From: a bacterium
GTDB lineage: Bacteria > Patescibacteriota > Minisyncoccia > Phycocordibacterales > Phycocordibacteraceae
Length of the DNA stretch: 64,000 nucleotides
Direction: 5' to 3'
Assembly: GCA_037200965.1 (NCBI GenBank)
Contig: JBBCGK010000001.1
Span: 672,001 to 736,000 of the forward strand
Shown: one piece after another, positions 1 through 64,000 of the stretch
Position numbering within the stretch: position 1 is the stretch's first letter
Layout: every line of letters starts with the position of its first letter
Position numbers and translations under genes: made by a program
Notes under the pieces: model-generated
The model's input: the letters and a program-made list of their open reading frames with translations, nothing else
What the model was told of the DNA's origin: nothing
The model's database searches: none

Positions 1-2
1 TT

Positions 3-89
3 GACGGCGTGGCTGACGCCCCGGCGCGCGACGCGCTCCGGAGGGCCGGCGCGAAGCTTCCCCTGAAGACCACCGTCGTGGCCCGATAA
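3..89 (+). CDS. rplP: 50S ribosomal protein L16, C-terminal fragment; the gene starts upstream of the window
   Basis: Frame 3 reads ...ALRRAGAKLPLKTTVVAR*, matching the conserved L16 C-terminus (KLPIKT motif). It lies directly upstream of rpmC, as in the S10 operon. Confidence 0.6.
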   Translation, partial: DGVADAPARDALRRAGAKLPLKTTVVAR

Positions 90-94
90 ATTTT

Positions 95-301
95 ATGGCA
101 AAGAAAACCAAACCGACATTCAAGGACACCCCGACGGCGGAGCTCACGAAGCTTCGCGGCGAGAAGCGCGAGGAACTGCGCGTGCTCCGCTTTGCCTCCG
201 CGGGATCGCGCCCGAAGGATACCAACGAGCCGAAGGCCGCGCGGAAGGTGATCGCGCGGATCGAGACCGAGCTCTCCAAGCGCCGCATCGCAGCAAAATA
301 A
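95..301 (+). CDS. rpmC: 50S ribosomal protein L29
   Basis: 68 aa, lysine/arginine-rich, ELxxLRxE-type L29 pattern; sits between rplP and rpsQ. Confidence 0.9.
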   Translation: MAKKTKPTFKDTPTAELTKLRGEKREELRVLRFASAGSRPKDTNEPKAARKVIARIETELSKRRIAAK

Positions 302-303
302 TT

Positions 304-579
304 ATGGATACTCCAAACAAAAAGCCCCAGACGTTTAGCGGTACGGTCGTGAAGACCGCCATGAAGGACACCGCGACGGTGGCGGTCAACCGCTACGTCA
401 AGCACCCGAAATACAAGAAGTTCCAGGTGAAGACGACCAAATTCCTCGTCGACGACAAGGGGAACACGGCGAAGGTCGGCGACAAGGTCACGATCGTCGC
501 GACGCGCCCGATCTCGAAGCTGAAGTCGTTCAGGATCGCAAGCATCGACCTCGCGGCCGCTTCGGGCGATACCGAATAA
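304..579 (+). CDS. rpsQ: 30S ribosomal protein S17
   Basis: 91 aa; GxVVSxKMxKTxxVxVxR-like S17 N-terminus; conserved operon position. Confidence 0.9.
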   Translation: MDTPNKKPQTFSGTVVKTAMKDTATVAVNRYVKHPKYKKFQVKTTKFLVDDKGNTAKVGDKVTIVATRPISKLKSFRIASIDLAAASGDTE

Positions 580-583
580 TCCT

Positions 584-961
584 ATGCTTCAGCCGCAGAC
601 CATCGTTACCGTCGCAGACAACTCCGGAGCCAAGGTGGCTCGCATCTTCAAGGTGCTCGGGGGCTCGAAGCGCCGCTATGCCTATATCGGCGACACGGTC
701 GTGGTCGCGATCCAGTCGGCGGAACCCCGCAAGGCGGTCAAGAAGAAGGACGTCTTCAAGGCGATCGTCGTGCGCACCAAGAAGCCGCTGCGCCGCCTCG
801 ACGGCTCGTACGTCTCCTTTGACGACAACGCGGTCGTGCTCATCGAGAAGCAGGGCAAGGAGATGGGTCCCAAGGGGAACCGCATCTTCGGCCCCGTGCC
901 GCGCGAGCTCATAGAAAAGGGCTGGGCGTCGATCGCGTCCGCCGCATCCGAAGTCGTCTAA
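584..961 (+). CDS. rplN: 50S ribosomal protein L14
   Basis: Starts MLQPQTIVTVADNSGAKVARI..., a classic L14 N-terminus; 125 aa. Confidence 0.95.
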   Translation: MLQPQTIVTVADNSGAKVARIFKVLGGSKRRYAYIGDTVVVAIQSAEPRKAVKKKDVFKAIVVRTKKPLRRLDGSYVSFDDNAVVLIEKQGKEMGPKGNRIFGPVPRELIEKGWASIASAASEVV

Positions 962-971
962 CTAGTTACAT

Positions 972-1190
972 ATGAAAATGAAGATAAAAAAGAACGACAA
1001 GGTGCAGGTGATCACGGGAAAGGACAAGGGCAAGACCGGCTCGGTCGTGCGCGTCATCCCCAGGGAAAACCGCGTCGTCGTCGAAGGCGTCGCGGTCGCC
1101 AAGCGCCACCGCAAGGGGCAGGGCGGCCAGTCCGGCCGCATCACCGAGGCTCCGCGCCCGATACACGCGTCGAACGTAAAGAAGGTCTAA
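972..1190 (+). CDS. rplX: 50S ribosomal protein L24; the true start may be the second ATG at 978
   Basis: [22 protein letters not shown] motif typical of L24. Confidence 0.9.
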
Positions 1191-1200
1191 TCCCGCTCCT

Positions 1201-1761
1201 ATGATGCTTTCCAAACAAAAACAGCAGACCTCCTTCGAAGCTCTCTCGGCTGATTTCGGCTATACGAGCCGCATGCAGGCGCCGCGCATCGAGAAGGTCG
1301 TCGTCTCCTCGGGAGTCGGCAAGAAGCGCGACAAGAAGCAGCTCGAACTCATTTCCGAGCGCCTCGCCCGCATCACGGGCCAGAAGGCGGCACCGCGCGC
1401 GGCAAAGCAGTCGATCGCGCAGTTCAAGATGCGCGCGGGCGATACGGTCGGATACCAGACGACGCTCCGCGGGGCGCGCATGTTCGATTTCCTCGACAAG
1501 CTCATTCACATTGCCTTGCCGAGAACCAGGGACTTCCGCGGCCTTCCCGCGACCGCGATCGACGACATGGGCAACCTCACGATCGGCATCCGCGAGAACA
1601 CCATCTTCCCGGAGACTTCCGACGAGGACCTCAAGGACGTGTTCGGGCTTGCCGTGACCATCGTCACGACCGCGAAGTCGAAGAAGGAGGCCGATGCGTT
1701 CTTCCGCCACCTTGGCGTGCCGCTTCGCCCGGCTGAGGAGCAGAAGAAGGGGAAGAAATAA
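1201..1761 (+). CDS. rplE: 50S ribosomal protein L5
   Basis: 186 aa; conserved L5 blocks (FRGL, IGIRE, IFPE). Confidence 0.95.
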   Translation: MMLSKQKQQTSFEALSADFGYTSRMQAPRIEKVVVSSGVGKKRDKKQLELISERLARITGQKAAPRAAKQSIAQFKMRAGDTVGYQTTLRGARMFDFLDKLIHIALPRTRDFRGLPATAIDDMGNLTIGIRENTIFPETSDEDLKDVFGLAVTIVTTAKSKKEADAFFRHLGVPLRPAEEQKKGKK

Positions 1762-1785
1762 AAAAGTTTTAAAATGCAGGGAGCC

Positions 1786-1814
1786 TTGACGGGAGTCAGG
1801 GCTCTTTGTATCAT
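1786..1814 (+). promoter_or_regulatory. sigma70-like promoter: -35 TTGACG (1786-1791), 17-nt spacer, -10 TATCAT (1809-1814)
   Basis: Near-consensus hexamers with optimal spacing, immediately after the rplE stop and ~80 nt upstream of an ORF with a strong SD. Confidence 0.5.
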
Positions 1815-1895
1815 ATATTCGGATACTTCACATTCTCGGATAGTGACGTTAACGGTATCCACGTCGAGCGTCCGATGGCATCAAGGAGATGTGTC

Positions 1896-2309
1896 ATGCG
1901 GTTTGTCTGTGATCTTGAGGATTTGTTCTGGATGAGTAATAGATACGAGCATACTGCCAGCAATGAGATCAGGCAGGCGCTTCTTGCCGGAAAGGATACG
2001 GACGGAACTCCGCGCTGGACGATTCCGGGGGCTGGAATGTTCAATCTTGCCCAAGTCCTCTGGTCGGGCCAAAACTCGGTTGGCCATGAAGAGGACTGCG
2101 CACGAGACCGTATGTTCACCAGTCTCGAGCTCATGCGTCGACTGGGCCACGCCCGTGCACGCTCGCAGGCTGTGTTTTTTCTCGTCATTCTCCGGAGGAT
2201 GGAGCGCGAGAACAGCGACTCCATCGAAATCAATATCCCGTGGACCCGTGCGAAGACGAGGTGCATGTATGTCAAACGGAAACCAAATATCGAATTCGGT
2301 CTGGTATAA
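1896..2309 (+). CDS. hypothetical protein (~137 aa), no recognisable domain
   Basis: ATG at 1896 is preceded by AAGGAGA with 6-7 nt spacing. It lies downstream of the promoter at 1786 and is followed by a GC-rich hairpin at 2317-2344. Confidence 0.45.
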   Translation: MRFVCDLEDLFWMSNRYEHTASNEIRQALLAGKDTDGTPRWTIPGAGMFNLAQVLWSGQNSVGHEEDCARDRMFTSLELMRRLGHARARSQAVFFLVILRRMERENSDSIEINIPWTRAKTRCMYVKRKPNIEFGLV

Positions 2310-2316
2310 CCGGACA

Positions 2317-2344
2317 GGGCGCGGCGGAACTTTCCGCCGCGCCC
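2317..2344 (+). terminator. GC-rich hairpin (13-bp stem GGGCGCGGCGGAA/TTCCGCCGCGCCC); possible terminator without a clear U-tract
   Basis: Perfect inverted repeat directly after the stop at 2309. Confidence 0.35.
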
Positions 2345-2483
2345 ATCGTGTGTATGGGTCACCATTCTATATCAGGTACATACGAGTGAATTTGACGTAC
2401 TAAGTTATACATACCTTTTTTACGAATTAGTCCTGCAAGTGCTAATTTCTGGCAGCAGAATTGTTCCAATATCCTAAAGGAAA

Positions 2484-2511
2484 CCCCGCAAAGCTTGGTT
2501 GCTTTGCGGGG
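2484..2511 (-). terminator. putative intrinsic terminator of the minus-strand two-gene operon (11-bp stem CCCCGCAAAGC/GCTTTGCGGGG, loop TTGGTT)
   Basis: Hairpin ~45 nt downstream (minus-strand sense) of the stop at 2557, followed on the minus strand by UUUCCUUU. Confidence 0.5.
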
Positions 2512-2556
2512 CTCGACCGGAGGTCGATTTTTCAAACAAGGCTTAGTATGTCCGGT

Positions 2557-3348
2557 TCAGGTTTTGGGGTCGATGCTCATCGCGCGCGGTATCGATTTCC
2601 GTTGCCAGTTGTCGATTTTTCGCCTATCAGAACTCCTGCCGATTATGTATAAGACGAGTGAGATGATGCATACGGCCACGCCCGGGCCGAAGGAACCGAT
2701 GTCCAAAGCCTCCCCGGCCCACACACACAGGGCAAGGTATATGAAGCCCGTAGCACCGAGCACGTAGCTGACAGCCGTTAAACCGTTGCTCTCGCTCTCT
2801 TTGCGCCGATACGAGGTTAACAGGGATTCGGCGATCGGGAGTTCGCTTCCCGGTCCTTCATCCCACGCGGCAAGAGGATATACCCGGCCATCGTGAGCTC
2901 GGCCCACGAGCAGGCTCGGCCCGCTCGTGCCGAATGCGCCGGACTCATACTTGGGATACTCGGGAAGAGACTGACTGATCCAGACCTCGATGTCGGCGAA
3001 GCAGTCCAGCCAATTTACCCATTCCAGACCTTCGAGTACTTTGCGGGGGAATTTTTGCCCGTACCATGCTCGATAGGTCGTGCTGTAGGCATAACCATGG
3101 TACGTGTTCACAGTGCGCACTTTGCGGACACACTGCCACCCTTTCTGAGCCGAGAATTTCCCGGGAAGAGAGCATCTCCACTGGCTCAGGGAATTGGGGT
3201 CGAAGGGTTCGAGAAGCGGAACATGCCTACGAATTTCTTCGATCCGGTTAAGCCGAGGCAGCGCCATGAGTGCGTTCCTCGCATCCGCGTTCAGCGTCCG
3301 TCCGTAGGCGGCGACTGCTTCGATTCTTCGGGATTGGTATTCAGCCAT
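2557..3348 (-). CDS. hypothetical protein (~263 aa) with a C-terminal pair of transmembrane helices; no recognisable domain
   Basis: Internal ATG (MAEYQ...) is preceded by AAGGAGGA and overlaps the upstream stop as TGATG, indicating translational coupling. A hydrophobic hairpin (LTAVSYVLGATGFIYLALCVWAG...GVAVCIISLVLYIIG) lies near the C-terminus. Confidence 0.6.
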   Translation of the reverse strand: MAEYQSRRIEAVAAYGRTLNADARNALMALPRLNRIEEIRRHVPLLEPFDPNSLSQWRCSLPGKFSAQKGWQCVRKVRTVNTYHGYAYSTTYRAWYGQKFPRKVLEGLEWVNWLDCFADIEVWISQSLPEYPKYESGAFGTSGPSLLVGRAHDGRVYPLAAWDEGPGSELPIAESLLTSYRRKESESNGLTAVSYVLGATGFIYLALCVWAGEALDIGSFGPGVAVCIISLVLYIIGRSSDRRKIDNWQRKSIPRAMSIDPKT

Positions 3349-3956
3349 CACACGTCCTCCTTGCTCGGAGCCGCGACGAACGCGACCCAGTTGTGCCACG
3401 AGATTTCGGTCGGGACGGAGCCCTGCGAATTCTTGAGGCTGCAGAGGGAGGAATAGAAGTAGTTGATGAGGCCGGCCGGATTGCCGTTGAGCGGTTCCGT
3501 GACGAACGCCACGAAGCTGCCGTCGGGTATGCGCGGGTCGTGCCCGAGATCGTCCGCGAGCCGCGGGCGCTCTGCGAACAATGCGTCTCGATACTCGACC
3601 GGTGCGGGAACGAGGCTGGCCTTCTGGCCGTATTCCTCGATCTGCCCGGGCCTGAGCCGACCGTTTTTGCCCGAATCGCCGAAGCGGACGAGCATGAGGG
3701 TTTTGTCCTCACCGCCGATCGCGATCCTCACCGCGCAGGCCTTGCCGCCTTTCGGCGGGTCGATCCGCGCCGTGGTCGCGATCTCGCTATAGAGCCCGGA
3801 GAGCTCTGCGAGAACACGCTCAAGCCTGCTGCTATGCGCGGGCTTGACCACCGCGGCGAGCAGCTCATTCAGGTCTGCGCCGGTTTGCCCGCGAACGAGC
3901 TCGCCGATCTGACCGAGCGCCCCGAAGAGCACCGTGGCCGTGACAGGTTTTGGCAT
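3348..3956 (-). CDS. hypothetical protein (202 aa), no recognisable domain; first gene of the coupled pair
   Basis: Start ATG is preceded by GAAAGGAAG. Its stop overlaps the start of the downstream gene by 1 nt (ATGA-type overlap). Confidence 0.6.
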   Translation of the reverse strand: MPKPVTATVLFGALGQIGELVRGQTGADLNELLAAVVKPAHSSRLERVLAELSGLYSEIATTARIDPPKGGKACAVRIAIGGEDKTLMLVRFGDSGKNGRLRPGQIEEYGQKASLVPAPVEYRDALFAERPRLADDLGHDPRIPDGSFVAFVTEPLNGNPAGLINYFYSSLCSLKNSQGSVPTEISWHNWVAFVAAPSKEDV

Positions 3957-4191
3957 GACACTTCCTTTCTATGAACCCCTCACTCCTTAGCGAAGCCCCA
4001 GGTTCAACAGCCTTACCTCCACCCGATTGTGGCGGTTTCAGCGCGCAACAGCCCACTTTAGTGAGCCCCTGAGCGCTGAAACCGCCCCTAGCCTTGTTTT
4101 CAAGGGACGTATCTATCTAAGAGTGTATACTATATATCATATCTTGTCAAGTTTTCCGTAATGGTTCAATACCTTGGATGATTCCAGGGTA

Positions 4192-4220
4192 TTGACAGAT
4201 AATACTGTATGTGCTAACGT
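4192..4220 (+). promoter_or_regulatory. sigma70-like promoter: TTGACA, 17-nt spacer, TAACGT; sits in an AT-rich divergent intergenic region
   Basis: Consensus -35 with 17-nt spacing, ~50 nt upstream of the 4273 ORF. The same AT-rich region lies upstream of the minus-strand operon starting at 3956. Confidence 0.4.
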
Positions 4221-4272
4221 TACTTAAGCGTTCGGGCCGCTCTTTTCAGCTCGGAACCAATGGAGGAACATC

Positions 4273-4668
4273 ATGAACAAGATTTATCTGGCTATCATGG
4301 CCGTCATTTCCCTCTCCGGCATCGCCCTGGCCTTCAGCCCCGAGGCGGTGTTCGAGAGCGCTTCCCGGGTTGACCCGGGCGGCACCCTGTCGTTCGCGAA
4401 CTTCTCCTTCTGGACGTGCGTCTGCATCGGGGGCGTCGTTTTCTTCTTCTCCCGTCGCGGATCACAAGGAAAAGAAATCGCGAGGATCGGCTTGCTTCTC
4501 GGAGCCGCGGCCGCGTGCCTTGCGCTCATGTCGCTCACTCACTACTTCGCGTACTGGCATCAGGGCCTCGCGACGATGCTGGGCATCATCTTCTTCGTCT
4601 CCCCGCTGCTCGGCATCGCGATCGCGCTGTCCGACCGACAGCAGACATCGGTTCCGAACGGAGGCTGA
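4273..4668 (+). CDS. small integral membrane protein (131 aa, ~4 TM)
   Basis: GGAGGAACATC-ATG ribosome-binding site; hydrophobic segments throughout. Confidence 0.55.
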   Translation: MNKIYLAIMAVISLSGIALAFSPEAVFESASRVDPGGTLSFANFSFWTCVCIGGVVFFFSRRGSQGKEIARIGLLLGAAAACLALMSLTHYFAYWHQGLATMLGIIFFVSPLLGIAIALSDRQQTSVPNGG

Positions 4669-4779
4669 AGCCTCCGGTCAAGGACTCGGTTCGCACGCAG
4701 GTACGGCCCCACGCAATTCGGCGTGGGGTCTTTTGGATATATTCGACGCCGCCGGATATATATATAGTGTCCTTCCCGT

Positions 4780-5463
4780 TCGAGATATCGGCTGGTACGA
4801 TCAAGGATCCGGCACGTCCTCGGCTTGTGCAATGTCATCAAGCCGTAGTTGCGCTTGAACCAGTCCTCAATCGCAACACCTTCCAAACCCTCGGCGCGGT
4901 GTCTTCCGGCGAAGACACTTGCGAGGCTGGTGATTGAGAAGGCAGGTCACGCGGTCAGCCTGTCGCTGGGACAGCGCTCCGAGTTCCATGTCCTCGGGAA
5001 AGAACCGGCGCAGCTGTTCTCGCATGCACCCCGCTCCCAGGGATGATGGGGACGGGCGAAGTATACCCGGGCATTGGTATCGCGCTCAATGAACTGCCAG
5101 AGCGTGAACCCGGTACCACGATCGTACGTGATGGTATGTGCAGGAAGATCAGGAAGCGCTCCTCGCGCTTCCTGGTGCACCGTGTTCGTTTCGTCGTCAG
5201 ACACGAGCCGCGCCCGCAAGGAACCCGCCTCTTTCGGTCAACACGGGCCAGAAACCTTGCACGGTCGCGTCCGACCGCGGTATGGTCTCGTCGGATATGA
5301 TGCGTCCCTCTTCGGTGATCTGTTCGGGCGGTCAGCGCGCAGAAGCGCGGACAGAAACACCCGCTCGTCGCGTGTCAAGTGATGATGCGTTGAAGGCCCG
5401 AATGATGGATACCATTCGGGCTTGAAGACAGAAGCATTGCGTTTCAAGCTCGGATTTAAGCTA
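4780..5463 (-). pseudogene. decayed IS30-family insertion sequence; the transposase is frameshifted and carries an internal deletion of roughly 300 bp
   Basis: Fragments HHHLTRDERVFLSALLR, ITYDRGTGFTLWQFIERDTNARVYFARPHHPWERG and HKPRTCRILDRTS match the N-terminal, DDE and C-terminal regions of the intact IS30 transposase at 57934-58866, in different frames. The left IR-like sequence GCTTAAATCCGAGCTTGAAACGCAA at 5437-5463 matches the IR of the intact copy. Confidence 0.6.
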
Positions 5464-5616
5464 TGATTTAGCGTTGACGCGGGTTGAACCCCGGGCAAAG
5501 CAGGCGCGGACCTCGTTCTCATCCATTTTCGCGAAGTTCGTGATTTCGGTAAAGTTGTTTAGGCCGTCTGACGAAAGATTATCCCGCTTGGCCGCTCGAC
5601 CAAGCAGGGCTCCTGT

Positions 5617-5645
5617 TTGACGCCCCGTAACCTATTTGATACAGT
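5617..5645 (+). promoter_or_regulatory. sigma70-like promoter: TTGACG, 17-nt spacer, TACAGT; immediately upstream of rpsN
   Basis: Same -35 hexamer and spacing as the promoter at 1786. It is positioned to transcribe rpsN-rpsH-rplF..., which is now separated from rplE by the insertion. Confidence 0.45.
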
Positions 5646-5674
5646 GTCCTGAAGCTCCGCGGAGCTATTTTTGT

Positions 5675-5944
5675 ATGGCTAAAACCTCCCAGCTTGCCCG
5701 GTACGCCAAGAAGGCGAAACTGGTCAAAAAGTACGCCGCCAAGCGCGCGGCTCTTAAGGCTGCCGGTGACTCTGAGGGCCTCCAGAAGCTCCCGCGGAAC
5801 TCCTCCCCGGTTCGTTTGAAGAGCCGCTGCGCCGTTTCCGGCCGCTCCCGCGGGTATCTCCGGGCGTTCGGCCTCTCCCGCATCCAGTTCCGCGAGATGG
5901 CGAGGGAAGGGAAGATTCCGGGCGTAAAGAAGGCGTCGTGGTAA
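5675..5944 (+). CDS. rpsN: 30S ribosomal protein S14 (long, non-zinc form)
   Basis: [20 protein letters not shown]...[51 protein letters not shown] is a canonical S14; the upstream in-frame extension of the ORF is rejected. Confidence 0.9.
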
Positions 5945-5948
5945 GCGT

Positions 5949-6353
5949 ATGATCACGGACCGCGTCGGAGATTTCATCGTGCGACTCAACAATGCCGGAG
6001 CGGTCCGGAAGCCGTCCGTCTCGCTTCCGTATTCGGCGCATCTCGAAGCGATCGCGAAGAAGCTCAAGGCGCTCGGGTACGTCGAAAGCGTGGACGTTAT
6101 CGCAAACGAGAAGACCCCGGCGAAGCGCACGCTCGACGTCGTACTCGCTTATGACGCGCAGGGCGTCTCGAAGATCCACGGCGTGAAGCGCGTATCGAAG
6201 CCCGGCCGCCGCCTCTATGCCGCAGGGAAGGACGCGCACAGCGTCAAAAACGGAGTCGGCGTCCGCGTGCTCTCGACCCCGAAGGGAATCCTTTCGGACC
6301 GCGAGGCGAGGAAGCAGCAGGCCGGAGGAGAAACCCTTTTCGATATCTGGTAA
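5949..6353 (+). CDS. rpsH: 30S ribosomal protein S8
   Basis: MITDRVGDFIVRLNNA... conserved S8 N-terminus; ends ...LFDIW. Confidence 0.95.
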   Translation: MITDRVGDFIVRLNNAGAVRKPSVSLPYSAHLEAIAKKLKALGYVESVDVIANEKTPAKRTLDVVLAYDAQGVSKIHGVKRVSKPGRRLYAAGKDAHSVKNGVGVRVLSTPKGILSDREARKQQAGGETLFDIW

Positions 6354-6368
6354 TTCTTTTATTTTCGT

Positions 6369-6902
6369 ATGTCACGCCTCGCAAAAAAGCCCGTCGTTCT
6401 CGCTTCCTCCACCCAGGTTTCGGTGGCTGACGGCGTGCTGTCGGTCAAAGGCCCCAAGGGAACGCTCACGCGCCCGGTCCATTCCTTCGTTTCGATCGAA
6501 GTGACTCCCGAAGGCGTGCAGGTTTCGCCAAGAAACAACAGCAAGCTCTCCAAGGCGCTCACGGGCACCTTCGTCGCGCATGTGCGCAACATGGCTGCGG
6601 GCGTCGTGACGCCGTTCAGGAAGAGCCTTATCCTTGAAGGCGTGGGCTATAAGGTCGAGCTTGCGGGGAAGGAGCTCGTGCTCTCGGTCGGCTTCTCGCA
6701 TAAGGTGAAGCTTCCGGTTCCCGAAGGCATCACGGCGACCATCGAGAAGAACACGATTCATTTCGACAGTCCCGACAAGGACGCGCTCGGCCAGTTCGCG
6801 GCAGTCGTCCGTGCCGTGAAGCCGCCGGAACCGTATCTTGGCAAGGGCTTCCGCTATTCGGACGAGAAGATCCTCCGGAAGCAGGGGAAGAAGGCAGTCT
6901 AA
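6369..6902 (+). CDS. rplF: 50S ribosomal protein L6
   Basis: MSRLAKKPVVL...; 177 aa with the L6 two-domain pattern. Confidence 0.95.
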   Translation: MSRLAKKPVVLASSTQVSVADGVLSVKGPKGTLTRPVHSFVSIEVTPEGVQVSPRNNSKLSKALTGTFVAHVRNMAAGVVTPFRKSLILEGVGYKVELAGKELVLSVGFSHKVKLPVPEGITATIEKNTIHFDSPDKDALGQFAAVVRAVKPPEPYLGKGFRYSDEKILRKQGKKAV

Positions 6903-6911
6903 TATTTTCGT

Positions 6912-7262
6912 ATGACCAAGATAGCGACAACCAAGAGGACCCAGCGCATGAGCCGCCACAAGCGGGTACGCTCGCGCGTCAAAGGCACCAAGGAGCGCCC
7001 GCGCCTCGCGGTCTTCCGCTCGAACAAGTTCGTCTCCGTGCAGCTCATCGACGACGCGGCGGGAAAGACGATCGCGCAGGCGCACGGCAGGGAATTCCCG
7101 GGCGCGCAGTCGCTCCAGGCCGCGGCTATCGGCAAGGCGATCGCGGAGCGGGCGAAGAAACTCGGCGTTTCGGCCATCGTCTTCGACCGCGGAGGATACG
7201 CGTATGCCGCGCAGGTGAAGAGCCTCGCGGACGCCGCGCGTGCAGGCGGCCTCTCCTTCTGA
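6912..7262 (+). CDS. rplR: 50S ribosomal protein L18
   Basis: 116 aa; [18 protein letters not shown] motif typical of L18. Confidence 0.9.
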
Positions 7263-7268
7263 TACGGT

Positions 7269-7892
7269 ATGGCTGACGACACCATCATGACTCCCGAGAC
7301 CGAAGTACAGGACGCGCCGGTTGAAGCGGCGCCCGAAGCCGCCGTTGAGGCGGAAGCTGCGGCTACGCCCGAGAAGACCGCGGTTCGCGGCCGCGCTCCG
7401 CGCGGGCGCGGAGGCCCCGGGGGCCAGCGCCGCTCGAACCGCCTTCCCCGCGAGCGCGGGGAGTTCGACTCGGTCAATATCGACGTGCGCCGCGTGGCGC
7501 GCGTCATGGCCGGAGGCCGCCGCTTCAACTTCAGCGTCGCGGTCGTAATCGGTGATAAGAAGGGGAGGGTCGGCGTCGGACTCGGGAAGGCCGCGGACAC
7601 CGCGCTCGCGATTGACAAGGCGACGCGCGACGCGAAGAAGCATATGTTCACCGTGCCGCGCACCGACTCGGGCTCCATCCGCCACGAGGTCCAGGCGAAG
7701 TACGCGTCCTCGACGGTGGCGGTCATCCCGTCGAAGGGCCGCGGTCTCGTCGCCGGAAGCGCGATGCGCACCGTGCTCGAGCTCGCGGGCGTCTCCGATG
7801 TCGTCACCAAGATCCTCTCGCGCACCAAGAACAAGCTCACTATCGCCCGCGCGACGGTAGCGGCTTTGAAGAAGCTCCGCACCCGCTCATAA
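7269..7892 (+). CDS. rpsE: 30S ribosomal protein S5 with an Ala/Glu-rich N-terminal extension
   Basis: GRVGVGLGKAADTALAIDKATRDAKKHMFTVP S5 core; it is followed directly by rplO with no rpmD in between. Confidence 0.9.
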   Translation: MADDTIMTPETEVQDAPVEAAPEAAVEAEAAATPEKTAVRGRAPRGRGGPGGQRRSNRLPRERGEFDSVNIDVRRVARVMAGGRRFNFSVAVVIGDKKGRVGVGLGKAADTALAIDKATRDAKKHMFTVPRTDSGSIRHEVQAKYASSTVAVIPSKGRGLVAGSAMRTVLELAGVSDVVTKILSRTKNKLTIARATVAALKKLRTRS

Positions 7893-7899
7893 CATTTCC

Positions 7900-8358
7900 A
7901 TGCAGTTCAACAACCTCAAATCGAATCACTCCCGCCCGAAAAGCACCGTCGTCGGACGCGGCGGCAAGCGCGGCAAGACTTCCGGACGCGGTGGCAAGGG
8001 CCAGACCGCGCGTGCGGGCCACAAGATACGGCCGGAGATGCGCGACATCATCAAGAAGCTCCCGAAGCGCCGCGGATACGGCAGGAACCGCAGCCGCACC
8101 GTCCGTCGCGACCGCGGCGGATACGCGCCGGTCAATCTCGCCGCGCTTGAGGCGACGTTCGCCGCGGGCGACGCCGTCACCCCTTCGATCCTCGTGAAGA
8201 AGGGTCTCGTCCGGGCCCTCTCCGGCCGCGCCCCGCTCGTGAAGATCCTCGGCACCGGGGAGCTCACCAAGGCGCTCTCCATCTCGGGATGCGAAGCGTC
8301 CGCGAGCGCCAGGAAGGCGATAGAGGCTGCGGGCGGCTCGCTCGTATCCCATGCTTAA
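7900..8358 (+). CDS. rplO: 50S ribosomal protein L15
   Basis: MQFNNLKSNHSRPKSTVVGRGGKRGKTSGRGGKGQ glycine/lysine-rich L15 N-terminus. Confidence 0.9.
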   Translation: MQFNNLKSNHSRPKSTVVGRGGKRGKTSGRGGKGQTARAGHKIRPEMRDIIKKLPKRRGYGRNRSRTVRRDRGGYAPVNLAALEATFAAGDAVTPSILVKKGLVRALSGRAPLVKILGTGELTKALSISGCEASASARKAIEAAGGSLVSHA

Positions 8359-9625
8359 CGCCTTTTATCACAAGCTCAAGCTCACCTTCAGCGACGAGGC
8401 GTTGCGCACCCGCATCTTTTTCCTCGTGGCCGCGCTCGCCGCGTTCCGCTTCCTTGCCGCGATTCCGATTCCGGGTGTCAACCACGATGCGCTCACGCAG
8501 TTTTTCGCGAACAACCAGTTCTTCGGCCTTTTGAACGTCTTCTCGGGCGGCGGGCTCTCGCATCTCTCGATCGTGATGCTCGGGGTGGGCCCCTACATCA
8601 CCGCGAGCATCATCATGCAGCTCGGGACCGCGGTCTCCCCGCGCCTCAAGGCCCTCTATTTCGAAGAGGGCGAGGCGGGCCGCGCGAAATTCATCGAGTG
8701 GAGCCGCATCATTACCATCCCGCTCGCGCTCATCCAGGGCGTCGCGTTCCTCTTCCTCCTTCAGAGCCAGGGCATCATCGAGCCGCTCTCTGCCGTGGGG
8801 CTTGTCGCGAACGTGCTTCTGGTCGCCGCGGGCTCCCTCCTTCTTATGTGGCTCGGAGAGCTCGTGACGGAATTCGGTATCGGCAACGGCGTCTCGCTCA
8901 TCATCTTCGCGGGCATCGTCTCGCGCTTCCCGTCCGAGCTTTCCCAGCTCCTCTTCACCGCGACCGCGGCGAACATCCCGGCGTATCTCGGTTTCGGGGC
9001 GCTCGCGCTCGCGGTCGTCTATGCCGTGGTCGTAGTGTCGGAGGCGGAGCGCTCGATCCCGATCGCGTACGCACGGGCGGTCCGCGGCGCGGCGCTCACG
9101 AGCGGCGCGGCGACCTATCTCCCGCTCCGTCTTCTTCAGGCGGGCGTGATCCCGATCATCTTCGCGCTCTCGCTCCTGCTTCTCCCGCAGATGGCGCTTT
9201 CGATACTCGCCGCGGCGAAGATTTCCTTCTTCGTCGGCGCGAACGCCTGGTTCGCCGCCTTCATCGCGAACCCCTGGGCTTATGGCGCCGCGTACTTCGC
9301 GCTCGTCGTCCTCTTCACGTATTTCTATACCTCGATCACCTTCGAGCCTAAACGCGTCGCGGAGAACCTTCAGAAGTCGGGAGCCTTCGTCCCCGGAGTC
9401 CGTCCCGGCCGCGAGACCGAAAACTACATCAGCGCCGTCGTCTCCCGCATCACGCTTCCGGGCGCCGTGTTCCTCGGCCTCGTCGCGGTCGTGCCGTTCA
9501 TCATCCAGGGGCTCACGGGCGTCACGGCCTTCCTCGTCGGCGGTACGGCCCTCCTCATCGCGGTGCAGGTCATTCTCGATCTCGTACGGAAGATCGACGC
9601 GCAGGCATCGCTTCGGGAGTATTAA
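8351..9625 (+). CDS. secY: preprotein translocase subunit SecY
   Basis: 424 aa, 10-TM pattern with conserved SecY blocks; canonical position after rplO. Confidence 0.95.
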   Translation: MLNAFYHKLKLTFSDEALRTRIFFLVAALAAFRFLAAIPIPGVNHDALTQFFANNQFFGLLNVFSGGGLSHLSIVMLGVGPYITASIIMQLGTAVSPRLKALYFEEGEAGRAKFIEWSRIITIPLALIQGVAFLFLLQSQGIIEPLSAVGLVANVLLVAAGSLLLMWLGELVTEFGIGNGVSLIIFAGIVSRFPSELSQLLFTATAANIPAYLGFGALALAVVYAVVVVSEAERSIPIAYARAVRGAALTSGAATYLPLRLLQAGVIPIIFALSLLLLPQMALSILAAAKISFFVGANAWFAAFIANPWAYGAAYFALVVLFTYFYTSITFEPKRVAENLQKSGAFVPGVRPGRETENYISAVVSRITLPGAVFLGLVAVVPFIIQGLTGVTAFLVGGTALLIAVQVILDLVRKIDAQASLREY

Positions 9626-9642
9626 AAACTCTACCTATCGTC

Positions 9643-9670
9643 AAACAGCCGGAGCGTGCTCCGGCTGTTT
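9643..9670 (+). terminator. putative secY terminator hairpin (13-bp perfect stem AAACAGCCGGAGC/GCTCCGGCTGTTT)
   Basis: Perfect inverted repeat 18 nt after the secY stop, ending in UUU. Confidence 0.5.
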
Positions 9671-9695
9671 GACATTGAGAGCGAATCGTTATATT
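9669..9695 (+). promoter_or_regulatory. sigma70-like promoter: TTGACA, 15-nt spacer, TATATT; overlaps the end of the secY terminator
   Basis: Consensus -35 with an AT-rich -10, ~35 nt upstream of the ORF starting at 9728. Confidence 0.4.
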
Positions 9696-9727
9696 TTTGC
9701 CGCAGATACCAAGTTTGCGAGGTTCCC

Positions 9728-10117
9728 ATGCTCTCCCTGCTCCAACTGTTCGGGTTCGGCGCAAGACCGAAAAAGCCCGTACCGTCTCCTTTGCCCCAAC
9801 ATAGCCGGGATGCGGTCTCACTTCCTCGGGTGCTCGAAGAAGCGCGTCGGTCGTGCCTGAACGATGACGGCACGATCAGTGTGAAGAAGCTCCGTTCGAT
9901 ATTTCCCGTGCTCTCGCCTTTTTATATCGTCTTCAACGAAAAAGGAAAGGCACAGGCACAAAGAGAGGGGGTAGTCTACAACCGACCGAACCTGTCGAGT
10001 GTGTTCGCAAGCCCGGATTCGGGCATGCCGGTGGTGTGCGGTTACCTGTGCGTTGTCATTGAACGCACGCCGGATTACATGCTGGTCGACCGCGAATTCA
10101 ATCTCAGGCTGAGATAA
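9728..10117 (+). CDS. hypothetical protein (~129 aa)
   Basis: ORF beginning at the internal Met (MLSLLQLFGFG...), preceded by GAGG. It lies between the promoter at 9669 and the terminator at 10151. Confidence 0.35.
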   Translation: MLSLLQLFGFGARPKKPVPSPLPQHSRDAVSLPRVLEEARRSCLNDDGTISVKKLRSIFPVLSPFYIVFNEKGKAQAQREGVVYNRPNLSSVFASPDSGMPVVCGYLCVVIERTPDYMLVDREFNLRLR

Positions 10118-10150
10118 GCGTTATCGGTTCTCAGGTATCGTTCGAAAGTC

Positions 10151-10187
10151 CGCGGGCCAGCCATTCGGCTGGCCCTTGTTTGTTTTT
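10151..10187 (+). terminator. rho-independent terminator (stem GGGCCAGCC/GGCTGGCCC, loop ATTC, then TTGTTTGTTTTT)
   Basis: Canonical GC hairpin followed by a U-tract, located between convergent genes. Confidence 0.7.
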
Positions 10188-10752
10188 ACGCACTAGCGCT
10201 TTGCCAGCCGCGAAAGGCGCCAAGCACCATAGCGACCACAGTCTCCAGATTATTGTGCGTCGTGTTGATAACCGCGTCGAACTGGGTTGTATCGTACACG
10301 TTCACTCCGTAGAGTGCGGAATAGCGCCGCGTCTCGCTTGCCGTTCTGACTTCCGTATTTTCCCTGATCTCGGCAGCTGAGGATCCTTCCTGGCTCACCC
10401 TCCCTTGATCGCGAATATGGGCATAAATTCTTTCGGCCGCGCTTTGCGGATCGACATAGAGGAACACTTTGAATGATTCGGGAATCCAGTGAAAGGCAAG
10501 CCGGGAGTCTATGACGAGCTTCTCCTTCCCGTTCATGTTTTTCAGGAGTTCGTCCACTCCGTGATCGACATCGTTGCGCTCTTCAAGCGAAAGATTCATC
10601 GCCTCGATGGAAAGGCCGCGCTCCGCGGCTATCTGGCGGAACAGGTCGCCCGAGGAGAAATGTTCGTACCCGAGTGCGGCGGCGACCGCTTTGGCCGTGG
10701 AAGATTTACCGCTACCGATAGAACCCGCGATCGTGATGATTTGAGGCTTCAC
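10186..10752 (-). CDS. cmk: cytidylate kinase
   Basis: MKPQIITIAGSIGSGKSSTAKAVAAALGYEHFSSGDLFR: P-loop plus a CMP-kinase N-terminus. Confidence 0.8.
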   Translation of the reverse strand: MKPQIITIAGSIGSGKSSTAKAVAAALGYEHFSSGDLFRQIAAERGLSIEAMNLSLEERNDVDHGVDELLKNMNGKEKLVIDSRLAFHWIPESFKVFLYVDPQSAAERIYAHIRDQGRVSQEGSSAAEIRENTEVRTASETRRYSALYGVNVYDTTQFDAVINTTHNNLETVVAMVLGAFRGWQSASA

Positions 10753-10800
10753 GTTTCCGTGATTATAGCCGCACCAAGCCTTTTTTGCTACACTCCCCGT

Positions 10801-11388
10801 ATGACAGACTCAGGCGCCCTGGGCGCGGTGCTATTCGTCGGCAGGCCTGGATCCGGCAAGGGTACGCAGGCGCACATGCTTGCCGCACGCCTTGGCTGGC
10901 CGCTTTTTTCCTCGGGCAACCACTTCAAAGACCTTATTTTGAAGGCTACGCCGCTTGGCGAGCGCATACGCGACGACTATAACCGCGGCAAGCTTTCTCC
11001 GGACTGGATCGCCGATTATTTCTTCGAGGAAGCGATTCTTTCGCTTCTCCCCGGGCAGGGGCTCGTTTCCGAGGGCTTCCCCCGGTCGCTTCCGCAGGCG
11101 GAACTCGCGGACGAAGTGCTTGCGTGGCTCGGGCGTCCCTACAAAGTCATACACCTCGCCGTATCCGAAGACTCCGCCCTTACGAGGCAGCTCGGGCGCG
11201 CGAAGACGGAACATCGTCCCGACAGCGATGCTGATGAGAAGATACGGGGCCGGTTCGACGTTTACCGCACCCATACCGAGCCGGTTCTGGATTTCTTCAG
11301 GACGCGAGGCGCGCTCATAGATATCGACGGAGAGAAGGCTCCCGAACAGATCGCATCGGATATCGCGCGCGCCCTGGAACTTTCATGA
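10801..11388 (+). CDS. adk: adenylate kinase (short, lid-less type)
   Basis: VLFVGRPGSGKGTQAHMLAARLGWPLFSSGNHFK...; canonical position before map. The upstream part of the long ORF is rejected because it overlaps cmk. Confidence 0.85.
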   Translation: MTDSGALGAVLFVGRPGSGKGTQAHMLAARLGWPLFSSGNHFKDLILKATPLGERIRDDYNRGKLSPDWIADYFFEEAILSLLPGQGLVSEGFPRSLPQAELADEVLAWLGRPYKVIHLAVSEDSALTRQLGRAKTEHRPDSDADEKIRGRFDVYRTHTEPVLDFFRTRGALIDIDGEKAPEQIASDIARALELS

Positions 11389-12161
11389 TCGTACGTACGC
11401 CGAAACAGCGGGAAGACCTGGTGGAAGGAGGCAGGCGCATAGGCGAAGTGCTTGCCAAGGTCGCGCGTGCGGTCGTGCCGGGAATAACGACCGAAGAGCT
11501 CGATGACCTGGCCGAGAAGCTCATACGCGACCTCGGTGACGAGCCGTCATTTCTCGGCTATCAGCCGGAAGGCGCCCGGCGCCCGTTTCCGGCAACGCTG
11601 TGCGTTTCGATAAACGACGAAGTGGTGCATGGCATTCCAAGTCCTTCGAGGAAACTCAAGACGGGCGATATCGTAAGCCTCGACCTCGGGCTTACTCACC
11701 ACGGCCTCATCCTCGACTCCGCGGTTACGGTACCCGTGGGGAAGGTGAAACCCGAGCTTCTCGAGCTTATCGCCGCGACGGACGCGGCCCTTGAAGCGGG
11801 TATCGCCGCCGCAAGGCCCGGCAACCGCACGGGCGATATCTCCCGTGCGATCGGCGAAGCATACAAAGGTACGGGCTTCGCGATCGTGCGCGTCCTTGGA
11901 GGACACGGGGTAGGCGAGCATGTGCATGAGGAGCCTTTCATCGCGAACTACGGCAAAGGAGGCGACGGCGTCGATATCGTGCCGGGCATGGTGCTCGCGC
12001 TCGAGCCCATCGCGACTCTGGGGAAGGCGTCCGTCGTCCTTTCTCAGGACGGCTACACCTACCGCACCAAGGACGGCTCCGCCGCCGCGCACTCCGAGCA
12101 CACTATTTTGATAGAAGAGAAGGAAACTGTTGTACTTACGAGAAGGCCGGGGGAGGTATAA
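11385..12161 (+). CDS. map: methionine aminopeptidase, type I
   Basis: 258 aa; metal-ligand blocks (VVHGIP, DIVSLDLG, HGVGEHVHEEP, LALEP). Confidence 0.9.
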   Translation: MIVRTPKQREDLVEGGRRIGEVLAKVARAVVPGITTEELDDLAEKLIRDLGDEPSFLGYQPEGARRPFPATLCVSINDEVVHGIPSPSRKLKTGDIVSLDLGLTHHGLILDSAVTVPVGKVKPELLELIAATDAALEAGIAAARPGNRTGDISRAIGEAYKGTGFAIVRVLGGHGVGEHVHEEPFIANYGKGGDGVDIVPGMVLALEPIATLGKASVVLSQDGYTYRTKDGSAAAHSEHTILIEEKETVVLTRRPGEV

Positions 12162-12169
12162 TATTTCGT

Positions 12170-12733
12170 ATGAAACGAGCCGTACTTGTACATGGGTGGG
12201 ATGGAGGACCCGACCAGGATTGGTTCCCTTGGCTTGCAGACGAACTCAAGAGCCGGGGCTACGAAATAGTCGCCCCACAACTCCCGGTGCCAGAAGAGCC
12301 CCGCAAAGAACGTTGGGTACCGGCGCTCGCGGAAGCCGTCGGTACATCTAATACAGAGACATTTTTTGTCGGGCACTCAATGGGATGCCAGACGATACTT
12401 AGATATCTCGAGACGCTCTCGGAGCGCGGTACCGTTGGCGGCGCACTGTTCGTTGCTGGTTTCCTCCACACGATAAGAAATCTAGAAAATGCTCGCGACG
12501 AGGAGATTGGGCGTTCGTGGACCGATGCCCCGCTCAATCTCACGCATGTGCGATCGCTCTTGCCGAAAAGCATCGCGCTCTTCTCCGATAACGACCAGTG
12601 GGTGACGCTTGATAACACGGCTGCTTTCGAAGAAGGACTTGGTTCGGAGATTGTCGTCGAGCATCAGCGCGGACACTTTACGGAAGAAATCGAGCCCTCG
12701 GTACTCGCCGCCGCCCTGCGTCTCCTCGCATAA
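12170..12733 (+). CDS. alpha/beta-fold serine hydrolase (YdeN/RBBP9-like)
   Basis: GHSMGC nucleophile elbow; ~190 aa with a HGWDG start typical of this small esterase family. Confidence 0.65.
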   Translation: MKRAVLVHGWDGGPDQDWFPWLADELKSRGYEIVAPQLPVPEEPRKERWVPALAEAVGTSNTETFFVGHSMGCQTILRYLETLSERGTVGGALFVAGFLHTIRNLENARDEEIGRSWTDAPLNLTHVRSLLPKSIALFSDNDQWVTLDNTAAFEEGLGSEIVVEHQRGHFTEEIEPSVLAAALRLLA

Positions 12734-12791
12734 GCACCTTCATCAATCCTTCAAGCCCATGCTGTAAAGTAGCGAGGTTACTCTCTAACTT

Positions 12792-13043
12792 TTGCACATG
12801 GCAACTATCGTGAACAATCCGGGACCCGAGCGTATCGTCGAAGTGGAGCGTCCTTCAGACTCAAGCGGCTGGGCGGTCGCCGTCATCGTGCTCGTCATTA
12901 TCCTCGCGGTCGGCGCCTTCTACTTCCTGCGGTATCGTCCCGCTCCGGCGCCGCAGCCCCAGGGCGCGAACATCAACGTCACCCTTCCGATACCGGAGGA
13001 GAACGGCGGGAATACTCCCGCGCCGGCACCCGCAAATCCGTAA
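12792..13043 (+). CDS. small membrane-anchored protein with a Pro/Ala-rich tail
   Basis: Single TM (WAVAVIVLVIILAVGAFYFL) followed by low complexity. Confidence 0.35.
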   Translation: MHMATIVNNPGPERIVEVERPSDSSGWAVAVIVLVIILAVGAFYFLRYRPAPAPQPQGANINVTLPIPEENGGNTPAPAPANP

Positions 13044-13138
13044 AGATCGCGCGCGTATCAAAGAGAAGCGCCCGCGCTAGCGCGGGCGCTTCTCTTTCGC
13101 TATACTGCCCGCATACCTTTAATTCATTCGACAGCATC

Positions 13139-13747
13139 ATGGCAACGCATCCGCAATACGAGAGAACCCTTGTAATCGTGAAGCCCGACGGGGTGCAGCG
13201 CTCCCTTGTCGGAGAGATCATCAGCCGCTATGAGCGCATGGGCCTTAAGCTGGTCGGCATCAAGATGCTCGTGCCTTCGGCGGAGCTCGCGGAGAAGCAC
13301 TATCTCGCCGATCCGAACTGGCGCATGACGGTCGGTACCAAGACCATCGCAAGCTATGAGAAGAAAGGCGAAACCCCGCCCTCGACCGATCCGCTCGTCA
13401 TCGGCGGCATTATCCTCGAGTCGGTGAAGAAATACCTCACTGCGGGCCCCGTCATCCCGATGGTGTGGGAGGGCGCGCATGCGGTCGAGGTCGTGAAGAA
13501 GATCACGGGCGGTACGGAGCCACGAACGAGCGACGTGGGCACCATCCGCGGCGACTTCATGCTCGACTCGTACCCGATGGCCGATCTCGACAAGCGCGCG
13601 ATCAGGAACCTCGCGCACATCTCCGGGAATCTCGACGACGCGAAAGTGGAGATCCCGCTCTGGTTTACGCCTGAGGAACTCGTCGAGTACAAGCACATCC
13701 AGGAGCATATCCTCTATAACGAGGATATGGGCGGGGCATTGAAATAA
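13139..13747 (+). CDS. ndk: nucleoside diphosphate kinase-like protein with a ~40-aa insertion
   Basis: ERTLVIVKPDGVQRSLVGEIISRYERMGLKLVGIKM is the NDK N-terminus. It is 202 aa versus the usual ~140, and the catalytic-His region reads NLAHISGN instead of NxxHGSD. Confidence 0.7.
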   Translation: MATHPQYERTLVIVKPDGVQRSLVGEIISRYERMGLKLVGIKMLVPSAELAEKHYLADPNWRMTVGTKTIASYEKKGETPPSTDPLVIGGIILESVKKYLTAGPVIPMVWEGAHAVEVVKKITGGTEPRTSDVGTIRGDFMLDSYPMADLDKRAIRNLAHISGNLDDAKVEIPLWFTPEELVEYKHIQEHILYNEDMGGALK

Positions 13748-13764
13748 AAAGCAAAGGATAGCGG

Positions 13765-13800
13765 AAAGCCGCGCTTCTATCTAAGAGCCGCGGCTTTTTA
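13765..13800 (+). terminator. putative intrinsic terminator (stem AAAGCCGCG/CGCGGCTTT followed by UUUUU)
   Basis: Hairpin plus U-run ~20 nt after the ndk stop. Confidence 0.5.
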
Positions 13801-13807
13801 TCCATGG

Positions 13808-14389
13808 TTATGTCTTGTCGGGGTCGTGCTTATCAATATCGTCTGTTCTCATTCCAAAGTTGTCCAGGCACAGATTACGAAAATAAATCGCACCTACACG
13901 CCTCAAGATACCCATACTGGTGCCCTTTTCGAACGCGAACTTCTTTAATTGGTTGTCAAATTCGGGCGCGAGTACAAGAAGGTCAAAAGCTTTGAAAATA
14001 TGCTTTTGAACTTCATAAGGATTTGTATTTCTTTTTTCTTCACACAGCTTCATCAATTCGTCTTTATGGGCAGCAATATATTCTTTCCACCCACTCTCGA
14101 TGAGCCATTCTTCTCCAAGGGGTTTGAGATTGACAGGCGATCCCTGCCCGAATGCCGGGGCAGGAGCGCTTGCGTTATCAGTGGATACTTGCAAATCGTG
14201 CAAGGCATCTTTCACCCATTGCATGGATGTTTCAAGCGCGGTAAACCGGCCGTTTGAATACCAGGCGATACCCAGGAGCGCTGCCATGAGGCCAAGAAAG
14301 TATTCCCAACCTATGTGAATGGTAACGCCGTCCATATAACCGGCAGTATACACTGTCCCTATATAACGTAGGAATAAAGCCTGAATCAT
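13808..14389 (-). CDS. hypothetical protein with an N-terminal TM helix; lies in an AT-richer patch
   Basis: Coherent ORF from MIQALFLRYIG...; the upstream extension to 14554 lacks support. Composition differs from neighbouring DNA. Confidence 0.45.
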   Translation of the reverse strand: MIQALFLRYIGTVYTAGYMDGVTIHIGWEYFLGLMAALLGIAWYSNGRFTALETSMQWVKDALHDLQVSTDNASAPAPAFGQGSPVNLKPLGEEWLIESGWKEYIAAHKDELMKLCEEKRNTNPYEVQKHIFKAFDLLVLAPEFDNQLKKFAFEKGTSMGILRRVGAIYFRNLCLDNFGMRTDDIDKHDPDKT

Positions 14390-14584
14390 AGAAAAGTGGA
14401 CGTAAGGTTGTCCACAACCTATTTCCTTGGTCGGGCGTATACTGAATCCGGGCCGCCTTAAAACGCAACTGTTTACACATTCGGGAGCCTGACATTCTCC
14501 CCGGCTGGCGAATCCTTTCCGGAATCCGACGCCGCGGGCAGCAAGGGCACCCACCTGGCACTACAGTTGCCTACTGGCGGTCCG

Positions 14585-14618
14585 CGAGAAAATCCCGCAG
14601 AAGTGCGGGATTTTCTCG
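14585..14618. promoter_or_regulatory. 15-bp perfect inverted repeat (CGAGAAAATCCCGCA gaag TGCGGGATTTTCTCG) in a divergent intergenic region
   Basis: Seen directly in the sequence, 16 nt upstream of the ATG at 14634. Candidate operator or 5'-UTR hairpin. Confidence 0.4.
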
Positions 14619-14633
14619 TGCTAGAGTTTCTAC

Positions 14634-16022
14634 ATGCCGTTTCGCATCACTCCCTATGGCGGAGCCGATTCCGTCACCGGTTCGAACTTTCTGATAGAAG
14701 GAAGCGGCGGCGGGAAGATTCTCGTCGACTGCGGCATCGAGCAGGGGAGGGATGTTTCGGAGGCGGATACGTACGCCCCTTTTCCGTACGATGCGTCCCA
14801 GATAGACGCGCTCGTGATAACGCACGCGCATCTCGATCACGTGGGCCGCTGCCCGAAGCTCGCAAAGGAGGGATTCAGGGGCAGGGTATATATGACGCCG
14901 CCGACGCGCGATCTGGCGGAACTTATCCTTCGCGACAGCGCCGGCATCCTCGCGCAGGAAGCGCAGATGCGGCATCTGCCCCTTCTTTATACCGACGAGG
15001 ACGTGACGCGGTTCTTCTCGCTCGTCGAAACGCTCGAATACCACACGGAGAAAGAAATCGCTCCCGGCCTTTCGGTCTGTCTCCGGAACACCGGCCATAT
15101 CCTCGGCTCCGCAAGCGTCCGGATACGGGATGCGTCGGGCTCCTCCCTCGCCCTTACGGGCGACATCGGCAACTCGCCCTCTCCCTTTCTTCCCGACGCC
15201 GAACCGATTCCGGACGCCGGCGCCCTGCTTATGGAAAGCGTGTACGGCGACCGGCTGCATCCGCACCTTGCCGATCGTGTCGCGGAGCTTCGCGATACCC
15301 TGAAGCGGGCGATAGCGCGGGGAGGAACCATTCTCATCCCTTCGTTCTCGATGGAGCGCACGCAGCTCATGCTCTACGAATTCTCGAACCTCATGGCCGC
15401 GGGAGAGATCCCGAAGATTCCCGTATTCCTCGATTCCCCGCTCGCGATCGGCGTCACCGCCGTATACGAGAAATGGGGAAGTACGTATTTCAAGCAGGAG
15501 GCGAAAGAGGAGCTCGAGCGGGAAGGCAGCATTTTCAATTTCCCGTTTCTCAAGATGACATCCTCGCGCGAGCAGTCGGAGGGAATTGCGGCCGCGCCTG
15601 ACCCGAAGATCATCATCGCGGGGGCGGGCATGAGCCACGGAGGGCGCATAGGGGCGCACGAGGCCCGCTATCTGCCGTTTCCGACGACGACCCTCATCAT
15701 GGTCGGATACCAGGCGCCGGGGACTCCCGGGCGGCTCATGCAGGAAGGCGCTCCTTCCGTGCGGCTCGGGGGCCGGGAGGTGCGCATACGGGCCAAGATA
15801 GAGACCCTGTCAGGCTGGTCGGCGCACGCGGACCGCGACGGGCTCATGAAGTTTGTCGAAGCCTGTCTTCCGGGGACGAAGACGTTTTTCGTCGCGATCG
15901 GGGAGCCTTCCGCCGAGCGTTTCCTCGCCCAGCGCATTCATGACACCTTCAGTGTTCGCACTATCGTACCGGAGACGGGGGAGGGGTGGGAGATAGGGAA
16001 AGATTCGATTCATAGGGTATAG
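14634..16022 (+). CDS. MBL-fold beta-CASP RNA-metabolising hydrolase (RNase J / CPSF-like)
   Basis: HAHLDHVG metallo-beta-lactamase motif, a beta-CASP-like C-terminal half and a late His (SAHADRDGL). Confidence 0.75.
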   Translation: MPFRITPYGGADSVTGSNFLIEGSGGGKILVDCGIEQGRDVSEADTYAPFPYDASQIDALVITHAHLDHVGRCPKLAKEGFRGRVYMTPPTRDLAELILRDSAGILAQEAQMRHLPLLYTDEDVTRFFSLVETLEYHTEKEIAPGLSVCLRNTGHILGSASVRIRDASGSSLALTGDIGNSPSPFLPDAEPIPDAGALLMESVYGDRLHPHLADRVAELRDTLKRAIARGGTILIPSFSMERTQLMLYEFSNLMAAGEIPKIPVFLDSPLAIGVTAVYEKWGSTYFKQEAKEELEREGSIFNFPFLKMTSSREQSEGIAAAPDPKIIIAGAGMSHGGRIGAHEARYLPFPTTTLIMVGYQAPGTPGRLMQEGAPSVRLGGREVRIRAKIETLSGWSAHADRDGLMKFVEACLPGTKTFFVAIGEPSAERFLAQRIHDTFSVRTIVPETGEGWEIGKDSIHRV

Positions 16023-16031
16023 TCTTGCTAT

Positions 16032-17813
16032 ATGCCCGATTCTCGCGGCGCGTCCACGCAGCTTTCTCCCGAACGCCACGCTACTCCCTTCGCGTTTTTC
16101 CTCGCGACGAATCGTCAGGAAGTGAAATGGCTTGGCTTGAGCGCGCTTTCTTATAGTTTTGCGGCGGCGGCCATGCTCGCCGCTACCTATGCGCTTGGCC
16201 AGGCGGTGGATTTGCTCCCCCCCCCCCCCCCCTCGCACGGACCAATCCGCCTACTCCTTATCGGCGCGATCCTCGGTTTTGTTTGCTATGAACTTGGGTT
16301 CCGTGTCGGGCACATAATTGAAGTCCTTGCTTCCTCGCGTATACGTGCCAGAACGAAACAGGCGCTCTTTGACCACGTGACGGGACTTTCGTACGGCTAT
16401 TTCGTGGACCGGTTTTCCGGGCAGATCGCGCATAAGATCTCGGCGACGACCGACGCGCTCGAACGGATGACATTGCGCGTCACGAATGATTTTATAGAGG
16501 AGGGCGCGTTGGTATTGATAAGCGCCGCTACACTTTCTCTCATCAGCCCCTACTTCGGGCTGTTCGTGCTTGTCTGGGGGGTGCTGTTGTGCCTTGGCAC
16601 GCTTCCGTATGCGAAGCGGATGAACGCGCGGGCGAACGAATACGCGGACGTGGAATCAAAAACCACCGGCGTCTTCGTCGACTTCTTCGGCAATATAGCG
16701 GCAGTGAAAGTGTACGGAGGTACGCGAAGCCGCACGTCCGTCCATGATCAGATCGAGGAAGAGAAGCGCTCCTTTCGGGCGCTCGGCTTTTGGGCGGTGC
16801 TGTCATACAACTATATGGGTTTGTCGGTCGTCGTTCTCGGCGCGGGGCTCATCGCCATCACTTCGTACTTGTATGCCCACACGCTTATCACCCTGGGGAG
16901 TATCCTGTTCGTGATGGCGACGGGGCTTCGCCTCTCGAACGTCTCGTGGGAACTCGGGAAAAGCGTCATAGATTTCATCCGCGAGCGCGGGGAATGCCAG
17001 CAGAATCTCGAAGACCTCATCGTTGCGCCCGTCGTGACCGATCGGGCGGTCTCTCCTCAACATGCGCATACGCAGGCACGCGTCGAATATCGGGACGTAA
17101 CGTTTTCATACAATACCGGCCGGCCGGTACTCGCCGATTTCTCGCTCTGCGTGTCCGCGGGAGAGAAAGTCGGTATCGTCGGGCGTTCGGGCGCGGGAAA
17201 AACCACGCTTGCGAATCTGCTCCTCCGGTTCTTTGACGCGAACAAAGGGGCGGTGCTGTTAAACGATGTCGATGTCCGCGACTTGTCGCAGCAGTATCTC
17301 CGCTCCCACCTTTCCTATATTTCACAGGATACGTCCTTGTTTCATGCAAGCGTACGGGACAATATCGCGTACGGGGTGCCTGACGCGCCGCAGGAAGACG
17401 TAGAAAGCGCCGCGCGGCTTGCGTATGCTGACGAATTCATACACGCGCTCCCGCAAGGGTACGACAGCGTCGTCGGCGAGCGCGGCGTAAAGCTCTCGGG
17501 CGGCCAGCGCCAGCGCATCGCTATCGCCCGCGCCATCCTTGCGGACCGTCCCCTCTTCCTTCTTGACGAGGCGACGAGCGCGCTCGACAGCGACAGCGAG
17601 TCGAAAATCCAGGTCGGTCTCGCGGCCCTTATGGAAGGGAAGACCGTCATCGCCATCGCGCACCGTCTCTCGACCCTTTCGCGCATGGACCGCATCATTT
17701 ATCTGGAAGAGGGAAGGATTATCGAAGACGGAGCGCACGAAGAACTGCTGGCGCTGAACGGAAGATACGCCGAACTTTGGCGCATGCAGGCGGGCGGGTT
17801 CCTTCCCTCATAA
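16032..17813 (+). CDS. ABC exporter, fused permease plus ATP-binding domain (MsbA/MdlB-like)
   Basis: Six-TM N-terminal half, then Walker A GRSGAGKTT, signature LSGGQRQRIAIARA and Walker B LLLDEATSALD. Confidence 0.85.
   Translation: MPDSRGASTQLSPERHATPFAFFLATNRQEVKWLGLSALSYSFAAAAMLAATYALGQAVDLLPPPPPSHGPIRLLLIGAILGFVCYELGFRVGHIIEVLASSRIRARTKQALFDHVTGLSYGYFVDRFSGQIAHKISATTDALERMTLRVTNDFIEEGALVLISAATLSLISPYFGLFVLVWGVLLCLGTLPYAKRMNARANEYADVESKTTGVFVDFFGNIAAVKVYGGTRSRTSVHDQIEEEKRSFRALGFWAVLSYNYMGLSVVVLGAGLIAITSYLYAHTLITLGSILFVMATGLRLSNVSWELGKSVIDFIRERGECQQNLEDLIVAPVVTDRAVSPQHAHTQARVEYRDVTFSYNTGRPVLADFSLCVSAGEKVGIVGRSGAGKTTLANLLLRFFDANKGAVLLNDVDVRDLSQQYLRSHLSYISQDTSLFHASVRDNIAYGVPDAPQEDVESAARLAYADEFIHALPQGYDSVVGERGVKLSGGQRQRIAIARAILADRPLFLLDEATSALDSDSESKIQVGLAALMEGKTVIAIAHRLSTLSRMDRIIYLEEGRIIEDGAHEELLALNGRYAELWRMQAGGFLPS
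16217..16232 (+). repeat. homopolymeric C16 tract inside the ABC exporter ORF (encodes PPPPP)
   Basis: Counted directly: c at 16217-16232. Confidence 0.9.
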
Positions 17814-17815
17814 GT

Positions 17816-18985
17816 TTAGAGCGCTTTCACGGGTAGCGTCCGTAGTGCAAAGAAGCTCACGCAGAGCAGCGCGAGCGCCGCAACCGCATTCACGGCAAAC
17901 ACCCCTTCGAGTCCGATGAACCGATAGGTAAGCGCGATGAAAAGGGGAGAGGCGAAGTACGCGATATCCCGCACGGTCTCGAGTATGCCGAAGAATTCGC
18001 CGCGTTCCTGCGGGGCGTGGAGGCGCGAGGTGAGGACATCCATGACGAGCCATATGCCAAGCACGCCGATGGCCGCGACGAATATCGAAATGACTTTCAT
18101 CGGGAGCGCGGTACTTAGATAAAACGCGAGAAACGATGCGACGGAGAGCAGGGACGATAGCGTAAAGACCCTCCTTTCTCCGAAGCGGTCGATGAATTTG
18201 CCAAGGACATCGGAAAAGAGGATGGAAGGAACGGAAAATGCCGCGATAATGAGCGCGGAATCCATGAAGGAGTTTTCATAGAAGCCGACGAGCGGCTGCG
18301 TGAACCAGACCGATTCCCAGAAGAACGCCACGAAGAAGGCGGTCGCGACAAGAAAGAGATTGAGCGGCAGGGATCTGCGGAACAGCCGGAGGGTGTCGCG
18401 GTAGGAGAATGGCCTTGCGTGCTCCTCCGCGCGCGTAGCGGGCTTCCTTGCCGCGCCGTAAATAAGGAAGAGGCAGAGTATCGCGACGCCCGCGACCGCA
18501 AGAAACGGCGCGTCGAGGCTCAGGTAGGCGATGAGGAATGCGACGCCGATCGGCGCAAGTCCCTCCCCGATGGCGACGATGCGGAAGAACCTTCCGAAGG
18601 CGGTGCCATGCCCGTCCTTCTCCGCATCGTCGCCTATGAGCGCGAGGAGCGGCGACCAGTTGAGCCCGTAGCTTGCCCCGAAGAGCACGGCGGCGGCGAA
18701 GAACACGAAGACATTGTTCGAGAAATAGAGCGCCACCGCCGCAAGCGCGGCAAGCACCATGGAATAGGCGATGAGCCGCTCCCGGCCTATGCGGTCCGAG
18801 AGCTTTCCGGAGGGGATGTCGAGGAGTCCCGAACAAAGCGATACCAGGGAGAAGAGGACGGCCGTGAGCCCGACGCTCACTCCCGCTTCCGAGAACTTGA
18901 CCGGGAGCAGGAACTCCATCGCCCCGAATATGACGTTGAAAAGAAAAAGGGGCGCGAGCCGGCGCATCCGTACAGTATAATCCAA
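17816..18985 (-). CDS. MFS transporter
   Basis: ~12 TM segments; MFS-like loop motifs (GKLSDRIGRER). Confidence 0.75.
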   Translation of the reverse strand: MDYTVRMRRLAPLFLFNVIFGAMEFLLPVKFSEAGVSVGLTAVLFSLVSLCSGLLDIPSGKLSDRIGRERLIAYSMVLAALAAVALYFSNNVFVFFAAAVLFGASYGLNWSPLLALIGDDAEKDGHGTAFGRFFRIVAIGEGLAPIGVAFLIAYLSLDAPFLAVAGVAILCLFLIYGAARKPATRAEEHARPFSYRDTLRLFRRSLPLNLFLVATAFFVAFFWESVWFTQPLVGFYENSFMDSALIIAAFSVPSILFSDVLGKFIDRFGERRVFTLSSLLSVASFLAFYLSTALPMKVISIFVAAIGVLGIWLVMDVLTSRLHAPQERGEFFGILETVRDIAYFASPLFIALTYRFIGLEGVFAVNAVAALALLCVSFFALRTLPVKAL

Positions 18986-19003
18986 TCATTCCCCGGCTCC
19001 TGC

Positions 19004-19846
19004 ATGTACCTCTTCCCTTTTTTGACGGCGGGCGCTCACGGCCTTGCGATAGCGTTCGACCGGCTCAATCTTACCCGTACCAAGTTCAAACCGCGCGCGC
19101 TTCTCCTGCTCACGTTCCTCGTGATGACCGTAACGGCCGCCGCGTATGTCCTCATCGCGCGTCCGCCGTTTCCCGCGCTCGGGCCCGTCGTCCTCGGGAT
19201 CGTTACCGCCATGGTCCTCCTTTCGTTCGCGCAGAACATATTCGAACTGAAAGGAATCCAGGCGATGCAGCTCCACACCCGCGAACCCGTCACCACCCTG
19301 CAGCCTCTCCTTACGGGCCTTCTCGCGTATCTTCTCTTTCCATCCGAAGGCAATATCCTTTATCTGGCCGCCATCGTCGTCGGCGTGCCGATCGTCCTCT
19401 GGTCAAACGCGAAACGGTATTCGTGGCGCAAGCTCCTCACCCCGGGGAGCGGATACGTGTTCGCCGACATATCCCTTTCGGCGGCTGTCGACAACCTCGC
19501 CAAGCTCGCGCTCCAATTCCTTTCTCCCGCGTATCTCGGGCTGTTCCGGATCGGCGGGGTATTCTTCCTTTGCTGCGCCTTCTTTCGCGGCTCGTGGAAG
19601 GAAGTTCCGCCCGGAGGCCTCTGGCTCGGACTTGTGCCGGGCATGTTTTTCGGCGTTTCCGCGCTCGCGCGGCTCTTCGCGTTCGAATACGTCGGTCTTA
19701 ATTTCACGCTGCTCATCCTGCTTCTTGAGCCCGGGCTCGTCTATCTGCTGAGCCGCGTGCTGCTCAAGGAAAAGCTCGAGTGGCGGCCGATCATCGGCAG
19801 CGGGCTCATTCTGTGCCTCATCATCGCGGTCCGGTGCCTGTCATAA
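19004..19846 (+). CDS. polytopic membrane protein (~280 aa, possibly DMT/EamA-like)
   Basis: ATG at 19004 starts a hydrophobic ~10-TM protein. The long upstream ORF extension overlaps the MFS gene on the opposite strand and is rejected. Confidence 0.5.
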   Translation: MYLFPFLTAGAHGLAIAFDRLNLTRTKFKPRALLLLTFLVMTVTAAAYVLIARPPFPALGPVVLGIVTAMVLLSFAQNIFELKGIQAMQLHTREPVTTLQPLLTGLLAYLLFPSEGNILYLAAIVVGVPIVLWSNAKRYSWRKLLTPGSGYVFADISLSAAVDNLAKLALQFLSPAYLGLFRIGGVFFLCCAFFRGSWKEVPPGGLWLGLVPGMFFGVSALARLFAFEYVGLNFTLLILLLEPGLVYLLSRVLLKEKLEWRPIIGSGLILCLIIAVRCLS

Positions 19847-19916
19847 CTACCCTGCGTTTTCATCGGCAACCTGCTATCTTCCTAAGAGGGTACACAGTTC
19901 TGTCACGGAGGGAAGC

Positions 19917-20318
19917 ATGGAAGAAAAGACTCTCGCGAAAAGATATCCGAATGGTCCATACAAGGGGATACTCTATGAGCAGAGAACCCTCACGGGCCCC
20001 CGCACGTACATTACCCGCGTCTTTCTCCTCACCGAAGGAGAATATCTGGGGGAGGGCATATACCGATTCGTCCTGCCGCTCACTTATGAGCCTTCGGCTG
20101 TCGTCGAAGGAGCGCTGACTCCCAAGGAAGCCGAGTGGCGCGTAGCGCGTCCGCTGCGGGCACTTCTCTTCGGCTATTCGATAGGGTGCTATATGCGTAA
20201 CGTCGAGTATAGGCCTCATGAGGCGATACTCGACGTGTGGATCAAGACCTATAATGCTGAGGTGATAGCTATCACTGTCGAAGGAAGGATAGTCGATAAG
20301 AGCAAGCTCACCCTATAG
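19917..20318 (+). CDS. hypothetical protein (133 aa)
   Basis: GGAGGGAAGC-ATG ribosome-binding site; no recognisable domain. Confidence 0.45.
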   Translation: MEEKTLAKRYPNGPYKGILYEQRTLTGPRTYITRVFLLTEGEYLGEGIYRFVLPLTYEPSAVVEGALTPKEAEWRVARPLRALLFGYSIGCYMRNVEYRPHEAILDVWIKTYNAEVIAITVEGRIVDKSKLTL

Positions 20319-20376
20319 TGATCGAAGAGCCCCCAATACTGCGTCGAGCCGGGATCGCTAGACGATCCCGGCTTTT

Positions 20377-21156
20377 TTGCAAAATCTGTTGGGACTAGCG
20401 GGCTGTATTCCGTCTGATAGAAGGCAGTATACTTTACGTACCATGCCGGACATCCGCGACCTCTACGCCAGGGCCGGGCACTGGCACGGGACGGGGCGGT
20501 ATAAATACGGCGATACCGACGGAGTCGTCGATATTCTGGAAGGGATCATACAAAACAAAGGACTTACCCCGCACCACGATGACTGGGACAGGAAGCGGGG
20601 AGGCATACGATCGATCTCGCTTGGTCGCGCGCGCATGTACGCGCGGCTGTATGCGGGTATGTATATGCCGCAGGGACAGCGGATCGGGAACGAATACGGA
20701 TCGAGGCTTGTATGGGGCCATTGGTTTTTCGACACCGCGTTTCTCGTCGCGCTCGCGGAATACCCGTTCGGGAAGCATATCCTCGATTACCAGCGGAAGC
20801 TAGTGAACTGGACGGGGAAGGTTTCGAAGAAAAAGCACTCCCTAAAAAGCGTTTTTCTCGAAGGCACGGACATCGCGTACAACTACCCGATACTCATCGG
20901 CATACGGCAGGGAGCGATATCGCCGTCGCCCGGTTCGCGGTTCTTCAACCTCCATGAGGACCGGAGCGAATTTCCCATTTCCATCGAAGACTTTACGCAT
21001 GTGGAGGTTCCGGAGACGCGGGTACGTGAAGTTGCCGAAACGTTCCGGGACGCCGGGTTCGAAATCCCCGTGATTCCGATCGAGGACGGGGAGACATACT
21101 GTCGGAGTTTTTCTTTTGCGAAGCTCGTTGGCGGAAAACCGCTTATACGGCCATAG
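20377..21156 (+). CDS. hypothetical protein (~259 aa; the start may instead be Met at 20443)
   Basis: Coherent ORF with no recognisable domain. Confidence 0.45.
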   Translation: MQNLLGLAGCIPSDRRQYTLRTMPDIRDLYARAGHWHGTGRYKYGDTDGVVDILEGIIQNKGLTPHHDDWDRKRGGIRSISLGRARMYARLYAGMYMPQGQRIGNEYGSRLVWGHWFFDTAFLVALAEYPFGKHILDYQRKLVNWTGKVSKKKHSLKSVFLEGTDIAYNYPILIGIRQGAISPSPGSRFFNLHEDRSEFPISIEDFTHVEVPETRVREVAETFRDAGFEIPVIPIEDGETYCRSFSFAKLVGGKPLIRP

Positions 21157-21161
21157 CTCCT

Positions 21162-21734
21162 ATGAACCCCCTCGTCATTTGGCTTCTCGCATACGCGCTT
21201 CCGGCCTTCTTGGCCGGCTGCTATATCAAATTATGTTCGCATCAAGAAGGCGGCTCTCCGAAGAATCTGACTTTCATTCATGTCGTGCTGCTGGTATCCG
21301 CGCTTGCAAGTCAATGCGCGATATACGCTCAGGGAATATCGTTCCCGACGCCGGGGATATGGTTCCTGGTGGTTTTTGCAGCGAGCGTGGCGATCGCGGG
21401 CTTTTTCATCGGCAGGCTTGGCCTTCTCTATGGTGTTTCCGCGCTCCTGCAGCAGGCATGCATGCTCTCCATCGCTTTTCTCCTTTTGCCCGCGTTTCCG
21501 GTCTGGATTGTTGTACTTCTTATCGTGCCGCTTTTCGTGTTCTGCCACCAACTGACCGGCGTGCCGTATTGGCGCACTCGAATCATACTTATCACGCTCT
21601 GGGGCAGCGTTTCCGTCCTCATCTTCGCTTTTATCCCGGATATCCTTCTTGTTTCTTCGCTCCACACGCTCTTCGGGACGATTCTCATCGCGAACGGTAT
21701 ATTGCATATACAATATGAGCGATCCCGATTTTGA
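21162..21734 (+). CDS. integral membrane protein (190 aa, ~5 TM)
   Basis: Hydrophobic throughout; GC typical of the host. Confidence 0.5.
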   Translation: MNPLVIWLLAYALPAFLAGCYIKLCSHQEGGSPKNLTFIHVVLLVSALASQCAIYAQGISFPTPGIWFLVVFAASVAIAGFFIGRLGLLYGVSALLQQACMLSIAFLLLPAFPVWIVVLLIVPLFVFCHQLTGVPYWRTRIILITLWGSVSVLIFAFIPDILLVSSLHTLFGTILIANGILHIQYERSRF

Positions 21735-22242
21735 GCGCCTTTTAGAGAAAGACAAATACCAGGTCTTCTTGTTCGCGTGTCCCGCGGGGATGCCGGCCAG
21801 CTTCGCGACGCATCCGTGGTTCGTCGTGAACCGGACAGGAACCATCTCCCGCTACGGCATCAGCTGGCGAACGGCCGCCCAGGGCGACCGCCCGCCGTTC
21901 GCGCGCCACACCTGCGGAAAATGCGTCGGACACTTGCATAAGGACGCGCTTCCGTCGGCGGTAGGGATAGAGATGTTCTTTTTCATACGGGGATGGATGT
22001 GGGAGAGCCGGCTCCTCGGAAGCGTCACCGGCGGGGAAGGGTCGCTCGCGGCGCGCATGGCCGACGTTATCGAGCGATCTTTGGAAACATATCCATATAT
22101 CGAACGCTATTCCCTGATCGGTCCGAACAGCAACACGTATCCGCAATGGGTAGTGAATCAGTTTCCCGAATCCGGCCTCCGGTTGCCCTGGAACGCGTTC
22201 GGGAAAAGATATGTGATGAGCAGAACATCCGTCAATTCTTGA
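21715..22242 (+). CDS. hypothetical protein (~175 aa)
   Basis: Starts MSDPDFERLLEKDKYQ..., overlapping the previous gene's end by ~20 nt, which is consistent with an operon. Confidence 0.4.
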   Translation: MSDPDFERLLEKDKYQVFLFACPAGMPASFATHPWFVVNRTGTISRYGISWRTAAQGDRPPFARHTCGKCVGHLHKDALPSAVGIEMFFFIRGWMWESRLLGSVTGGEGSLAARMADVIERSLETYPYIERYSLIGPNSNTYPQWVVNQFPESGLRLPWNAFGKRYVMSRTSVNS

Positions 22243-22918
22243 CTACCAGACATTGCGAGAAAGGAAGTTCGATAAATGTATCGGGCCTGGTCTCAAGAAA
22301 TTCGTCGAATGCTTTGCGTACACCCTGGCACTGTGAATAGTCATGGGAAAGGATGATTCCGCCCGGAAGCATCCTAGGATAGAAGAAACTAAGGCAGGCT
22401 TTCGTGCTTTCATATGTGTCGACATCAAGGTGCACGAATGAAAACCTATTTTCCGCGACAGGCGCTGCAGTATCGGGGAAGAACCCCGGATAGATGAAGA
22501 CTTGTGGATATGCAGCGAGACGAGCACGCACCGCAGCTTCGCTTGCCGCAAACATCCCTTTCTTAAAACGGGTGTCTAGGGCGCCGACGCTCGGAAGTCC
22601 TGCGAACGTGTCAAACAGGTGTAATGGGGTGCCCTCTTTTGCTTCGCAGATAGCTTTCGACGAGGCTCCCTGGAACACATCAACTTCCGCATATTCGCCT
22701 CCGTGCTTTCGCTGTGTTCGCGCGAGTGAATAGATCATGAAAAGTTCTTCGGGGTCAAGTAAGACTGGGCCCCGTTCCTCGCGATAAATTTCCCGAACGA
22801 GCCGCACGAGGCCCGCGTCGGCCGCCTTGTAGTAGGAGAACACTTTAAGATCGAACCAGTTCACGAGGCGCTTGGTGACCTTGCCAAAGTATATGTTTGC
22901 TATCTTGTCGGTGTTCAT
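22232..22918 (-). CDS. class I SAM-dependent O-methyltransferase, TylF/MycF (macrocin-O-MTase) family
   Basis: VDVFQGASS, LFDTFAGLP, HLDVDTYEST and GGIILSHDY blocks match the TylF family. Confidence 0.7.
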   Translation of the reverse strand: MNTDKIANIYFGKVTKRLVNWFDLKVFSYYKAADAGLVRLVREIYREERGPVLLDPEELFMIYSLARTQRKHGGEYAEVDVFQGASSKAICEAKEGTPLHLFDTFAGLPSVGALDTRFKKGMFAASEAAVRARLAAYPQVFIYPGFFPDTAAPVAENRFSFVHLDVDTYESTKACLSFFYPRMLPGGIILSHDYSQCQGVRKAFDEFLETRPDTFIELPFSQCLVVKN

Positions 22919-22957
22919 ATACGTTCAGTATAGCAATGGTCTGTTACACTGTAACCG

Positions 22958-24223
22958 ATGTTGCGCGCGGGCTCCCGGCTCTTTAGCAGGCTCTTCTGGA
23001 CGTTCTCCCCGTTCTGGCTTTTCCTCGTCCTCTTCAAGTTCGCCGGCGGACTCCACTATTCCCTCCTTTCGCCCCTTGGCGAGCGGCTCCTGCCGCTCTG
23101 GATCGTCGGATTCATCATGGGAGGAGCCTCGCTCATCCAGCTTCTTCTTGACGTGCCCGCCGGTCAGCTGCTTGACCGTTTCGGATACCGCAGACTGCTC
23201 AAAGTGACGGCGGCGACATTCCTTGTCGCCGCGCTGTGCCTTGCCTTCGAGCTCACGCTCGCGACGTACCTCATCAGCATATTCCTTTCCATCTTCGGGT
23301 GGCTGTTCTTCAGTCCCGGCATAAACGCGTATATCCTTTCTTCCGCCCCCAGGGAATTCGCGGGGAAATTCATGTCGCTCCGGGATGTGTTCGGGTCGGT
23401 CGGCATCGTGATATCGAGCGCCGCGCTCCCGTTCACCCTGCTCCTCGCCCCGTCGTATATCGGGACGGTGCTTGCGGCGGGATTCGCACTTGCGTTCCTG
23501 GCGCTTATCTTCGCGCCCAAGGACCATGCGTCGGTGCACGCGGAGCAGAAAATAGACACGCATCACTACTACATCCGCCGCCAGTTCCTCGCCTCCCTCC
23601 GGACCATACGGAAGCTCAATCCGGCAAGCTCGATGCTTCTCCTCCTCAGCCTCTCAAGCGGCATCTTCTACGGCATCATCTGGTTCGTCGTGCCGCTCAT
23701 TCTCGCGCACGAACTCCACGGTGCGATCCTCGGCGGCATCGGGCTCGGCATCTTCGATTTCTCGGTCGTCGTGCTCGGTTTCGTGCTCGGCACGCTCGCC
23801 GACCGCGCGGACCGGCGCACGCTCGTATTCTTCGGTCTCCTCGTCTTCGCGCTGTTTGGCATGCTCCTTGGACTTGGGTTCGGCATCCTGTTCATACTTT
23901 TCGGTTTCCTCGCGACCGCGGGCGAGGAGATGGCCGGAATATCGCTCTGGTCCTGGCTCCATGCGCTTGACCGGGAACACGCCAAGGACGGTGCGGTAGC
24001 GGGGGTCATAACCCTCTTTGACGATGTCGGGTGGATGATCGGGCCGGCGTGTGCCGGCGTACTCTACGGGCTCGTTGGCCCCTCGTGGGCGGTCATTATC
24101 GGCGCGCTGCCGATACTCGTTACCTGGGCCGTCTACTGGATCGGCTTCCAGAAGCATGTCCTGCCGAATATCAGCTTCCCGTTCGTCCCGGCGAAGCCGC
24201 ACCACAGGCGGCATAAGGCATAG
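22958..24223 (+). CDS. MFS transporter
   Basis: 421 aa, 12 TM; loop motifs GQLLDRFGYRR and LADRADRR. Confidence 0.8.
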   Translation: MLRAGSRLFSRLFWTFSPFWLFLVLFKFAGGLHYSLLSPLGERLLPLWIVGFIMGGASLIQLLLDVPAGQLLDRFGYRRLLKVTAATFLVAALCLAFELTLATYLISIFLSIFGWLFFSPGINAYILSSAPREFAGKFMSLRDVFGSVGIVISSAALPFTLLLAPSYIGTVLAAGFALAFLALIFAPKDHASVHAEQKIDTHHYYIRRQFLASLRTIRKLNPASSMLLLLSLSSGIFYGIIWFVVPLILAHELHGAILGGIGLGIFDFSVVVLGFVLGTLADRADRRTLVFFGLLVFALFGMLLGLGFGILFILFGFLATAGEEMAGISLWSWLHALDREHAKDGAVAGVITLFDDVGWMIGPACAGVLYGLVGPSWAVIIGALPILVTWAVYWIGFQKHVLPNISFPFVPAKPHHRRHKA

Positions 24224-24237
24224 CCGGCGCGGCCTTG

Positions 24238-25062
24238 TTAGGTTCCGGCAACGGCGCGTATCGAGCGGGAGAGATTCTCGAGAAACCTTCCGCGAGTCGT
24301 ATCTGACAGCCTGGTTACGGAAAGAAAGACACCGCCCTGATCGGTGACTTCCGTAAGGAGGAGGTCGCCCGTCTCCGTGCGGCACGCGTCGACGCGTATG
24401 ATGCCCCGCTTTTGCCTGTCCCAGTCGATAAAGACTTTAGCGAACGCGATATCGCGTTCGCTTGGATCGAATTCTTCCAGTTCCCATCGCTTCCGCGTAT
24501 CGGGCGCATACAATACGTACTGCAGCTTCCCGTCGAGATAATAGAAGGATATCTCGTACGTGAAGTCTATGAAGGGCTGGATGAGATAGTGCCTGGGAGC
24601 GAGCGCGAGCAGTTCGTCCCGCGAAAGCCTCCGCGCGTTTATGCCGCTGAAGCCGTTCTTCGGTTTTATGAAATAATCGCCGCCGTTTGGCAGCTGGCCG
24701 ATATCCCCGACGCGGTCGACGGTCGGAATCACCGGAAACCCGTTCCTGGAAAGCCAAAGCAGGTATCCCTTCCACCCGTCGGAGTCGTCCTGCTCATATT
24801 CGCGGACGTACAGGTCGTCATGTATCGGAAGCCATGGCTTCGCGCGCCACCGCCCGTACCACGGCTCCGGCTTCCCATAGTCTTTCGTGTTCCATGTATT
24901 GCGGATGATGATCGCGTCCGCCGCGTCCTCAAACGGTTCGCAGTCGCGCGGGTGCATGAGCGCTACGTCAAAGTCCCGCCGCAGGAAATCTCTTATGAGC
25001 ATGTCTTCTTCTTCCGCGCCGTTCGTAAGGTCGGTGAGGAAGAGGAGCAGGGGCTTAGCCAT
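24238..25062 (-). CDS. hypothetical protein, ATP-grasp-like
   Basis: GGDYFIKPKNGFSGINARR... resembles an ATP-grasp nucleotide-binding segment; this is a tentative call. Confidence 0.45.
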   Translation of the reverse strand: MAKPLLLFLTDLTNGAEEEDMLIRDFLRRDFDVALMHPRDCEPFEDAADAIIIRNTWNTKDYGKPEPWYGRWRAKPWLPIHDDLYVREYEQDDSDGWKGYLLWLSRNGFPVIPTVDRVGDIGQLPNGGDYFIKPKNGFSGINARRLSRDELLALAPRHYLIQPFIDFTYEISFYYLDGKLQYVLYAPDTRKRWELEEFDPSERDIAFAKVFIDWDRQKRGIIRVDACRTETGDLLLTEVTDQGGVFLSVTRLSDTTRGRFLENLSRSIRAVAGT

Positions 25063-25070
25063 GCGGTGAA

Positions 25071-26324
25071 CTATACCGCGCGCTCCGGCGGCGGGGGAGG
25101 GGCAAGCCGGAGATGGCGCAGGCTCGAACGGGCGCCCCGCCGCGTATGGAAGAAGAACACGATCGCGAGGAAGCAGGCGATGGTCGCGAGAAGAGAGGCA
25201 AGAAGCGGGAAGCCCATGAAATCAAGCGCAACGCCAAGCATCACGGGCGCGGCCAGGTCGCTTATGCCGCCGATAACGGAGAATACCGATTCGAGCCGCC
25301 CATAGTGGTCGGGAGGCGTGAGCGCGGTCGCGAGGCTCTTTTGGAGAATGGAAAGGAATTCGACCAGCGTGCCGATAAGGAGGCCGCCCGCGACCGTAAC
25401 CGCGTACGGCAGGGGAAGAGCGAGCGCGGCGAGAACGAGCGCCATGAGGCCGCACAATATTGCCGCAAGCCGCGCCTTCTCGCCGCGGTCGGCAATCTTG
25501 CCGAGAAGGTAGCCGAAGAGGGACGGGATGCCCATCACGACCGTAAAGAGAATCACGAGCGAGAGGTTTCCGGTCGTGAAATAGATATCGATCGGAATGA
25601 AGAACTCGACGAGCACCACGACCACCTCGGTAAACAGAAGGAGCATGGCAAGGAGCCGGAGATCGCTGTTCCAGGTCTTCCATTCATCGATGGCCGAGCG
25701 GTATGCGTGCCGGAGCGGAAGCTTCTTCGCCGCGTTTGCGAGCGCCGGATGGTCCTTCCTGATCCGCAGCACGAACGGAAGCGCGAGGAGCGCGGTCGGG
25801 GCGACGAGGAACAAAAGCGCCTGGATCGAGAAGTATTTTATGAGGAGGATCCCGGCGAGCGCCGCGGCGAGCCACCCGAAATTCGAAAGAGTGTCGAGGA
25901 GCCCGAACGAGGAGGCGATAGTGCTCCCCGGAGCCATGCGGCGGATATAGGTATCGATGCCGGTCGAATCGAGGCCCCAGGCGATGCCGTTGAGCCCCCG
26001 CGCGACGACGACGAACGCCACGAGCCCGGTCATGCCCGCGATGAAATAAAAAAGACCGACGAAAGGATAAATGCACAGTCCGATGATCACGAGCCATTTC
26101 GCGCTCATGCGCTCCGCGAGGAGCCCGAGCACCGGTATCGCGAGGAGAAGCGTCACTTCGTAGCTTGAGCGCACGAGCCCGGCTTCGCCGAAGCTTCCCG
26201 TGAGCTGCATGATGAGGATGGGAATGAGCGATTCGCCGAATCCCCAGCCGACATAGCGTATCGTCCGCGCGTACGCGAGCGAACGCACCCCGGCGAGGGA
26301 ATAAGAAAGACGGCGGCGGAACAT
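25071..26324 (-). CDS. MFS transporter
   Basis: 12-TM hydrophobic profile; start set at MFRRRLSYS. Confidence 0.7.
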   Translation of the reverse strand: MFRRRLSYSLAGVRSLAYARTIRYVGWGFGESLIPILIMQLTGSFGEAGLVRSSYEVTLLLAIPVLGLLAERMSAKWLVIIGLCIYPFVGLFYFIAGMTGLVAFVVVARGLNGIAWGLDSTGIDTYIRRMAPGSTIASSFGLLDTLSNFGWLAAALAGILLIKYFSIQALLFLVAPTALLALPFVLRIRKDHPALANAAKKLPLRHAYRSAIDEWKTWNSDLRLLAMLLLFTEVVVVLVEFFIPIDIYFTTGNLSLVILFTVVMGIPSLFGYLLGKIADRGEKARLAAILCGLMALVLAALALPLPYAVTVAGGLLIGTLVEFLSILQKSLATALTPPDHYGRLESVFSVIGGISDLAAPVMLGVALDFMGFPLLASLLATIACFLAIVFFFHTRRGARSSLRHLRLAPPPPPERAV

Positions 26325-26395
26325 GGGAGAAGTATAGCGTGGACAACACAAAAGCCGTCTCACAGGAGACGGCTTTTGTTGATTCCAGAACCGTA

Positions 26396-26743
26396 TTATG
26401 CGATCTTCTTCGCGATGCGCGCGAATATCTCCGGATGGTCCTTGGCGAAGGTCGAGAGGACCTTGCGGTCGAGCGCGACGCCCTGCTTCTTCAGCTTCCC
26501 GATGAACGTGCTGTACGACTTGTGGCCGTTCTCGCGGAGCGCGGCATTGAGGCGCACGATCCAGAGCTGACGGTAGTCGGTCTTCTTGTCGCGGCGGTGG
26601 TTGAACGCGTACTTGCCCGCGTGCTGGAGCGCCTCGTGCGCGAAACGCTCCTTCTTGCTCCGTGCGTGGCGGTAGCCCTTGGCGCGCTTGAGCACGTTCC
26701 GGCGCCGCTTCGCAGAGATGATTCCTCCTTTTACTCGTGGCAT
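26396..26743 (-). CDS. rplT: 50S ribosomal protein L20
   Basis: MPRVKGGIISAKRRRNVLKRAKGYRHARSKK is a canonical L20 start. Confidence 0.95.
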   Translation of the reverse strand: MPRVKGGIISAKRRRNVLKRAKGYRHARSKKERFAHEALQHAGKYAFNHRRDKKTDYRQLWIVRLNAALRENGHKSYSTFIGKLKKQGVALDRKVLSTFAKDHPEIFARIAKKIA

Positions 26744-26779
26744 ACGTAAATGATTACAATTCTAAGGTTGATAGGGGGG

Positions 26780-26965
26780 CTAGGAGCCCGGGAGAAAGCG
26801 GCGGCGGATCTTGTTGGAGACGGCAAGATTCACCACGCGGCGTTTCCCCATGGTCTTAGAGCCCGATTCCTTCGCGTTGAAATGGTTCTGGCCGGGCTTG
26901 CGGGCAAGGACCTTGCCGGTACGCGTGACGCGCAGGCGCTTCTGGTATGACTTGTTGGTTTTCAT
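26780..26965 (-). CDS. rpmI: 50S ribosomal protein L35
   Basis: 61 aa, [23 protein letters not shown]... Confidence 0.9.
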
Positions 26966-27534
26966 GGTTGTGGGTTTTCCGGTTTCTCTTTCGCGCTTTT
27001 CTCCTGCTTTCCCTGCGCTTCCTTGTCGCGCTCGATGACGCCCGCGAATCCCTTGGGACTTCTCGCGACGGGCTCCGCTATCTTGTACGCGTACGGGATG
27101 AGGAGCAGGAATTTCTCGAGGCGGGCCTTAAGAAAGGCCTCTTCCATTCCTTTATAGCGTCCCTTGAGGAAGAGCTCGGCCCGGACCCGGTGTCCTTCGG
27201 CAAGCCATTCGGCCGCCTTCTTGGCCTTGAGGCGCATGTCGTTGTCCCCGGTCCCGACCTTGATCTGGACCTCCTTGGTTTCCGACACCTTGGCCTTGGC
27301 CCGCGCTTGGCTCTCTTTCTTGCTGCGCTCGTACTCGAATTTACCATAATCCATCACTTTCGCAACGGGCGGGGTCGCGAGGGGCGATATCTCGATGAGG
27401 TCGAGCCCCGCGGCTTCGGCGGCCCGAAGCGCCTCGTCAAGCGTGATGACGCCGAGGTTCTCGCCCTGTGCGCCAATGACGCGCAGCTCGGGTGCGCGTA
27501 TCTCACGGTTGATGCGGGCTCGTTCGGTGCTCAA
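26962..27534 (-). CDS. infC: translation initiation factor IF-3
   Basis: [62 protein letters not shown]: conserved IF3 N and C domains; canonical infC-rpmI-rplT order. Confidence 0.9.
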
Positions 27535-27633
27535 AGCGGTGTTCCACCGACTCTAGCACGAACGAGGCCGTACCTGCAAGGAAATTCAGGCGGCATACCT
27601 TGTTCTTTCCGGATTATGGGTTAAGGTAATCGC

Positions 27634-28761
27634 GTGTCCGATTCCTCCGAACGCGCTGCCAGGAAACTTCTCGCCAAAGCCGATATAGAGATCGGCGGCT
27701 CGCGACCGTGGGATATCCAGGTCCATGACCCGCGCCTCTATGCGCGCGTCTTCCGGTTCGGGAGCCTTGGCCTTGGCGAAGCCTATATGGACGGCTGGTG
27801 GGACGCTCCGGCACCCGACCAGCTCATCGATAAGCTCATATCCGCGCGCCTGCAGGAGACGGTACGGTTTTCCTTCGCGGAACTCCTCGATATCGCGAAA
27901 GGGTATCTGTTCAACCTTCAGTCGCCCTCCCGGGCGCCGGAAGTGGCCGAGAAGCACTACGACCTGGGCAACGACCTGTATAAGGCGATGCTCGACCCGC
28001 GCCTCGTATACACCTCCGGATACTGGAGCGGCACTCCGGCCGCGGGGAACCTGGCCGAAGCGCAGGAAGCCAAGCTCGATCTTATCTGCCGCAAGATCGG
28101 GCTTACAGCGGGCGACCGGGTGCTCGACATCGGGTGCGGCTTCGCGGGATTCGCGAAATACGCCGCCGAGAAGTACGGCGCGCACGTCGTCGGCATCACG
28201 GTTTCCAGGGAACAGCTCGCGCTCGGCAAGGAAATCTGCGAAGGCCTTCCGGTCGAGCTCCGGTTCGAGGACTATCGGGACGTGAACGAGCCGTTCGATC
28301 ATATCGTCTCGATCGAAATGATCGAGGCGGTCGGCGCGAAGAATTTCCGCACGTATATGAAAGTCGTCGAGCGGTGCCTCAAGCCGGGCGGTTTCTTTCT
28401 TCTCCAGGCGATCGGCAATAACGAGTCCGTTATCGCGGGCGACCCGTGGATCACGAAATACATCTTCCCGAACGGCATGCTCCCGTCCGCGGCCCAGCTC
28501 ACGCAAGCGTTCGAGGGGCTTCTCATGATCGAAGACTGGCATAACTTCGGCCCCGACTACGACAAGACGCTCATGGCCTGGTTTACGAACTTCGACAAGG
28601 CCTGGCCGGCGCTTCGCGGGAAGTACGGCGACCGCTTCTATCGTATGTGGAAGTATTATCTCCTTATGTGCGCGGGCCTCTTCCGCGCGCGGCAGACGCA
28701 CGTCTGGCAGATCGTACTGTCGAAGGGAGGAGTCCCGGGCGGATACAAGTCGGTACGATAG
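27634..28761 (+). CDS. cfa: cyclopropane-fatty-acyl-phospholipid synthase family SAM methyltransferase
   Basis: VLDIGCGFAGFAKYAAEKYGAHVVGITVSREQ... with conserved CFA-synthase C-terminal blocks. Confidence 0.8.
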   Translation: MSDSSERAARKLLAKADIEIGGSRPWDIQVHDPRLYARVFRFGSLGLGEAYMDGWWDAPAPDQLIDKLISARLQETVRFSFAELLDIAKGYLFNLQSPSRAPEVAEKHYDLGNDLYKAMLDPRLVYTSGYWSGTPAAGNLAEAQEAKLDLICRKIGLTAGDRVLDIGCGFAGFAKYAAEKYGAHVVGITVSREQLALGKEICEGLPVELRFEDYRDVNEPFDHIVSIEMIEAVGAKNFRTYMKVVERCLKPGGFFLLQAIGNNESVIAGDPWITKYIFPNGMLPSAAQLTQAFEGLLMIEDWHNFGPDYDKTLMAWFTNFDKAWPALRGKYGDRFYRMWKYYLLMCAGLFRARQTHVWQIVLSKGGVPGGYKSVR

Positions 28762-28830
28762 GGATACAAGTGTGGGTATACAAAGAATGCGCGGCCATAC
28801 GCCGCGCATTCTTTAGTATCCGAGCTATTT

Positions 28831-29130
28831 CTATTGCGCTGCCTGCCCGTTCGTTACGGTCGTGGTAGCGGCCGTTTCCACGTTCACGCTGAAGTCGTGA
28901 AGGATGGCGGCGAGATCGGCGAGGTCCTGACTGCAAGCCTCCTTCTTTGCAGGCGTTCCGTCGCAGTCTTCCCTGATCTGGTCGCGCTGGGCGGCGATGT
29001 TGTGCTTGCCGCTTTCAAGCACGGTGGCGAGGTCGTTTCTGGTGCTGATCCAGAAATAAAGCGCCACTACGAGAAGCACGGCGAGAACTCCGGCGACTAT
29101 CCAGGCGGTTGTTGCGTCTTGTCGGTCCAT
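28831..29130 (-). CDS. small membrane-anchored hypothetical protein
   Basis: N-terminal TM (AWIVAGVLAVLLVVALYFWI). Confidence 0.35.
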   Translation of the reverse strand: MDRQDATTAWIVAGVLAVLLVVALYFWISTRNDLATVLESGKHNIAAQRDQIREDCDGTPAKKEACSQDLADLAAILHDFSVNVETAATTTVTNGQAAQ

Positions 29131-29252
29131 ATGAAGGATAAGGTAAGGGTTACTTGGGTCCGGTAATACTCACCAGCCTAGCATGCCGCCCGGCCGGTGA
29201 AGGGTTCATGAAGCGCTGTACAGGCGATCCGGCCGCGTGCTTAACTGGATGC

Positions 29253-29654
29253 ATGCATCTTCGTACGGGCGCGTTTCCCCTCCTTCTCCTTCGCTACACC
29301 TATGTCGCGTTCTTGTCGGTCATGAGCATCGATAAGCTGCTTCACTTCAATGTCGTCGATGCGTGGGAGCGGTTCGCCGGGCCGGTGGTGCATGCGATTC
29401 TTCCGGTAAGCACGGTCGCGATCGTCTCCATCGAGGGAGTCGTCGAGATCGCCATCATCGCCCTCCTCCTTACCAGGTGGTACCGCATCGGCGCGCTCGT
29501 TCTCTTCCTCGCCATCATCCCGGTCTGGATCGATCTCATGATTCTCGGTTTCTACGATCTCGCGCTTCACGATCTCGTCGTTTCCGCGGGCGCCATCGCG
29601 CTCGTCCTCCTTCCTCCTCCGGAGGAGAAGCCTCCGCTTGTTCAGGCGGCATAA
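29253..29654 (+). CDS. small membrane protein (possibly DoxX-like)
   Basis: 3-4 TM helices; the start codon is uncertain. Confidence 0.4.
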   Translation: MHLRTGAFPLLLLRYTYVAFLSVMSIDKLLHFNVVDAWERFAGPVVHAILPVSTVAIVSIEGVVEIAIIALLLTRWYRIGALVLFLAIIPVWIDLMILGFYDLALHDLVVSAGAIALVLLPPPEEKPPLVQAA

Positions 29655-29710
29655 GGTTCACCGTGCGTTCACGGCCGAAGACGCACCATGGGTGGCCTAT
29701 ACTTAGAGCT

Positions 29711-30964
29711 ATGCGAAGAAACTATAGTATCGCGATCGTCATCCTTGCCGTCGTCGTTATCGGCGGTTATTTCACGTACCAATACCTCAAGCAAAAGCCT
29801 CCGGCGTTCCTCATAGAACTCCTCACGAAGACCAGGCCTCCTCCGCCCCTGCCCGCGGGCGACGCCGCGCCCCTGTCGGTATCCGAAGGATTTTCCGCGA
29901 CCATCTTCTCGCGCGCGGTGCCGGGCGCCCGCGTCATGATCCGCGACCCGAAGGGAACAATGCTCGTTTCCGAGACTTCGCAGGGAAGAGTGGTCGCGCT
30001 TCCCGATCCCGATGCCGACGGAAAGGCCGATAAGGTTGTGACCATGCTTGAGCAGCTCGATCAGCCGCACGGCCTCGCGGTTGTCTGTCCGGACACGGGG
30101 AACGCGAGCGCCGACCAGGGCGCGTGCAGGCTGTATGTCGCCGAGACCGGCAGCCTGAAATCCTATGCGTACGACGCCGATACCTATACGGCAAGTGATC
30201 CGGTTTCGGTCGCGGCTTTTCCGACCGGCAGCGGCCACTTCACGCGCACCATCCTTCCGGGTGCCGACGGGAAGAGCCTCTTTGTCTCGGTCGGCTCGTC
30301 CTGCAACGTCTGCATCGAGACGAATCCGCTCCGGGCGACCATCCAGAAGCTCGATCTCGCGACGGGGAAGATGGCGGTATTCGCGAAAGGGCTCCGGAAT
30401 TCCGTCTTCATGGCCCTTAATCCGGTCTCGGGCGAGCTGTGGGCGACCGACAACGGCCGCGACGTGATCGGCGACGACATCCCGCCGGACGACGTGAACA
30501 TCGTGCGCGAAGGCGGCGACTACGGATGGCCCCTCTGCTACGGACAGAATGTCCATGACACCGACTTCGATACCAAGCAATATCTTGTCGATCCGTGCGC
30601 GGGCAAAATCCCGTCGCATATAGAGCTTCCCGCGCATTCTGCAGCGCTTGGTCTCGCGTTCGTGCCGGAAGAAGGATGGCCTGATGGCTGGGGCAACGAT
30701 CTACTTGTCGCATTCCACGGCTCCTGGAACCGCTCGATCCCCACGGGCTACAAGGTTGTCCGCATCGATCTTGATGACAAGGGTAACGAAATCGGTTCTC
30801 TGCAGGATTTCGTCACCGGCTTCCTCCCCGCGAGTTCCCACGATACCGATGATGCTATCGGAAGGCCCGTCGGACTTCTCGCCGAGCCCGGCGGCGTGGT
30901 CTATGTCTCAGACGACCGTGCGGGCGCGGTTTATCGCGTGGCGCGTACGGAAGAGGCGAGATAG
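29711..30964 (+). CDS. PQQ-dependent sugar dehydrogenase (soluble aldose/sorbosone dehydrogenase family), membrane-anchored
   Basis: N-terminal TM followed by beta-propeller blocks (PHGLAV, NGRDVIGDDIPPDDVN, GDYGWPLCYGQ). Confidence 0.7.
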   Translation: MRRNYSIAIVILAVVVIGGYFTYQYLKQKPPAFLIELLTKTRPPPPLPAGDAAPLSVSEGFSATIFSRAVPGARVMIRDPKGTMLVSETSQGRVVALPDPDADGKADKVVTMLEQLDQPHGLAVVCPDTGNASADQGACRLYVAETGSLKSYAYDADTYTASDPVSVAAFPTGSGHFTRTILPGADGKSLFVSVGSSCNVCIETNPLRATIQKLDLATGKMAVFAKGLRNSVFMALNPVSGELWATDNGRDVIGDDIPPDDVNIVREGGDYGWPLCYGQNVHDTDFDTKQYLVDPCAGKIPSHIELPAHSAALGLAFVPEEGWPDGWGNDLLVAFHGSWNRSIPTGYKVVRIDLDDKGNEIGSLQDFVTGFLPASSHDTDDAIGRPVGLLAEPGGVVYVSDDRAGAVYRVARTEEAR

Positions 30965-30974
30965 GATTTCCTTA

Positions 30975-31529
30975 GTGATCGAATATACGCTTCGGGAAAG
31001 CAATCAGGCCCGCGCCGTCCGTATTACCGTCCGCGCGGACGGCAGCGTATCCGTCACCAAGCCGGTACGGGTTTCGCTCAGATTGGCAGAAAAGTTCGTG
31101 GAAGAAAAACAGGAATGGATAGAGAAAACACGGGAACGCTTCGCGAAGAGGAGGGCAAACGGGAAGGACCGTGTGGTACTCCCGAAGCTGCGGCGGGGCA
31201 CGAGCACGCGCCGCGAAGCCGTACGAACCATCCGCACGCTTATCGGAGAGCGCCTCGCGCACTTCAACCGGGAATACGGATACAAGGTCGGCACGATATC
31301 GATACGGGATCAAAAGACGCGCTGGGGAAGCTGCTCGCTAAAAGGGAACTTAAGTTTCAACTATCGCCTCCTGTACCTTCCGCCGACCCACCGCGACTAC
31401 GTCATCGTGCACGAGCTCTGCCACATTAAAGAACACAACCACTCTAAAGCGTTTTGGCTCCTCGTCGGGCGGACGATTCCGGATGCCCGGGCAATTCGCA
31501 GGGAGTTGCGGTCGGGGTATTCGCTCTAG
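30975..31529 (+). CDS. YgjP-like metal-dependent hydrolase (DUF45/M48-like); GTG start
   Basis: HELCHIKEHNHSKAFW motif characteristic of YgjP/SprT-like proteins. Confidence 0.65.
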   Translation: MIEYTLRESNQARAVRITVRADGSVSVTKPVRVSLRLAEKFVEEKQEWIEKTRERFAKRRANGKDRVVLPKLRRGTSTRREAVRTIRTLIGERLAHFNREYGYKVGTISIRDQKTRWGSCSLKGNLSFNYRLLYLPPTHRDYVIVHELCHIKEHNHSKAFWLLVGRTIPDARAIRRELRSGYSL

Positions 31530-31533
31530 GTAC

Positions 31534-31827
31534 TTAGACGAGCTGAACCTTTTTCCCGAACGCTTCGGCGATCCGCCCGAGCGTATCGACCGTGATGCCG
31601 GTCTCGCCGCTTTCGATACGGGCGATGACCGACTGGGGCATGCCTGCTTTCTCGGCGACCGCCTTCTGGGTGAGGCGCTGGCTGCCGCGCAGGGCCGCAA
31701 TCTGTTTTGCGATGCTCAGCCGCACCGCCTCCTCGTTATAGCCGCGGCGGAAGGCCGCTTTCTTCGAGGACTTTCTAAACACGTCGTCGAACGAATAGAG
31801 TTTTATCGTTTTCGGGTTCCTTTTCAT
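31534..31827 (-). CDS. higA: XRE-family HTH antitoxin (HigA-like)
   Basis: LRGSQRLTQKAVAEKAGMPQSVIARIESGE helix-turn-helix; immediately downstream of a Gp49-like toxin gene. Confidence 0.65.
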   Translation of the reverse strand: MKRNPKTIKLYSFDDVFRKSSKKAAFRRGYNEEAVRLSIAKQIAALRGSQRLTQKAVAEKAGMPQSVIARIESGETGITVDTLGRIAEAFGKKVQLV

Positions 31828-31830
31828 ATG

Positions 31831-32139
31831 CTACGGTTTCTTTAGTTGTTTCCAGATTTTTTCCGCATACTCGATTTCCGCTTTCGGGGTCTTGTCGGTC
31901 TTCTTCCTGAATCCCCGTATGAAATAGATGCTGTTCGCGATGAGTACGTACGTAATGCGGTGATGGCCGGAGATAAGTTCGCGTACGGCCCGCCGCAACT
32001 GCTTCGTGTTCGGAATTTGTAGTTCTCCCGCGCGCATCGCGTCGATGTCCGCCGCGATAGCTCCCTGTTCTCCGGCGGCAAGCCCTTCGACATACGTTCT
32101 TGCGGCTTCGAGAAAGTACACGTCGTACCGGTCGCTCAT
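31831..32139 (-). CDS. higB: Gp49-like (DUF891) RelE/HigB-family toxin
   Basis: ITYVLIANSIYFIRGFRKKTDKTPKAEIEYAEKIWKQL resembles Gp49/HigB; a 3-nt gap separates it from the antitoxin. Confidence 0.55.
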   Translation of the reverse strand: MSDRYDVYFLEAARTYVEGLAAGEQGAIAADIDAMRAGELQIPNTKQLRRAVRELISGHHRITYVLIANSIYFIRGFRKKTDKTPKAEIEYAEKIWKQLKKP

Positions 32140-32247
32140 ACGGAACGATTATCTTATAACGGCCTTCGGCAGCCAAGACAAATATAGCAGACTTGCTATA
32201 GTCCCGTCAACCTTGGGGATAGCGGAAAAGAGGCTACCATATTCCGT

Positions 32248-33396
32248 ATGGAAGGCGTTTCATACTGGCTCGACCGGCCCTATAGCCCGCGACCCGCGCT
32301 GTCTTCGGATACCCAGGCCGATGTCGTCGTTATCGGCGGCGGCATCACGGGCGTCTCCGCCGCGTATCACGCGGTTGAGAACGGCTTCAAGACGATTCTC
32401 GTCGAGAAGGATGCAATCGCGTCGGGTTCCGCGGGGAAGAACGGCGGGATGGTGGTCGGAGAGCTGCACCTCGATCTCTGCGAGCTGGCGGATGCCTTTG
32501 GTGAGCCGGAAGCCGTCGAGCTGTGGAAAGCCGCCCGCGGCACCCGCGACTATGTCTTCTCGCTCGTGCGGAAGCACCGTATCGACTGCGACCTGGAACA
32601 ACCCGGGACCCTGTATCTCGGGATAGCTGCCGATAGCCGGAAGAAGTTAGAGCGCGAGCATGCGTACAGGACGCGAAACGGCTTCGACTGTGCGCTTGAA
32701 GAACCCGGTACGCAGTTCAAAGAAAGCGCGATCGGCGAGGTCCTGTATATCCCGGAAGAGGGGACGCTCCATCCGGTGAAGTTCGTTCGGGGACTTGCGG
32801 ATATCGCGGAAGCGCGGGGGCTTCGTATCTTTGAAGGCACGCCCGCGCTCCGTTATGACGCGCATTCCGTCGCGACGCCCCGCGGCACGATCAGCGCGGG
32901 CAAAGTGATTCTCGCCACCGAAAGCGCGCTTCCCGATCTCCGGAAGGAAGAGGGACGGATTATCCGTGAGATAGCGCTCGTGACGGAGCCGCTCTCCGAA
33001 GAGGCGACAGTCCGGATGGACGTGAAGCGCAGGGCGATGTTCTGGGGAACGGACGACGAGATAAACGGCAGGTGGATCGGAGACAGATTGTTCCTCAACG
33101 GGGATACGGCGCTCGAGCCTTCGGCGGATGATTTCGAGCGCGATAAGCGGAAGATACTCGATACGTTTCTCGGATATTTCCCGCAACTCGACAGGAGCGA
33201 GCTTCGCTTCTCGCACGAATGGAGCGGCCTGCTGCTCTATCCGGCCCACTATCACCCGCTCATCCTCGAGCATAATGGCTATTACAAAGTCTTCGGACAG
33301 AACGGCAATGGCCTCACAAACGGCATCATGACCGGAAAAATGATCGCGGACTCGTTCCTCGGGAAGGAGATTCCGGAGGTATACCGGACGCTATAA
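32248..33396 (+). CDS. FAD-dependent oxidoreductase (DAO family)
   Basis: VVVIGGGITGVSAAYHA dinucleotide-binding motif; 382 aa. Confidence 0.8.
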   Translation: MEGVSYWLDRPYSPRPALSSDTQADVVVIGGGITGVSAAYHAVENGFKTILVEKDAIASGSAGKNGGMVVGELHLDLCELADAFGEPEAVELWKAARGTRDYVFSLVRKHRIDCDLEQPGTLYLGIAADSRKKLEREHAYRTRNGFDCALEEPGTQFKESAIGEVLYIPEEGTLHPVKFVRGLADIAEARGLRIFEGTPALRYDAHSVATPRGTISAGKVILATESALPDLRKEEGRIIREIALVTEPLSEEATVRMDVKRRAMFWGTDDEINGRWIGDRLFLNGDTALEPSADDFERDKRKILDTFLGYFPQLDRSELRFSHEWSGLLLYPAHYHPLILEHNGYYKVFGQNGNGLTNGIMTGKMIADSFLGKEIPEVYRTL

Positions 33397-33430
33397 ACGG
33401 GAGACTTATTGCCAGGGTATACTTTCAGCC

Positions 33431-34648
33431 ATGGCTAGCCGGAAAACCAAAGTATTCATTTCCATGCCCTTCACTGGCAAGACGTTTGAGAATTTAAGCA
33501 GGGAGCGCGAGGATTTGCATGCGCTTGCGGCAACCTATGATTTGGAACTTCCGGAGCAGTTCATCGGGTATCAATTCGCAGAAGACTTTAAGACCAAGGA
33601 CTACGATCCGTCATTTGTTCTCGCCAAAGATAAAAAGTACATAAAAGAATCCGATATTGTTGTAGCCGATTTCTCGTCTCCTTCTATCGGCACCGATTGC
33701 GAAACTACTATCGCAAAGGAACTCTATGACAAAAAGATTATCGGCATCGTTCCGGACGTGAATAAGCGGAAGCACGCATGGCTACGCTTTTATTGCGACG
33801 ACTTCGTATCTTCGGTCGAGGAGGCGTTCGAGCTCATACGGGCGAAATACGCGAACCATAATCATCCGGAGCATGTCGACAAGCGCCAGTACGACTCTAT
33901 TGCCGTCGAGTACCAGCTTGTCGAAGCCACGCCTATCCAGAAGTACGTGTACGACCCGAACGCGCGGGAGCTTCTCGGGGAATACGGCACCGGCAAGAAA
34001 GTCGCCGTGTTCCATTGCGCGAGCGGGCATCGGGCGCGTATAGCCAAAGAAGCGGGCGCGAAGGAGGTTATCGGGATCGATACTTCCTTTAGGCAGATAA
34101 GTCTCGCTCGTGAGATAGAGCTTTCTAAGCCGCAGGGCATTGAATATCGGGTCCTGAATGCTTATTCGAAGGATTTCCCCGATGAATTTCCAAAGGAATA
34201 TAATGGAAGTCTTGACGTCGTACTCGGGTTTTTCCTCATAGATCACGCGCAGACGGAAACAGAGCTCCAAAAGCTTGCGGAAAACGTTTACTCGAGCCTT
34301 GCGCCCGGAGGAGTGTTTATAGCCATGCTCGACGACTCGGAGGCGCGTACCCCGACTGACCCGAAGTACGGTGTCGCGATAGAGCCTTTAGAAGGGAAGG
34401 GGGATGCGAGCCAGCGCCGCATAGTCATCTATCAGAACATGAAGGACGGCGAGGATCGGGCCGTACTCCATTTCTTCAATTTCGAATGGACACGAGCCAC
34501 GGTACAGAGGGTATTTTCCGAAGCCGGGTTCGCTGCCGAATTCAAGGACCCGTTCGTGGCACCGGAAGGGAAAGAGCGTCTGGGGGAGGACTTCTGGAGG
34601 AAATACGAGGAAGATCCGGACAACGTGCTGTTTATCTGCAGGAAATAA
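33431..34648 (+). CDS. fusion protein: nucleoside 2-deoxyribosyltransferase-like N-domain plus a class I SAM methyltransferase C-domain
   Basis: N-terminus KVFISMPFTGK...DIVVADFSSPSIGTDCETTIAKELYDKKIIGIV has the NDT-like Rossmannoid pattern. C-terminus KVAVFHCASGHRARIAKEAGAKEVIGIDTS...LDVVLGFFLIDHA...LAPGGVFIAM matches MTase motifs I-IV. AT-richer than the host. Confidence 0.55.
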   Translation: MASRKTKVFISMPFTGKTFENLSREREDLHALAATYDLELPEQFIGYQFAEDFKTKDYDPSFVLAKDKKYIKESDIVVADFSSPSIGTDCETTIAKELYDKKIIGIVPDVNKRKHAWLRFYCDDFVSSVEEAFELIRAKYANHNHPEHVDKRQYDSIAVEYQLVEATPIQKYVYDPNARELLGEYGTGKKVAVFHCASGHRARIAKEAGAKEVIGIDTSFRQISLAREIELSKPQGIEYRVLNAYSKDFPDEFPKEYNGSLDVVLGFFLIDHAQTETELQKLAENVYSSLAPGGVFIAMLDDSEARTPTDPKYGVAIEPLEGKGDASQRRIVIYQNMKDGEDRAVLHFFNFEWTRATVQRVFSEAGFAAEFKDPFVAPEGKERLGEDFWRKYEEDPDNVLFICRK

Positions 34649-34684
34649 TTTCTTCGAGCAGGATTTGAAGTTCTTAAGACAGAT

Positions 34685-35191
34685 TTACTTCAAAATAAAT
34701 TCCTCCCGCAACAGCGCATAGCCGACAGCATCGACGTATTCTCCCGTCTCGCGGTTTTCCCATTCCTTCTTGTGTCGCGCTTCCTGTCGGAAGCCGAGGG
34801 ACTCGAATACTTTTCGCATAGCGGCGTTATCCTCCCTGGTCGTCGCGTATATCCTGCGGATTTTATCGTAGCGGCCGAAGATGTAGGCAATGCCTTCTTT
34901 AAGCAGCTTCGTTCCGACTCCTTTCCCGCGCGCGTCTTTGTCTACGCAGAGAGTAAACGAAGGCGCGTCGCTGCCGGAGTTCTTTATGTTATCGAAATGG
35001 ATGAATCCGAGCAGCTTGCTTTCGTCGTAGCATACGAGCGTCTGAGCCGTCTCGCTTGAGAAATAATTCTCATCCCGGATTGCAAGGCCCCGTTCGTCGA
35101 TTATCGGATCCAGAAAATACTCCCAGCGATTCGAAGTCAGGAGATGATGAATGGCAGGAAGATCTCCGGGTCTGAAAAGATGTATTTCCAT
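34685..35191 (-). CDS. GNAT family N-acetyltransferase
   Basis: CVDKDARGKGVGTKLL acetyl-CoA-binding motif. Confidence 0.8.
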   Translation of the reverse strand: MEIHLFRPGDLPAIHHLLTSNRWEYFLDPIIDERGLAIRDENYFSSETAQTLVCYDESKLLGFIHFDNIKNSGSDAPSFTLCVDKDARGKGVGTKLLKEGIAYIFGRYDKIRRIYATTREDNAAMRKVFESLGFRQEARHKKEWENRETGEYVDAVGYALLREEFILK

Positions 35192-35364
35192 GGAATAAAT
35201 AGTACCACTTCCCGCTTCTAGAAAGCGCTACGCTTTTCTCCCTCGACGATCATTACACTTCTTGTCCATCGTGGACTCTTGGTGGGGAAGGCGTGAATAA
35301 AAACCAATCCCCCTCCTTAAGTGAGAGAGCTTTTCCTAATCTAAAGGCGAGATATACTAGACGC

Positions 35365-35820
35365 ATGACAACGCAACAGTATTCAATCCGCATCAACGCG
35401 CCGAAGGAAAAGGTTTGGAACACAATGCTCGGTCAGGACACGTATCGGGAATGGACGAGCGCCTTTAACGAAGGCGGACGTTTTGAGGGCAGCTGGGACC
35501 AGGGTTCCAAGATTCTTTTCCTTGGACCGGATCCTCTGACCGGAAAGGAGGGGGGTATGGTTTCCCGCATCAGGGAGAACAGACCGTATGAGTTCATCTC
35601 TATCGAGCACCTCGGTATTATGAAAGACGGTGTCGAAGATACGACGAGCGAAGAGGCAAAAAAGTGGGCTCCTGCATACGAAAACTATACTTTCACCGAA
35701 AAGGACGGTGTCACCGAAGTGTCCGTAGATATCGACATCGCTGAGGAGTTTGCCGATATGTTTAAAGAGGCGTGGCCGAAGGGTCTTGCAAAGCTTAAAG
35801 AAATCTCCGAAAAGCCCTAG
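35365..35820 (+). CDS. SRPBCC-fold protein (AHSA1/activator of Hsp90 ATPase-like)
   Basis: ~150 aa; pattern typical of the SRPBCC ligand-binding fold. The start is set at the internal MTTQQYS. Confidence 0.5.
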   Translation: MTTQQYSIRINAPKEKVWNTMLGQDTYREWTSAFNEGGRFEGSWDQGSKILFLGPDPLTGKEGGMVSRIRENRPYEFISIEHLGIMKDGVEDTTSEEAKKWAPAYENYTFTEKDGVTEVSVDIDIAEEFADMFKEAWPKGLAKLKEISEKP

Positions 35821-35838
35821 GTATGTATCTCTAAAAGA

Positions 35839-35864
35839 AAACAGCCCGCTTAGGTGGGCTGTTT
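35839..35864 (+). terminator. intrinsic terminator (AAACAGCCC gcttaggt GGGCTGTTT, then TCT)
   Basis: 9-bp stem followed by a U-run, 20 nt after the stop. Confidence 0.55.
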
Positions 35865-35868
35865 TCTA

Positions 35869-36022
35869 TCTAGCGGGATTGGTTATCCCAGGGTTAGAAC
35901 CTCGCTGATGCAAAGAAACTTCTATATTTCCTAAGTGGTAGGCATAATGAGTACACAAAAGCCAATACGTGCCTACAGGGTACCCAGAATTAGGTCGAGA
36001 GGTTAAAACCTCCTCCTACAGA
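35869..36022. repeat. copy 1 of a ~150-bp repeated structured element
   Basis: Shares with copy 2 (38788-38985) the blocks CTAGCGGG, AGAACCTCGCTGAT, ATATTTCCT, a ~50-nt block AATGAGyAyACAAAAGCCAATACGTGCyTAyAGGGTrCCCArAAyTAGG, and GGTTArAACCTCC. It also contains the internal hairpin GTAGGCA...TGCCTAC. Confidence 0.8.
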
Positions 36023-37309
36023 TTAGGATGCAATTACCTTGTAGATTCGGTTATCAGCCACTGTGTCCGTGTTCTCTAGGTCAACCATTTCAAATACATA
36101 GCCATACTCCTTGAGTGAGTCTTCGAGCAGTGCCAGCGCGTCTTTGTCCTTATTTGAGAAACCGATATAGACCACGCCGTTTGGCGCAAGATATTCCTTT
36201 GTATTCTTAAGAAACTTAACCAGTACGCTATCTTCGTTACTCTGCGTCTTGAATGCATGGGCAAGGCTTGTATCCGTCTTCTTAACCTTCTCATTATGGA
36301 AGGGCGGATTGAAGAAGATGATATCGAAGTGATTTTTATAGATTGAAGGTATTTTTTCGAATAGATTGCTCTCGAAAGCCACCCCCTTATCTTTTTGAGG
36401 AGAATTCTCAAGGTTGTATTTAGCGTTCTGAACGGCAGTTGAATTGATATCGCTCATCACCACTTCTTTTGCGCCTACATCAAGCGCCACGAGGCCCATC
36501 GCTCCATGACCACATGCAATATCGAGAACTTTCTTATCCTTCGATACTCCACGAACAAGCTTCGCGAACAGTTTTGAGGAACGGAATCGATTAGAAGGAT
36601 AGACGCCAGGGAAGACGGTCATTACGAGCTTCTCGAACAGGATTTTATAGTTGCTCGTGTTTTTGAGTACATGCTTATAGATCTCATTCGAGGTGAGAGC
36701 CGGATAGTATATCGGCGGGTAATAGTTTTTCTTTACAAGAGCGTCGAGGTACTTCAGCACGATGGAAGCCGCTTCCTCGCCATCCTTTGCATAGAAGAGG
36801 GGAGTGGAATCAGGATGCATCAAGCCTTCTGCGGCGAATGAGTCTATAAGCGCCTTGTATCGAGTGAAGTAATCACCCACAAGAACAATAGGCTTATTGA
36901 TTTCTCCAAGAATATTCAATATATGGATCTCTAGAATTTCGTGGAATGTACCTACTGCTCCCGGTAGCGCGATGAATGCATCCCCAAGCTCGATAAGTCT
37001 GCGCTGGCGCTCGTAGTGATCCGCATATCCTTCATAATCGGAGAAATAGGGACTTGGCTTAGAATCGCGATTTCCAAGGGCAACGCCAAACAGGTTGCCG
37101 CCTGCTTCCACCGTAGCCTTTGCTACCACGTCCATGAGGCCAGAAGGGCGTCCGCCGTTATTAATGCCGTATCCAGCCTCGCTTATAAGCCGAGCCACGG
37201 CCTTGGCGTCATGAAGATAAGACTCGTTCGTAGTTTCCATGCCGCTGGAGAATATGGTCACGCGAGGCGTATATCCCGCCTCGGTTTTCTTGCTCGGCAT
37301 ATTTGTCAT
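36023..37309 (-). CDS. fusion protein: LOG-family (TIGR00730, lysine-decarboxylase-like) nucleotide-binding N-domain plus an NPPF-motif small-domain SAM methyltransferase (RsmC/HemK-like) C-domain
   Basis: N-terminus TIFSSG...GINNGGRPSGLMDVVAKATVEAGGNLFGVAL...ALPGAVGTFHEILE gives the LOG signature. C-terminus VLDIACGHGAMGL...DIIFFNPPFH carries MTase motifs I and IV (NPPF). AT-rich. Confidence 0.6.
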   Translation of the reverse strand: MTNMPSKKTEAGYTPRVTIFSSGMETTNESYLHDAKAVARLISEAGYGINNGGRPSGLMDVVAKATVEAGGNLFGVALGNRDSKPSPYFSDYEGYADHYERQRRLIELGDAFIALPGAVGTFHEILEIHILNILGEINKPIVLVGDYFTRYKALIDSFAAEGLMHPDSTPLFYAKDGEEAASIVLKYLDALVKKNYYPPIYYPALTSNEIYKHVLKNTSNYKILFEKLVMTVFPGVYPSNRFRSSKLFAKLVRGVSKDKKVLDIACGHGAMGLVALDVGAKEVVMSDINSTAVQNAKYNLENSPQKDKGVAFESNLFEKIPSIYKNHFDIIFFNPPFHNEKVKKTDTSLAHAFKTQSNEDSVLVKFLKNTKEYLAPNGVVYIGFSNKDKDALALLEDSLKEYGYVFEMVDLENTDTVADNRIYKVIAS

Positions 37310-37397
37310 ATGCGAGAAGTATTGTATAAATGCTATTCACTGTCAAGTGATGTCAGACAGTACTTGACAACAAGTCAGGCAGGAATATACTGACCAT

Positions 37398-38159
37398 ATG
37401 GAACTCAACAAATCCCTTGAAGCTTTGGGCTTCTCATCAAAGGAGATTCAGGTTTATTTGGCGGTGATAAAGCTCGGTAAGACTACTCCAGCCGAAGTGG
37501 CGAAGATTACGAAAATCGGCCGCCCCACGGTCTATAATCTTGTTAAGAGTCTTATATCGAAGGGTGTGATAGCGGAGGATAAGGCCGATGCTGTGCTGCA
37601 CATCGTCGCACTGCCTCCCGAAGGCCTCCGAGCTACTATCGAACGGTCCAAGGTCGAGCTTTCAAAGAAAGAAGAACTTGTTGATGCGGCTATCGAAGAG
37701 CTTGGACTCATCCACTCAGGCGAGACCTATCCGGTGCCGCGCCTCCGTTTCGTGGAGGAGAACGAGCTACACGATTACCTTTTTCAGAATGCGGTTAAGT
37801 GGAATGAAAGCGTCCTCTCTAAGGACGGAATCTGGTACGGCTTCCAAGACCATAGTTTCGTAGAGAATTATGGAGATTGGATTGATTGGACGGTAAAGAA
37901 ACTCAAGGGAACGAAGTACAAGGTTCAACTATTCAGCAACGCTTCGAAAATTGAGGAACAGTTAGAAGGGAAGATCCCAGAGCGCTCAATCAAGTTCCTA
38001 AAGAGCTCTCGCTTTACGGCAACTACCTGGGTGGTAGGGGATTACCTCGTGATGATCTCAACCTCGAAGGCCCCGTTCTATTTGGTGGAGATTCACGATG
38101 CTCTTATGGCAGAGAATATGCGCGAAGTGTTTAAGAATATGTGGGAGATAAATAAATAA
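37398..38159 (+). CDS. TrmB-family transcriptional regulator
   Basis: The N-terminus ALGFSSKEIQVYLAVIKLGKTTPAEVAKITKIGRPTVYNLVKSLISKGV is a typical TrmB winged helix. Confidence 0.65.
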   Translation: MELNKSLEALGFSSKEIQVYLAVIKLGKTTPAEVAKITKIGRPTVYNLVKSLISKGVIAEDKADAVLHIVALPPEGLRATIERSKVELSKKEELVDAAIEELGLIHSGETYPVPRLRFVEENELHDYLFQNAVKWNESVLSKDGIWYGFQDHSFVENYGDWIDWTVKKLKGTKYKVQLFSNASKIEEQLEGKIPERSIKFLKSSRFTATTWVVGDYLVMISTSKAPFYLVEIHDALMAENMREVFKNMWEINK

Positions 38160-38164
38160 GAATT

Positions 38165-38725
38165 ATGGATCGATACCTTGATCAGTGGGCGCGAATTAAC
38201 CGCTGGCATAGAAAAGTCAATACTTTTTATGAAGGAGAGAGAAGTGTTCTTGAGGATAATGAAAGATTGGATATGGTCCGAACTTTTTTCATAGAATGCT
38301 TTCATTTAAAGGATTGGATCAAAGCTGACTTTCCGAATCTTTCAGTAGCTACCGAAAGAATATTTGATCGAGTAGAAGGCGAGGAATGTTTCAAAATTTG
38401 TGCAGACCTAGCGAATGCATCGAAACACGTGGATCTTAATAAGGCAGTCAGAAAAGATAAAGAAACTAAAATCGGTACTCAAGGAATTACAATCATGGTT
38501 GATCCTATTAAATGGGATTCAGACCCGAAGGATTATTTGCCGCCCGTGTGTAAATACCGATGGGACATCATAGCGTCAAGGAAGAAGTTTGATGTAAAAG
38601 AGCTAGCCGATGAGTGTATTGAGAGTTGGAAGAAGTTTATGCGCAAGAATGGACTATCTATAGAGATTGTTGCTCGATTGTCCATTCCAATAGATGGAAC
38701 ATCTTTTGATGCCAAAGCGTCTTAG
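38165..38725 (+). CDS. hypothetical protein (186 aa), AT-rich
   Basis: Starts 5 nt after the TrmB stop; no recognisable domain. Confidence 0.45.
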   Translation: MDRYLDQWARINRWHRKVNTFYEGERSVLEDNERLDMVRTFFIECFHLKDWIKADFPNLSVATERIFDRVEGEECFKICADLANASKHVDLNKAVRKDKETKIGTQGITIMVDPIKWDSDPKDYLPPVCKYRWDIIASRKKFDVKELADECIESWKKFMRKNGLSIEIVARLSIPIDGTSFDAKAS

Positions 38726-38787
38726 TACCGAAAGTAACAGTGATACTCCAGTCGTTTAAGAGATTACGGGAGAGGTGGAGGAAAGTT

Positions 38788-38985
38788 CCTAGCGGGTGCT
38801 TTTATGAAACTAGGTGGAATTGGATATCCGAGATAAGAACCTCGCTGATACTAAACAGCTCCTCATATTTCCTTCGTGTAGTGGATGACTGGGTATCAAA
38901 ATGAGCATACAAAAGCCAATACGTGCTTATAGGGTGCCCAAAACTAGGCGGAGGGGTTAGAACCTCCCATATTTTGGTAGTATTA
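38788..38985. repeat. copy 2 of the ~150-bp repeated element
   Basis: See copy 1; ~80 percent identity over the conserved blocks. Confidence 0.8.
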
Positions 38986-38990
38986 TCTAC

Positions 38991-39497
38991 ATGAAGATCG
39001 AATGGCTCGGAAAACGAATAGCAGTGGTTGGAGTAAGCGCATCAGGAAAATCAACTTTTGCGCGCAGACTTGCTACTAAGACTGGTCTGCCCCTGACGCA
39101 CATTGATGCCGTGATGTGGAAGCCGGGATGGGATTATATTGGCGATGAAGAAACAGTCCGCCAGCTCAAAGAAATCAGCAAGCAGGATGAATGGATCATC
39201 GAAGGATTCATCGATAAGAATGCTCTCGAAGCAGTTCTGACTCGTGCCGAATCAATAATCTATCTCGACTATCCGCGATACATACCTGCGTGGAGATACA
39301 TAAAACGATGGTTTAAGCATCGAAAGAATCCGCGCCCAGAATTGGAGGGCAGTCCAGAGAAATTCAGCTTTGAATTTCTGAAGCGGGTATGGGATAAGAA
39401 GGAAGTCTATCGGCTAAACGAATTTATTAAGAAAATGCCTGATACAAGCAAGATTCTGAGGCTCAAGTTGCCGAAGGAAGCAAATACTTTTCTATGA
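38991..39497 (+). CDS. P-loop NTPase/kinase (AAA_33 / topology-modulation-like)
   Basis: IAVVGVSASGKSTFARRLA Walker A; ~170 aa small kinase fold. Confidence 0.55.
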   Translation: MKIEWLGKRIAVVGVSASGKSTFARRLATKTGLPLTHIDAVMWKPGWDYIGDEETVRQLKEISKQDEWIIEGFIDKNALEAVLTRAESIIYLDYPRYIPAWRYIKRWFKHRKNPRPELEGSPEKFSFEFLKRVWDKKEVYRLNEFIKKMPDTSKILRLKLPKEANTFL

Positions 39498-39509
39498 GAG
39501 TAGTTACAT

Positions 39510-40028
39510 ATGGCTAGACTTATTATTCTCAATGGACCTCCTGGTGTAGGCAAATCTACGATTGCTGCACGTCTGCATAAGGATATTTCAAATTCGATAC
39601 TTCTGGATATAGATGAGATTCGTCGCTCCATTCCAAATTATAAAGAGCAACGTAAGGAAAGTCTGATTCTGGCGTATCAGGAGGCAATGCGGACCATAGA
39701 AGACTGTTTAGCTAAAGATCAGACCGTTATTATAGATAAGGTTGTTTCGGACTCAGATACACTCGATTCTTTTGTTGAGGCAGGGAATAAACAGGGTGTC
39801 GTAATAAATGAGATTCTCCTATTTGCAGACAAGGAATCAGTACAGAAGCGAGCAGACGAGCGTGGTTACAAACCAGGAAGTTTACTTACCCGTGAGCGAG
39901 TAGGAGACATGTGGGATCAAGTGAGTGTACTCAGAAGAAGTAGGAATAACGCTGTTGTTATGGATACGACTCATTTAAATCTTGAAGAAGTGTACAAAAA
40001 TGTAAGAGGAATAATCGGGCAAGTATAA
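39510..40028 (+). CDS. P-loop NTPase/kinase (AAA_33 / zeta-toxin-like fold)
   Basis: IILNGPPGVGKSTIAARL Walker A; ~170 aa. Confidence 0.55.
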   Translation: MARLIILNGPPGVGKSTIAARLHKDISNSILLDIDEIRRSIPNYKEQRKESLILAYQEAMRTIEDCLAKDQTVIIDKVVSDSDTLDSFVEAGNKQGVVINEILLFADKESVQKRADERGYKPGSLLTRERVGDMWDQVSVLRRSRNNAVVMDTTHLNLEEVYKNVRGIIGQV

Positions 40029-40154
40029 CCCGCCGGTAGGGGTGGAAGAGAAGTCCGGAATTTCTGAGAAGTTTCTGCAGAAAGTTAGAACCCCCAATCT
40101 GTTAAGACGCGCCAACACGAATGGTTACTTAACTCGGCCTTTCGTGAAATGATG

Positions 40155-40566
40155 TGGAGGTGGGGAGGTTGAACTCCCGTCCGACCTGCGCTTGAGAGCG
40201 AGTCTACGGCGCGTAGTTCCGATTAGGGTTTAAGAGAGGATGCGAGGAAACGGAACGAAACCATTCCCCTCCGATCCCGTTATCTAAGCCGCGGGCCGGG
40301 AGAGCCGCGAACCGATCGCACAGAAGATTCCGCCCGCTGGCCCGGCTGTGCGCACCCGGGACCAGGGACGTCGCTTAGGCGAGGTGAGCCGAAGCTCGAA
40401 CCTTATGCGTAAGCGAACGCGAAGTTCCCTGCGGTAAAGTAAGGAGACTTCACGCCTACAACAGTTTTGTTTGCAGGTAGAGTTTCCCGCCAGATTAAAG
40501 TGATGGGCGGGAGTGCACTGCGCCGCACGTCTCTCAAGGTACAGGCCGTCAAAGCCGGTCACCCCC
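40155..40566 (-). ncRNA. ssrA: tmRNA (ssrA)
   Basis: The minus strand begins GGGGGUGACCGGCUUUGACGG, matching the tmRNA 5' consensus GGGGxUGAxxxGGxUUCGACGG. It ends GGACGGGAGUUCAACCUCCCCACCUCCA, matching E. coli ...GGACGCGGGUUCAACUCCCGCCAGCUCCA. The acceptor stem GGGGGUG/CACCUCC pairs. An internal ORF GCA AAC AAA ... GCA UAA encodes the tag ANKTVVGVKSPYFTAGNFAFAYA. It lies directly downstream of smpB. Confidence 0.7.
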
Positions 40567-40604
40567 GGGGAAGGAGAGACTCGAGTGTCTCGCGCTCTCC
40601 GGGA

Positions 40605-41048
40605 TTACCGATTCTTCAGTATACGTTCGGCGTCGCGTTTCGCGTCCTTTTTCTTGAGATCCTCCCGTTTGTCCTTCTTCCCCTTGCCGCGGACGATCGC
40701 AACGCGCGCCTTGATATACCGCTTACTACTATACACCGAAAGTGGCACTACTGTCAATCCCTTCTTCGATTCGGCATCGGCCAGTTGCGCTAGTTCGGGC
40801 TTCGTCATAAGAAGACGGCGGTTGCGTTCCGGATCGTAGCTCTCCGGAGTGTTCTTGGCCTGATAGGGAGGGATGGTTGCGCCGACCAGATAGGCTTCTC
40901 CGCCGCGGACGAGCACCCGCGCTCCTTCGAGGCTCCCGAGCTTCCCGCGAAGCGCCTTCGCCTCGCCGCCCGAGAGCTCGAGGCCCGCATCGAATGTCTC
41001 AATGATCTCGTATTTGAGGCCCGCTTTTTTGTTTTCGATAAGATTCAT
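40605..41048 (-). CDS. smpB: SsrA-binding protein SmpB
   Basis: 147 aa; KYEIIETFDAGLELSGGEAKALR...GKGKKDKRED; canonical SmpB. Confidence 0.9.
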   Translation of the reverse strand: MNLIENKKAGLKYEIIETFDAGLELSGGEAKALRGKLGSLEGARVLVRGGEAYLVGATIPPYQAKNTPESYDPERNRRLLMTKPELAQLADAESKKGLTVVPLSVYSSKRYIKARVAIVRGKGKKDKREDLKKKDAKRDAERILKNR

Positions 41049-41878
41049 GTCGTGAGAAGGTCGAGAATCTCTTCGCGCCTTGCCATGACGTCATCGTAGC
41101 CCATGTAGAACGCTTCGGCGACCTTATGCGGATCGCGCGTCGTAAGGCCGACGGGAAGCGGCCGCGAGGGCGAGAGGTGAAGTCCCCGCACGCTGTTCGG
41201 GAGAACGGGGGTGTCGATGCGGTCCGTGTAATCGAGAAGCACGCCTTCAAGCGGCTCGCGCTGCCAGTACGCGTAGAGCCGGAAGAGCAGCTTCGCCCAC
41301 CGTTTCTTCGGCGTGAGATTGGTGATGAGCAGAATGCGCGTCGCGCCTTCCGCAACAGCCTTCTCAATGAGGGCCTGGGTGCCAAGCCCGATGCCGCCGT
41401 CCATATATAGATGGCTCCCGAGAGCTATGTGCCGGTGATAAAACAGCGGAATCGCCATCGCGGCGCGGAGCACCTCGTGGGGATCGAGCCAAGTATCGTT
41501 TCCGATAAAGCGCGTCGCCCCGCTTGCCTCGTCGGTCACGGGGACGAAATAACGCGACGGCGAGCGCGCGAGGCGGTCCGTATCGAGCGGAATGTACTGC
41601 TTGATAACCGTGTCGACCAGATAGTCGACATTGAACCTCGGGAAAGGGAAGTAGCGGATAAAGTTAGGGGAAGGAATGAATTTTATCCATGCCCGCTCGC
41701 CCTCATCGTACTGGCCGGAGAGATAGTACATGAGGGATCCCGTGCTTCCCGAGGAAGCGAGCGCTATGTCTGGCGCGCCAAGTCCGAGTTCTTTCCCGAG
41801 TGCGGTCAGTGCGCCCGCGGCATACGCGCACTTCATGCCTCCGCCGGAGGCGATAACCGCGGTTTTCTCCTCGCGCAT
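41045..41878 (-). CDS. patatin-like phospholipase
   Basis: Oxyanion hole GGGMKCAYAAG and GxSxG nucleophile (ASSGSTG); overlaps the smpB start by 4 nt. Confidence 0.75.
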   Translation of the reverse strand: MREEKTAVIASGGGMKCAYAAGALTALGKELGLGAPDIALASSGSTGSLMYYLSGQYDEGERAWIKFIPSPNFIRYFPFPRFNVDYLVDTVIKQYIPLDTDRLARSPSRYFVPVTDEASGATRFIGNDTWLDPHEVLRAAMAIPLFYHRHIALGSHLYMDGGIGLGTQALIEKAVAEGATRILLITNLTPKKRWAKLLFRLYAYWQREPLEGVLLDYTDRIDTPVLPNSVRGLHLSPSRPLPVGLTTRDPHKVAEAFYMGYDDVMARREEILDLLTT

Positions 41879-41918
41879 CCTTTCGAGATTAGCAGATTTT
41901 CGGTATACTGACAGTCTT

Positions 41919-43868
41919 ATGCCGCTTCCGTTTCAAACGCCGGGCAGGAATAAGAAAAACAGGAAACAGAAAACGCCCGTGAAGCGCTCGTATTTCGGCC
42001 TGCCTCCCACCTCCTTCACCGGCAATCTCGTCACGACCGTTCTCATCTTCCTGCTTCTCACGAGTGCGTACTCGCTCTTCGTGGGCCTGAGTTCGAGTCC
42101 CGAGAGCGTATCGCTCTCGCAGGTCGCGAAAGACGTCGAAGCGGGTTCTATAACCGCGATCAAGGTCGCAGGCGACAGCCTGAAGCTCACGTATACCGAC
42201 GAAAGCGAGAAAGTCTCGACCAAGGACCCCGCCGCGGGCCTTCCGGAGACGCTCGCGACCTACGGCGTAACGCCCGAGCAGCTGCGGAGCGTTGCTATTA
42301 CCGTCACGGGACAAAGCGGCTGGCGCTTCTGGCTCCTCACGCTCCTGCCGCTTCTCCTCCCGGTCATCTTCCTCGGGTTCCTGTTCTGGTTCCTTTCACG
42401 GCAGGTGAAAGGCGCGGGCATGCAGGCCTTCACGTTCGGGCAGAGCAAGGCGCGCATGACGGACCCGGCCGACATGAGCCAGCGCGTCACGTTCGCGGAT
42501 GTCGCCGGGGCGAAGGAAGCGAAGGAGGAGCTTATGGAAATCGTGGACTTCCTTAAGAATCCGAAGAAGTTCCTCGACATCGGCGCGAGAATTCCTAAGG
42601 GCATTCTTCTCATGGGCGCGCCGGGTACCGGGAAGACTCTCCTCGCCCGTGCCGTCGCGGGCGAGGCGGGCGTACCGTTCTTCTCGATTTCCGGCTCCGA
42701 GTTCGTCGAGATGTTCGTCGGCGTGGGCGCGTCCCGCGTGCGCGACCTTTTCCAGATGGCGAAGCGCGCGGCGCCCGCGATCATTTTCGTCGACGAGATC
42801 GACGCGGTCGGGCGCGTCCGCGGCACCGGAGTCGGAGGCGGAAATGACGAGCGTGAGCAGACCCTGAACCAGATTCTCGTCGAGATGGACGGTTTTGAGC
42901 CGACGGAAAAGGTGATCGTTATGGCGGCAAGCAACCGCCCCGACGTGCTTGATCCCGCGCTTCTTCGCCCGGGCCGTTTCGACCGACGCGTCACCATCGA
43001 TCTTCCGGACCGCAAGGATCGCGAAGAGATACTTAAGATCCACGCACGCAAGAAGCCGTTCGGTCCTGACGTAACCCTTCCGGTCATCGCCGAGCGCACG
43101 CCGGGCTTCTCCGGCGCCGAGCTCTACAGCCTCATGAACGAGGCGGCCATCCTCGCGGCCCGCGAGAACCGTACCGAAATCACCCAGTACGACCTCATCC
43201 GCTCGATCGAGAAGGTGATGCTCGGTCCCGAGCGCAAGTCCCATATTTTGAGTAACAAAGAAAAGAAGCTTACGGCATACCATGAGGCCGGGCACGCGCT
43301 TGTCTCATCGGTCCTCGAGCACGCCGACCCGGTGCACAAGATTTCCATCATCAGCCGCGGGCGGGCGGCGGGCTATACGCTCAAGCTTCCGTTCGAGGAC
43401 AAGAAGATGTACTCGAAGAAGGCGTTCCTCGACGATATCGCCGCGACCCTTGGCGGCTACGTGGCGGAAGAGATGATCTATGACGACGTGACCACGGGAC
43501 CCTCGAACGATCTCCAGGTTATCACCGCGCTTGCGCGCGACATGGTGTCCCGCTACGGCATGTCCGATTCCATCGGGCCCGTCGCATTCGCGTCCGACCG
43601 CGACATGCAGGGAGACCGGTATTCGCAGGAAATCGCCGCGAAGATAGACGGCGAAGTGTCGCGCATCATCGAGGAAGGGAAAGAGCGCGCGAAGAAAGTA
43701 CTCACCGAACACCGGAAGGCGCTCGACGCCATAACGGATCGCCTGGTCGAAGTCGAGACTATCGAGCGCGAGGAGTTCGAGAAAATACTTATCGCGAGCG
43801 GCATCACGCCGAAGAAGAAGGACGAGGAAGGGGTCGTCATCGCTCCAGTCGCGCCGCGCGTGGACTAG
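41919..43868 (+). CDS. ftsH: ATP-dependent zinc metalloprotease FtsH
   Basis: Walker [12 protein letters not shown] region, HEAGHA zinc motif; N-terminal TM helices. Confidence 0.95.
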
Positions 43869-43920
43869 TGTTTTCATAGGAAAAGGAGAAGTTCCGGGCG
43901 CGCATGCGCGCTGGGCGCAA

Positions 43921-44376
43921 GTGCGCGTGCGTGCGGCGAAGGATATCGGCACGCTGAGCGCTCGGGACATGTTCATCGCGGGGCTGTTCCTGTATTGGGG
44001 AGAAGGCACGAAGACCTCGCCCACCGAGACATCCGTCTCGAACAATGACCCTGCCATGATTCGTTTCTTCATGGAGTGGCTTATCTTAGAAGGAGTGCCA
44101 AAGAACCGTCTGCGCGTCCATCTGCACTTCTATTCGGACATGGACATCAGAAAGGAATTACGCTACTGGTCAAAGCAGCTCGATCTGCCGTTGAGTGCGT
44201 TTCGCAACGCCTTACATCAAGGAAGCGAAACGCAGCGCTCTCTCATACCCGCAACGCTTCACACACGGCACCTGCAACCTCCTCTATCACAATCGCGACG
44301 TATCCGAATACGTCCACCAATCGCTCGATCACCTCCGGTTGAGGTTTGCCGATACCAAAGAGGTATGATTGCATAG
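43921..44376 (+). CDS. hypothetical protein (weak call)
   Basis: ORF lying between ftsH and the tRNA; no RBS and no recognisable domain. Confidence 0.25.
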   Translation: MRVRAAKDIGTLSARDMFIAGLFLYWGEGTKTSPTETSVSNNDPAMIRFFMEWLILEGVPKNRLRVHLHFYSDMDIRKELRYWSKQLDLPLSAFRNALHQGSETQRSLIPATLHTRHLQPPLSQSRRIRIRPPIARSPPVEVCRYQRGMIA

Positions 44377-44383
44377 TCATATA

Positions 44384-44455
44384 CCACCCATAGCTCAATG
44401 GTAGAGCGATCGACTTATATTCGATTGGCTCCAGGTTCGAGTCCTGGTGGGTGGA
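44384..44455 (+). tRNA. tRNA-Ile with anticodon UAU (reads AUA)
   Basis: Manually folded: acceptor CCACCCA/TGGGTGG, D-arm GCTC-AATGGTA-GAGC, anticodon stem ATCGA/TCGAT with loop CTTATAT (U33, anticodon TAT, A37), T-arm CCAGG-TTCGAGT-CCTGG, discriminator A. 72 nt. Confidence 0.6.
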
Positions 44456-45280
44456 CTACCGAGGGAATATATCAACGAGTTCGCCCGAACTATAAAAGTC
44501 CGCGGCAAGACCGCCGAAGCTATACGAAACACCGAGAATATCGATGGCCGCGCCGCCTACCTGCGGATTCGCGTTCGGGGTCGAATGCGCGAAGCCGATG
44601 TTGTAAAGCGTCGAGACGACCGCGGGGTTTCCTTCGATAGGGAAGCCCGCCTTCCTCCACTGCGCTTCCACCTCCTTTATATAGAGTCCCGCATAGAGAT
44701 AGCTCCAATAGTGGTCGTGCTGGTCGGTCATGCGCGCGAAGCGTTCGCTTTCTACGTCGGTCGTCCGGAAGTCGAGCGCGTGCCCGAACTCAGGCCCCGG
44801 ATAGTACGGCGAGGCCGGATCCTTCAGATTATTCTCCACTTGGATCGCCGTGTCTTCTTTCATCCCCATCACGCCCCAGGAAAACTGTGTCTGAGAACCC
44901 AGGATCTTGAGCGGATAGAAGAATTGCTTATAAAACTCCCGTTCCGTGAAGAAAAGCCGCAGCTGTTCGGCGACCAAATTCGCGGCGATGAGCCGCGCGG
45001 GAACGCCCGAGTCGGCAGCCGCCCGGTCGAGCGCCGCGGTATCTTTCCGAAGCGCCGCCTCGAGCACCTGCCATTCTTCGGTCTTCTGCCAGGGCGTGCC
45101 ACGCGGATCGCTAGGCGCGAAGTCGGTCGATGTCGCGGAACCGATGAACGCTTCGCGCTGGAGGTCGACGATGCCGCTCGTGTTGGTGAGTCCGAACCGG
45201 ACCGCGAAGTATCCGACGACGAGGAAGAAGCCGATCGCGGCGAATATATAAATGACGATCGAGACGACTTTCTTAAGCAT
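44456..45280 (-). CDS. hypothetical membrane-anchored protein (274 aa)
   Basis: N-terminal TM (VVSIVIYIFAAIGFFLVVGYFAV) followed by a large soluble domain. Confidence 0.5.
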   Translation of the reverse strand: MLKKVVSIVIYIFAAIGFFLVVGYFAVRFGLTNTSGIVDLQREAFIGSATSTDFAPSDPRGTPWQKTEEWQVLEAALRKDTAALDRAAADSGVPARLIAANLVAEQLRLFFTEREFYKQFFYPLKILGSQTQFSWGVMGMKEDTAIQVENNLKDPASPYYPGPEFGHALDFRTTDVESERFARMTDQHDHYWSYLYAGLYIKEVEAQWRKAGFPIEGNPAVVSTLYNIGFAHSTPNANPQVGGAAIDILGVSYSFGGLAADFYSSGELVDIFPR

Positions 45281-45392
45281 GTACGTGCAGCCTACCGTCC
45301 CCGTTCCGTTGTGTAAATGAAGGGGCGCTTGACAGGAGAGACGGGATGGTATGAGATACGGGCAGATGATTGTTTAAAGGAGGGAATTCGCC

Positions 45393-45785
45393 ATGAACGA
45401 ACACTCGAATCTCTGTGTGTTCTTGGATTGCGTCGAAACGGTCCTCAGGGTTCCGTGTTCGCTTGGACGCCGTTTCACTATCGGCGAAACGGAAACGGGA
45501 TTGAGCGCCAGGCAGGATGTCGAACAGACGACGGGATACCGCGAAGGATGCAGCGTAGCTCTCGTCGGCATCCGGGAGAGGCTGAGCTTTCGCCGGTGGC
45601 CATACCTCACGTGCTTCGTGACGTTCGCCTTGTGGAGCGAAGGCACGTGCTACGCGCTGATCAGCCTCGCTCCGGACGAGGTTTCAAGCAAGGACGGACA
45701 TTCGTATACGCACGCGATCGGCGTATTCCCGCCAGAACGCGGAAACGCCGAACTGTATCTCCTGGTTTCCACGCCCACGTCGTAA
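45393..45785 (+). CDS. hypothetical protein (130 aa)
   Basis: AAGGAGGGAATTCGCC-ATG strong SD; no recognisable domain. Confidence 0.45.
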   Translation: MNEHSNLCVFLDCVETVLRVPCSLGRRFTIGETETGLSARQDVEQTTGYREGCSVALVGIRERLSFRRWPYLTCFVTFALWSEGTCYALISLAPDEVSSKDGHSYTHAIGVFPPERGNAELYLLVSTPTS

Positions 45786-45827
45786 AAGTCCCCGCTCGCG
45801 AACAGGCGCGACGCGGGGCTTGGTATT

Positions 45828-47993
45828 TCATTCCCGATGCACGTCTTCGCCTGCCTGCCTCGCAAGCGCCGCGAGAAGGGGATAGCGCCTGAGTTCGGGA
45901 TCTTTTTGTACCAGGAGCGCCGCTTCCTTTTTCGCGGCTTCGACCAATTTTATATTCTTAAGCGCTTCCATGGCGATGTCGGAGACGCCCCACTGTCTCC
46001 CGCCGATAAGTTCCCCGGCGCCGCGAAGCGCAAGATCGTACTCGGCGAGCTCGAAGCCGTTTTTTGCCGTCACGAGCGCCTTGAGGCGGTCGCGGGTCGC
46101 GGGGCCATAGCGCTCGGGAAGCGCGAAGCAATAGGCCTGATGCGTCGAACGGATCACGCGGCCGCGAAGCTGATGGAGCTGGGCAAGCCCGAAGCGCTCC
46201 GCGCCCTCGATGAGTATCACGGTCGCGTTCGGTACGTTCACGCCCACTTCGACCACGCTCGTCGCGACGAGGATGCCGGTCTCACCCCGCTCGAAGCTCC
46301 CCATCACCGTCTCTTTTTCCTTCGGCGTCATCTTGCTGTGGAGGACGCCGATACTCGCCTCGGGAAACACTTCCTTCTTGAGCCGCTCGGCTTCCGCCTT
46401 GACCGACTTGGCCTGGAGCGCCATTTCTTTTGCCGGATCGGGCTCGTGTATGCGCGGGCATATTACGTACGCTTGGCGGCCTGCCGCGAGTTCCTTTCGT
46501 ACGCGCTCGTATGCCTGCTCGCGCTTCTCGGGCCCGAGCACTTCGGTCGCGACGGGCTTTCTTCCAAGCGGCATCTGGTCAAGAAGCGAAAGGTCGAGGT
46601 CGCCGTATATGGTGAGGGCCAAAGTGCGAGGGATCGGGGTCGCGGTCATCGAAAGGAGATGTGGGGAGAGCCCGTCCTTGCGGGCCAGTCTTTGCCGGTG
46701 CACTTTCCCGAAGCGGTGCTGCTCGTCGATGATCGCGTACGCGAGCGTACTGAACTCAAGGGACTTCTGTATGATCGCGTGCGTGCCGATTACGATCGGT
46801 ATCTCGCCGTTCGCGACCCATTTGCGGAACTGCGCGCGCGAAATCGGCGTCGATTCTTCCTTGCGGATCTTCGAGGGAAACTTGCGGCACTCGCTTCCCG
46901 TCAGAAGCCCGATCGCGATCGGATGGTCTTTAAAGTATGAGATGAACGTGGAGAAATGCTGCTTCGCGAGGATTTCCGTGGGGCACATGTACGCGATCTG
47001 GAGCGTGCCCGCTTTTCTTCCCGGCGGGCGCGACGTCGCGACAAGATACGCGGTCGCCGCGGCGACCGCAGTCTTGCCGCTTCCGACGTCCCCTTCAAGA
47101 AGACGCATCATCGGATGCGGCTTCTCAAAGTCCGAAACGATGGTCTCGATGGCGGCAAGCTGCGCTTTGGTCGGGGGGAAGGGGAAGGAAGATACGAAGC
47201 CCGCGAGTTTTCCGCGGTCGACCGTGACCGGAAGCGCTTTCTCCCTTGAAGCCTCCGCCCTTCGCTTATACATCGCGAGCTGAAGCGCGAAGACTTCCTC
47301 GAAGGCGAAGCGCTTCCGCGCCGCTTCCGCGTTCGCGCGCGTCTTTGGCGCGTGCATCCATACGAGCGCCGTCCCGAGCGTCGGCAGGTTGTATCGCCTG
47401 AGCATCTCCCGCGGCAAGGGGTCTTCGATCGTCTCGTGTATGCCGGTTTCGAATACGCGCTTGAGGGAATGGAAGAACCAGAGCGAAGACACTCCCTTGC
47501 TCTCGGGATAGACGGGATAGAGCTGTTCGCCTTCGGGAAGTGCGCCGTTTGAGAACAGCGTGTCGTGTATTTCATCCGGACTTACGGGCGACCGGTCGAT
47601 GTCCGGATTCGCCACGTACGGCTTCTCATTGGTGCCCGCCGTGCGGCCCGTGACTTTCACGACCATGCCGTCGTGAAGCGTTTTCGCGATATAGGGCTGG
47701 GAAAACCACATGAGCTTGATGCGCCCCGACGCGTCCTCAAGCCACGCCTCCGCGATCGGCCTGCGGCTTTTCCATGTTTTCCGCACGTCGGGCTTCCGGA
47801 TCGTGCCATAGAGCGTAACGTCGGTCCCCGGAGCGACCGCGGTTACGGTGCCGGTCGGGCCCGCGGCTTCATAGCGCTGGGGGAAATGATAGAGCAGGTC
47901 GCGCACCGTGCGGATGCCGAGCTTCCCGAGCGCCTTCTTCTGGTCGGGCTTGAGGCGCGTGAAGTGCTTTTCTAGGGGGTCCTCCGGTGTCAT
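45828..47993 (-). CDS. recG: ATP-dependent DNA helicase RecG
   Basis: 721 aa; wedge domain, then helicase motifs (GDVGSGKT, DEQHRFG, the TATPIPRT arginine-finger region). Confidence 0.9.
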   Translation of the reverse strand: MTPEDPLEKHFTRLKPDQKKALGKLGIRTVRDLLYHFPQRYEAAGPTGTVTAVAPGTDVTLYGTIRKPDVRKTWKSRRPIAEAWLEDASGRIKLMWFSQPYIAKTLHDGMVVKVTGRTAGTNEKPYVANPDIDRSPVSPDEIHDTLFSNGALPEGEQLYPVYPESKGVSSLWFFHSLKRVFETGIHETIEDPLPREMLRRYNLPTLGTALVWMHAPKTRANAEAARKRFAFEEVFALQLAMYKRRAEASREKALPVTVDRGKLAGFVSSFPFPPTKAQLAAIETIVSDFEKPHPMMRLLEGDVGSGKTAVAAATAYLVATSRPPGRKAGTLQIAYMCPTEILAKQHFSTFISYFKDHPIAIGLLTGSECRKFPSKIRKEESTPISRAQFRKWVANGEIPIVIGTHAIIQKSLEFSTLAYAIIDEQHRFGKVHRQRLARKDGLSPHLLSMTATPIPRTLALTIYGDLDLSLLDQMPLGRKPVATEVLGPEKREQAYERVRKELAAGRQAYVICPRIHEPDPAKEMALQAKSVKAEAERLKKEVFPEASIGVLHSKMTPKEKETVMGSFERGETGILVATSVVEVGVNVPNATVILIEGAERFGLAQLHQLRGRVIRSTHQAYCFALPERYGPATRDRLKALVTAKNGFELAEYDLALRGAGELIGGRQWGVSDIAMEALKNIKLVEAAKKEAALLVQKDPELRRYPLLAALARQAGEDVHRE

Positions 47994-48045
47994 GCGTTTC
48001 CCAAGTATAGGTTATACTGCGCGCATTACACACTCATCCATTCCC

Positions 48046-48876
48046 ATGCCTTATTTTCTACGCCCCGTCCTTCTCGCGCTTGCGCTGGGGTTCATGCTGG
48101 CCCCATCGCTTACGCTTGCGGCGGCAAAACCCGCGGTATCGCTCACCGCGCCCCTCAAAGGCGCAAGCTATAGCCGTACCGAGAAGATGCCTGTTAGCTG
48201 GAGCGTTTCGAACGTTTCGCACGATGTCGTCGTCGTGGGTGAGGTGAAGCTCGTAAAGCAGGACAGGTCGGCGCCGTCGGCCGGGCTTGTCGGCGGCGGC
48301 ACGTTCATGCATGTCGTCCATCCTTCGGATACCGGAGGAACGCACGTCTGGGATTGGGGAGCGAACGACAGCATTCCCGGGAAGTATTCGGTGACGCTCC
48401 GCCTCTACGAATGCGCGGCGAAAGGATGCGACTATTTCCCGACGGGGAAAGCGGTATCGAAAAAGACGAAGACCGTTTCCTTCACGGTACTGAATACAGG
48501 CACGGGCGCGCCAGCCGCGTCCGCGACGCATGTCACGATCCTCTCGCCAAACGGCAACGAGCGGTATCAGGCAGGCTCGGGCAAAAAACTCACCATCCGC
48601 TGGACCGCGGACGGTGTTTTGAAAGGGAGCACTGTTTGTACCGAGCTCATCCAGCAGAGCACCCAGCGGTATTTCTCGTTTCCCGGCGATGATTCCTGCA
48701 AGCGCGTAAAGGACGGGAAAGGCTCGGTCGGCGGTCCGCTCATCCGCACTTCCGGCTACGATCTTTCCCCGGGAAAGTACTGGGCAAGCGTCAGGATCCT
48801 CGCCCCGAAGACGAGCGACGGCAAGGATTCGGCGACGCTCGCTTCGGATACGAGCGACGATACGTTTTCGCTCTAG
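48046..48876 (+). CDS. secreted hypothetical protein
   Basis: Signal peptide MPYFLRPVLLALALGFMLAPSLTLAAA; the upstream ORF extension is rejected. Confidence 0.5.
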   Translation: MPYFLRPVLLALALGFMLAPSLTLAAAKPAVSLTAPLKGASYSRTEKMPVSWSVSNVSHDVVVVGEVKLVKQDRSAPSAGLVGGGTFMHVVHPSDTGGTHVWDWGANDSIPGKYSVTLRLYECAAKGCDYFPTGKAVSKKTKTVSFTVLNTGTGAPAASATHVTILSPNGNERYQAGSGKKLTIRWTADGVLKGSTVCTELIQQSTQRYFSFPGDDSCKRVKDGKGSVGGPLIRTSGYDLSPGKYWASVRILAPKTSDGKDSATLASDTSDDTFSL

Positions 48877-48961
48877 CGGGCCGTTCCCCACACCCTCTCT
48901 TGATTTAGGCCCCAAGCGTCGTATTATCAAGGCGTATTACCCGCTTATCCCATTCCATTCC

Positions 48962-49795
48962 ATGCCATCCCTCAAGAAACTCGCGCTCGGAGGCCTCGTG
49001 GCCGCGGTGCTCATCGTGCCTGTCAGCGTTTCCGCGCAATCCGCAAGCGATCTGCAGGCGCAGATAGCGTCGCTCCTTTCGCAGGTGCAGACGCTTCAGG
49101 CGCAGCTCTCCGCCATGCGTGGCGCGGCATCGAGCACGCCCGCATTCCCCGGCAGGCCGTTTCCTCCGTACTGCATTATGCTCAAGAACAGTCTTCGGCT
49201 CGGTGATACCGACGGGACGGCGGGAGGCGAAGTCTCGAAACTTCAACAGGCGCTCGCGGCTTCGGGCTTCTTTTCCGGAACGGTGACAGGGAGGTTTGAT
49301 ACTCTGACTGAGGGCGCGGTGCAGAGATTCCAAGCACAAAACGGCGTCGTCTCTTCAGGATCCGCCATGACGACCGGATACGGCGCGGTCGGTCCCGCGA
49401 CCCGCGCACGGCTCGCCGATTGGTGCAACCGTGTCGAACCGAAGCCGGAGCCGACGGCGACGAGCACTCCTCGCGCGACCAGTACGCCGCGCGTCCCCGC
49501 CATGCCCCAGCGTCCCGCATCGACAACCGAACCGAGTCGTCCGAGACCGGGTTCGAATCCCGTCGTATGCACCCAGGAGGTGAAGCTCTGCCCTGACGGA
49601 AGATATGTCTCGCGCACCGGCCCGAACTGCGAGTTTCGGGAATGCGAGGGATCGGCCGCCTCTTCGACAAGACCGAAGCTTAATCCCCGAAACGATACGT
49701 CCTCGGCAAATACCCTCAGCGCCGCCGCCATCGCTGCGGTACAAGCCGAAGTCGATGCGCTTGCCGCACAGGTCAAAGCATTCCTTGGCCGATAA
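48962..49795 (+). CDS. secreted protein with a peptidoglycan-binding (PG_binding_1-like) domain and a Pro/Thr-rich linker
   Basis: Signal peptide, then GDTDGTAGGEVSKLQQALAASGFFSGTVTGRFDTLTEGAVQRFQAQNGV. Confidence 0.5.
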   Translation: MPSLKKLALGGLVAAVLIVPVSVSAQSASDLQAQIASLLSQVQTLQAQLSAMRGAASSTPAFPGRPFPPYCIMLKNSLRLGDTDGTAGGEVSKLQQALAASGFFSGTVTGRFDTLTEGAVQRFQAQNGVVSSGSAMTTGYGAVGPATRARLADWCNRVEPKPEPTATSTPRATSTPRVPAMPQRPASTTEPSRPRPGSNPVVCTQEVKLCPDGRYVSRTGPNCEFRECEGSAASSTRPKLNPRNDTSSANTLSAAAIAAVQAEVDALAAQVKAFLGR

Positions 49796-49843
49796 CAGAG
49801 AGAGAGCGCGAACGCGCGGCCCGGGAGGGCGGCGCGGTTTGCC

Positions 49844-51001
49844 GTGCGGTATACTGGCCGTCTGATGAAATCGAAAAGCGAAAAGATATTGAAGGCGTAC
49901 GCGAAGCAGGGTGCCCGGATAGAAACGAGGGGGAAAGTGCGCATGAGCGCGAAACAGGATTTCTCACTCTGGTATACGCCGGGAGTCGGCGCGGCTTCAA
50001 TGCATCTTGCCCGAAAGCCTTCCGACGCCCGGAAAATGAGCGTGAAGAAGAACTCGGTCGCGGTCATCTCGGACGGCTCGGCCGTGCTCGGGCTCGGCAA
50101 CATCGGCCCCTATGGCGCGCTTCCGGTGATGGAAGGGAAGGCGCTCATATTCAGGGAGCTCGGCGGCGTCGACGCCTGGCCGATCGTCCTTGATACGCAG
50201 GATCCGGACGAGATCGTGCGCACCGTGCTTAGGGTCGCGCCGGGCTTCGGCGGCATCAATCTCGAGGATATCGCGGCGCCCCAGTGCTTCGATATCGAGA
50301 AGCGGCTGGTCGAAGCGCTCGATATCCCGGTCATGCACGACGACCAGCACGGGACCGCGATCGTCGTGCTTGCGGGCCTCATAAACGCGGCGAAGGTCGT
50401 AAAGAAGGATTTTAAGAAGTTACAGGTTGTTATAAGCGGGGCAGGGGCAGCCGGGACCGGGGTAGCGAGACTGCTTCTTCTGGCGGGGATTCGCGATGTC
50501 ATCGTACTCGACCGCGCGGGAACGATCTACGCCGGACGCGGGGGCCTTACGCCGCACAAGGCGGAGCTCGCCGCGCTTACGAATCCGCGAAAGATCTCGG
50601 GCGATCTTGCCGCCGCGCTTTCCGGCGCGGATGCCTTCATCGGCGTATCGGGGAAGGGGGCGCTTCGTGCGGAGCATGTCCGGAGCATGGCGCCCAAAGC
50701 GATCGTCTTCGCGCTTGCGAATCCCGACCCCGAGATCATGCCGGAGGAGGCCAGGGCGGCCGGAGCCGCGGTCGTCGCGACGGGCCGCTCCGATTTCGAG
50801 AACCAGATAAACAACGCGCTTGTTTTCCCCGGGATTTTCCGGGGCGCGCTTGATAAAGGCGTGCGCAGGATCACCGACGCGACGAAGCTTCGTGCCGCGA
50901 AAGCGCTTGCGGCGCTCGTGCCGCGCCCGACCGCTTCCCGCATCATTCCCGATATTCTTGATAAGCGGGTGATGAAGGCAGTCGCCGGGGCGGTTCGTTA
51001 G
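49844..51001 (+). CDS. maeB: NAD(P)-dependent malic enzyme (short bacterial form)
   Basis: Blocks SLWYTPGV, VISDGSAVLGLGNIG and VISGAGAAG, plus the malic-enzyme C-terminus. Confidence 0.85.
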   Translation: MRYTGRLMKSKSEKILKAYAKQGARIETRGKVRMSAKQDFSLWYTPGVGAASMHLARKPSDARKMSVKKNSVAVISDGSAVLGLGNIGPYGALPVMEGKALIFRELGGVDAWPIVLDTQDPDEIVRTVLRVAPGFGGINLEDIAAPQCFDIEKRLVEALDIPVMHDDQHGTAIVVLAGLINAAKVVKKDFKKLQVVISGAGAAGTGVARLLLLAGIRDVIVLDRAGTIYAGRGGLTPHKAELAALTNPRKISGDLAAALSGADAFIGVSGKGALRAEHVRSMAPKAIVFALANPDPEIMPEEARAAGAAVVATGRSDFENQINNALVFPGIFRGALDKGVRRITDATKLRAAKALAALVPRPTASRIIPDILDKRVMKAVAGAVR

Positions 51002-51738
51002 CCGGTTTTTTCTATAAGGGCGGTAAACGCGCAGTGGTCGCTCAGGCCGCATATCCTTTCCACGTCAGAAACACGGTATGCGTCGGTACTGAAGATACAG
51101 TCAACCATCAGCTCGAGGGGCCCTGCGCGGTGCAGGGTGCCGTCTATGCTCGTTGTGTATTGTTGCGGGATGTTGTCGGTGAAATGGGCGGCGATTCCCG
51201 CGAATATTTCCCCGCCGCGCGGCGCATTCAGATCGCCGCAGAGCACCATGTCCCCGGCGCGCTGAAGGGAGCTCAGAAGCACCGGAAGGTCCCGGCGCTG
51301 GAATTCGTCCGGTCGCCCGTCCGGGCTCCAGGTAAAGTGGGTCGTGCCGATGCGAAACGAAATGTCGTTCTTCTCGATGTCGCAGTAGGAAAGCGCGTAG
51401 CTTTGGGTCTCGTATTTCCTTTGCGCATTTGCGATATCGAACACGCTTTTCGGTACCTCTTTGCATCCTCCGTAGTGCACGACCGTCCGGTTTCGCACGG
51501 GATATTTCGAGAAAATGCCGTTGCCTTCGATATCCGGCCTGCCATCCGTTACTCGGCGCGTTGTCGGAACGAAAAAACACGGTCCCTCGCAGATCTCTTC
51601 CAAGAACGGAACGTTCGATTCGAGAAGTTCCTGAATACAGAGCACGTCGAACGGGTGGCTTGCGAGAAACGGTTTAACGAGATCGAGATGCTTGTCGAGC
51701 TCGATGTTAAGTTGCAGCAGCGCCAACGCTTGTCTCAT
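50998..51738 (-). CDS. endonuclease/exonuclease/phosphatase (EEP) family protein
   Basis: DVLCIQE ... GDLNA ... SDHCAF are the EEP catalytic blocks. Confidence 0.7.
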   Translation of the reverse strand: MRQALALLQLNIELDKHLDLVKPFLASHPFDVLCIQELLESNVPFLEEICEGPCFFVPTTRRVTDGRPDIEGNGIFSKYPVRNRTVVHYGGCKEVPKSVFDIANAQRKYETQSYALSYCDIEKNDISFRIGTTHFTWSPDGRPDEFQRRDLPVLLSSLQRAGDMVLCGDLNAPRGGEIFAGIAAHFTDNIPQQYTTSIDGTLHRAGPLELMVDCIFSTDAYRVSDVERICGLSDHCAFTALIEKTG

Positions 51739-51785
51739 GGCTTGTTGCTACGATAGTACTTCGCCAGGCTGCGGACACGCAACCG

Positions 51786-52157
51786 TCAGTTTCCATCGAC
51801 CCTATTCTCTGTGCTCGGCCACAGCGCGATCGCGAGCGCCGCGGCGGCAATGGAGAGATCGCGGAAGAGCACTTCGAACTGGTTGAGGTTGAATGCAACG
51901 ATCGCAAGCAGCATGAGCGCCGCGAGAATCGCGGGGTACCGCACTTTCCAGCCGGAGATAAGCCAGAGGGCGATAACGACTTCGGCCGCGCCGAAGGCGT
52001 GAAGCAGCAGGGTCGTGTCGACCGGAAGGGCCTGGACGAACTGCGGAAAATAGCCGATCCATGAGAACGGATCGCCTATGGCCGCGAACGGCGGATACAG
52101 GAAGGAGAACGCGACGCCGAGGCGCAGTATGAGGTGTGCTGCCCGCTCGCGATCCAT
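51786..52157 (-). CDS. DoxX family membrane protein
   Basis: 123 aa, 4 TM; DoxX-like LLRLGVAFSFLYP start. Confidence 0.65.
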   Translation of the reverse strand: MDRERAAHLILRLGVAFSFLYPPFAAIGDPFSWIGYFPQFVQALPVDTTLLLHAFGAAEVVIALWLISGWKVRYPAILAALMLLAIVAFNLNQFEVLFRDLSIAAAALAIALWPSTENRVDGN

Positions 52158-52163
52158 GCCGTT

Positions 52164-52733
52164 CTATTGCGCCTGCACTTGTACCTGGACTGTGGTCGCG
52201 GATACCGCCGGGACGACGGTGACCGAGCCGGTATCGTTCGCGCCCGTGTGGTTGTGGTATCCCCAGGTGCCGGTCTTGCCGAAGGTGAAGCTCCAGCTTC
52301 CTCCCTTGCCGATCGCGGTGCATTCGTCGAATACCGAGCTTGAGGACGGCGCGTTGTTCACACAATGGCTCGTGCGGCTCGTATTGTCATAGTCGGTATG
52401 CGACGGGTGCTCGTCGGAGCCGATCCACATCGTGTGGGAGCTGTTGTTGACCCAGGTGACTTTCGTCCCGGCGCCCACCGTCACGGTCTTCGGGGAGAAG
52501 CCGCTGTCGGTATAGGTGACGGTGACCGGCGTGGTCGGGGCGGTGACGTTCGTCGTGGTCGTCGAGGTGGTGGTCGTGACGGTCGTCGGCTGTCCTTGTT
52601 CCCCGCTCGTGTCCTGTACCGTTTCCTGAGCTGGCGCGGGAGCCTGTGTGCTCTTCGGAGCGAAGAGGTACCATGCGCCGCCGATGATAATAATCGCCGC
52701 GATAACGAGTCCTAGGGTCTGGTTGGTGGTCAT
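52164..52733 (-). CDS. membrane-anchored protein with a Thr-rich linker and a cupredoxin-like C-terminal domain (tentative)
   Basis: N-terminal TM, poly-T linker, then beta-rich FSPKTVTVGAGTKVTWVNNSSHTMW...GYHNHTG. Confidence 0.4.
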   Translation of the reverse strand: MTTNQTLGLVIAAIIIIGGAWYLFAPKSTQAPAPAQETVQDTSGEQGQPTTVTTTTSTTTTNVTAPTTPVTVTYTDSGFSPKTVTVGAGTKVTWVNNSSHTMWIGSDEHPSHTDYDNTSRTSHCVNNAPSSSSVFDECTAIGKGGSWSFTFGKTGTWGYHNHTGANDTGSVTVVPAVSATTVQVQVQAQ

Positions 52734-52767
52734 GAGATAGCTGGATAACTGCTTATAAATCCTCCCC

Positions 52768-53205
52768 TCAGTCTACTACACCCTGTCCCCGAAGCACCCG
52801 CACGATCGACATACGCATGCCGAGAAACCGGCCGAAGAGCGCGCCCGCAAGAAGGGCGAGGGTGAACGCTCCGAGCGCGGGCCCGTGAATGAAATGGCCG
52901 AAGATCCAGTTGCGAGAGAGCTCGGCCGCGATATAGAGCGCGATGCCGATGCCGCCCACGACATCGAGTTCCGATACGACGCGCTCCCTGGTCTCGTGCC
53001 AGCGGATCGTGAGAAGGCGGCCGAGGAGAACGCCGATGCCGGTTCCAAGCAGAAGGCCGAGCCCCGCAAGGGGAAGGCCGATATCGCCCTGCCATACGTC
53101 CTTGCCGATGAACGCGAGGATGATAAGGGAGATGAGAAGGAACAATCCGAGACGGATCCTGAGCCCCCGATCCACGAGCGCTCCGCTTAGCTTATGTTCC
53201 GCCAT
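52768..53205 (-). CDS. integral membrane protein, hypothetical
   Basis: 145 aa, 4 TM. Confidence 0.45.
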   Translation of the reverse strand: MAEHKLSGALVDRGLRIRLGLFLLISLIILAFIGKDVWQGDIGLPLAGLGLLLGTGIGVLLGRLLTIRWHETRERVVSELDVVGGIGIALYIAAELSRNWIFGHFIHGPALGAFTLALLAGALFGRFLGMRMSIVRVLRGQGVVD

Positions 53206-53217
53206 CGCACCAGCATA

Positions 53218-53925
53218 CTACGCTGTCTTCCTGAAGGTTTGGTGAGGCCCTCCGTCCTCCACGCGGTATTCGTTCACCGCCTCGTGCGCAAGCCGCGTCG
53301 GTTCCGGGAGGCGGTGCTTTCGGACGCAGTTCCGTACGAGGTCGAGCGATTCCTCGAGCGTGATGAGGTGGCCGGGGGAGATGAACATCGGCTTCACCGC
53401 CCGCTTGGTGCGAAGCGCCGCGCCGATGATCTCGGCCGGGTCAGTCCGGTCGTGAAGGTATGAGACCGAGCCTGCTTCGGTGCCGGGCTCCTCATATACG
53501 CCCGTGAGGACGCTTTTGGCGCAGCCGACCGTGGGGAGGTTGAGCGCAAGGCCGAGGTGTGTCGCGATGCCGAGCCTTCTTGGGTGCGCGATGCCGACGC
53601 CGTCAACGAGTATCACGTCGGGCTTCGTATCCAGTTTCTCCCATGCCTTAAGGAGCATCGGAATCTCACGGAAGGAAAGAAGGCCCGGAATATAGGGGAA
53701 GGGAATCGTGTCCTTCACTACGCTGTGCGCGACCAGCCTTAGGCTCGGGTATTCGAGCACCACAAACCCGGCAAAGCCTTCCTTGGCGAAGCGGTTCATC
53801 GATACGTCGCAGCCGCCGATGAGCTTCACTTCTTTCGTTAAGGGTATAAGCCGCACTTCCTCGCGGAGCTTCTTCTGGAGCGTTATCGCGTCCTTGGGAG
53901 AGAGATTCCAGTCGTGGGCGATCAT
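53218..53925 (-). CDS. nfi: endonuclease V
   Basis: Blocks FAGFVVLEY...GGCDVS...LVDGVGIAHPRRLGIATHLGL typical of Nfi. Confidence 0.8.
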   Translation of the reverse strand: MIAHDWNLSPKDAITLQKKLREEVRLIPLTKEVKLIGGCDVSMNRFAKEGFAGFVVLEYPSLRLVAHSVVKDTIPFPYIPGLLSFREIPMLLKAWEKLDTKPDVILVDGVGIAHPRRLGIATHLGLALNLPTVGCAKSVLTGVYEEPGTEAGSVSYLHDRTDPAEIIGAALRTKRAVKPMFISPGHLITLEESLDLVRNCVRKHRLPEPTRLAHEAVNEYRVEDGGPHQTFRKTA

Positions 53926-54011
53926 GAGGACACTATAGGCCGGGCAGATGGTATTTCAATGAGGGCGCTGTCTTCTGCCTTATAGGGGAATATGCTAAGG
54001 TTCTCCTCAAA

Positions 54012-54101
54012 GGAGACGTGGCTGAGTGGTCGAAAGTACCTCACTGCTAACGAGGCAGGGATTAACGTCCCTCGAGGGTTCGAATCCCTCCGTCTCCGCC
54101 A
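54012..54101 (+). tRNA. tRNA-Ser(GCU), class II with a long variable arm and an encoded CCA
   Basis: GGAGACG acceptor, GCTGAGTGGTCGAAAGT D-arm, anticodon loop CTGCTAA, long variable arm, GGGTTCGAATCCC T-arm, CGTCTCC-G-CCA. Confidence 0.85.
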
Positions 54102-54155
54102 GATGTCCAAATTCGAACCCAAGCAGAATAAGGGTATTTGGACTAAGATAATGAC

Positions 54156-55250
54156 ATGGCAACCAAAACGGCAAATTCAGGTCTTCATCAGGCCAAAACT
54201 GCCAAAAAGGACGAGTTTTATACCCAACTCGTTGATATTGAAAAAGAGCTGAAACACTACAAGGACCAATTTCGTGGCAAGGTGATTTTTCTGAATTGTG
54301 ACGATCCGTACGAAAGCAACTTCTTCAAGTATTTCGCTGGTAATTTCAATGCTCTCGGATTAAAGCAGCTTATTGCCACGAGCTACAAGCGATCGCCTAT
54401 TGCCAACACCCAATTAGGACTCTTTACCGATGGTGAGGTAGTGTCCGCAACTAAAGGCCGCCCAAAAGTGACTGCCAACAAATTCGTTATTAACGAAGTT
54501 GATGACATAAATGGTGACGGTTCTTTTGACTTGCGTGATATTGCGGAGCAGCTTAAAGCTAATAAAAATAACGAATGGACTCCATTAGACGGCGAAGGAG
54601 ATTTTCGGAGTCCGGAGAGCGTAGAACTGCTCAAGCAAGCTGATATTGTGGTGACAAACCCGCCCTTCTCGCTTTTCGGCGAGTATATTGATCAACTTGT
54701 TCAATACCAGAAAAAGTTTCTGATATTAGGAAATCAGAACGCTATTAAATATAAAAATGTCTTCAAGCTTATAAAGGAGAATAGGATGTGGCTAGGCTAT
54801 GACAATGGAGGAACGAAATGGTTCCAGGTGCCGGATGACTATGATATACAAACCGAATCAAGAATCAAAATAGAAAACGGTGTGAAATATTTTAGTATGG
54901 GCAGCATTGTGTGGTTTACAAATCTTGACACAACGAAGCGTCACATAGATTTCACAATGTACAAAAAATACAAACCCGAAGCATATTCAAAGTACGATAA
55001 TTACGACGCGATCGAGGTTTCTAGGGTGGTAGAAATACCAATGGACTATGGCGGCGAAATGGGAGTTCCGATTACCTTTTTAGATAAATATAATCCTGAC
55101 CAATTTGAGATTATTGATCTGCTAAACCGATACACCTTGTTTGACTCTCAGCAAACGAACGAAGATGTCAGACGAAGGCACTCCCACACTTGTAATATCA
55201 ATGGCAAGGCCGTATTTTCTCGAATTTTAATAAAGAACAAGCAAATTTGA
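54156..55250 (+). CDS. N6-adenine DNA methyltransferase of the EcoRI-methylase family
   Basis: N-terminal KKDEFYTQLVDIEKELKHYKDQFRGKVIFLNCDDPYESNFFKYFA is typical of the EcoRI_methylase family; catalytic IVVTNPPFS motif. AT-rich. Confidence 0.65.
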   Translation: MATKTANSGLHQAKTAKKDEFYTQLVDIEKELKHYKDQFRGKVIFLNCDDPYESNFFKYFAGNFNALGLKQLIATSYKRSPIANTQLGLFTDGEVVSATKGRPKVTANKFVINEVDDINGDGSFDLRDIAEQLKANKNNEWTPLDGEGDFRSPESVELLKQADIVVTNPPFSLFGEYIDQLVQYQKKFLILGNQNAIKYKNVFKLIKENRMWLGYDNGGTKWFQVPDDYDIQTESRIKIENGVKYFSMGSIVWFTNLDTTKRHIDFTMYKKYKPEAYSKYDNYDAIEVSRVVEIPMDYGGEMGVPITFLDKYNPDQFEIIDLLNRYTLFDSQQTNEDVRRRHSHTCNINGKAVFSRILIKNKQI

Positions 55251-56362
55251 AAATAATTATGAAAATCGAGCTAAATAAGGTTTCGGTCCGTGAAGTGGTG
55301 GCAGAATATAAAGACAGCGCTGAGGAGGGTGTTGTGGCCTATGACGGTAAGCTCGATGTGCGCCCAAAGTATCAGCGAGAATTCGTATATAAAGACAAAC
55401 AACGCGATGCCGTTATTGATACTGTCAGAAAAGGGTTTCCACTTAACGTGATGTATTGGGTAAAGACCGACGAAGGAAATTTTGAAGTATTGGACGGGCA
55501 GCAGAGAACAATCAGTCTCGGTCAGTATGTAAACGGTGACTTCTCTGTTGATTTCAACGGTCGTCTGGCTATGTTCCACAACCTTACCAAAGAAGAGCAG
55601 GAGCAGATTCTGAACTATGAACTGATGATTTATTTCTGCGAAGGAAACGATAAGGAAAAGCTCGATTGGTTCAAGATCATCAATATTGGCGGTGAGCGTC
55701 TAACCGATCAGGAGTTACGCAATGCTGTCTATACCGGTCCGTGGCTTTCTGATGCCAAGCTCAAATTCAGTAAATCAAACTGTGCGGCATACCTCCTCGC
55801 AAACGATGGCGGTGCGCTGCTCAAGGGCTCTCCAATTCGGCAAGAATACTTGGAAACTGCGATCTCATGGATAAATAACGGGGATGTGGCGGGCTACATG
55901 GCAAAACACCAGCACGATGAGAATGCGGAAGAATTATGGAAGTACTTCCAAAGTGTTATTGAGTGGGTACGCAGGACCTTCCCAAACTACCGCAAAGAAA
56001 TGGCGAGCGTAAATTGGGGGGAACTATATAACGAATACAAAGACAAAAAACTCGACGACACAAAACTAGAAGAGGAAATCGCACGATTGATGCAAGACGA
56101 AGATGTAACGAAGAAATCCGGTATTTACCCTTATGTCCTTACGGGCGAGGAACATCACCTTTCAATCCGTGCGTTTAACGACAATATGAAGCGGGAGGCG
56201 TATGAGCGCCAGAAAGGTATCTGTGTGAAATGCGGGAAGAAGTTTGAGATCGAGGAAATGGAAGCCGACCACATTACACCGTGGCACCAGGGAGGAAAAA
56301 CAAAAGCCGAAAATTGCCAGATGCTATGTAAAGACGATAACCGGAGAAAATCTGGAAAATGA
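55247..56362 (+). CDS. DUF262 (ParB/Srx-like, DGQQR motif) N-domain fused to a C-terminal HNH endonuclease
   Basis: VLDGQQRTISL is the DUF262 hallmark. C-terminal CVKCGKKFEIEEMEADHITPWHQGGKTKAENCQMLCKDDNRRK is an HNH/zinc-finger nuclease motif. Its start overlaps the MTase stop (ATGA). Confidence 0.7.
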   Translation: MKIIMKIELNKVSVREVVAEYKDSAEEGVVAYDGKLDVRPKYQREFVYKDKQRDAVIDTVRKGFPLNVMYWVKTDEGNFEVLDGQQRTISLGQYVNGDFSVDFNGRLAMFHNLTKEEQEQILNYELMIYFCEGNDKEKLDWFKIINIGGERLTDQELRNAVYTGPWLSDAKLKFSKSNCAAYLLANDGGALLKGSPIRQEYLETAISWINNGDVAGYMAKHQHDENAEELWKYFQSVIEWVRRTFPNYRKEMASVNWGELYNEYKDKKLDDTKLEEEIARLMQDEDVTKKSGIYPYVLTGEEHHLSIRAFNDNMKREAYERQKGICVKCGKKFEIEEMEADHITPWHQGGKTKAENCQMLCKDDNRRKSGK

Positions 56363-56997
56363 TAATGAAACAAGGAGATCTCCATATCTGGGTAAGAAAA
56401 TTACTCCAACAGCTTCGTACCCAAACCGATTCAAAAGAAGATTTATATACAAATATTCTTCTCTGGGCACACGATAAGCAAGAGTCTGGATTCTCATGGG
56501 AGGAAATGAGATCAAAGTTCTCACTGAATGCAGAACAAGAACATTGGGTTAGGAATATTTTCCTAACTACTTCAGATGGAGATAGGAAATTCTTTGAACA
56601 TTTACGGAACGATGATTCCGTATCACCGAATATTTATTACTACGCTTTAAATGAAAAAGGGATCACAGCGGCAATAAACTACAAGGGCTTGCGACATGCT
56701 GAAAAGAGCAGCACCCAAGCGTTATGGGTCGCAAGTATATCTATTTTTCTGGCAGCTATCGGTTTGTTTTTTACAGTTAAACAAACGAATTTGGCCGAGA
56801 CCCAAAGTATCTCGGAAAGGATAAATCAAGCAAGGAGTATACAATCAGCGCTTGAATTCTGTCAGCAGAATCCTGATTCTCAAGATTCTGGTCTCTATGA
56901 GATCTCGACTGGTAAATCTGCTTCATGTCCTCAAGTAGTGCGTAACTATTCCTCTACCTCCTCACTGTTGGATAGAATCAAAAGTCTGTTTAAGTAA
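56359..56997 (+). CDS. hypothetical protein with one central TM helix; third gene of the operon
   Basis: Its start overlaps the previous stop (ATGA), and the AT-rich composition matches the two upstream genes. Confidence 0.4.
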   Translation: MIMKQGDLHIWVRKLLQQLRTQTDSKEDLYTNILLWAHDKQESGFSWEEMRSKFSLNAEQEHWVRNIFLTTSDGDRKFFEHLRNDDSVSPNIYYYALNEKGITAAINYKGLRHAEKSSTQALWVASISIFLAAIGLFFTVKQTNLAETQSISERINQARSIQSALEFCQQNPDSQDSGLYEISTGKSASCPQVVRNYSSTSSLLDRIKSLFK

Positions 56998-57260
56998 CTG
57001 GAGAATTCGGATTTATTCTATTGAATAATCGATCGCACTCTTTCTTTTAGACGATTTAGGCTGTGGCACCTCAAACCACTCCGGATGAGCTTTATATATA
57101 GCCCTCAATTCCTGTATACTTTTATCAAGTTTCCCGAAGGTAAGCCGTGTTTTTGGTTCGAATTTCGGGACACCGCCTCCGCATCTAACAGCTAGCACCA
57201 GGAACCTCGGGTCTAGCTGGTGTCTAAAAACATCCGGTACTTTCTCTTACTTGTTCAATA

Positions 57261-57296
57261 TAAAAAGGACGGGCCGGAACTGTAGAAGTTCCGGCC
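57261..57296 (-). terminator. intrinsic terminator on the minus strand (GGGCCGGAAC tgtagaa GTTCCGGCCC; the A-run on plus gives a U-run on minus)
   Basis: 10-bp perfect stem with a flanking A5. Confidence 0.45.
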
Positions 57297-57883
57297 CATG
57301 TACTGTGTTCCCGTATTGAGTTTTGTATATTGCTTGATCAGGTGGTCCTACCTGTTGCAGGCGTGAGGAGAGACTTACTCTCCTCACGTTTATAACCTGC
57401 AGGACTTATAGGTCGTCCATACACCATGCGCACATCGACACATGGCTCAACGCTTCAGTCAGGCGTCCGACGGAAGGGGCATGAAACTCATAGGGAGTCA
57501 TATGCACGTCCTTCCATTGAAGTTTCGACGCTATTCCAAAACATTGGTAGCCGTCGCTTTCGCGGTCTGGGTCTTCGAGGTTCTGAACTTCAGAATCCCA
57601 ACTCTGGAAGCCGAGAGCTCCCGCGTCTTTATCTCTAAGATTGTCATCGACAACCTTAAAAATGCCCGCGGATAATTCTTCCACGAGTAGCCACGACCTT
57701 TGTGACAACCGTACGCCCGCAAGGGCGTTTATACGGCCTCCGAGAGAGGACGCATGGTCGGCATGGACGTATATCCGGTGCCGACGGACAAATAGCAATC
57801 TGAACAACTGCTCAACTCCTCTGTTAGATTTTCAGGGAACACAGCGCCTAAAGTGTAACAGTGTACATAACATATGTCAATAC

Positions 57884-58876
57884 CCGGGCTTGAATCCGCT
57901 CCTGAAACGCAACACCTGACGTAGGCTCGGTGGATGAGCCATCACCACCTTTCGCGCGGCGAGCGGGTCGCGCTTGCTGCGTTTCTCCGGACAGGAAAGA
58001 GCCGGGCCGAATGCGCCCGTCTTCTTGGCGTCCACCGCTCGACCATCTCGCGGGAACTGCGGCGCGGCGGTACCGAATACAAGGCGGTCGCCGCAGACAA
58101 GGAAGCCGCACGGCTGCGGAGAGAATCAAAACAACGAGCGCGGAAGATCGAGAACGACCATTCACTCGAACGAGAAATCGTTCGACTCCTGAAGAAGGGA
58201 CACTCTCCCGAACAGGTATCAGAAGAGGTGCGGTTCGTCTCGGACGACGCCATATACGATTGGATTGAACGTTCCCGAAAAGATCTCGCGGTACTCCTGC
58301 CCCAGCGCGGCAAGGTGCGCCGCCGGTACGGGAAGAATACGGGCGCGGTCCAAGGATGGACGAAATCCGTACGCAGTATCGCAGAGCGACCGAAGGCGGC
58401 GAACGACCGCTCCCGCATCGGCGACTGGGAAGGAGATACGGTCGCCGGACGGGATCGCGCCCGTCTGCTCGTGCATGTCGACCGGAAGAGCCGGTTCATC
58501 CTGGCCACGATCACGGCAAACGGGACTGCCGATACGATCCATGCCGCTGCGGGAGCCTCGTTCAAGGGACTTCCCGTTCGAACCATCACGTATGACCGCG
58601 GCAGCGAGTTCGCTCTCTGGCGCATGATTGAGCGCGATACCGGCGCAACCGTGTACTTCGCGAACGCGCATCATCCGTGGGAACGGGGCACGAGCGAGAA
58701 CTCGAACGGCCTCCTGCGGCGGTTCTTTCCGAAAGGAACGCCGATCGGCGAGAAGCTCCAGCGGGACGTTGACCGGGCCGTGCGGCTCATCAATCATCGG
58801 CCGAGGAAATGTCTCGGCTGGAAGACGCCCTGCCGCGTGTTTGGCCGCTGTTGCGTTTCAGGCTAGGATTCAAGCC
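57884..58876 (+). mobile_element. intact IS30-family insertion sequence (~990 bp) with ~30-bp imperfect terminal inverted repeats
   Basis: Left IR GGGCTTGAATCCGCTCCTGAAACGCAACAC at 57886-57915; right IR (reverse complement TGGCTTGAATCCTAGCCTGAAACGCAACAG) at 58845-58874. A single transposase ORF lies between them, and its stop falls inside the right IR. Confidence 0.75.
57934..58866 (+). CDS. IS30-family DDE transposase
   Basis: 310 aa; N-terminal HTH (LGVHRSTISRELRRG) and DDE region (GDWEGDTV ... TITYDRGSEF ... HPWERGTSENSNGLLRRFFPKGT). Confidence 0.85.
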   Translation: MSHHHLSRGERVALAAFLRTGKSRAECARLLGVHRSTISRELRRGGTEYKAVAADKEAARLRRESKQRARKIENDHSLEREIVRLLKKGHSPEQVSEEVRFVSDDAIYDWIERSRKDLAVLLPQRGKVRRRYGKNTGAVQGWTKSVRSIAERPKAANDRSRIGDWEGDTVAGRDRARLLVHVDRKSRFILATITANGTADTIHAAAGASFKGLPVRTITYDRGSEFALWRMIERDTGATVYFANAHHPWERGTSENSNGLLRRFFPKGTPIGEKLQRDVDRAVRLINHRPRKCLGWKTPCRVFGRCCVSG

Positions 58877-58943
58877 ACCCTGTCGTGCGTTTGAGCTTCC
58901 AGTCCCATCTCTCCTAGAGAGACCGGGACGAGGAAGCCTCGCT

Positions 58944-59597
58944 TCAACGAACAGGTACGGAGTTTGGAACCGTAATGGAAGGAAGCCCGTGCGCGGCGAG
59001 CCGGGCATTTTCGAGTTCGAGGAGTTTCGCTCCAAAAGCTGTCGATCGCGCTGAAAGGATAACGTGATAACGGCGACCGCCGTTACGGAGGTCGGCTTTG
59101 GCGCCTTGCCCGGTTCCTATGTACGCATCGAATATTTTATGGGCAATTTTCTCCTGCTCGGGGACAGGAAGCGCGGCTATACGCGCAAGGGATTCGGACG
59201 GCAATACGCCGTTATGCTTTGGTGACTCAAACTCGAGAACGATGGCATGTTCGACTACCGCAAGCTCACCGAGCTTTGCGAGTTCCTGAGAGAAAAGGGT
59301 ATGTTCAACGGCTTTTTGGAAAGCCGCGCCATTGGCACGACTGAAGAAACCTCCCGAGACCGGATAGAATTTATGCGCAAGCAGGAACTGCGCGTCTGTG
59401 TCCAAATCGGCAATTCGATCCGCAAGCTTTTGTATCTCGGACTCAGATACGATTGCGTGACTATGCAGCATCTCAAGCAATCCTGGCACGACATCTAATC
59501 CCTCACCAAAGGAGGGGCGATGGGGAGTCTTTTCAGAAGCCGTAACCGCGCCATGACGACCTGCTCCGGCAGGGAAAATTTCTTCAGGATGTCTCAT
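58944..59597 (-). CDS. hypothetical protein (weak call)
   Basis: 217-aa ORF between the IS30 copy and a solo IS30 IR; no recognisable domain. Confidence 0.3.
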   Translation of the reverse strand: MRHPEEIFPAGAGRHGAVTASEKTPHRPSFGEGLDVVPGLLEMLHSHAIVSESEIQKLADRIADLDTDAQFLLAHKFYPVSGGFFSRANGAAFQKAVEHTLFSQELAKLGELAVVEHAIVLEFESPKHNGVLPSESLARIAALPVPEQEKIAHKIFDAYIGTGQGAKADLRNGGRRYHVILSARSTAFGAKLLELENARLAAHGLPSITVPNSVPVR

Positions 59598-59890
59598 GAA
59601 GTCATGATATCACCATCTTGAATGAAGACCAATGCCAGGCCGGAGGAGTTGCGTAATCCTCCTTGAACTATTAATTCGGGGAGGATGCATTATGCAACAC
59701 AGGGCAAGAGCACGCAACTACGAATCTTGAATTAGACCCCGAAGTGCACCACTGACCCCAAATGACCTCCTCCCCGGGCTCCGCTTCGCTGCGCCCGGGG
59801 TTTCCTTTTGCGGCGCTTGCGCGTGACCGCTCCGCATTCATCCCCGCGCTTGCGGGGATGAGGGATATGCGCGGGGTTTCCTGCGAACAC

Positions 59891-59924
59891 AAAAAAGCAC
59901 ATACCCGGCCGGGTATGTGCTTTT
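59891..59924. terminator. bidirectional intrinsic terminator (AAAAAA GCACATACCCGG/CCGGGTATGTGC TTTT)
   Basis: 12-bp perfect palindromic stem flanked by an A-run and a T-run. Confidence 0.7.
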
Positions 59925-59942
59925 CAAGAAGTCAGTTGTTGC

Positions 59943-59972
59943 GTTTCAGGCTCGAATTTAAGGGGAATAGTC
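59943..59972. repeat. solo IS30 terminal-inverted-repeat-like sequence (GTTGTTGCGTTTCAGGCTCGAATTTAAGG)
   Basis: Closely matches the right IR of the intact IS30 copy (GCTGTTGCGTTTCAGGCTAGGATTCAAGCC); no transposase adjacent. Confidence 0.45.
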
Positions 59973-60091
59973 GTCTGTCCGCCATCGTTTCGCCCAATCC
60001 CGAATTCGAGAGTAAATAATCGGTACTTAAGGAGGTTTTCACCGTCCAACTCAAAGTCCCACCCCCTCCTCAAACACGCTAGAATGCTCCC

Positions 60092-61021
60092 ATGCTCAAT
60101 AACGCCTTCATTCTCATCGTCGCCCTCTATCTGCTCGGGAAGGGCTCGACCATGGCGACCGCGTACGCCGGAAGGCTTGCGGAGAGCTTCCGTCTCTCGA
60201 GGTACACCGTCGGCTTCCTCGTTGTCGCCGTCATCTCGATACTTCCGGAGACGTTCGTTTCCATAAACGCGGCCATAAGCGGGATACCGTCGTTCGGCCT
60301 CGGCGTCCTGTTCGGCTCGAATATCGCCGACCTCACGCTCATCTTCGCGATCCTCATCTTTTGCGCGGGGAGAAGCCTTAAGGTCGAGAGCAAGATCCTG
60401 AAAAACCAGGCCGCATATCCGTTTCTCCTGCTGTTTCCGCTCATCCTCGGCCTTGACGGATATTTCTCGCGGCTCGAGGGAGCCGCCCTCATCGTCGCCG
60501 GTGCGGCGTTCTATTACCTCGTCTTGCGGGAAGGAATGGACAAGGCCGCGCCGGCGGCTAGCGATACCGGCCGCTACGCGAGTCTCGGGATGCTGCTTCT
60601 TGGCATGGCGGTGCTGCTTATCGGCGCGCACTTCGCCGTCACGTCGGCCGCGGCCCTTGCCGGCGGCCTGGGAATAAGCCCGATACTTGTCGGCATGCTT
60701 ATCGTGGGCCTCGGGACGACCATGCCCGAACTGTTCTTCTCGTTGCGCGCGGTCAGGAAGAAGGACGACCCGCTCGCGATCGGCGATCTGCTCGGGACGG
60801 TGCTCGCCGACGCCACGATCGTGGTCGGCATTCTCGCGCTTGCAAGCCCGTTCGCGTTCCCGCAGAAGATCATCTATATAACCGGCGCGTTCATGGTGGC
60901 CGCGGCATTCACGCTGTTCTATTTCATGCGCTCGGGGCGCTCTCTTACCCGGCGGGAAGCGTGCGTCCTTGTGGCTTTTTGGGTAACGTTCGTCGCGGTC
61001 GAGTTCTTCGCGAATACGTAG
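60092..61021 (+). CDS. CaCA-family cation/Ca2+ antiporter (YrbG-like)
   Basis: 309 aa, two internal repeats each with alpha-repeat motifs (GSNIADLTLIFAI, GTTMPELFFSL). Confidence 0.75.
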   Translation: MLNNAFILIVALYLLGKGSTMATAYAGRLAESFRLSRYTVGFLVVAVISILPETFVSINAAISGIPSFGLGVLFGSNIADLTLIFAILIFCAGRSLKVESKILKNQAAYPFLLLFPLILGLDGYFSRLEGAALIVAGAAFYYLVLREGMDKAAPAASDTGRYASLGMLLLGMAVLLIGAHFAVTSAAALAGGLGISPILVGMLIVGLGTTMPELFFSLRAVRKKDDPLAIGDLLGTVLADATIVVGILALASPFAFPQKIIYITGAFMVAAAFTLFYFMRSGRSLTRREACVLVAFWVTFVAVEFFANT

Positions 61022-61206
61022 GCCTGCTGGCACCAGGCGCGAAAATCGTTCCGGCGGCGCGTCATCTACTCCTTGGCTCGTACCTGTCCTAGCGGGGTAC
61101 GTGGCGTAAGCCGCGCGCGTAAAAACCAGGGGTATTTCCACGCTTTTTAAGCGTGGTACTCTGGTCACAATCCGGGCCGCACCGCATGAGCGTGGCCACT
61201 TAATTT

Positions 61207-62991
61207 ATGAGCAACGCTCCACGTCAAAAGAAAGAAGAATCACCGTCGACCGTCACGGTGTTCCGCTTCGTGGCCGGCTATTGGAAGCGGCAGCCGAAGA
61301 AGCTGGCGCTCATCCTGTTCCTCTTCGTTACCGCGACCTTTCTCGAAGCGAAGCTCCCCGACGCGCTTTCGTCGTTCCTCGAATCGATCCGCGTCTACGA
61401 CCACGACCCCGCTCCGATACTGTGGTACTTGGGACTGTTCCTCGGCACCTATTTTTCGTACGTCATCCTCCGGAACGTGGCGTCCTTCGTCTATAACTCG
61501 TTTGAGACGCGCATCTTCACCGAACTCGTCAACGACATATTCGTGCACGTGCAGTACTTATCGGAGCGCTTCTTCGTGAACACGTTCGCCGGAAGCATTA
61601 TCACGAAGGTCAAGCGCGGGAGGGATCGGATCGAGACGTTCGAGGATCAACTCATACTCCGCCTCCTTCCGACCGCGGTCATCCTCACGAGCAGCGCCGT
61701 CCTTTTGTATTTCCGGTTTCCGACCCTTGCCATCGCGCTCGCCGCGTATCTGGTTATCGTGATCGTCGTAAGCGTGGTGATGGTCTTGCGGTTCGCGGGG
61801 CCAGCCCAGGGGCTCTATGCGAGCACGGAAGACGTATTCGGCGCTCATCTGGCGGACAGTATTGCCAGCATCGCGACGACGAAGGCGTACGCCCAGGAAC
61901 GGAAGGAGATCGGCAGGTTTTTTTCCGTCACGGAACTGTTGCGCGCGAGAAACCTGAGCGCCTACTACCGCGGGAACGCCACCGGCTTCCTTCAGCAGGC
62001 CATGCTCGGAGGAATGCTCGCGCTCCTTCTTGGGGGAGGCACGTGGTATTTCCTCCATGGCCAGGCAAGTATCGAAGACATGGCCTATCTTGCGTTCGCC
62101 TATAACATCATGCAGTCATACGTGCGGGAGGTCGGCGAGAATATCAAAAACCTCCTCACGTCGTCGTACGACCTGCACGCGGTCGTCGAACTCATGCAGG
62201 AAGTCCCGCATGTGCGGGATGCCCCGAACGCTCCCGCGCTTAACGTAGCCGGCGGCGCGATAGCGTGGAACGACGTCAGCTTTACCTATCCCGGGAAAAA
62301 GACTCCTATCTTCGAGCATTTTTCCCTTTCGATACGGGCTGGCGAGCGCGTCGCGCTTGTGGGGCACTCCGGAAGCGGCAAGACGACCTTCGTGCGGCTC
62401 CTCCAGCGCCTCTATGACGTGCAGGGCGGCGATATTCACATAGACGGACAGAATCTCAAGGAGATCGCGCAAAGCTCGCTTCGTAACGCGATCGCGCTTG
62501 TTCCCCAGGATCCCGTCCTCTTCCACCGGAGCCTCAAGGATAATATCGCGTACGCGACCCCGAACGCGACGCTCGACGACGTCAGGAGTGCCGCTACAAA
62601 AGCCCATATCGACGAGTTCATCATGCAGCTCCCCGAGCAGTACGAGACCCTGGTCGGCGAACGGGGCATCAAGTTATCGGGCGGAGAGCGTCAGCGCGTC
62701 GCTATCGCGCGCGCCATTCTCTCTGACCGGCCCATACTCATACTCGACGAGGCTACGAGCTCCCTGGACTCCGCGAGCGAACGGGCCATACAGGACGCGC
62801 TGCAGGCGCTCACCCACGGGCGCACGTCCATCATGGTGGCCCACCGCCTCTCGACCATCCAAGACGCCGATCGGATACTCGTCTTTGACGGCGGGCGCAT
62901 AATCGAGGAGGGAACCCATGCCGAGCTCGTCAAAAGGGAAAACGGAGCATACGCGCAGTTCTTCAAGCTCCAGTCGGGAGGATATGTTTGA
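61207..62991 (+). CDS. ABC exporter, fused permease plus ATP-binding domain
   Basis: Six-TM half, then Walker A GHSGSGKTT, LSGGERQRVAIARA and ILILDEATSSLD. Confidence 0.85.
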   Translation: MSNAPRQKKEESPSTVTVFRFVAGYWKRQPKKLALILFLFVTATFLEAKLPDALSSFLESIRVYDHDPAPILWYLGLFLGTYFSYVILRNVASFVYNSFETRIFTELVNDIFVHVQYLSERFFVNTFAGSIITKVKRGRDRIETFEDQLILRLLPTAVILTSSAVLLYFRFPTLAIALAAYLVIVIVVSVVMVLRFAGPAQGLYASTEDVFGAHLADSIASIATTKAYAQERKEIGRFFSVTELLRARNLSAYYRGNATGFLQQAMLGGMLALLLGGGTWYFLHGQASIEDMAYLAFAYNIMQSYVREVGENIKNLLTSSYDLHAVVELMQEVPHVRDAPNAPALNVAGGAIAWNDVSFTYPGKKTPIFEHFSLSIRAGERVALVGHSGSGKTTFVRLLQRLYDVQGGDIHIDGQNLKEIAQSSLRNAIALVPQDPVLFHRSLKDNIAYATPNATLDDVRSAATKAHIDEFIMQLPEQYETLVGERGIKLSGGERQRVAIARAILSDRPILILDEATSSLDSASERAIQDALQALTHGRTSIMVAHRLSTIQDADRILVFDGGRIIEEGTHAELVKRENGAYAQFFKLQSGGYV

Positions 62992-63142
62992 GTGCGCGTA
63001 ATAGCGCCTGTCTCAATCAGTAGAGCTTTAACGCTCGGTATATCGTCGATTTAATCTGCGCTGCTTCAAAACAGGTCTCAATAAGCTCCGACGCAGTCAA
63101 GCAGCGGAACCGCCCGAGAGCGTGCCGTGCTAGAGTTTCCGG

Positions 63143-63880
63143 ATGTTTTCGACCGAACACCTTCTCGTTTACGGAGTGCTGGGCGTTACTACGTTCGTCA
63201 ATATCGTGGTGCCCATATCGGGCTCCGCGGTCGTAACTCCTCTTCTCGCGCTTTTCACCGACCCGCATCAGGCTATCGGGATTGCTTCGGCATTTTTCGT
63301 CATAAACGGCGTCGTCCGCGCGTTTATCTTCCGCGCCAGTATTCAATGGTCGGAGGTTCGCGTCCTGCTTCTTCCGTCGGTCATCGCCGCTGCCATCGGT
63401 GCGCTTGCGCTCGTCGCCGTTCCCGAAGCGTGGTTGTTGGTTATCATTTTCTTTTTCTCGCTATACTTTCTCCTTAAGAAGCTGCGGATCAGTCCCAAGC
63501 GCGGAAAGCCGTCCCCGATCCTAAATCATTCCGTTGGAGCGTTTTCGGGTTTCCTGCAAGGAACAGGGCTGGCGGGCAGCGACCTGCGCAATCAATACTT
63601 GTATGCGCAGAATCTGAACATCGCCGAAGTCCATGGCACGACATCGCTTGTCGGCGCAGCGAATTTCTTTGTAGCAACCGCTATCCGGTTGTATACGGGC
63701 CAGCTCACGTTGCCGACAATCGAGCCGCTCGTATATCTGCTTCCCATCGTTATTCTGGCGATATGGCTTGGAAAGCGCGCGCTCTACCACATCCCCCCAA
63801 AAGTCTCAGATCGTATTGTGCTTGGCATCATGGTCATCGTCGTACTTTCCCTCGGGTATGAAATCCTGACAAGATTCTAG
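63143..63880 (+). CDS. TSUP (TauE/SafE) family membrane transporter
   Basis: 245 aa, ~7-8 TM with an internal repeat and glycine-rich helices. Confidence 0.7.
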   Translation: MFSTEHLLVYGVLGVTTFVNIVVPISGSAVVTPLLALFTDPHQAIGIASAFFVINGVVRAFIFRASIQWSEVRVLLLPSVIAAAIGALALVAVPEAWLLVIIFFFSLYFLLKKLRISPKRGKPSPILNHSVGAFSGFLQGTGLAGSDLRNQYLYAQNLNIAEVHGTTSLVGAANFFVATAIRLYTGQLTLPTIEPLVYLLPIVILAIWLGKRALYHIPPKVSDRIVLGIMVIVVLSLGYEILTRF

Positions 63881-64000
63881 CGATCAATATATTTATACAA
63901 TTCGTGTTCCCCTAAGCGTCCCAGTCCCGTGGTACCGTAAGCATATGAAAGCCCGCGAACAGGGAGAACACTTCTTCTATACATTGCTCGGGCTCGTGGC

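Follow-up and report, generated by a model that had tools for sequence, protein, structure and literature searches.

The 3.9 kb of DNA between the ribosomal protein genes rplE and rpsN in the 64,000 bp stretch analyzed here (the window) is probably a flexible genomic islet, lodged in an accessory-gene slot that recurs at this junction across the lineage Candidatus Kaiserbacteria. Hotspots of horizontal gene transfer (HGT) are high-turnover intervals between conserved core genes, and the window slot is a new example of this known kind of locus in an unusual place; unlike the usual HGT hotspots, it lies within a block that, as part of spc, is a single operon in most bacteria.

The locus and its contents

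In the window, rplE (ribosomal protein L5; positions 1201–1761, + strand; Pfam Ribosomal_L5 and L5_C) ends at position 1761 and rpsN (S14 in its 89 amino acid long form; 5675–5944, + strand; Pfam Ribosomal_S14) starts at 5675, so that 3913 bp separate them. The left flank of the slot, rplE, is 69–83% identical to the genes at 160 Kaiserbacteria loci and is the last gene of the upstream ribosomal protein transcription unit; rpsN is the first gene of the downstream unit, rpsN-rpsH-rplF-rplR-rpsE-rplO-secY. A preliminary description of this DNA had placed the gap at these coordinates and had listed as its contents orfA, a coupled orfC-orfB pair, the membrane protein gene orfD and a decayed IS30 element, and all of this is confirmed. 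It had also taken the whole of 1762–5674 to be a foreign, accessory insertion. From 1762 to about 5614 the DNA is indeed accessory and lineage-specific, and the last ~60 bp (5615–5674) are instead the native rpsN promoter and leader; positions 5615–5672 are the only part of 1762–5674 with similarity to relatives, which share nothing else of it. Judged by these comparisons, the window's 3.9 kb is species-specific accessory DNA, and the island (1762 to ~5614) is the largest complete example of an occupied slot.

Three other assemblies of this strain, each made independently, carry the same DNA between the two genes (four assemblies in total). A 7975 bp Logan contig (SRR28211700) spans both junctions, from rplX to rplO, with 100% identity, and a second Logan contig (SRR10968228) also covers the left junction. 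The metagenome-assembled genome GCA_015655515.1 does break within the islet, with contig ends near 2921–3057, as might be expected if the contig were chimeric at one junction, but its two contigs overlap by 137 bp and between them cover both junctions, and many relatives have the same architecture with other cargo. The chimerism that the preliminary description had named as a danger to its own reading is thus excluded for practical purposes, and we give an assembly artefact essentially no credence.

The first gene of the islet, orfA (137 amino acids; 1896–2309, + strand; Shine-Dalgarno (SD) sequence AAGGAG), is among the called genes of both the NCBI and the Logan assemblies. It found only itself among 5.8 billion proteins and has no Pfam, NCBIfam, PADLOC or PHROG match. 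Distant homologs were recovered with jackhmmer in the same rplE|rpsN slot of two other Kaiserbacteria, and only there (L161, 632–1072, − strand, 8e-31; L047, 8605–9129, + strand, 2e-16), so the family is small. A GC-rich hairpin lies directly 3′ of orfA (2317–2344, + strand; ΔG −29.8 kcal/mol, z −5.1), and the gap between the convergent orfA and orfB holds two adjacent hairpins (2484–2527; −30.5 kcal/mol on the + strand, −31.5 on the − strand), each with a T-run behind it on the strand concerned, which together form a predicted bidirectional terminator-like region.

The next two genes are orfC (202 amino acids, soluble; 3348–3956, − strand), the first gene of the orfC-orfB operon, and orfB (263 amino acids, with two C-terminal hydrophobic helices; 2557–3348, − strand). 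The orfC stop overlaps the orfB ATG (TGATG), with the SD GGAGGA upstream, an arrangement of translational coupling. A promoter scan predicts TTGACA-N17-TACACT for the pair at 4122–4150 (− strand; 10 of 12 matches). The ~160 nt orfC 5′ UTR folds at −74.4 kcal/mol (z −5.5), has no Rfam match and contains a long imperfect palindrome with 27 nt arms, found by repeat search at 4031–4086 (− strand), that could be an operator or attenuator. In the 5.8-billion-protein search orfB matched itself alone, and it has no family, PDB, plasmid, phage or viral-contig match; a phmmer search of 1.84 billion representatives with orfC returned itself and two PAN-domain proteins, repeat-inflated matches that we judged spurious, and orfC has no family, PDB or viral match. 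Their AF2 models have pLDDT values of 34.6 (orfB) and 35.6 (orfC). The pair resembles type II toxin-antitoxin (TA) systems and small defense modules in its coupling, its own predicted promoter and its palindrome-bearing leader, and in relatives the slot is occupied by MazF, ParE, HicB-like, NYN and Cas2-like genes. Unlike the members of those families, it lacks sequence or profile similarity (no defense or TA match among PADLOC profiles at E ≤ 1, Pfam and NCBIfam), its products are larger (202 and 263 amino acids) and one of them is membrane-anchored. By analogy with other occupants of the slot, a two-component, membrane-anchored module of the toxin/immunity or defense type is a tentative and rather doubtful assignment.

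To the right lies orfD (131 amino acids; 4273–4668, + strand; SD GGAGGA), which encodes a small membrane protein with about four transmembrane helices, was its own sole match among the 5.8 billion proteins and is followed by a predicted intrinsic terminator with a T-run (4705–4730, + strand; 10 bp stem with 8 GC pairs, ΔG −21.4 kcal/mol). Homologs were thus undetectable for three of the four cargo genes (orfB, orfC and orfD) in the searches made.

The remaining feature is a decayed IS30-family element of 611 bp (4852–5462, − strand), recognized by NF033563, by blastn and tblastn against an intact copy and by its inverted repeats. That intact resident IS30 is 990 bp long and lies at 57887–58876 in the window. 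Like other IS30 elements, the relic has IS30-type terminal inverted repeats, both of them kept (81–88% match to those of the resident copy). Its probable DDE transposase remnants include a 90 amino acid fragment that matches NF033563 transpos_IS30 (5.7e-15, 55.7 bits, below the 80-bit cutoff). Unlike intact members of the family it is non-functional, with the transposase broken over three frames and ~380 bp lost internally. Because its identity to the resident element is only ~67% in DNA (blastn) and 54–60% in protein (tblastn, three frames), it is not a recent copy of that element. The flanking positions 4849–4851 and 5463–5465 show no clear 2–3 bp target-site duplication by reading, a very short signal after decay. 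The terminal repeat had been said to abut the rpsN promoter; in fact the outer repeat ends 154 bp before it (5617–5645), and the spacer between relic and promoter (5463–5614) has no similarity to any relative and contains a weak hairpin (5583–5608; ΔG −13.1 kcal/mol, z −1.25) that is not significant.

The composition of the islet is mixed. GC content is 0.50–0.56 in region 1600–2800 and 0.60–0.64 in the flanks, and GC3 is 0.63 for orfA and 0.66 for orfB, as compared with 0.78–0.88 for ribosomal protein genes; GC and GC3 are lower for these two genes, and orfC and orfD (both 0.82) are host-like in GC3. Strict SD motifs precede three of the four window cargo genes vs. 2 of 40 host ORFs (p = 0.003), which shows that the host genes largely do without SD sequences and that the translation signals of the cargo, as read from the motifs, are foreign-looking. 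For orfC and orfD, GC3 values so like the host's would be compatible with an islet of long standing.

No tRNA was found near the window islet, no flanking direct repeats around it and no phage or viral similarity within it, and Pfam, NCBIfam, PADLOC and PHROG searches revealed no integrase, recombinase or homing-endonuclease domain in its cargo. An integrase-dependent genomic island or prophage remnant, which would call for an integrase, att repeats, a tRNA target or phage similarity, was accordingly rejected.

A predicted transcription boundary

The preliminary description spoke of a single conserved operon split by foreign DNA, a picture that the predicted signals do not bear out. The native rpsN promoter and leader are predicted at 5617–5674 (+ strand) from a promoter scan, motif conservation and DNA similarity to relatives. 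The promoter-like site (5617–5645) reads TTGACG-N17-TACAGT with an upstream TG, and the leader consists of the hairpin AGCTCCGCGGAGCT at 5653–5666 and a U-rich tract that runs to the ATG, with no SD sequence. In 132 of 145 Kaiserbacteria loci, TTGACN-N16-18-TANNNT is present within 75 nt of the rpsN ATG (1.1% of random windows), where it ends 28–34 nt before the ATG. The leader hairpin and U-tail occur in 130 of 130 loci; the hairpin shows little covariation, its conservation being mostly one of sequence. Compact loci have a spacer of 34–40 nt (mode 36) between rplE and rpsN, vs. medians of −8 to 10 nt at other junctions, and in them the rpsN −35 lies within the rplE 3′ end and the −10 overlaps the rplE stop codon; where the slot is occupied, this promoter and leader remain joined to rpsN.

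Of 65 occupied relatives, 35 have a terminator-like site no more than 110 nt beyond the rplE stop, vs. 7% of control windows. In the window, a hairpin with a 17 bp stem and a T-rich tail follows the stop (1774–1811, + strand; ΔG −27.4 kcal/mol, z −7.3) and is probably the rplE terminator. The consensus-like promoter reported after rplE does exist as a motif (TTGACG-N17-TATCAT at 1786–1814, 10 of 12 matches in the promoter scan), but it overlaps this hairpin, and a terminator for rplE is at least an equally likely reading of the sequence. Promoters and terminators in all loci are consensus or fold predictions, and those at the window locus are presumably functional. By these predicted signals, the lineage does not have a single co-transcribed spc operon, contiguous and free of internal promoters and terminators. 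Since rpsN has its own conserved promoter and leader and a terminator often follows rplE, we predict that rplE|rpsN is a transcription boundary in Kaiserbacteria and not an intra-operon junction.

Occupancy and exchange in Kaiserbacteria

We compared the window with 145 related loci of Candidatus Kaiserbacteria; occupancy was counted in 144 loci (76 species-representative genomes and 68 metagenome contigs), a junction of >200 bp was called expanded, and ORF lists for the relatives came from a longest-ORF heuristic rather than a gene caller. These 144 intervals share their core flanks, rplE and rpsN, and 53 are expanded, up to >4 kb (25 of 76 genomes, 28 of 68 contigs), so that the slot is empty in 63% of relatives. 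Content varies far more here than in the neighboring intervals: ten other junctions from rpmC to secY, all of them intra-operon, are expanded in 1 of 1245 cases when pooled, 0–1 cases each (Fisher p = 1.5e-55). Just one more junction of a boundary-like kind was tested, secY|adk, and it too varies (20 of 85), so the rplE|rpsN slot is not unique and its status as a hotspot may in part reflect where insertions are tolerated. Alignment to relatives thus reveals a recurrent variable slot rather than a one-off break; related genomes have insertions at the same site, but with different content.

Cargo is mostly unrelated between species and mostly lacks Pfam matches. Recurrent families are PaaX_M/Cas2-like (12 loci), DUF5678 with an aspartyl protease (4), ParE (3), MazF, NYN, HicB-like genes and one rve transposase, and there are many ORFans. 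Occupancy requires at least 27 parsimony changes on a 127-taxon ribosomal protein tree. PaaX-like cargo is 94–95% identical between species with ~86% identical ribosomal proteins and 45% identical between species with ribosomal proteins at 93%. In DNA, the PaaX_M/Cas2-like gene is 85–97% identical between species, as compared with ~75–84% for flanking genes; it has the same orientation in all 12 loci, and the block of identity stops at the gene edges. Loci L076 and L135, from a nearly identical pair of genomes, have 92–100% identical flanks around cargo of equal length that cannot be aligned; the left break falls a little beyond the promoter that belongs to the cargo, and the right one at the rpsN −35. 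In L088 and L099 the highly identical stretch is confined to the cargo gene and leaves out the ribosomal protein genes, so flank-mediated homologous recombination does not explain every transfer. Slot cargo is, on these sequence comparisons, exchanged horizontally in relatives. For the window islet itself the indications of such exchange are indirect, namely the lack of homologs, the SD excess and the GC differences. The closest relatives found have ~83% RplE identity, too distant to give the order and timing of gains in the window species; the islet may be old and vertically inherited.

In the explanation that we favor, the spc cluster would be cut at rplE|rpsN into two transcription units, the upstream one closing with rplE and, where space allows, in most cases an intrinsic terminator, and the downstream one opening at rpsN behind a conserved sigma-70-type promoter of its own and a short leader that lacks an SD sequence. 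Because the two genes would belong to separate units, DNA inserted between the rplE stop and the rpsN promoter would interrupt no operon and be tolerated, and the highly conserved flanks would offer recombination a hold. Small self-contained cassettes (TA-like nucleases, membrane proteins, ORFans and an occasional IS) could then be gained, swapped and lost there at high frequency. The window islet would be layered, with the autonomous units orfA, orfC-orfB and orfD and an old IS30 insertion that later decayed; we infer that it was acquired stepwise and is dispensable.

Alternative explanations and known systems

The preliminary description held that the insertion implied either strong selection for the cargo or IS-mediated delivery. 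Neither is needed, since the junction is a recurrent variable slot at a predicted operon boundary. Delivery of the whole 3.9 kb by an IS30-based composite element or by one-ended transposition, with later decay of the IS, might be suggested by the relic with both terminal inverted repeats at the islet's right end, by the intact IS30, called active, elsewhere in the window and by the rve-domain transposase in the slot of one other species. We nevertheless think it very unlikely: the relic stands alone at the right end, with no partner copy or matching inverted repeat near 1762, its repeats enclose only its own 611 bp and leave the cargo outside, the four cargo genes each have promoter-like and terminator-like signals of their own and are heterogeneous in GC3 (0.63 to 0.82), ~50 other occupied loci have no transposase at all and the relic has diverged from the resident IS. 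The IS30 relic accounts for itself and not for the rest of the islet.

An active mechanism, as yet unrecognized, for attachment or homing of cassettes at the conserved rpsN promoter/leader or at the 3′ end of rplE would explain why one junction is reused, why cargo boundaries are sharp beside the conserved promoter and why the PaaX_M/Cas2-like gene is edge-bounded, in one orientation and more similar than its flanks. Integrase, recombinase and homing-endonuclease domains were not found in the window cargo or in most other cargos, however, nor were flanking direct repeats; cargo families are numerous and unrelated, and the variability of secY|adk fits tolerance rather than targeting, so that we regard site-specific targeting as unlikely. 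It is at least as hard to see the cargo as recruited for co-expression or co-regulation with ribosomal proteins, for example as a ribosome-associated factor, and we consider this quite improbable. Although orfA reads in the same direction as rplE from a start 135 bp beyond it, so that read-through would couple their transcription, and two other species have a member of its family in this slot, a strong hairpin lies between the two genes, the L161 homolog is in the opposite orientation, orfC-orfB is antisense to the cluster with its own predicted promoter and terminator, relatives' cargo consists mainly of selfish-type modules and ORFans and not of translation factors, and most relatives have an empty slot.

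Additive and replacement islands have reportedly been described as HGT hotspots or flexible genomic islands by Rocha and colleagues and by Rodriguez-Valera and colleagues. The slot is like such hotspots in its fixed core-gene flanks and variable, mostly unrelated content, in the conflict between cargo and host phylogenies, in the exchange of one cassette for a divergent one while the flanks stay identical (L076 vs. L135) and in its IS remnants and TA-type genes. It is unlike the usual ones in that its cargo is very small (0.5–4 kb), with no tRNA or integrase, and its hosts have ~1 Mb CPR genomes.

A published study of insertions in a conserved translation-gene cluster proposed that transposable elements and recombination drive them. 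The four insertions that it analyzed in detail are old and clade-defining, three of them between operons (rpoBC|str, str|S10) and one, rplL/rsmC, inside the rpoBC operon, and the inserted genes (tusDCB, bfd-bfr, nrdHEF, ilv-leu) are housekeeping genes. The Kaiserbacteria insertions likewise place a few genes in a conserved cluster, but they lie between rplE and rpsN, reflect numerous recent events and bring in selfish-type or ORFan genes.

The gap between rplE and rpsN

The ribosomal-protein genes rpmC, rpsQ, rplN, rplX and rplE (rplE at 1201-1761) precede a gap of 3913 bp in the window, and rpsN (5675-5944), rpsH, rplF, rplR, rpsE, rplO and secY follow it, with rpmD (L30) absent between rpsE and rplO. 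The preliminary description called this gap an accessory insertion and asked whether it might be a misassembly. The gap is real, because several independent assemblies contain its DNA: a 7975-bp Logan contig (SRR28211700) matches the window at 100% identity from rplX through rplO, a contig from SRR10968228 spans the left junction, and two overlapping contigs of GCA_015655515.1 together span both. Independent contigs thus cross both junctions, and misassembly can be set aside. The four available assemblies represent one strain, with few differences, clustered at a contig end; the NCBI MAG of the same strain is split within the islet, as we call the foreign DNA of the gap. Only 5615-5672 within the gap resembles relatives at the DNA level, so the foreign DNA ends on the right at about 5614.

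The closest loci are annotated as Candidatus Kaiserbacteria or Paceibacterota (CPR/Patescibacteria). Our sample comprised 80 species-representative genomes (RplE 69-83% identical) and 80 metagenome contigs; no relatives above ~83% RplE identity were found among GTDB representatives or JGI metagenomes. All junctions between rpmC and secY were measured, and those >200 bp were scored as expanded. Of 79 rplE-rpsN junctions in the genomes, 51 are compact (34-117 bp, mode 36) and the other 28 exceed 200 bp; three of these 28 run off the contig, one of them past >4 kb. For loci with both genes, the expanded counts are 25/76 genomes and 28/68 metagenome contigs, compared with 1/1245 for the other ten junctions pooled (Fisher p = 1.5e-55). 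The adk-map and rplO-secY junctions are never expanded among the relatives; secY-adk exceeds 200 bp in 20/85 loci (median spacer 48 bp). The gap in the window is thus one case of a slot that varies throughout the lineage, and of the complete cases it is the largest. When occupancy is mapped onto a neighbour-joining tree built from six ribosomal proteins (127 taxa, 48 with an occupied slot), at least 27 changes are required; the window belongs to a basal group in which occupied slots are the rule.

The second variable junction, secY-adk, is also filled in the window (9626-10800), where GC is lower (0.53-0.56) and a 129-aa ORF (9728-10117, plus strand) is accompanied by a cytidylate-kinase-like P-loop gene (10186-10752, minus strand).

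A probable promoter, leader and transcription boundary before rpsN

Compact loci have the sequence ...cgTTGACtcgggcgtaaaacgcTGATATTCT...ACGCTCCTCGGAGCTTTATTTTTTATG, in which a -35 box lies inside the final rplE codons and a -10 box overlaps the stop codon; a 4-5-bp hairpin and a U-run then lead to the rpsN start, which lacks a Shine-Dalgarno (SD) sequence. Occupied loci have the same promoter and leader directly before rpsN, whatever lies upstream. In the window these are a predicted TTGACG-N17-TACAGT promoter with an upstream TG (5617-5645) and a leader made up of a small hairpin (5653-5666) and a U-rich stretch before the ATG. The motif TTGACN-N16-18-TANNNT ends 28-34 nt 5' of the ATG in 132/145 loci, against a background of 1.1% of random 75-nt windows, and most of the remaining loci have an extra structured leader element. 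The leader hairpin with its U-tail is present in 130/130 loci. It is conserved mostly as sequence (94% of cells pair by explicit pair counting, with limited covariation), and RNAalifold predicted no consensus structure for the leader. Across the 75 nt upstream of rpsN in the related loci L006-L165 (window 5617-5674), the hairpin is mostly GCUC-YUCG-GAGC and the U-rich tail runs into the AUG. The leader resembles a terminator downstream of a promoter and may serve in attenuation, 5' stabilisation or autoregulation.

At the other edge of the slot, a terminator-like hairpin and T-run occurs within 110 nt after rplE in 35 of the 65 occupied loci, versus 7% of control windows. From these signals we infer that the Kaiserbacteria spc cluster consists of two transcription units that meet at rplE-rpsN, and in that case inserts between the rplE stop and the rpsN promoter would not be polar. 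The preliminary description had spoken of a single conserved operon that was split; the signals in the relatives point instead to this meeting of two units. The rplE terminator hairpin also shows compensatory changes between two of the related loci, L076 and L135.

The extra leader element, about 65-75 nt long, lies between the U-run and the rpsN ATG in L017 (8578-8649), L009, L037, L055 and L118, and possibly also in L084 and L149. Its layout is ACUUCC-CAGCGAGCGAGG-variable stem-CCGAGCGAGCGCAGGAAG; covariation is seen in the apical stem and conservation in the internal loops. In L017 the element folds at -45 kcal/mol (z -4.1) and matches no Rfam family, only miRNAs by chance. The element is a candidate for a ribosomal-protein leader or for a miniature mobile element.

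Cargo of the slot and of the window's islet

An all-against-all comparison of ORFs from the 65 occupied loci yields many small unrelated families, and only ~20 of 86 non-redundant candidate slot ORFs have Pfam matches. A PaaX_M/Cas2-like gene of ~195 aa occurs in 12 loci, in all of them on the minus strand and antisense to the ribosomal-protein genes. A DUF5678 and retropepsin-like pair occurs in four loci and ParE with a small upstream gene in three; other occupants are PemK/MazF, UPF0150/HicB-like, NYN, CHC2 zinc-ribbon and methyltransferase genes, EamA with a histidine kinase, and one rve transposase.

The history of the cargo disagrees with that of its hosts. The PaaX-like gene has two or three divergent alleles distributed against host phylogeny: the protein of L088 shares 94-95% identity with those of L099, L118 and L125, against ~86% for the ribosomal proteins, and the proteins of L099 and L118 share just 45% with that of L139, against 93% for the ribosomal proteins. 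The L088/L099 block of DNA identity (85-97%) stops at the edges of the cargo gene, and the flanking ribosomal-protein genes are 75-84% identical. L076 and L135 have 92-100% DNA identity across rplX-rplE and rpsN-rpsH, and between these flanks carry unalignable cargo of equal length (~1.03 kb; 8610-9670 and 6610-7675, respectively) encoding distantly related ~330-aa proteins with no Pfam match. The two sequences part just beyond the promoter that belongs to the cargo and match again exactly from the rpsN -35 onwards. One cassette has here been replaced by another between conserved flanks, as is characteristic of a flexible genomic islet.

The window's islet opens with a hairpin just 3' of the rplE stop (1774-1811; 17-bp stem, dG -27.4 kcal/mol, z -7.3). 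The TTGACG-N17-TATCAT site flagged in the preliminary description lies inside this hairpin; with that position and only weak similarity, the idea that it duplicates the rpsN promoter was dropped. The first cargo gene, orfA (1896-2309, plus strand, 137 aa, SD AAGGAG), is followed by a GC-rich hairpin (2317-2344) and a hairpin pair (2484-2527), which together look like a bidirectional terminator. A minus-strand ORF at 1811-2365 was rejected as the true gene in place of orfA, given its atypical GC1/2/3 pattern and the existence of orfA homologues. The minus-strand genes orfC (3348-3956, 202 aa) and orfB (2557-3348, 263 aa, two hydrophobic C-terminal helices) are translationally coupled by a TGATG overlap, with a GGAGGA SD for orfB. 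A promoter-like site for orfC, TTGACA-N17-TACACT (4150-4122, minus strand), precedes a leader of ~160 nt (fold z -5.5). Within this 5' UTR lies an imperfect palindrome with 27-nt arms (4031-4086), which has no second copy in the window and no Rfam match. The fourth gene, orfD (4273-4668, plus strand, 131 aa, SD GGAGGA), encodes about four TM helices and ends at a clean intrinsic terminator (4705-4730). Rfam searches of the islet gave only chance miRNA matches.

The islet ends with an IS30-family relic (4852-5462, minus strand) in which both inverted repeats are recognisable and the transposase is spread over three frames. Compared with the resident 990-bp IS30 at 57887-58876, it lacks ~380 bp and is ~67% identical in DNA. 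The decayed IS30 copy of the preliminary description is thus present, but does not abut the rpsN promoter: a 150-bp spacer intervenes, the inverted repeat ending 154 bp away.

All four cargo ORFs look like genes. They have the GC3>GC1>GC2 pattern (GC3 0.82 for orfC and orfD, 0.63-0.66 for orfA and orfB), canonical SD motifs and their own promoter-like and terminator-like signals, and they are also called as genes in other assemblies. Strict SD sequences precede three of the four, as against 2/40 host ORFs in the window selected by a GC3-filtered heuristic (p = 0.003), and none of the window's ribosomal-protein genes has one; this difference in SD usage marks the cargo as foreign to host habits. 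Many host genes have a -10-like box (TATAGT, TAGAGT, TATACT) ~7-12 nt before the ATG, for example upstream of the ORFs at 14634, 16032, 24238-25062 (minus strand), 33431, 53218-53925 (minus strand), 60092 and 63143, which suggests that leaderless or very short-leader mRNAs may be widespread in this organism.

Pfam, NCBIfam, PADLOC and PHROGs returned nothing meaningful for the four ORFs. Among 5.8 billion clustered proteins orfA, orfB and orfD match only themselves, and an exhaustive phmmer search of orfC against 1.84 billion representatives gave itself and two long PAN-repeat proteins, judged spurious as homologues since the score was summed from many weak repeat matches. Neither orfB nor orfC has a sequence match in the PDB or in viral-contig scans, plasmids and phages gave no match to orfB (tblastn) or to the islet DNA (blastn), and single-sequence AlphaFold models of orfB and orfC are unusable (pLDDT ~35). 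By comparison within the slot, orfA has two distant homologues; because both sit in the rplE-rpsN slot of other Kaiserbacteria, one in each orientation, orfA represents a real gene family resident there. Because toxin-antitoxin-type genes occupy the slot elsewhere and the architecture of orfC-orfB is coupled and palindrome-led, we tentatively suggest, with considerable doubt, that the pair is of a membrane-anchored toxin/immunity or defence type.

Origin and standing of the slot

Accretion at a permissive boundary is the best-supported reading of the slot. Lying between a terminator and a promoter, it would tolerate insertions, and horizontal exchange would refresh it, at least sometimes via recombination in the conserved edges; the window would hold a layered set of three autonomous units and one IS30 insertion that decayed later. 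The original picture of an operon split through strong selection or IS delivery survives in part only. It is unlikely that IS30 delivered the whole islet: there is one copy only, its inverted repeats enclose nothing but the relic, and roughly 50 other cargos come without a transposase. Functional recruitment of cargo to ribosomal-protein expression is weakly suggested, for orfA only.

The slot could also be an actively, site-specifically targeted cassette site in CPR bacteria and not just a tolerated gap. The sharp, gene-sized identity block and fixed orientation of the PaaX-like gene hint at targeting, as does its DNA identity of >90% between hosts that share ~78% in their ribosomal-protein genes; against it, searches turned up neither a recombinase nor flanking repeats, and secY-adk is variable too. 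In an extended version, an unrecognised, integrase-free mechanism keyed to the conserved rpsN promoter and leader would move small genes between species into the exact position and orientation of the slot, and orfC-orfB would be a membrane-anchored module of a new toxin/immunity or defence type, retained since deletions removing the pair endanger essential neighbours; we think this combination improbable.

Core-gene-flanked turnover hotspots, with additive and replacement flexible islands, are a well-known kind, and the rplE-rpsN slot shows the defining features that were tested. It is a known kind of hotspot in an unusual place, and neither a new mechanism nor a new function is demonstrated. 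The block of ribosomal-protein genes is regarded as the most syntenic, "safe" part of bacterial genomes, and CPR phylogeny and MAG quality control use it as their standard marker set. In more than a third of Kaiserbacteria species, one specific junction of the block has cargo that varies and is exchanged horizontally, and this cargo breaks assemblies, which bears on binning and marker concatenation. The result also points to a lineage-specific split of spc, and the conserved SD-less rpsN leader could be regulatory. The slot is probably a neutral landing site for engineering uncultivated ~1-Mb genomes, and is a compact natural sample of the selfish and ORFan genes circulating among CPR bacteria. 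Insertions into the ribosomal-protein super-cluster have been detailed in Gammaproteobacteria and Bacilli, where they are old events involving housekeeping genes, three between operons and one, rplL-rsmC, within the rpoBC operon (PMC8046335). We found no description in the literature of a recurrent rplE-rpsN slot or an rpsN-specific promoter in CPR bacteria.

Elsewhere in the window, the resident IS30 is intact (transposase 57934-58866; 28-nt inverted repeats, 89% complementary). A third matching repeat end lies ~1.1 kb beyond it (59937-59962, within 59931-59964), and between them is a 217-aa ORF (58944-59597, minus strand) with a very low GC3 of 0.49; this arrangement could represent an IS30 carrying a passenger gene, or a solo inverted repeat. 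We also note a 71-nt direct repeat (35943-36013 and 38897-38967; 83% identical, copies 2954 bp apart), a tmRNA gene (40152-40566; Rfam 95 bits) with the predicted tag peptide GPAGGIFCAIGSRLSRPAA, and a tRNA-Ile with anticodon TAT (44384-44456).

Follow-up and report, generated by a model that had tools for sequence, protein, structure and literature searches.

Among the closest described systems are the S10 and spc operons of E. coli, where ribosomal-protein genes ending in secY form a block behind a sigma-70 promoter. The E. coli spc promoter is located upstream of rplN, and control is exerted through binding of S8 near the start of rplE. Two further points are relevant as background: in compact genomes promoters can overlap the end of the upstream coding sequence, and insertion sequences such as IS30 can create outward-facing or hybrid promoters.

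The window, a stretch of 64,000 nucleotides from a Candidatus Kaiserbacteria genome, has the same gene order as E. coli (rplE-rpsN-rpsH-rplF-rplR-rpsE-rplO-secY), and here too a putative sigma-70 promoter heads a ribosomal-protein block ending in secY. However, rpsQ and rplN are only 4 nt apart, leaving no room for a promoter, and the unit boundary appears to fall between rplE and rpsN instead. Taking the evidence jointly, we consider it likely, with good confidence, that the promoter in front of rpsN (P2) is genuine, ancestral and of sigma-70 type, and that the rplE/rpsN junction is both a boundary between transcription units and a site for cargo genes.

A first-pass annotation of the window had described two pairs of promoter hexamers bracketing the inserted genes. 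Direct reading and a consensus scan confirm both at the claimed places:

1786-1814, + strand: P1, TTGACG (1786-1791), 17-nt spacer, TATCAT (1809-1814); 10 of 12 consensus matches; starts 24 nt past the rplE stop codon (1759-1761)
5617-5645, + strand: P2, TTGACG (5617-5622), 17-nt spacer ending in TGA, TACAGT (5640-5645); 9 of 12 consensus matches; extended -10 with TG at 5637-5638; the rpsN ATG (5675) is 29 nt past the end of the -10

P1 and P2 are the only matches to TTGACG-N17-TANNNT on both strands of the window, where 0.31 are expected; two or more copies occur in 5 of 100 shuffles of the 64 kb. For the motif alone, the excess of promoter-like sites in the first 12.5 kb is weak (5 against 2.8 +/- 2.0 in shuffles), while over the whole window 13 sites have at least 10 of 12 matches, compared with 3.0 +/- 1.9 in a Markov control. 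The stricter pattern TTGACN-N14-TGN-TANNNT, which P2 follows, is found three times against 0.035 expected, always intergenic and upstream of a gene (4192 and 57880 are among them). The shared -35 hexamer and spacer length had been taken to link P1 with P2. This does not hold: the spacers agree at 3 of 17 positions (manual count), and TTGACG is a common -35 variant in the clade, present in 33 of 72 rpsN promoters. Nor does the shared hexamer stem from a duplication.

The upstream half ends with two features:

1201-1761, + strand: rplE (ribosomal protein L5), the gene that closes the upstream half (ORF list)
1774-1811, + strand: perfect 17-bp hairpin with a GGGA loop and a U-rich 3' end (UUUGUAU), 13 nt past the rplE stop

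The L5 protein ends in RPAEEQKKGKK, followed by the stop codon TAA, and an identical rplE in locus L001 matches Pfam Ribosomal_L5 and L5_C. The hairpin is probably the intrinsic terminator of the upstream unit; it folds with a dG of -27.4 kcal/mol (z = -8.1) and 0 of 200 shuffles are as stable. Of 49 cargo-bearing relatives, 22 likewise have a strong terminator-like hairpin in the first 70 nt after the rplE stop.

P1 is part of this structure, with its -35 in the 5' arm and loop and its -10 at the base of the 3' arm. It had been read as a promoter facing the island. The site and its score stand, but it lacks a correctly placed TG and is embedded in the apparent rplE terminator; P1 may be a candidate promoter of the first cargo ORF. 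Only a little less probable is that P1 is not functional but a chance match from the terminator hairpin, the first cargo ORF being expressed by read-through or not at all. The location of the -35 inside so stable a hairpin points this way, as does the missing TG, which sets P1 apart from P2 and the other strict matches. There is also no comparative support for P1, as none of the loci compared carries the island of the window, and chance would give about a quarter of the 13 sites with at least 10 of 12 matches (3.0). Against this, P1 scores best in the region, and the ORF it faces, 75 nt past the expected start, has a good Shine-Dalgarno sequence. Judged by eye, at least seven cargo-bearing relatives (L047, L029, L046, L008, L017, L078 and L044) have, right after rplE, a terminator with a TTGAC-type site behind or overlapping it, and a similar hairpin/-35 design recurs after secY in the window. 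Further, a hairpin in the upstream RNA is no bar to a sigma factor reading double-stranded DNA.

The island is real, with the same arrangement in three independent assemblies, and contains:

1896-2309, + strand: cargo ORF of 137 aa, Shine-Dalgarno AAGGAG at 1883-1888, present in the gene calls of two public assemblies
2484-2527, both strands: two adjacent hairpins (fold dG -31.9 kcal/mol, z = -4.9; terminator scan), with UUUUU after the second on the + strand and UUUCCUUU after the first on the - strand
2557-3348, - strand: cargo ORF of 263 aa
3348-3956, - strand: cargo ORF of 202 aa, its stop overlapping the start of the 263-aa ORF (ATGA)
4122-4150, - strand: promoter-like TTGACA-17-TACACT facing the 202/263-aa pair, 10 of 12 matches
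4192-4220, + strand: promoter-like TTGACA-N14-TGC-TAACGT facing the 131-aa ORF, one of the three strict matches in the window
4273-4668, + strand: cargo ORF of 131 aa, likely a membrane protein (hydrophobic; weak SPW-repeat match only)
4705-4730, + strand: strong terminator-like hairpin, then UUUUGG (fold dG -21.6 kcal/mol, z = -3.1; terminator scan)
4867-5400 (approximate), - strand: IS30-family transposase pseudogene, a frameshifted remnant (stitched translation against NF033563)

The 137-, 202- and 263-aa ORFs have no match in Pfam, NCBIfam or PADLOC, and the 263-aa ORF finds only itself among 5.8 billion protein clusters. The pair of hairpins at 2484-2527 is likely a bidirectional terminator between convergent genes. 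The stitched translation of the IS30 remnant matches NF033563 with E = 1.4e-23 and 84 bits (cut-off 80), and its DNA is 67% identical to an intact copy at 57934-58866. This decayed element, directly left of P2, is what the locus has in common with promoters created by insertion sequences. P2 was not supplied by it: relatives that lack IS30 at the junction have P2 as well, and the promoter of the window resembles theirs.

Read-through from rplE into rpsN is unlikely judging from the predicted structures: the 17-bp hairpin, the pair at 2484-2527, the hairpin at 4705-4730 and the convergent two-gene unit all lie in between. With three + strand terminator-like structures and a convergent pair to pass, the window as predicted here needs P2.

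To a large degree the case for P2 comes from its relatives. Among 135 non-redundant Kaiserbacteria rplE/rpsN loci (duplicates removed; the relatives share descent, so that locus counts are not independent events), 130 have the strict motif no more than 140 nt from the rpsN ATG. In species-representative genomes TTGACN-17-TANNNT is directly 5' of rpsN in 72 of 77 loci; the spacer is 17 nt in all 72, and 71 have the extended -10 TG. An independent set of metagenome contigs gives the motif in 62 of 68, and the spacer is 17 nt in 134 of the 134 rpsN-proximal promoters scored. At most spacer positions of the intergenic alleles the commonest base reaches a frequency of only 0.32-0.75, while hexamers, TG and spacer length are fixed, which is the conservation pattern of a promoter. 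The presence of the motif, its conservation and its geometry are observed directly; promoter activity is what we infer from them. P2 is thus very probably a real promoter, immediately in front of rpsN as had been claimed, with the caveat that its score against the plain consensus is 9 of 12 and that the local surplus of promoter-like sites is weak.

Between P2 and rpsN three small features are predicted:

5652, + strand: predicted transcription start, an A 7 nt past the -10, deduced from orthologous promoters
5653-5666, + strand: small hairpin AGCUC-CGCG-GAGCU at the predicted mRNA 5' end (fold dG -6.9 kcal/mol)
5667-5674, + strand: U-rich leader AUUUUUGU immediately 5' of the rpsN start codon

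Of 134 orthologous promoters, 124 have an A 7 nt past the -10, and 108 have a pyrimidine at the base before this position. The hairpin of the window is no more stable than its shuffles (z = 0.04). A hairpin is present at the same place in 72 of 72 relatives folded (mean dG about -6 kcal/mol), starting 8 nt past the -10 in 52 of these, followed by a U-rich leader of about 10 nt, typically UUUAUUUUUU, and then ATG. The 17 loci with different stems still fold at this position (z = -10.7). Formal covariation in a MAFFT alignment is weak, with one pair showing a compensatory change, so the argument for the proposed role of the hairpin is that divergent lineages retain it although their stems differ. 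There is no Shine-Dalgarno sequence at the usual distance before rpsN in the window. An Rfam search of positions 1-13000 gave no match; in comparison with the S8 autoregulation of E. coli, no known ribosomal-protein leader was detected.

The hairpins are predicted folds, and start site, termination and hairpin function are deduced from sequence. As with the 5'-terminal stem-loops that protect the ompA and papA mRNAs (PMC3997798), the rpsN hairpin is within 1-2 nt of the predicted 5' end. For B. subtilis RppH two unpaired 5' nucleotides are the minimum, and three or more are preferred (review PMC3997798). In contrast to ompA and papA, the rpsN hairpin is very small, its distance from the 5' end is predicted, and it is followed at once by the U-rich leader and start codon.

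Instead of stabilising the 5' end, hairpin and U-tract might act mainly as a weak intrinsic terminator or attenuator that reduces read-through from rplE and determines the ratio of the two halves; we regard this as rather unlikely, and the two roles are not exclusive. The form is that of a small terminator, with a GC-rich stem of 4-5 bp, often a UUCG-type loop, and then UUUAUUUUUU; in uninserted relatives, moreover, nothing else between rplE and rpsN resembles a terminator. However, the stem is short and of low stability, it is unchanged in cargo-bearing loci that already have strong upstream terminators, and being downstream of the promoter it would terminate the promoter's own transcripts too.

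The 75 non-redundant loci without insertion all have the promoter, spaced identically from rpsN and overlapping the stop codon of rplE. The -35 of these promoters consists of the Val-Asp codons of L5, always GTT GAC in 74 non-redundant loci; elsewhere in the same genes Val is encoded by GTT in 14% of cases and Asp by GAC in 59%. In 47 of 47 overlapping loci rplE terminates with TGA, and the TG of this stop is the extended -10 TG. For comparison, TGA is used in 18 of 482 cases in eleven neighbouring genes and in 1 of 30 where the promoter is intergenic. The coding sequence is thus constrained at the nucleotide level.

Because these 75 uninserted loci carry the promoter overlapping the rplE end, P2 would be ancestral and not a repair after disruption. 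The downstream half had been said to have acquired or kept its promoter: kept fits this lineage, acquired does not. It is accordingly very unlikely that the insertion cut the operon and the downstream half then gained a new promoter as compensation, as there was never a promoterless state to compensate. Further, the window joins a clade whose 11 members all have the intergenic allele (bootstrap 79), and its P2 spacer is closer to these intergenic alleles (8 of 14 positions with several, mean 5.2) than to overlapping ones (mean about 2.0; chance is roughly 3.5-4 by our own estimate). What favours a gain is found in one large clade, where the promoter sequence came with the cargo: the cargo-bearing species have an intergenic allele, TTGACG...TGATACATT, and a different L5 tail (ending in EAPKK), while their uninserted sisters have the overlapping allele. 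The exchanged segment extends from ATCGT in rplE to the ACGCTC hairpin, and in L041 the old -35 and spacer start (GTTGACTCAGGCG) persist at the left junction. Since promoter and cargo were exchanged together there, kept is not the whole story in every lineage.

Least probable of all is that the TTGAC...TGnTAnnnT block upstream of rpsN, which could serve another purpose, is no promoter but a cassette recombination site, a protein operator or an RNA leader regulating rpsN: it is always at the right edge of insertions, and mRNA leaders commonly regulate ribosomal-protein operons (as general background, compare PMC3616713), but neither an RNA helix nor a recombinase core site would be expected to show conservation limited to two hexamers, the TG and an exact 17-nt distance, Rfam gave no match at 1-13000, the same motif form precedes other genes of the window (4192, 57880), and a pyrimidine-purine step is conserved at the expected start.

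Unrelated accessory genes recur at the junction upstream of P2. At least 200 nt (range 200-3900 nt) are present there in 49 of the 135 loci, and the cargo is mostly unrelated, its 74 ORFs falling into 59 clusters. Pfam matches include MazF/PemK, a retropepsin-like protein with DUF5678, PaaX/Cas2-like, methyltransferase and CHC2 zinc finger. Terminator-like hairpins on the + strand are found in 47 of the 49 cargo-bearing loci, and four pairs of cargo-bearing and uninserted sister species have bootstraps of 100, 100, 92 and 85.

Downstream of P2 we find:

5675-5944, + strand: rpsN (ribosomal protein S14, 89 aa), the gene that opens the downstream unit (Pfam Ribosomal_S14, E = 1.2e-27)
5949-9625, + strand: rpsH, rplF, rplR, rpsE, rplO and secY, tightly packed (ORF list; Pfam on identical L001 genes)
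9640-9673, + strand: 15-bp hairpin after secY (fold dG -28.8 kcal/mol, z = -7.1)

The genes rpsH to secY are probably the rest of the P2 unit. The gene block behind rpsN is broken again after secY, and the 3' arm of the hairpin ends in TTTGAC, the -35 of TTGACA(9669)-17-TATTTT. The unit had been drawn from rpsN to map; most likely it ends at this hairpin. The earlier interpretation is thus upheld in part: rpsN having its own promoter and read-through being unlikely stand, while compensation, the P1-P2 link and the end at map fall away.

We propose that P2 is a sigma-70-type promoter with an extended -10, ancestral to this Candidatus Kaiserbacteria group, and that the ribosomal-protein cluster of the clade would form two transcription units split at rplE/rpsN, inserted or not. 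Upstream transcription probably ends at 1774-1811, where the overlapping P1 may drive the first cargo ORF. From P2, transcription would start at the conserved A 5652, giving an mRNA that opens with the hairpin, U-rich leader and rpsN AUG, and probably continue through secY to 9640-9673. As the junction is already a unit boundary, DNA between the rplE stop and the promoter would leave rpsN-secY expression intact, and unrelated accessory genes occupy this site in many lineages.

As in the overlapping promoters of compact genomes, -35 and spacer are here coding sequence of the upstream gene in uninserted relatives. The difference is that the overlap is fixed in 74 non-redundant species, with GTT GAC as -35 and the TG from the TGA stop; the literature searched on this group contained no description of this arrangement, and nothing on the group's promoters. 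A published study of insertions in the conserved cluster likewise found small sets of unrelated genes and suggested transposable elements as one route. The events it details are mainly between operons (rpoBC-str, str-S10), with one inside rpoBC (rplL-rsmC), each single and old. In contrast, what we describe here is one junction inside spc, beside a conserved promoter, with 59 clusters of cargo and insertions of 200 nt or more in 49 of 135 lineages.

The first 12 kb of the window hold a plus-strand ribosomal-protein cluster, which begins with rpmC, rpsQ, rplN, rplX and rplE (1201-1761) and continues with rpsN (ATG at 5675), rpsH, rplF, rplR, rpsE, rplO and secY, the last of which ends at 9625. 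Between rplE and rpsN lie 3913 nt of other DNA, the island. The rpmD gene (L30) is absent between rpsE and rplO, which are directly adjacent (7892-7900); many candidate-phyla-radiation bacteria are reported to lack L30, and the adjacency fits this. The island, with identical proteins in the same arrangement, is found in three independent assemblies, and it is therefore not an artefact of assembly; a chimera can be ruled out.

Relatives were collected with an L5 query, giving 80 loci at 69-83% identity that are mostly labelled Candidatus Kaiserbacteria, Paceibacterota or Patescibacteria, which places the bacterium of the window in the candidate phyla radiation. In each of them rplE and rpsN were located, and the sequence upstream of rpsN was then read. 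Independent metagenome contigs provided a second sample of 68 loci, and after removal of near-duplicates 135 non-redundant Kaiserbacteria loci were left. L5 identity reached at most 81-83% in both the genome and the metagenome collection, and no closer relative without the island was found.

The first-pass annotation had placed two promoter-like sites around the island, P1 (TTGACG-17-TATCAT, 1786-1814) after rplE and P2 (TTGACG-17-TACAGT, 5617-5645) in front of rpsN, and direct reading as well as a consensus scan find both at these positions. The -35 of P2 matches TTGACA at 5/6 positions. Its -10, TACAGT, has TGA directly upstream, and the TG at 5637-5638, which had gone unmentioned, makes it an extended -10. 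On motif statistics alone the local case is modest, as a scan of 12.5 kb gave 5 promoter-like sites against 2.8 +/- 2.0. The window-wide case is better: 13 matches of at least 10/12 against 3.0 +/- 1.9. The strict motif TTGACN-N14-TGN-TANNNT occurs 3 times in the window (0.035 expected), P2 included, and each copy is intergenic and precedes a gene.

Among the relatives, TTGACN-17-TANNNT stands directly upstream of rpsN in 72 of 77 loci, with TTGACN as the -35 in 71-72 of the 72; on the metagenome contigs the motif is found in 62 of 68 loci. The extended -10 TG is present in 71/72 and 62/62 of these promoters, respectively. The spacer is 17 nt in P2 and in all 134 orthologous promoters scored, and the strict motif lies at most 140 nt from the rpsN ATG in 130 of the 135 non-redundant loci. 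Further, on sequence only, an A is found 7 nt past the -10 in 124 of 134 loci and is preceded by a pyrimidine in 108. In the five of 77 loci that lack a directly adjacent site, leader and ATG are separated by an additional element of about 75 nt, and the promoter is found further upstream. Hexamers, TG and spacing are fixed, and at most spacer positions the commonest base has a frequency of 0.32-0.75 (intergenic alleles). One would expect such a pattern from a promoter, but not from an RNA helix or from a site of recombination. With its -35, spacer, TGn-TAnnnT and a predicted purine start 7 nt on, P2 is a predicted sigma-70-type extended -10 promoter.

It had been proposed that P2 was either acquired or kept to compensate for the disruption of the operon. 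The rpsN promoter is a standing feature of the clade, present also in the 75 uninserted loci, so a compensatory acquisition is unnecessary; what stands is that the promoter was kept. The decayed IS30-family transposase gene directly left of P2 can be ruled out as its source, since P2 is also found where IS30 is absent, with conservation in 130 of 135 relatives. The island, including this remnant, gave no BLAST match against all the loci of the relatives.

The junction has two forms. In the overlapping form (75 non-redundant loci) rplE and rpsN are separated by 34-49 nt, and the promoter reaches into the 3' end of rplE. The L5 tail ..IVDSGVKR* is encoded by ATC GTT GAC TCA GGC GTA AAA CGC TGA and followed by TATTCT, which reads as a promoter of TTGACT, 17 nt ending in TGA, and TATTCT. 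The Val-Asp pair is written GTT GAC in 74/74 loci, while elsewhere in the same genes Val is encoded by GTT in only 14% of cases and Asp by GAC in 59%. As its stop codon rplE has TGA in 47/47 loci, compared with 18/482 across eleven neighbouring genes. A constraint on the overlapping promoter at the nucleotide level appears clearly in these frequencies. In the intergenic form the L5 tail is ..EAPKK* or similar, the stop is TAA or TAG, and the promoter is wholly intergenic, with TTGACG or TTGACA and then ...TGA-TACATT or TACAGT. Short spacers (62-102 nt) and all long insertions belong to this form, as does the window.

Past the -10 the rpsN leader contains about 7 nt, a small hairpin, about 10 U-rich nt and the ATG. 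The hairpin is commonly GCUC-YUCG-GAGC, and in the window it is AGCUC-CGCG-GAGCU (5653-5666, dG -6.9 kcal/mol). In 52 of 72 loci the stem starts 8 nt past the -10, that is 1-2 nt past the predicted start, and consequently the predicted mRNA 5' end has only 1-2 unpaired nucleotides. Support for the structure itself being important is mixed. The window hairpin is no more stable than shuffled sequences (z = 0.04), and consensus folding of the leader with RNAalifold predicted no structure. A hand-specified helix on a MAFFT alignment has 93.5% of its cells paired, with one pair showing a compensatory change and little formal covariation. Folding each sequence separately against its shuffles was more informative than either of these: in 17 non-redundant loci, which have at least six different stems among them (GACGCA/UGCGUC, CGC/GCG, GCCC/GGGC, GCUU/AAGC and others), a hairpin still forms at the same place with a U-tract after the stem, and the mean energy of these loci is -5.0 kcal/mol versus -1.4 in shuffles (z = -10.7).

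Messenger RNAs can be protected by base pairing at the 5' end, and B. subtilis RppH requires at least two unpaired 5' nucleotides (PMC3997798). Our preferred reading is that the hairpin is a predicted 5'-terminal protective stem-loop. It would be followed by a U-rich ribosome-loading region, proposed because there is no Shine-Dalgarno sequence at the usual distance. Another reading to be reckoned with, and one compatible with a protective role, is that the hairpin weakly attenuates read-through from rplE. Sequestering of a Shine-Dalgarno sequence (GGAG in the 3' arm) was set aside, as lineages with other stems and no GGAG keep both hairpin and U-tract. No known ribosomal-protein leader or autoregulatory RNA was detected: there is no relevant Rfam match at E <= 1 in window 1-13000 or in five relatives. 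What is said here about initiation, termination and stabilisation at the junction is inferred from sequence.

The extra element of about 75 nt is found in locus L016 (about 6585-6660), also in L036, L054, L008, L083 and L117, and is absent from the window. It separates the conserved hairpin/U-tract from the rpsN ATG. Covariation is seen in its outer stem (CTTCC/GGAAG, CTGCC/GGTAG, CTAGC/GCTAG, GCCC/GGGC), the strands AGCGAGCGA ... GAGCGAGCGCAG are conserved, and the apical hairpin is variable. There is no Rfam match to this element, which may act as a structured regulatory leader or else be a small mobile element.

The features of the island are as follows.

Features between rplE and P2
1774-1811, plus strand: perfect hairpin with a 17-bp stem, dG -27.4 kcal/mol, z = -8.1, which holds the P1 -35 and ends at the P1 -10
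1896-2309, plus strand: ORF of 137 aa with Shine-Dalgarno AAGGAG
2484-2527, both strands: double hairpin that by its fold can terminate both strands
2557-3956, minus strand: overlapping ORFs of 263 and 202 aa, served by TTGACA-17-TACACT (4150-4122)
4192-4220, plus strand: strict-motif site facing the 131-aa ORF
4273-4668, plus strand: membrane-like ORF of 131 aa
4705-4730, plus strand: strong terminator
about 4867-5400, minus strand: frameshifted remnant of an IS30-family transposase (NF033563, E = 1.4e-23), with P2 next to it

None of the four island ORFs belongs to a known family in Pfam, NCBIfam or PADLOC. The 263-aa protein (2557-3348, minus strand) has no relative but itself in a database of 5.8 billion protein clusters, where its own entry, from a 960,259-bp NCBI MAG contig, is annotated as hypothetical (locus tag WDN10_03940). 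Shine-Dalgarno sequences are strong at all four island ORFs: AAGGAG at 1883-1888, AAGGAGG at 3357-3363 (minus), AAGGAAG at 3961-3967 (minus) and GGAGG at 4261-4265. The ribosomal-protein starts at 95, 304, 584, 972, 1201, 5949, 6369 and 6912, as read in the window, have none; the junctions there are short and A/U-rich, for example tattttcgtATG. At 57934-58866 (plus) lies an ORF of 310 aa that by similarity is an IS30-family transposase gene and is apparently intact, with a strict promoter motif nearby at 57880-57852 (minus). The ORF shares 67% DNA identity with the decayed copy of the island, so this genome may have had active IS30 elements.

Because three plus-strand terminator-like structures and a convergent gene pair intervene, rpsN, as far as can be read from the sequence of the window, cannot depend on read-through from rplE. 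The first of these structures, at 1774-1811, is stable and GC-rich and lies 13 nt past the rplE stop. Its 3' side, UUUGUAUCAU, is U-rich but interrupted and partly paired in the predicted stem, and the terminator scan did not list this hairpin.

P1 matches at 10/12 hexamer positions with the proper spacing and faces the 137-aa ORF. It lacks a correctly placed TG and sits inside the apparent rplE terminator. The island is known only from the identical assemblies, and P1 has no orthologue in the relatives. Terminator-promoter pairs do follow rplE in the cargo alleles of several relatives, analogous and not homologous to P1. The same compact design is seen after secY in the window, where a terminator hairpin (9640-9673) is joined to TTGACA at 9669, with a -10-like hexamer 17 nt further on. 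P1 is thus a plausible candidate promoter, which may about equally well function or not. No meaning can be attached to the TTGACG and 17-nt spacing that it shares with P2, which the first-pass annotation had pointed out: the two spacers match at 3/17 positions, and TTGACG is a common -35 variant in the clade. A promoter duplication at both ends of the island is likewise ruled out by these spacers together with the lack of flanking repeats.

Downstream, rpsN and the genes up to secY stand close together. Between secY and adk (9626-10802) comes a second interruption of the ribosomal-protein cluster.

Features between secY and adk
9640-9673, plus strand: 15-bp hairpin after secY, dG -28.8 kcal/mol, whose 3' arm supplies the -35 of TTGACA-17-TATTTT (9669-9697)
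between this hairpin and the next terminator: ORF of 153 aa with no family match
10154-10175: terminator after the 153-aa ORF
10186-10752, minus strand: cytidylate-kinase-like gene (Pfam Cytidylate_kin2, E = 8e-16)

Only after the minus-strand cytidylate-kinase-like gene do adk (ATG at 10802) and map follow. The idea that P2 serves one uninterrupted block from rpsN to map is not borne out, as hairpin, ORF, terminator and minus-strand gene all intervene between secY and adk.

Insertions at the rplE/rpsN junction are frequent. In 49 of the 135 non-redundant loci, 200-3900 nt lie between the rplE stop and the promoter. Most of this cargo is unrelated: clustering of its 74 ORFs gives 59 clusters, of which 52 are singletons. 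Pfam matches include a MazF/PemK toxin, a retropepsin-like protein beside DUF5678, a PaaX/Cas2-like protein, a methyltransferase and a CHC2 zinc-finger fragment. Of these, the PaaX/Cas2-like protein recurs most often. Its minus-strand gene encodes about 195 aa with a PaaX central / Cas2-like domain (Pfam PF20803, E = 2e-20) and is present in seven non-redundant loci (L015, L019, L071, L087, L117, L138 and L142), of which at least L015 and L019 do not lie close together on a tree of flanking proteins. At least one plus-strand terminator-like hairpin is found in 47 of the 49 cargo-bearing loci, and in 22 a strong hairpin lies within 70 nt of the rplE stop, often with a TTGAC-type site after or overlapping it. 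With different cargo at the same junction across lineages, the site is a hotspot.

In the tree, built from twelve flanking proteins (1795 columns), cargo-bearing species are scattered among uninserted ones, with sister pairs at bootstrap values of 100, 100, 92 and 85%. Global pairwise alignment of sister loci was too noisy, and insertion borders were taken from direct reading of the junctions. Sister species differ over the entire stretch that starts at ATCGT in the L5 tail and extends to the ACGCTC hairpin. Between them, a change of L5 tail goes with a change of cargo and of promoter, and the left edge of locus L041 retains the old GTTGACTCAGGCG. This suggests that whole junction alleles have been exchanged between species. 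In the window, no flanking direct or inverted repeats beyond chance were found; none of the scanned cargo proteins was recognised as an integrase, and only the IS30 remnant is present.

Tentatively, and with rather less than even confidence, the junction may be described as a module-exchange site, where two old alleles coexist and are swapped by homologous recombination in the flanking ribosomal-protein genes. The compact allele would have its promoter written into the last codons and stop of rplE, whereas in the open allele the L5 tail would differ, cargo would have room and the promoter would be intergenic. Cassettes with accessory genes would then carry, at the left, a C-terminus that replaces that of L5 and, at the right, a promoter of their own for rpsN. 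If so, the most conserved gene cluster of bacteria would be a vehicle for accessory-gene exchange in a lineage of reduced genomes.

Promoters of uncultivated Patescibacteria (candidate phyla radiation) are hardly described, and a literature search on them returned nothing relevant. The comparatively validated Kaiserbacteria promoter, with TTGACn, exactly 17 nt, TGn-TAnnnT and a predicted start at an A 7 nt on, can be used for annotating transcription units in these genomes. It also indicates that a coding sequence can hold a promoter, with the stop codon apparently doubling as the TG of an extended -10. Further, a pre-existing unit boundary inside a conserved ribosomal-protein cluster repeatedly holds accessory genes, and insertion is tolerated there because the junction already is a transcription-unit boundary.

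Internal or secondary promoters in ribosomal-protein clusters, as well as stem-loops protecting the 5' end of mRNAs, are known kinds of features, and E. coli has its spc promoter upstream of rplN. The boundary in E. coli is thus upstream of rplN, whereas in the clade of the window it is between rplE and rpsN, and rpsQ and rplN are 4 nt apart in the window. In Gammaproteobacteria and Bacilli, most of the insertions analysed in detail fall between two operons and one falls within the rpoBC operon; all are single, old events (PMC8046335). In contrast to such single old events (PMC8046335), the Kaiserbacteria rplE/rpsN junction shows repeated use by accessory genes. As read from the sequences, what differs from known systems is the boundary between rplE and rpsN, the predicted promoter in the codons and stop of rplE, and the repeated occupancy by accessory genes.

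What the first reader, a model, noticed from the sequence alone, without database searches (positions are those of the whole stretch)
2557..3956. Translationally coupled two-gene operon of unknown function with a membrane-hairpin effector-like second protein
A 202-aa soluble protein and a 263-aa protein overlap by 1 nt (GTGTGATGG: the stop of one overlaps the start of the other), and the second start has a perfect AAGGAGGA SD. The second protein ends in two closely spaced TM helices. I recognise no domains in either protein. A soluble sensor/enzyme coupled to a small membrane-inserting partner, located in a mobile island next to IS debris, matches the architecture of many abortive-infection, toxin-antitoxin and anti-phage systems (Kiwa- or Zorya-like logic), but the sequences are not recognisably any of them. 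This is the strongest candidate in the window for an undescribed conflict system.
Basis: partly seen in the sequence, partly recalled or inferred. Interest (0 to 1): 0.8.

Follow-up and report, generated by a model that had tools for sequence, protein, structure and literature searches.

The report
Orphan two-gene cassette in ribosomal-operon hotspot
Two overlapping genes with no relative among about 15 billion known proteins sit in a foreign DNA insert that splits the ribosomal-protein operon of an uncultured Kaiserbacteria-type bacterium; they look real and recently acquired, but their proposed anti-phage or toxin role cannot be tested from sequence.

Summary
Gene A (3348-3956, 202 aa) is soluble and acidic. 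Gene B (2557-3348, 263 aa) is basic and ends in two hydrophobic helices plus a charged tail. They share a TGATG 1-nt overlap, and a perfect AAGGAGGA lies 6 nt before B's ATG. A promoter-like site, a leader hairpin and a terminator-like hairpin bracket the pair.

Neither protein has any relative. Pfam, NCBIfam, PADLOC, PHROGs, PDB, 5.8 billion clustered proteins, a full HMMER pass over 1.84 billion representatives, and phage, plasmid, viral and metagenome DNA returned only self. Single-sequence AlphaFold models were unusable (pLDDT about 35).

The pair lies in a 3.9-kb insert between rplE and rpsN of a Candidatus Kaiserbacteria-type genome, with two more orphan ORFs and a frameshifted IS30 remnant. 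In relatives this junction, and none of nine neighbouring ones, carries variable cargo: ParE, MazF, HicB-like and Cas2-like genes, secreted proteins and orphans. All four island ORFs have Shine-Dalgarno motifs. Native genes almost never do, which argues for foreign origin.

A conflict role (A controlling a membrane-acting B) is plausible at about 0.35 but untested. Interest is modest.

The parts
4122..4150 (-). Promoter-like site for the A-B unit (TTGACA, 17 nt, TACACT)
   Evidence: Consensus scan, 10 of 12 matches. It is a consensus match only, not shown to be active.
4031..4086 (-). Long hairpin in the predicted 5' leader of gene A (27-nt arms, 81% complementary)
   Evidence: Inverted repeat I1. 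The leader fold has z = -5.9 against shuffles. It is not repeated elsewhere in the window and has no Rfam match.
3348..3956 (-). Gene A: 202 aa, soluble, pI 5.95, orphan (WDN10_03945)
   Evidence: ORF and translation. Codon score 0.285 and GC3 0.82 are native-like. SD-like AAAGGAAG lies upstream. No family or homolog found.
3355..3362 (-). AAGGAGGA Shine-Dalgarno motif for gene B, inside the last codons of gene A, 6 nt before B's ATG
   Evidence: Read directly from the sequence. The 8-mer occurs 9 times in the window on both strands.
2557..3348 (-). Gene B: 263 aa, pI 9.04, Trp/Tyr-rich N-terminal domain (about residues 1-188) plus C-terminal TM hairpin, orphan (WDN10_03940)
   Evidence: ORF and translation. 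It is the best of six frames but atypical (score 0.003, GC3 0.655). ORF length P about 0.02-0.04. No family or homolog found.
2629..2781 (-). Part of gene B encoding the two hydrophobic helices (residues about 190-212 and 216-240), followed by the basic tail RSSDRRKIDNWQRKSIPRAMSIDPKT
   Evidence: Kyte-Doolittle windows above 1.5. The low-confidence AF2 model also puts helices at 189-214 and 220-252. The N-in/C-in topology is inferred from basic residues on both flanks.
2473..2511 (-). Terminator-like hairpin after gene B (CCCCGCAAAGC ... GCTTTGCGGGG, then UUUCCUUU)
   Evidence: Fold of 2440-2570 on the minus strand, z = -5.0. A second hairpin plus T-run on the plus strand at 2513-2527 makes this a two-way terminator zone.
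1762..5674 (.). The 3.9-kb insert between rplE (1201-1761) and rpsN (5675-5944) that carries the pair
   Evidence: The gap is 24-66 nt in most relatives. The insert is seen in three assemblies. Insertions are specific to this junction.
4273..4668 (+). Divergent neighbour: 131-aa, four-TM orphan protein (WDN10_03950), a possible third component
   Evidence: ORF. Four hydrophobic segments. Codon score 0.25. SD-like TGGAGGAA. Terminator-like site at 4705-4730. Singleton cluster.
1896..2309 (+). 137-aa orphan ORF (WDN10_03935) at the left end of the insert, convergent with A-B
   Evidence: Gene call in L001. SD-like CAAGGAGA. Weak codon score. Perfect 13-bp palindrome at 2317-2344 just after its stop. 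Singleton cluster.
4867..5522 (-). Frameshifted, truncated IS30-family transposase remnant
   Evidence: NCBIfam transpos_IS30 matches two fragments in different frames: 4947-5219 (E 5.7e-15, profile 166-232) and 4867-5025 (E 4e-4, profile 235-267). Frame translations and 67% nucleotide identity to the intact copy near 58.6 kb.

Best explanation
A and B are a real, recently acquired foreign two-gene cassette. It is carried as cargo in a lineage-wide variable slot between rplE and rpsN of a Candidatus Kaiserbacteria-type (Patescibacteria/CPR) genome.

Shown: one minus-strand unit consisting of a promoter-like site, a leader hairpin, A, an SD, B overlapping A by 1 nt, and a terminator-like hairpin. 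A is a soluble acidic 202-aa protein. B is a basic 263-aa protein with a roughly 188-residue aromatic-rich domain, two adjacent hydrophobic helices and a basic tail.

Inferred: both ends of B face the cytoplasm, so it is anchored by a holin-like hairpin. The overlap makes A and B in a fixed ratio, and they form a complex at the membrane.

Working model (inference only): A holds B inactive or senses a trigger. When released, B's hairpin oligomerises and damages the membrane. This would be an addiction, abortive-infection or exclusion type module of a sequence family not seen before. It may be poorly expressed in the present host, whose own genes do not use SD motifs.
For: Gene reality and operon signals.

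Foreign cargo: the 3.9-kb insert is present in three assemblies and carries an IS30 remnant. All 4 island ORFs have SD-like motifs, against 0 of 12 ribosomal/SecY genes and 3 of 32 other confident ORFs. B's codon usage is atypical.

Slot behaviour: gaps over 200 nt occur in 24 of 76 relatives at L5-S14 and in 0 of 65-80 at each of nine other junctions.

Slot cargo in relatives: ParE (E 7.6e-5), PemK/MazF (4e-9), HicB/UPF0150-like, DUF5678 plus aspartyl protease, three Cas2-like PaaX_M membrane proteins, and many orphans.

The acidic upstream (pI 5.95) and basic downstream (pI 9.04) pairing and the hairpin plus charged tail resemble antitoxin/toxin and holin-type effectors. That comparison rests on general knowledge.
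Against: There is no homolog at all, so there is no co-occurrence, conservation or selection evidence. The three assemblies are essentially identical, so dN/dS is impossible. No PADLOC, Pfam, NCBIfam or PHROGs match appeared even at E up to 1. The structure models were unusable. Both proteins are larger than typical type II toxin-antitoxin partners, and A has no recognisable DNA-binding domain. GC3 jumps from 0.82 to 0.655 exactly at the A/B junction, which argues against long co-evolution. There is no defence system elsewhere in the window. Much slot cargo in relatives is secreted or membrane proteins, not conflict genes. If the host lacks the anti-SD, as about half of Parcubacteria do (PMC9297842), the SD-based coupling may not work here.
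Confidence: 0.35

Rival explanations
1. A lineage-specific accessory membrane complex unrelated to conflict. Examples would be a cell-envelope, attachment, transport-regulating or host-interaction function suited to an episymbiotic CPR cell. B would be a tail-anchored scaffold and A its soluble partner.
For: Many cargo genes in the same slot in relatives are signal-peptide or multi-TM proteins with no conflict domain (L042, L076, L057, L027, L075, L015, L039). The divergent neighbour is a four-TM protein. A and B have no defence-family hit.
Against: Nothing positive points to any such function. The acidic/basic coupled pair, the short hairpin with no external domain and the IS-associated foreign insert are less typical of envelope machinery. 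Singleton distribution argues against a function important to the lineage.
Confidence: 0.3
2. One or both ORFs are not functional genes. They would be chance or decaying open frames in high-GC junk DNA left by IS-mediated insertion, called as genes only because stop codons are rare.
For: The window is full of long shadow ORFs, for example a 437-aa ORF antisense to ribosomal genes. A's length is not significant. B's codon score of 0.003 is no better than the in-phase antisense frame of real genes. The region 1800-2400 has poor coding signal. There are zero homologs among about 15 billion proteins. The host does not use SD.
Against: A's codon score and GC1/2/3 pattern are native-like in exactly this frame. 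B's length has P about 0.02-0.04. The TGATG overlap comes with a perfect, correctly spaced 8-nt SD. Two hydrophobic helices are flanked by basic residues. A promoter-like site and strong terminator-like hairpins bracket the pair precisely.
Confidence: 0.15
3. A remnant of a phage or other mobile element, in which B is a holin-like lysis or superinfection-exclusion protein and A is its regulator (antiholin-like) or an unrelated phage protein.
For: The hairpin of two TM helices with a highly basic C-terminal tail is the class II holin layout (general knowledge). The pair has foreign signatures and IS debris nearby.
Against: B carries a roughly 188-residue N-terminal domain that holins lack. No endolysin, integrase, capsid or other phage gene is in the insert. 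There is no PHROGs hit and no match in phage records or IMG/VR contigs.
Confidence: 0.1
4. A and B are the two halves of a single 465-aa gene broken by a frameshift.
For: The frames abut with a 1-nt overlap.
Against: A perfect SD sits at ideal spacing before an ATG. The concatenated 465-aa query also found nothing. The GC3 discontinuity at the junction suggests two separate units.
Confidence: 0.03

Closest known systems
Type II toxin-antitoxin modules (ParDE, MazEF, HicAB), which occupy the same rplE-rpsN slot in relatives
   Same: Two co-directional, overlapping genes. The upstream product is acidic and the downstream product basic. The location is a variable, horizontally acquired slot. ParE, PemK/MazF and HicB-like genes occupy the identical slot in L067, L046 and L078.
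   Different: There is no sequence match to any toxin or antitoxin family. Both proteins are much larger. The presumed toxin is membrane-anchored rather than a soluble RNase or gyrase poison. No DNA-binding domain is recognisable in A.
Two-TM membrane effectors of abortive-infection systems (SLATT-domain proteins, CBASS Cap14/Cap15-type and Pycsar TM effectors)
   Same: A soluble domain is fused to a pair of closely spaced TM helices and encoded next to a soluble partner. The presumed action is on the membrane.
   Different: There is no SLATT, CBASS or Pycsar profile match. The partner A has no cyclase or nucleotidyltransferase signature. In B the hairpin is C-terminal.
RexA/RexB of phage lambda (soluble sensor plus membrane channel)
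   Different: There is no sequence similarity (PADLOC scan). From general knowledge, RexB is a four-TM protein without a large soluble domain. The gene sizes and layout also differ.
Kiwa (KwaAB) and Zorya (ZorAB plus others)
   Same: Only the generic idea of a membrane component plus a soluble component.
   Different: There is no KwaA, KwaB (DUF4868), ZorA or ZorB (MotAB-like) match. B has two TM helices rather than the multi-TM KwaA or ZorA layout. The further Zorya genes are absent.
Class II holins
   Same: Two TM helices, a predicted N-in/C-in topology, and a highly basic C-terminal tail.
   Different: B is 263 aa with a large N-terminal domain. There is no adjacent endolysin and no phage context.

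Membership tests
Kiwa (KwaA/KwaB) | KwaB with a DUF4868 domain | tested here: not met
   Pfam and PADLOC scans of A and B at E up to 1 gave no hit.
Kiwa (KwaA/KwaB) | KwaA multi-pass (about four TM) membrane protein encoded beside KwaB | tested here: not met
   B has two TM helices at its C-terminus. The neighbouring four-TM ORF (4273-4668) is divergent and has no PADLOC hit.
Zorya | ZorA/ZorB homologous to the MotA/MotB stator, plus ZorC/D or ZorE | tested here: not met
   There are no PADLOC or Pfam hits, and no further genes of that kind are in the insert.
Type II toxin-antitoxin | Toxin belonging to a known toxin superfamily (RelE/ParE, MazF, HicA, VapC, Doc, HipA and others) | tested here: not met
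   No Pfam, NCBIfam or PADLOC match at E up to 1.
Type II toxin-antitoxin | Upstream antitoxin that binds and neutralises the toxin and represses its own promoter | not testable with these tools
   This needs expression and binding experiments. Only the gene order, the overlap and the pI values 5.95 and 9.04 fit.
SLATT / CBASS-Pycsar two-TM effectors | SLATT or Cap14/Cap15/PycTM profile match, with an adjacent nucleotide cyclase | tested here: not met
   B has no profile match, and A has no cyclase or nucleotidyltransferase match.
Class II holin | Two TM helices, N-in/C-in, charged C-terminal tail | tested here: inconclusive
   Hydropathy and flanking charges fit, but the topology is only inferred.
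Class II holin | Small size (under about 150 aa) and an adjacent endolysin in a phage lysis cassette | tested here: not met
   B is 263 aa. A has no lysozyme, amidase or peptidase match. There is no PHROGs or phage-genome match.
Hotspot cargo (variable accessory genes at a fixed core-gene junction) | The same junction is empty in most relatives and filled with unrelated genes in others, while neighbouring junctions are invariant | tested here: met
   L5-S14 gaps over 200 nt occur in 24 of 76 relatives, and in 0 at nine control junctions. The contents are diverse.

The most novel reading that the evidence does not exclude
A and B, perhaps together with the divergent four-TM protein, are a working conflict module of a completely new sequence family. 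A soluble controller would gate a tail-anchored, holin-like membrane killer. The module would be delivered into a CPR-specific cargo slot inside the ribosomal-protein operon, and that slot would act as a miniature defence/addiction island for Kaiserbacteria.
Probability: 0.2. Interest if true: 0.55.

Novelty: new variant of a known kind. Interest (0 to 1): 0.3.

Why it matters
If the pair is functional, it would add a sequence-novel soluble-plus-membrane module to the small set of conflict genes known from CPR bacteria, whose biology is hard to reach. As a strict singleton it has little generality, and it cannot be studied comparatively. The context is more useful than the pair. The rplE-rpsN junction behaves as a specific, recurrent cargo slot in Kaiserbacteria-type genomes, and it splits an operon that is contiguous in most bacteria. 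That gives a defined place to mine for accessory and conflict genes in this lineage. SD motifs may also serve there as a simple marker of foreign genes.

Tried and rejected
1. Domain scans of A and B (Pfam, NCBIfam, PADLOC, PHROGs at E up to 1) gave nothing.

2. PDB sequence search at E up to 10 gave only noise.

3. The word-indexed search of 5.8 billion proteins was run separately for each protein, and again on the concatenated sequence at E up to 10. It returned only self.

4. A full phmmer pass of the concatenated A+B over 1.84 billion representatives returned only self.

5. tblastn against plasmids and phages at E up to 10 gave noise.

6. The search for related loci found no relatives in viral contigs (A, B, TM131, orf137) or in metagenome contigs (A and B only).

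7. phmmer against all ORFs of the 80 related loci fetched, and tblastn against the window, found no relative or paralog.

8. AlphaFold2 on single sequences gave pLDDT 35.6 and 34.6. Foldseek of those models against the PDB gave no hit at E up to 1e-3 and TM-scores of 0.17 or less. These results were discarded as meaningless.

9. Strain comparison for selection failed. The other two assemblies are identical across A and B, and the single mismatch lies in rpsN.

10. Rfam at E up to 1 on the insert gave only a spurious miRNA match.

11. The leader hairpin is not a repeated element in the window.

12. A defence neighbourhood was rejected. PADLOC hits in the window are generic ATPase and helicase similarities (FtsH, ABC and similar).

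13. I considered the plus-strand ORFs 3270-3974 and 2893-3456 as the real genes. I rejected them because their GC1/GC3 pattern and codon scores are those of shadows of A and B.

Full report
**Observation**

The two ORFs exist as described, on the minus strand.
- Gene A is 3348..3956 (ATG, 202 aa). Gene B is 2557..3348 (ATG, 263 aa).
- On the coding strand the junction reads AAGGAGGA-CGTGTG-ATG. A's TGA and B's ATG share one base (position 3348), and the 8-nt SD (3355-3362) lies 6 nt before the ATG.
- AAGGAGGA occurs only 9 times on both strands of the window.
- Hydropathy finds no membrane segment in A (pI 5.95). In B (pI 9.04) it finds two, at about residues 190-212 and 216-240. Basic residues flank them on both sides, and a basic 23-residue tail follows.

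**Are they genes?**

High GC makes long ORFs cheap here. The window has many shadow ORFs, including one of 437 aa antisense to ribosomal genes.
- A's length is not significant (P 0.2-0.9 in Markov simulations). However, its codon log-odds of 0.285 falls inside the range of confident native genes (0.35 +/- 0.08, minimum 0.24). Its GC1/2/3 pattern of 0.66/0.47/0.82 is that of a coding frame.
- B's length is modestly significant (P about 0.02-0.04), and its frame is the best of six. Its codon score is only 0.003 and its GC3 is 0.655, uniformly along the gene. GC3 therefore drops sharply exactly at the A/B junction.
- A promoter-like site (TTGACA-17-TACACT, 4150..4122) lies upstream. A 56-nt leader hairpin sits at 4031-4086 (fold z = -5.9). 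A GC-rich hairpin followed by UUUCCUUU lies immediately after B's stop (2473-2511, z = -5.0).

Together with the SD and the overlap, I rate the pair as real genes at about 0.85.

**Homology**

Neither protein matches anything.
- Pfam, NCBIfam, PADLOC and PHROGs at E up to 1 gave no hits.
- PDB sequences gave only noise.
- The 5.8-billion-protein word-indexed search returned only self. The entries are annotated 'hypothetical protein WDN10_03945 / _03940' on a 960-kb contig of a MAG. A repeat on the concatenated sequence at E up to 10 gave the same result.
- An exhaustive phmmer pass over 1.84 billion representatives returned only self.
- tblastn against plasmid and phage records gave noise.
- Pattern-plus-tblastn scans of IMG/VR and JGI metagenome contigs found no relatives.
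- All four ORFs of the insert are singleton 90% clusters.
- AlphaFold2 without an alignment gave pLDDT 35.6 and 34.6. Foldseek on those models gave no hit at E up to 1e-3. These are uninformative.
- The two other assemblies carrying the locus are identical across A and B, so no selection test is possible.

**Context**

A and B lie in a 3.9-kb insert (1762-5674) that splits the spc ribosomal-protein operon between rplE (1201-1761) and rpsN (5675-5944). The L5 protein places the genome among Candidatus Kaiserbacteria / Paceibacterota (CPR), at 69-83% identity to 80 species representatives. The insert also holds:
- a 137-aa orphan ORF (1896-2309, plus strand);
- a divergent 131-aa four-TM orphan (4273-4668, plus strand);
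- a truncated IS30 transposase remnant, split by a frameshift (NCBIfam transpos_IS30, E 5.7e-15 and 4e-4 in two frames).

An intact IS30-family gene sits at 57934-58866.

**The slot is a hotspot**

Among the relatives, the L5-S14 gap is 24-66 nt in most, but over 200 nt in 24 of 76 (up to 2.3 kb). None of nine other junctions from S17 to SecY exceeds 200 nt in any locus. The cargo differs between even the closest relatives. It includes:
- a ParE toxin with a small upstream ORF;
- a PemK/MazF toxin;
- a HicB/UPF0150-like protein;
- a DUF5678 protein plus an aspartyl protease (in two relatives);
- three Cas2-like (PaaX_M) membrane proteins;
- DnaG zinc-ribbon and methyltransferase fragments;
- several signal-peptide or multi-TM proteins;
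- many ORFs with no family.

rpsN has its own conserved promoter-like element and a short hairpin plus T-run just before its ATG in nearly all relatives and in the window. The junction is therefore a natural transcription boundary, which plausibly explains why insertions are tolerated there. That last step is inference.

**Foreign signature**

- None of the 12 ribosomal/SecY genes has an SD-like motif, and only 3 of 32 other confident ORFs do. That is about the background rate of 8%.
- All four island ORFs have one at proper spacing.
- 13 of 35 cargo ORFs in relatives have one too, several of them strong.
- A published survey found the anti-SD motif in only 48% of Parcubacteria 16S rRNAs (PMC9297842).

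The 'perfect SD' is therefore better read as a mark of acquisition from an SD-using donor than as host-tuned coupling. It may not even function in this host.

**Mechanism**

The gene layout and the membrane hairpin are shown. The following steps are inferred:
- B has an N-in/C-in topology.
- A and B are made in a fixed ratio and form a complex.
- A controls a membrane-damaging B.

This last reading fits several things: the acidic-upstream/basic-downstream pairing, the holin-like hairpin and tail, the foreign and IS-associated insert, and the toxin-antitoxin and Cas2-like cargo found in the same slot elsewhere. Several things count against it. There is no comparative evidence at all. The proteins are large. 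A has no recognisable DNA-binding domain. The GC3 break at the junction is unexplained. The window holds no defence genes. Much slot cargo is secreted or membrane protein rather than conflict genes.

My estimates are:
- conflict-type module: about 0.35;
- other accessory membrane function: about 0.30;
- non-functional or spurious ORFs: about 0.15;
- phage lysis or exclusion remnant: about 0.10;
- a split single gene: about 0.03.

**Comparison with known systems**

The pair works like, at most, a toxin-antitoxin or abortive-infection pair with a two-TM effector. It is not a member of Kiwa, Zorya, RexAB, SLATT/CBASS/Pycsar effectors, any type II toxin family, or the holins. Every sequence-defined feature tested was not met.

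**Verdict**

The mobile context is confirmed and sharpened. The 'undescribed conflict system' remains a reasonable but untested guess about a strict singleton. Interest is modest (0.3). The reusable result is the rplE-rpsN cargo slot.

Noticed in passing
window 1762-5674; loci L003-L082 at the L5-S14 junction: The rplE-rpsN junction is a specific variable cargo slot in Kaiserbacteria-type genomes. 24 of 76 relatives have inserts over 200 nt there, and none has one at nine neighbouring ribosomal-gene junctions. The cargo includes ParE, MazF, HicB-like and Cas2-like genes and many orphans.
   Followed up: yes
window 5617-5674; 60 nt upstream of rpsN in about 67 related loci: There is a conserved rpsN leader: TTGAC-N17-TGATAnnnT promoter-like element, then a 4-5 bp hairpin capped by a YUCG-type loop (GCTCYTCGGAGC), then a T-run directly before the ATG, with no SD. 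Some relatives have different stems (GACGCA/TGCGTC, CGC/GCG, GCCC/GGGC), which looks compensatory. There is no Rfam match in the window. It could be a terminator/promoter overlap or an S14 regulatory leader.
   Followed up: partly
window-wide; start regions of confident genes: Native genes, including 12 of 12 ribosomal/SecY genes, lack Shine-Dalgarno motifs and have A/U-rich leaders. Island and hotspot cargo genes often carry strong ones. This fits the reported loss of the anti-SD in about half of Parcubacteria (PMC9297842).
   Followed up: partly
window 1786-1814: A second promoter-like site (TTGACG-17-TATCAT) lies right after the rplE stop. It resembles the rpsN promoter of relatives (for example L007) and now points into the insert towards the 137-aa orphan ORF.
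   Followed up: no
window 4273-4668 (+) and 1896-2309 (+): Two further singleton orphan ORFs lie in the same insert. One is a four-TM 131-aa protein divergent from A-B, with native-like codon usage. The other is a 137-aa ORF followed by a perfect 13-bp palindrome (2317-2344). Either could belong functionally with A-B.
   Followed up: partly
window 57934-58866 (+): An apparently intact IS30-family transposase (NCBIfam transpos_IS30, E 8e-66). It is about 67% identical at the DNA level to the remnant in the insert, so it is a related but different IS copy.
   Followed up: partly
window 44384-44456 (+): A tRNA-Ile with anticodon TAT (UAU). Most bacteria instead read AUA with a lysidine-modified CAU tRNA (general knowledge).
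   Followed up: no
window 40152-40566 (-): A tmRNA (Rfam 95 bits) with predicted tag peptide GPAGGIFCAIGSRLSRPAA. A SmpB-domain protein is also encoded in the window, though the scan did not report which ORF.
   Followed up: no
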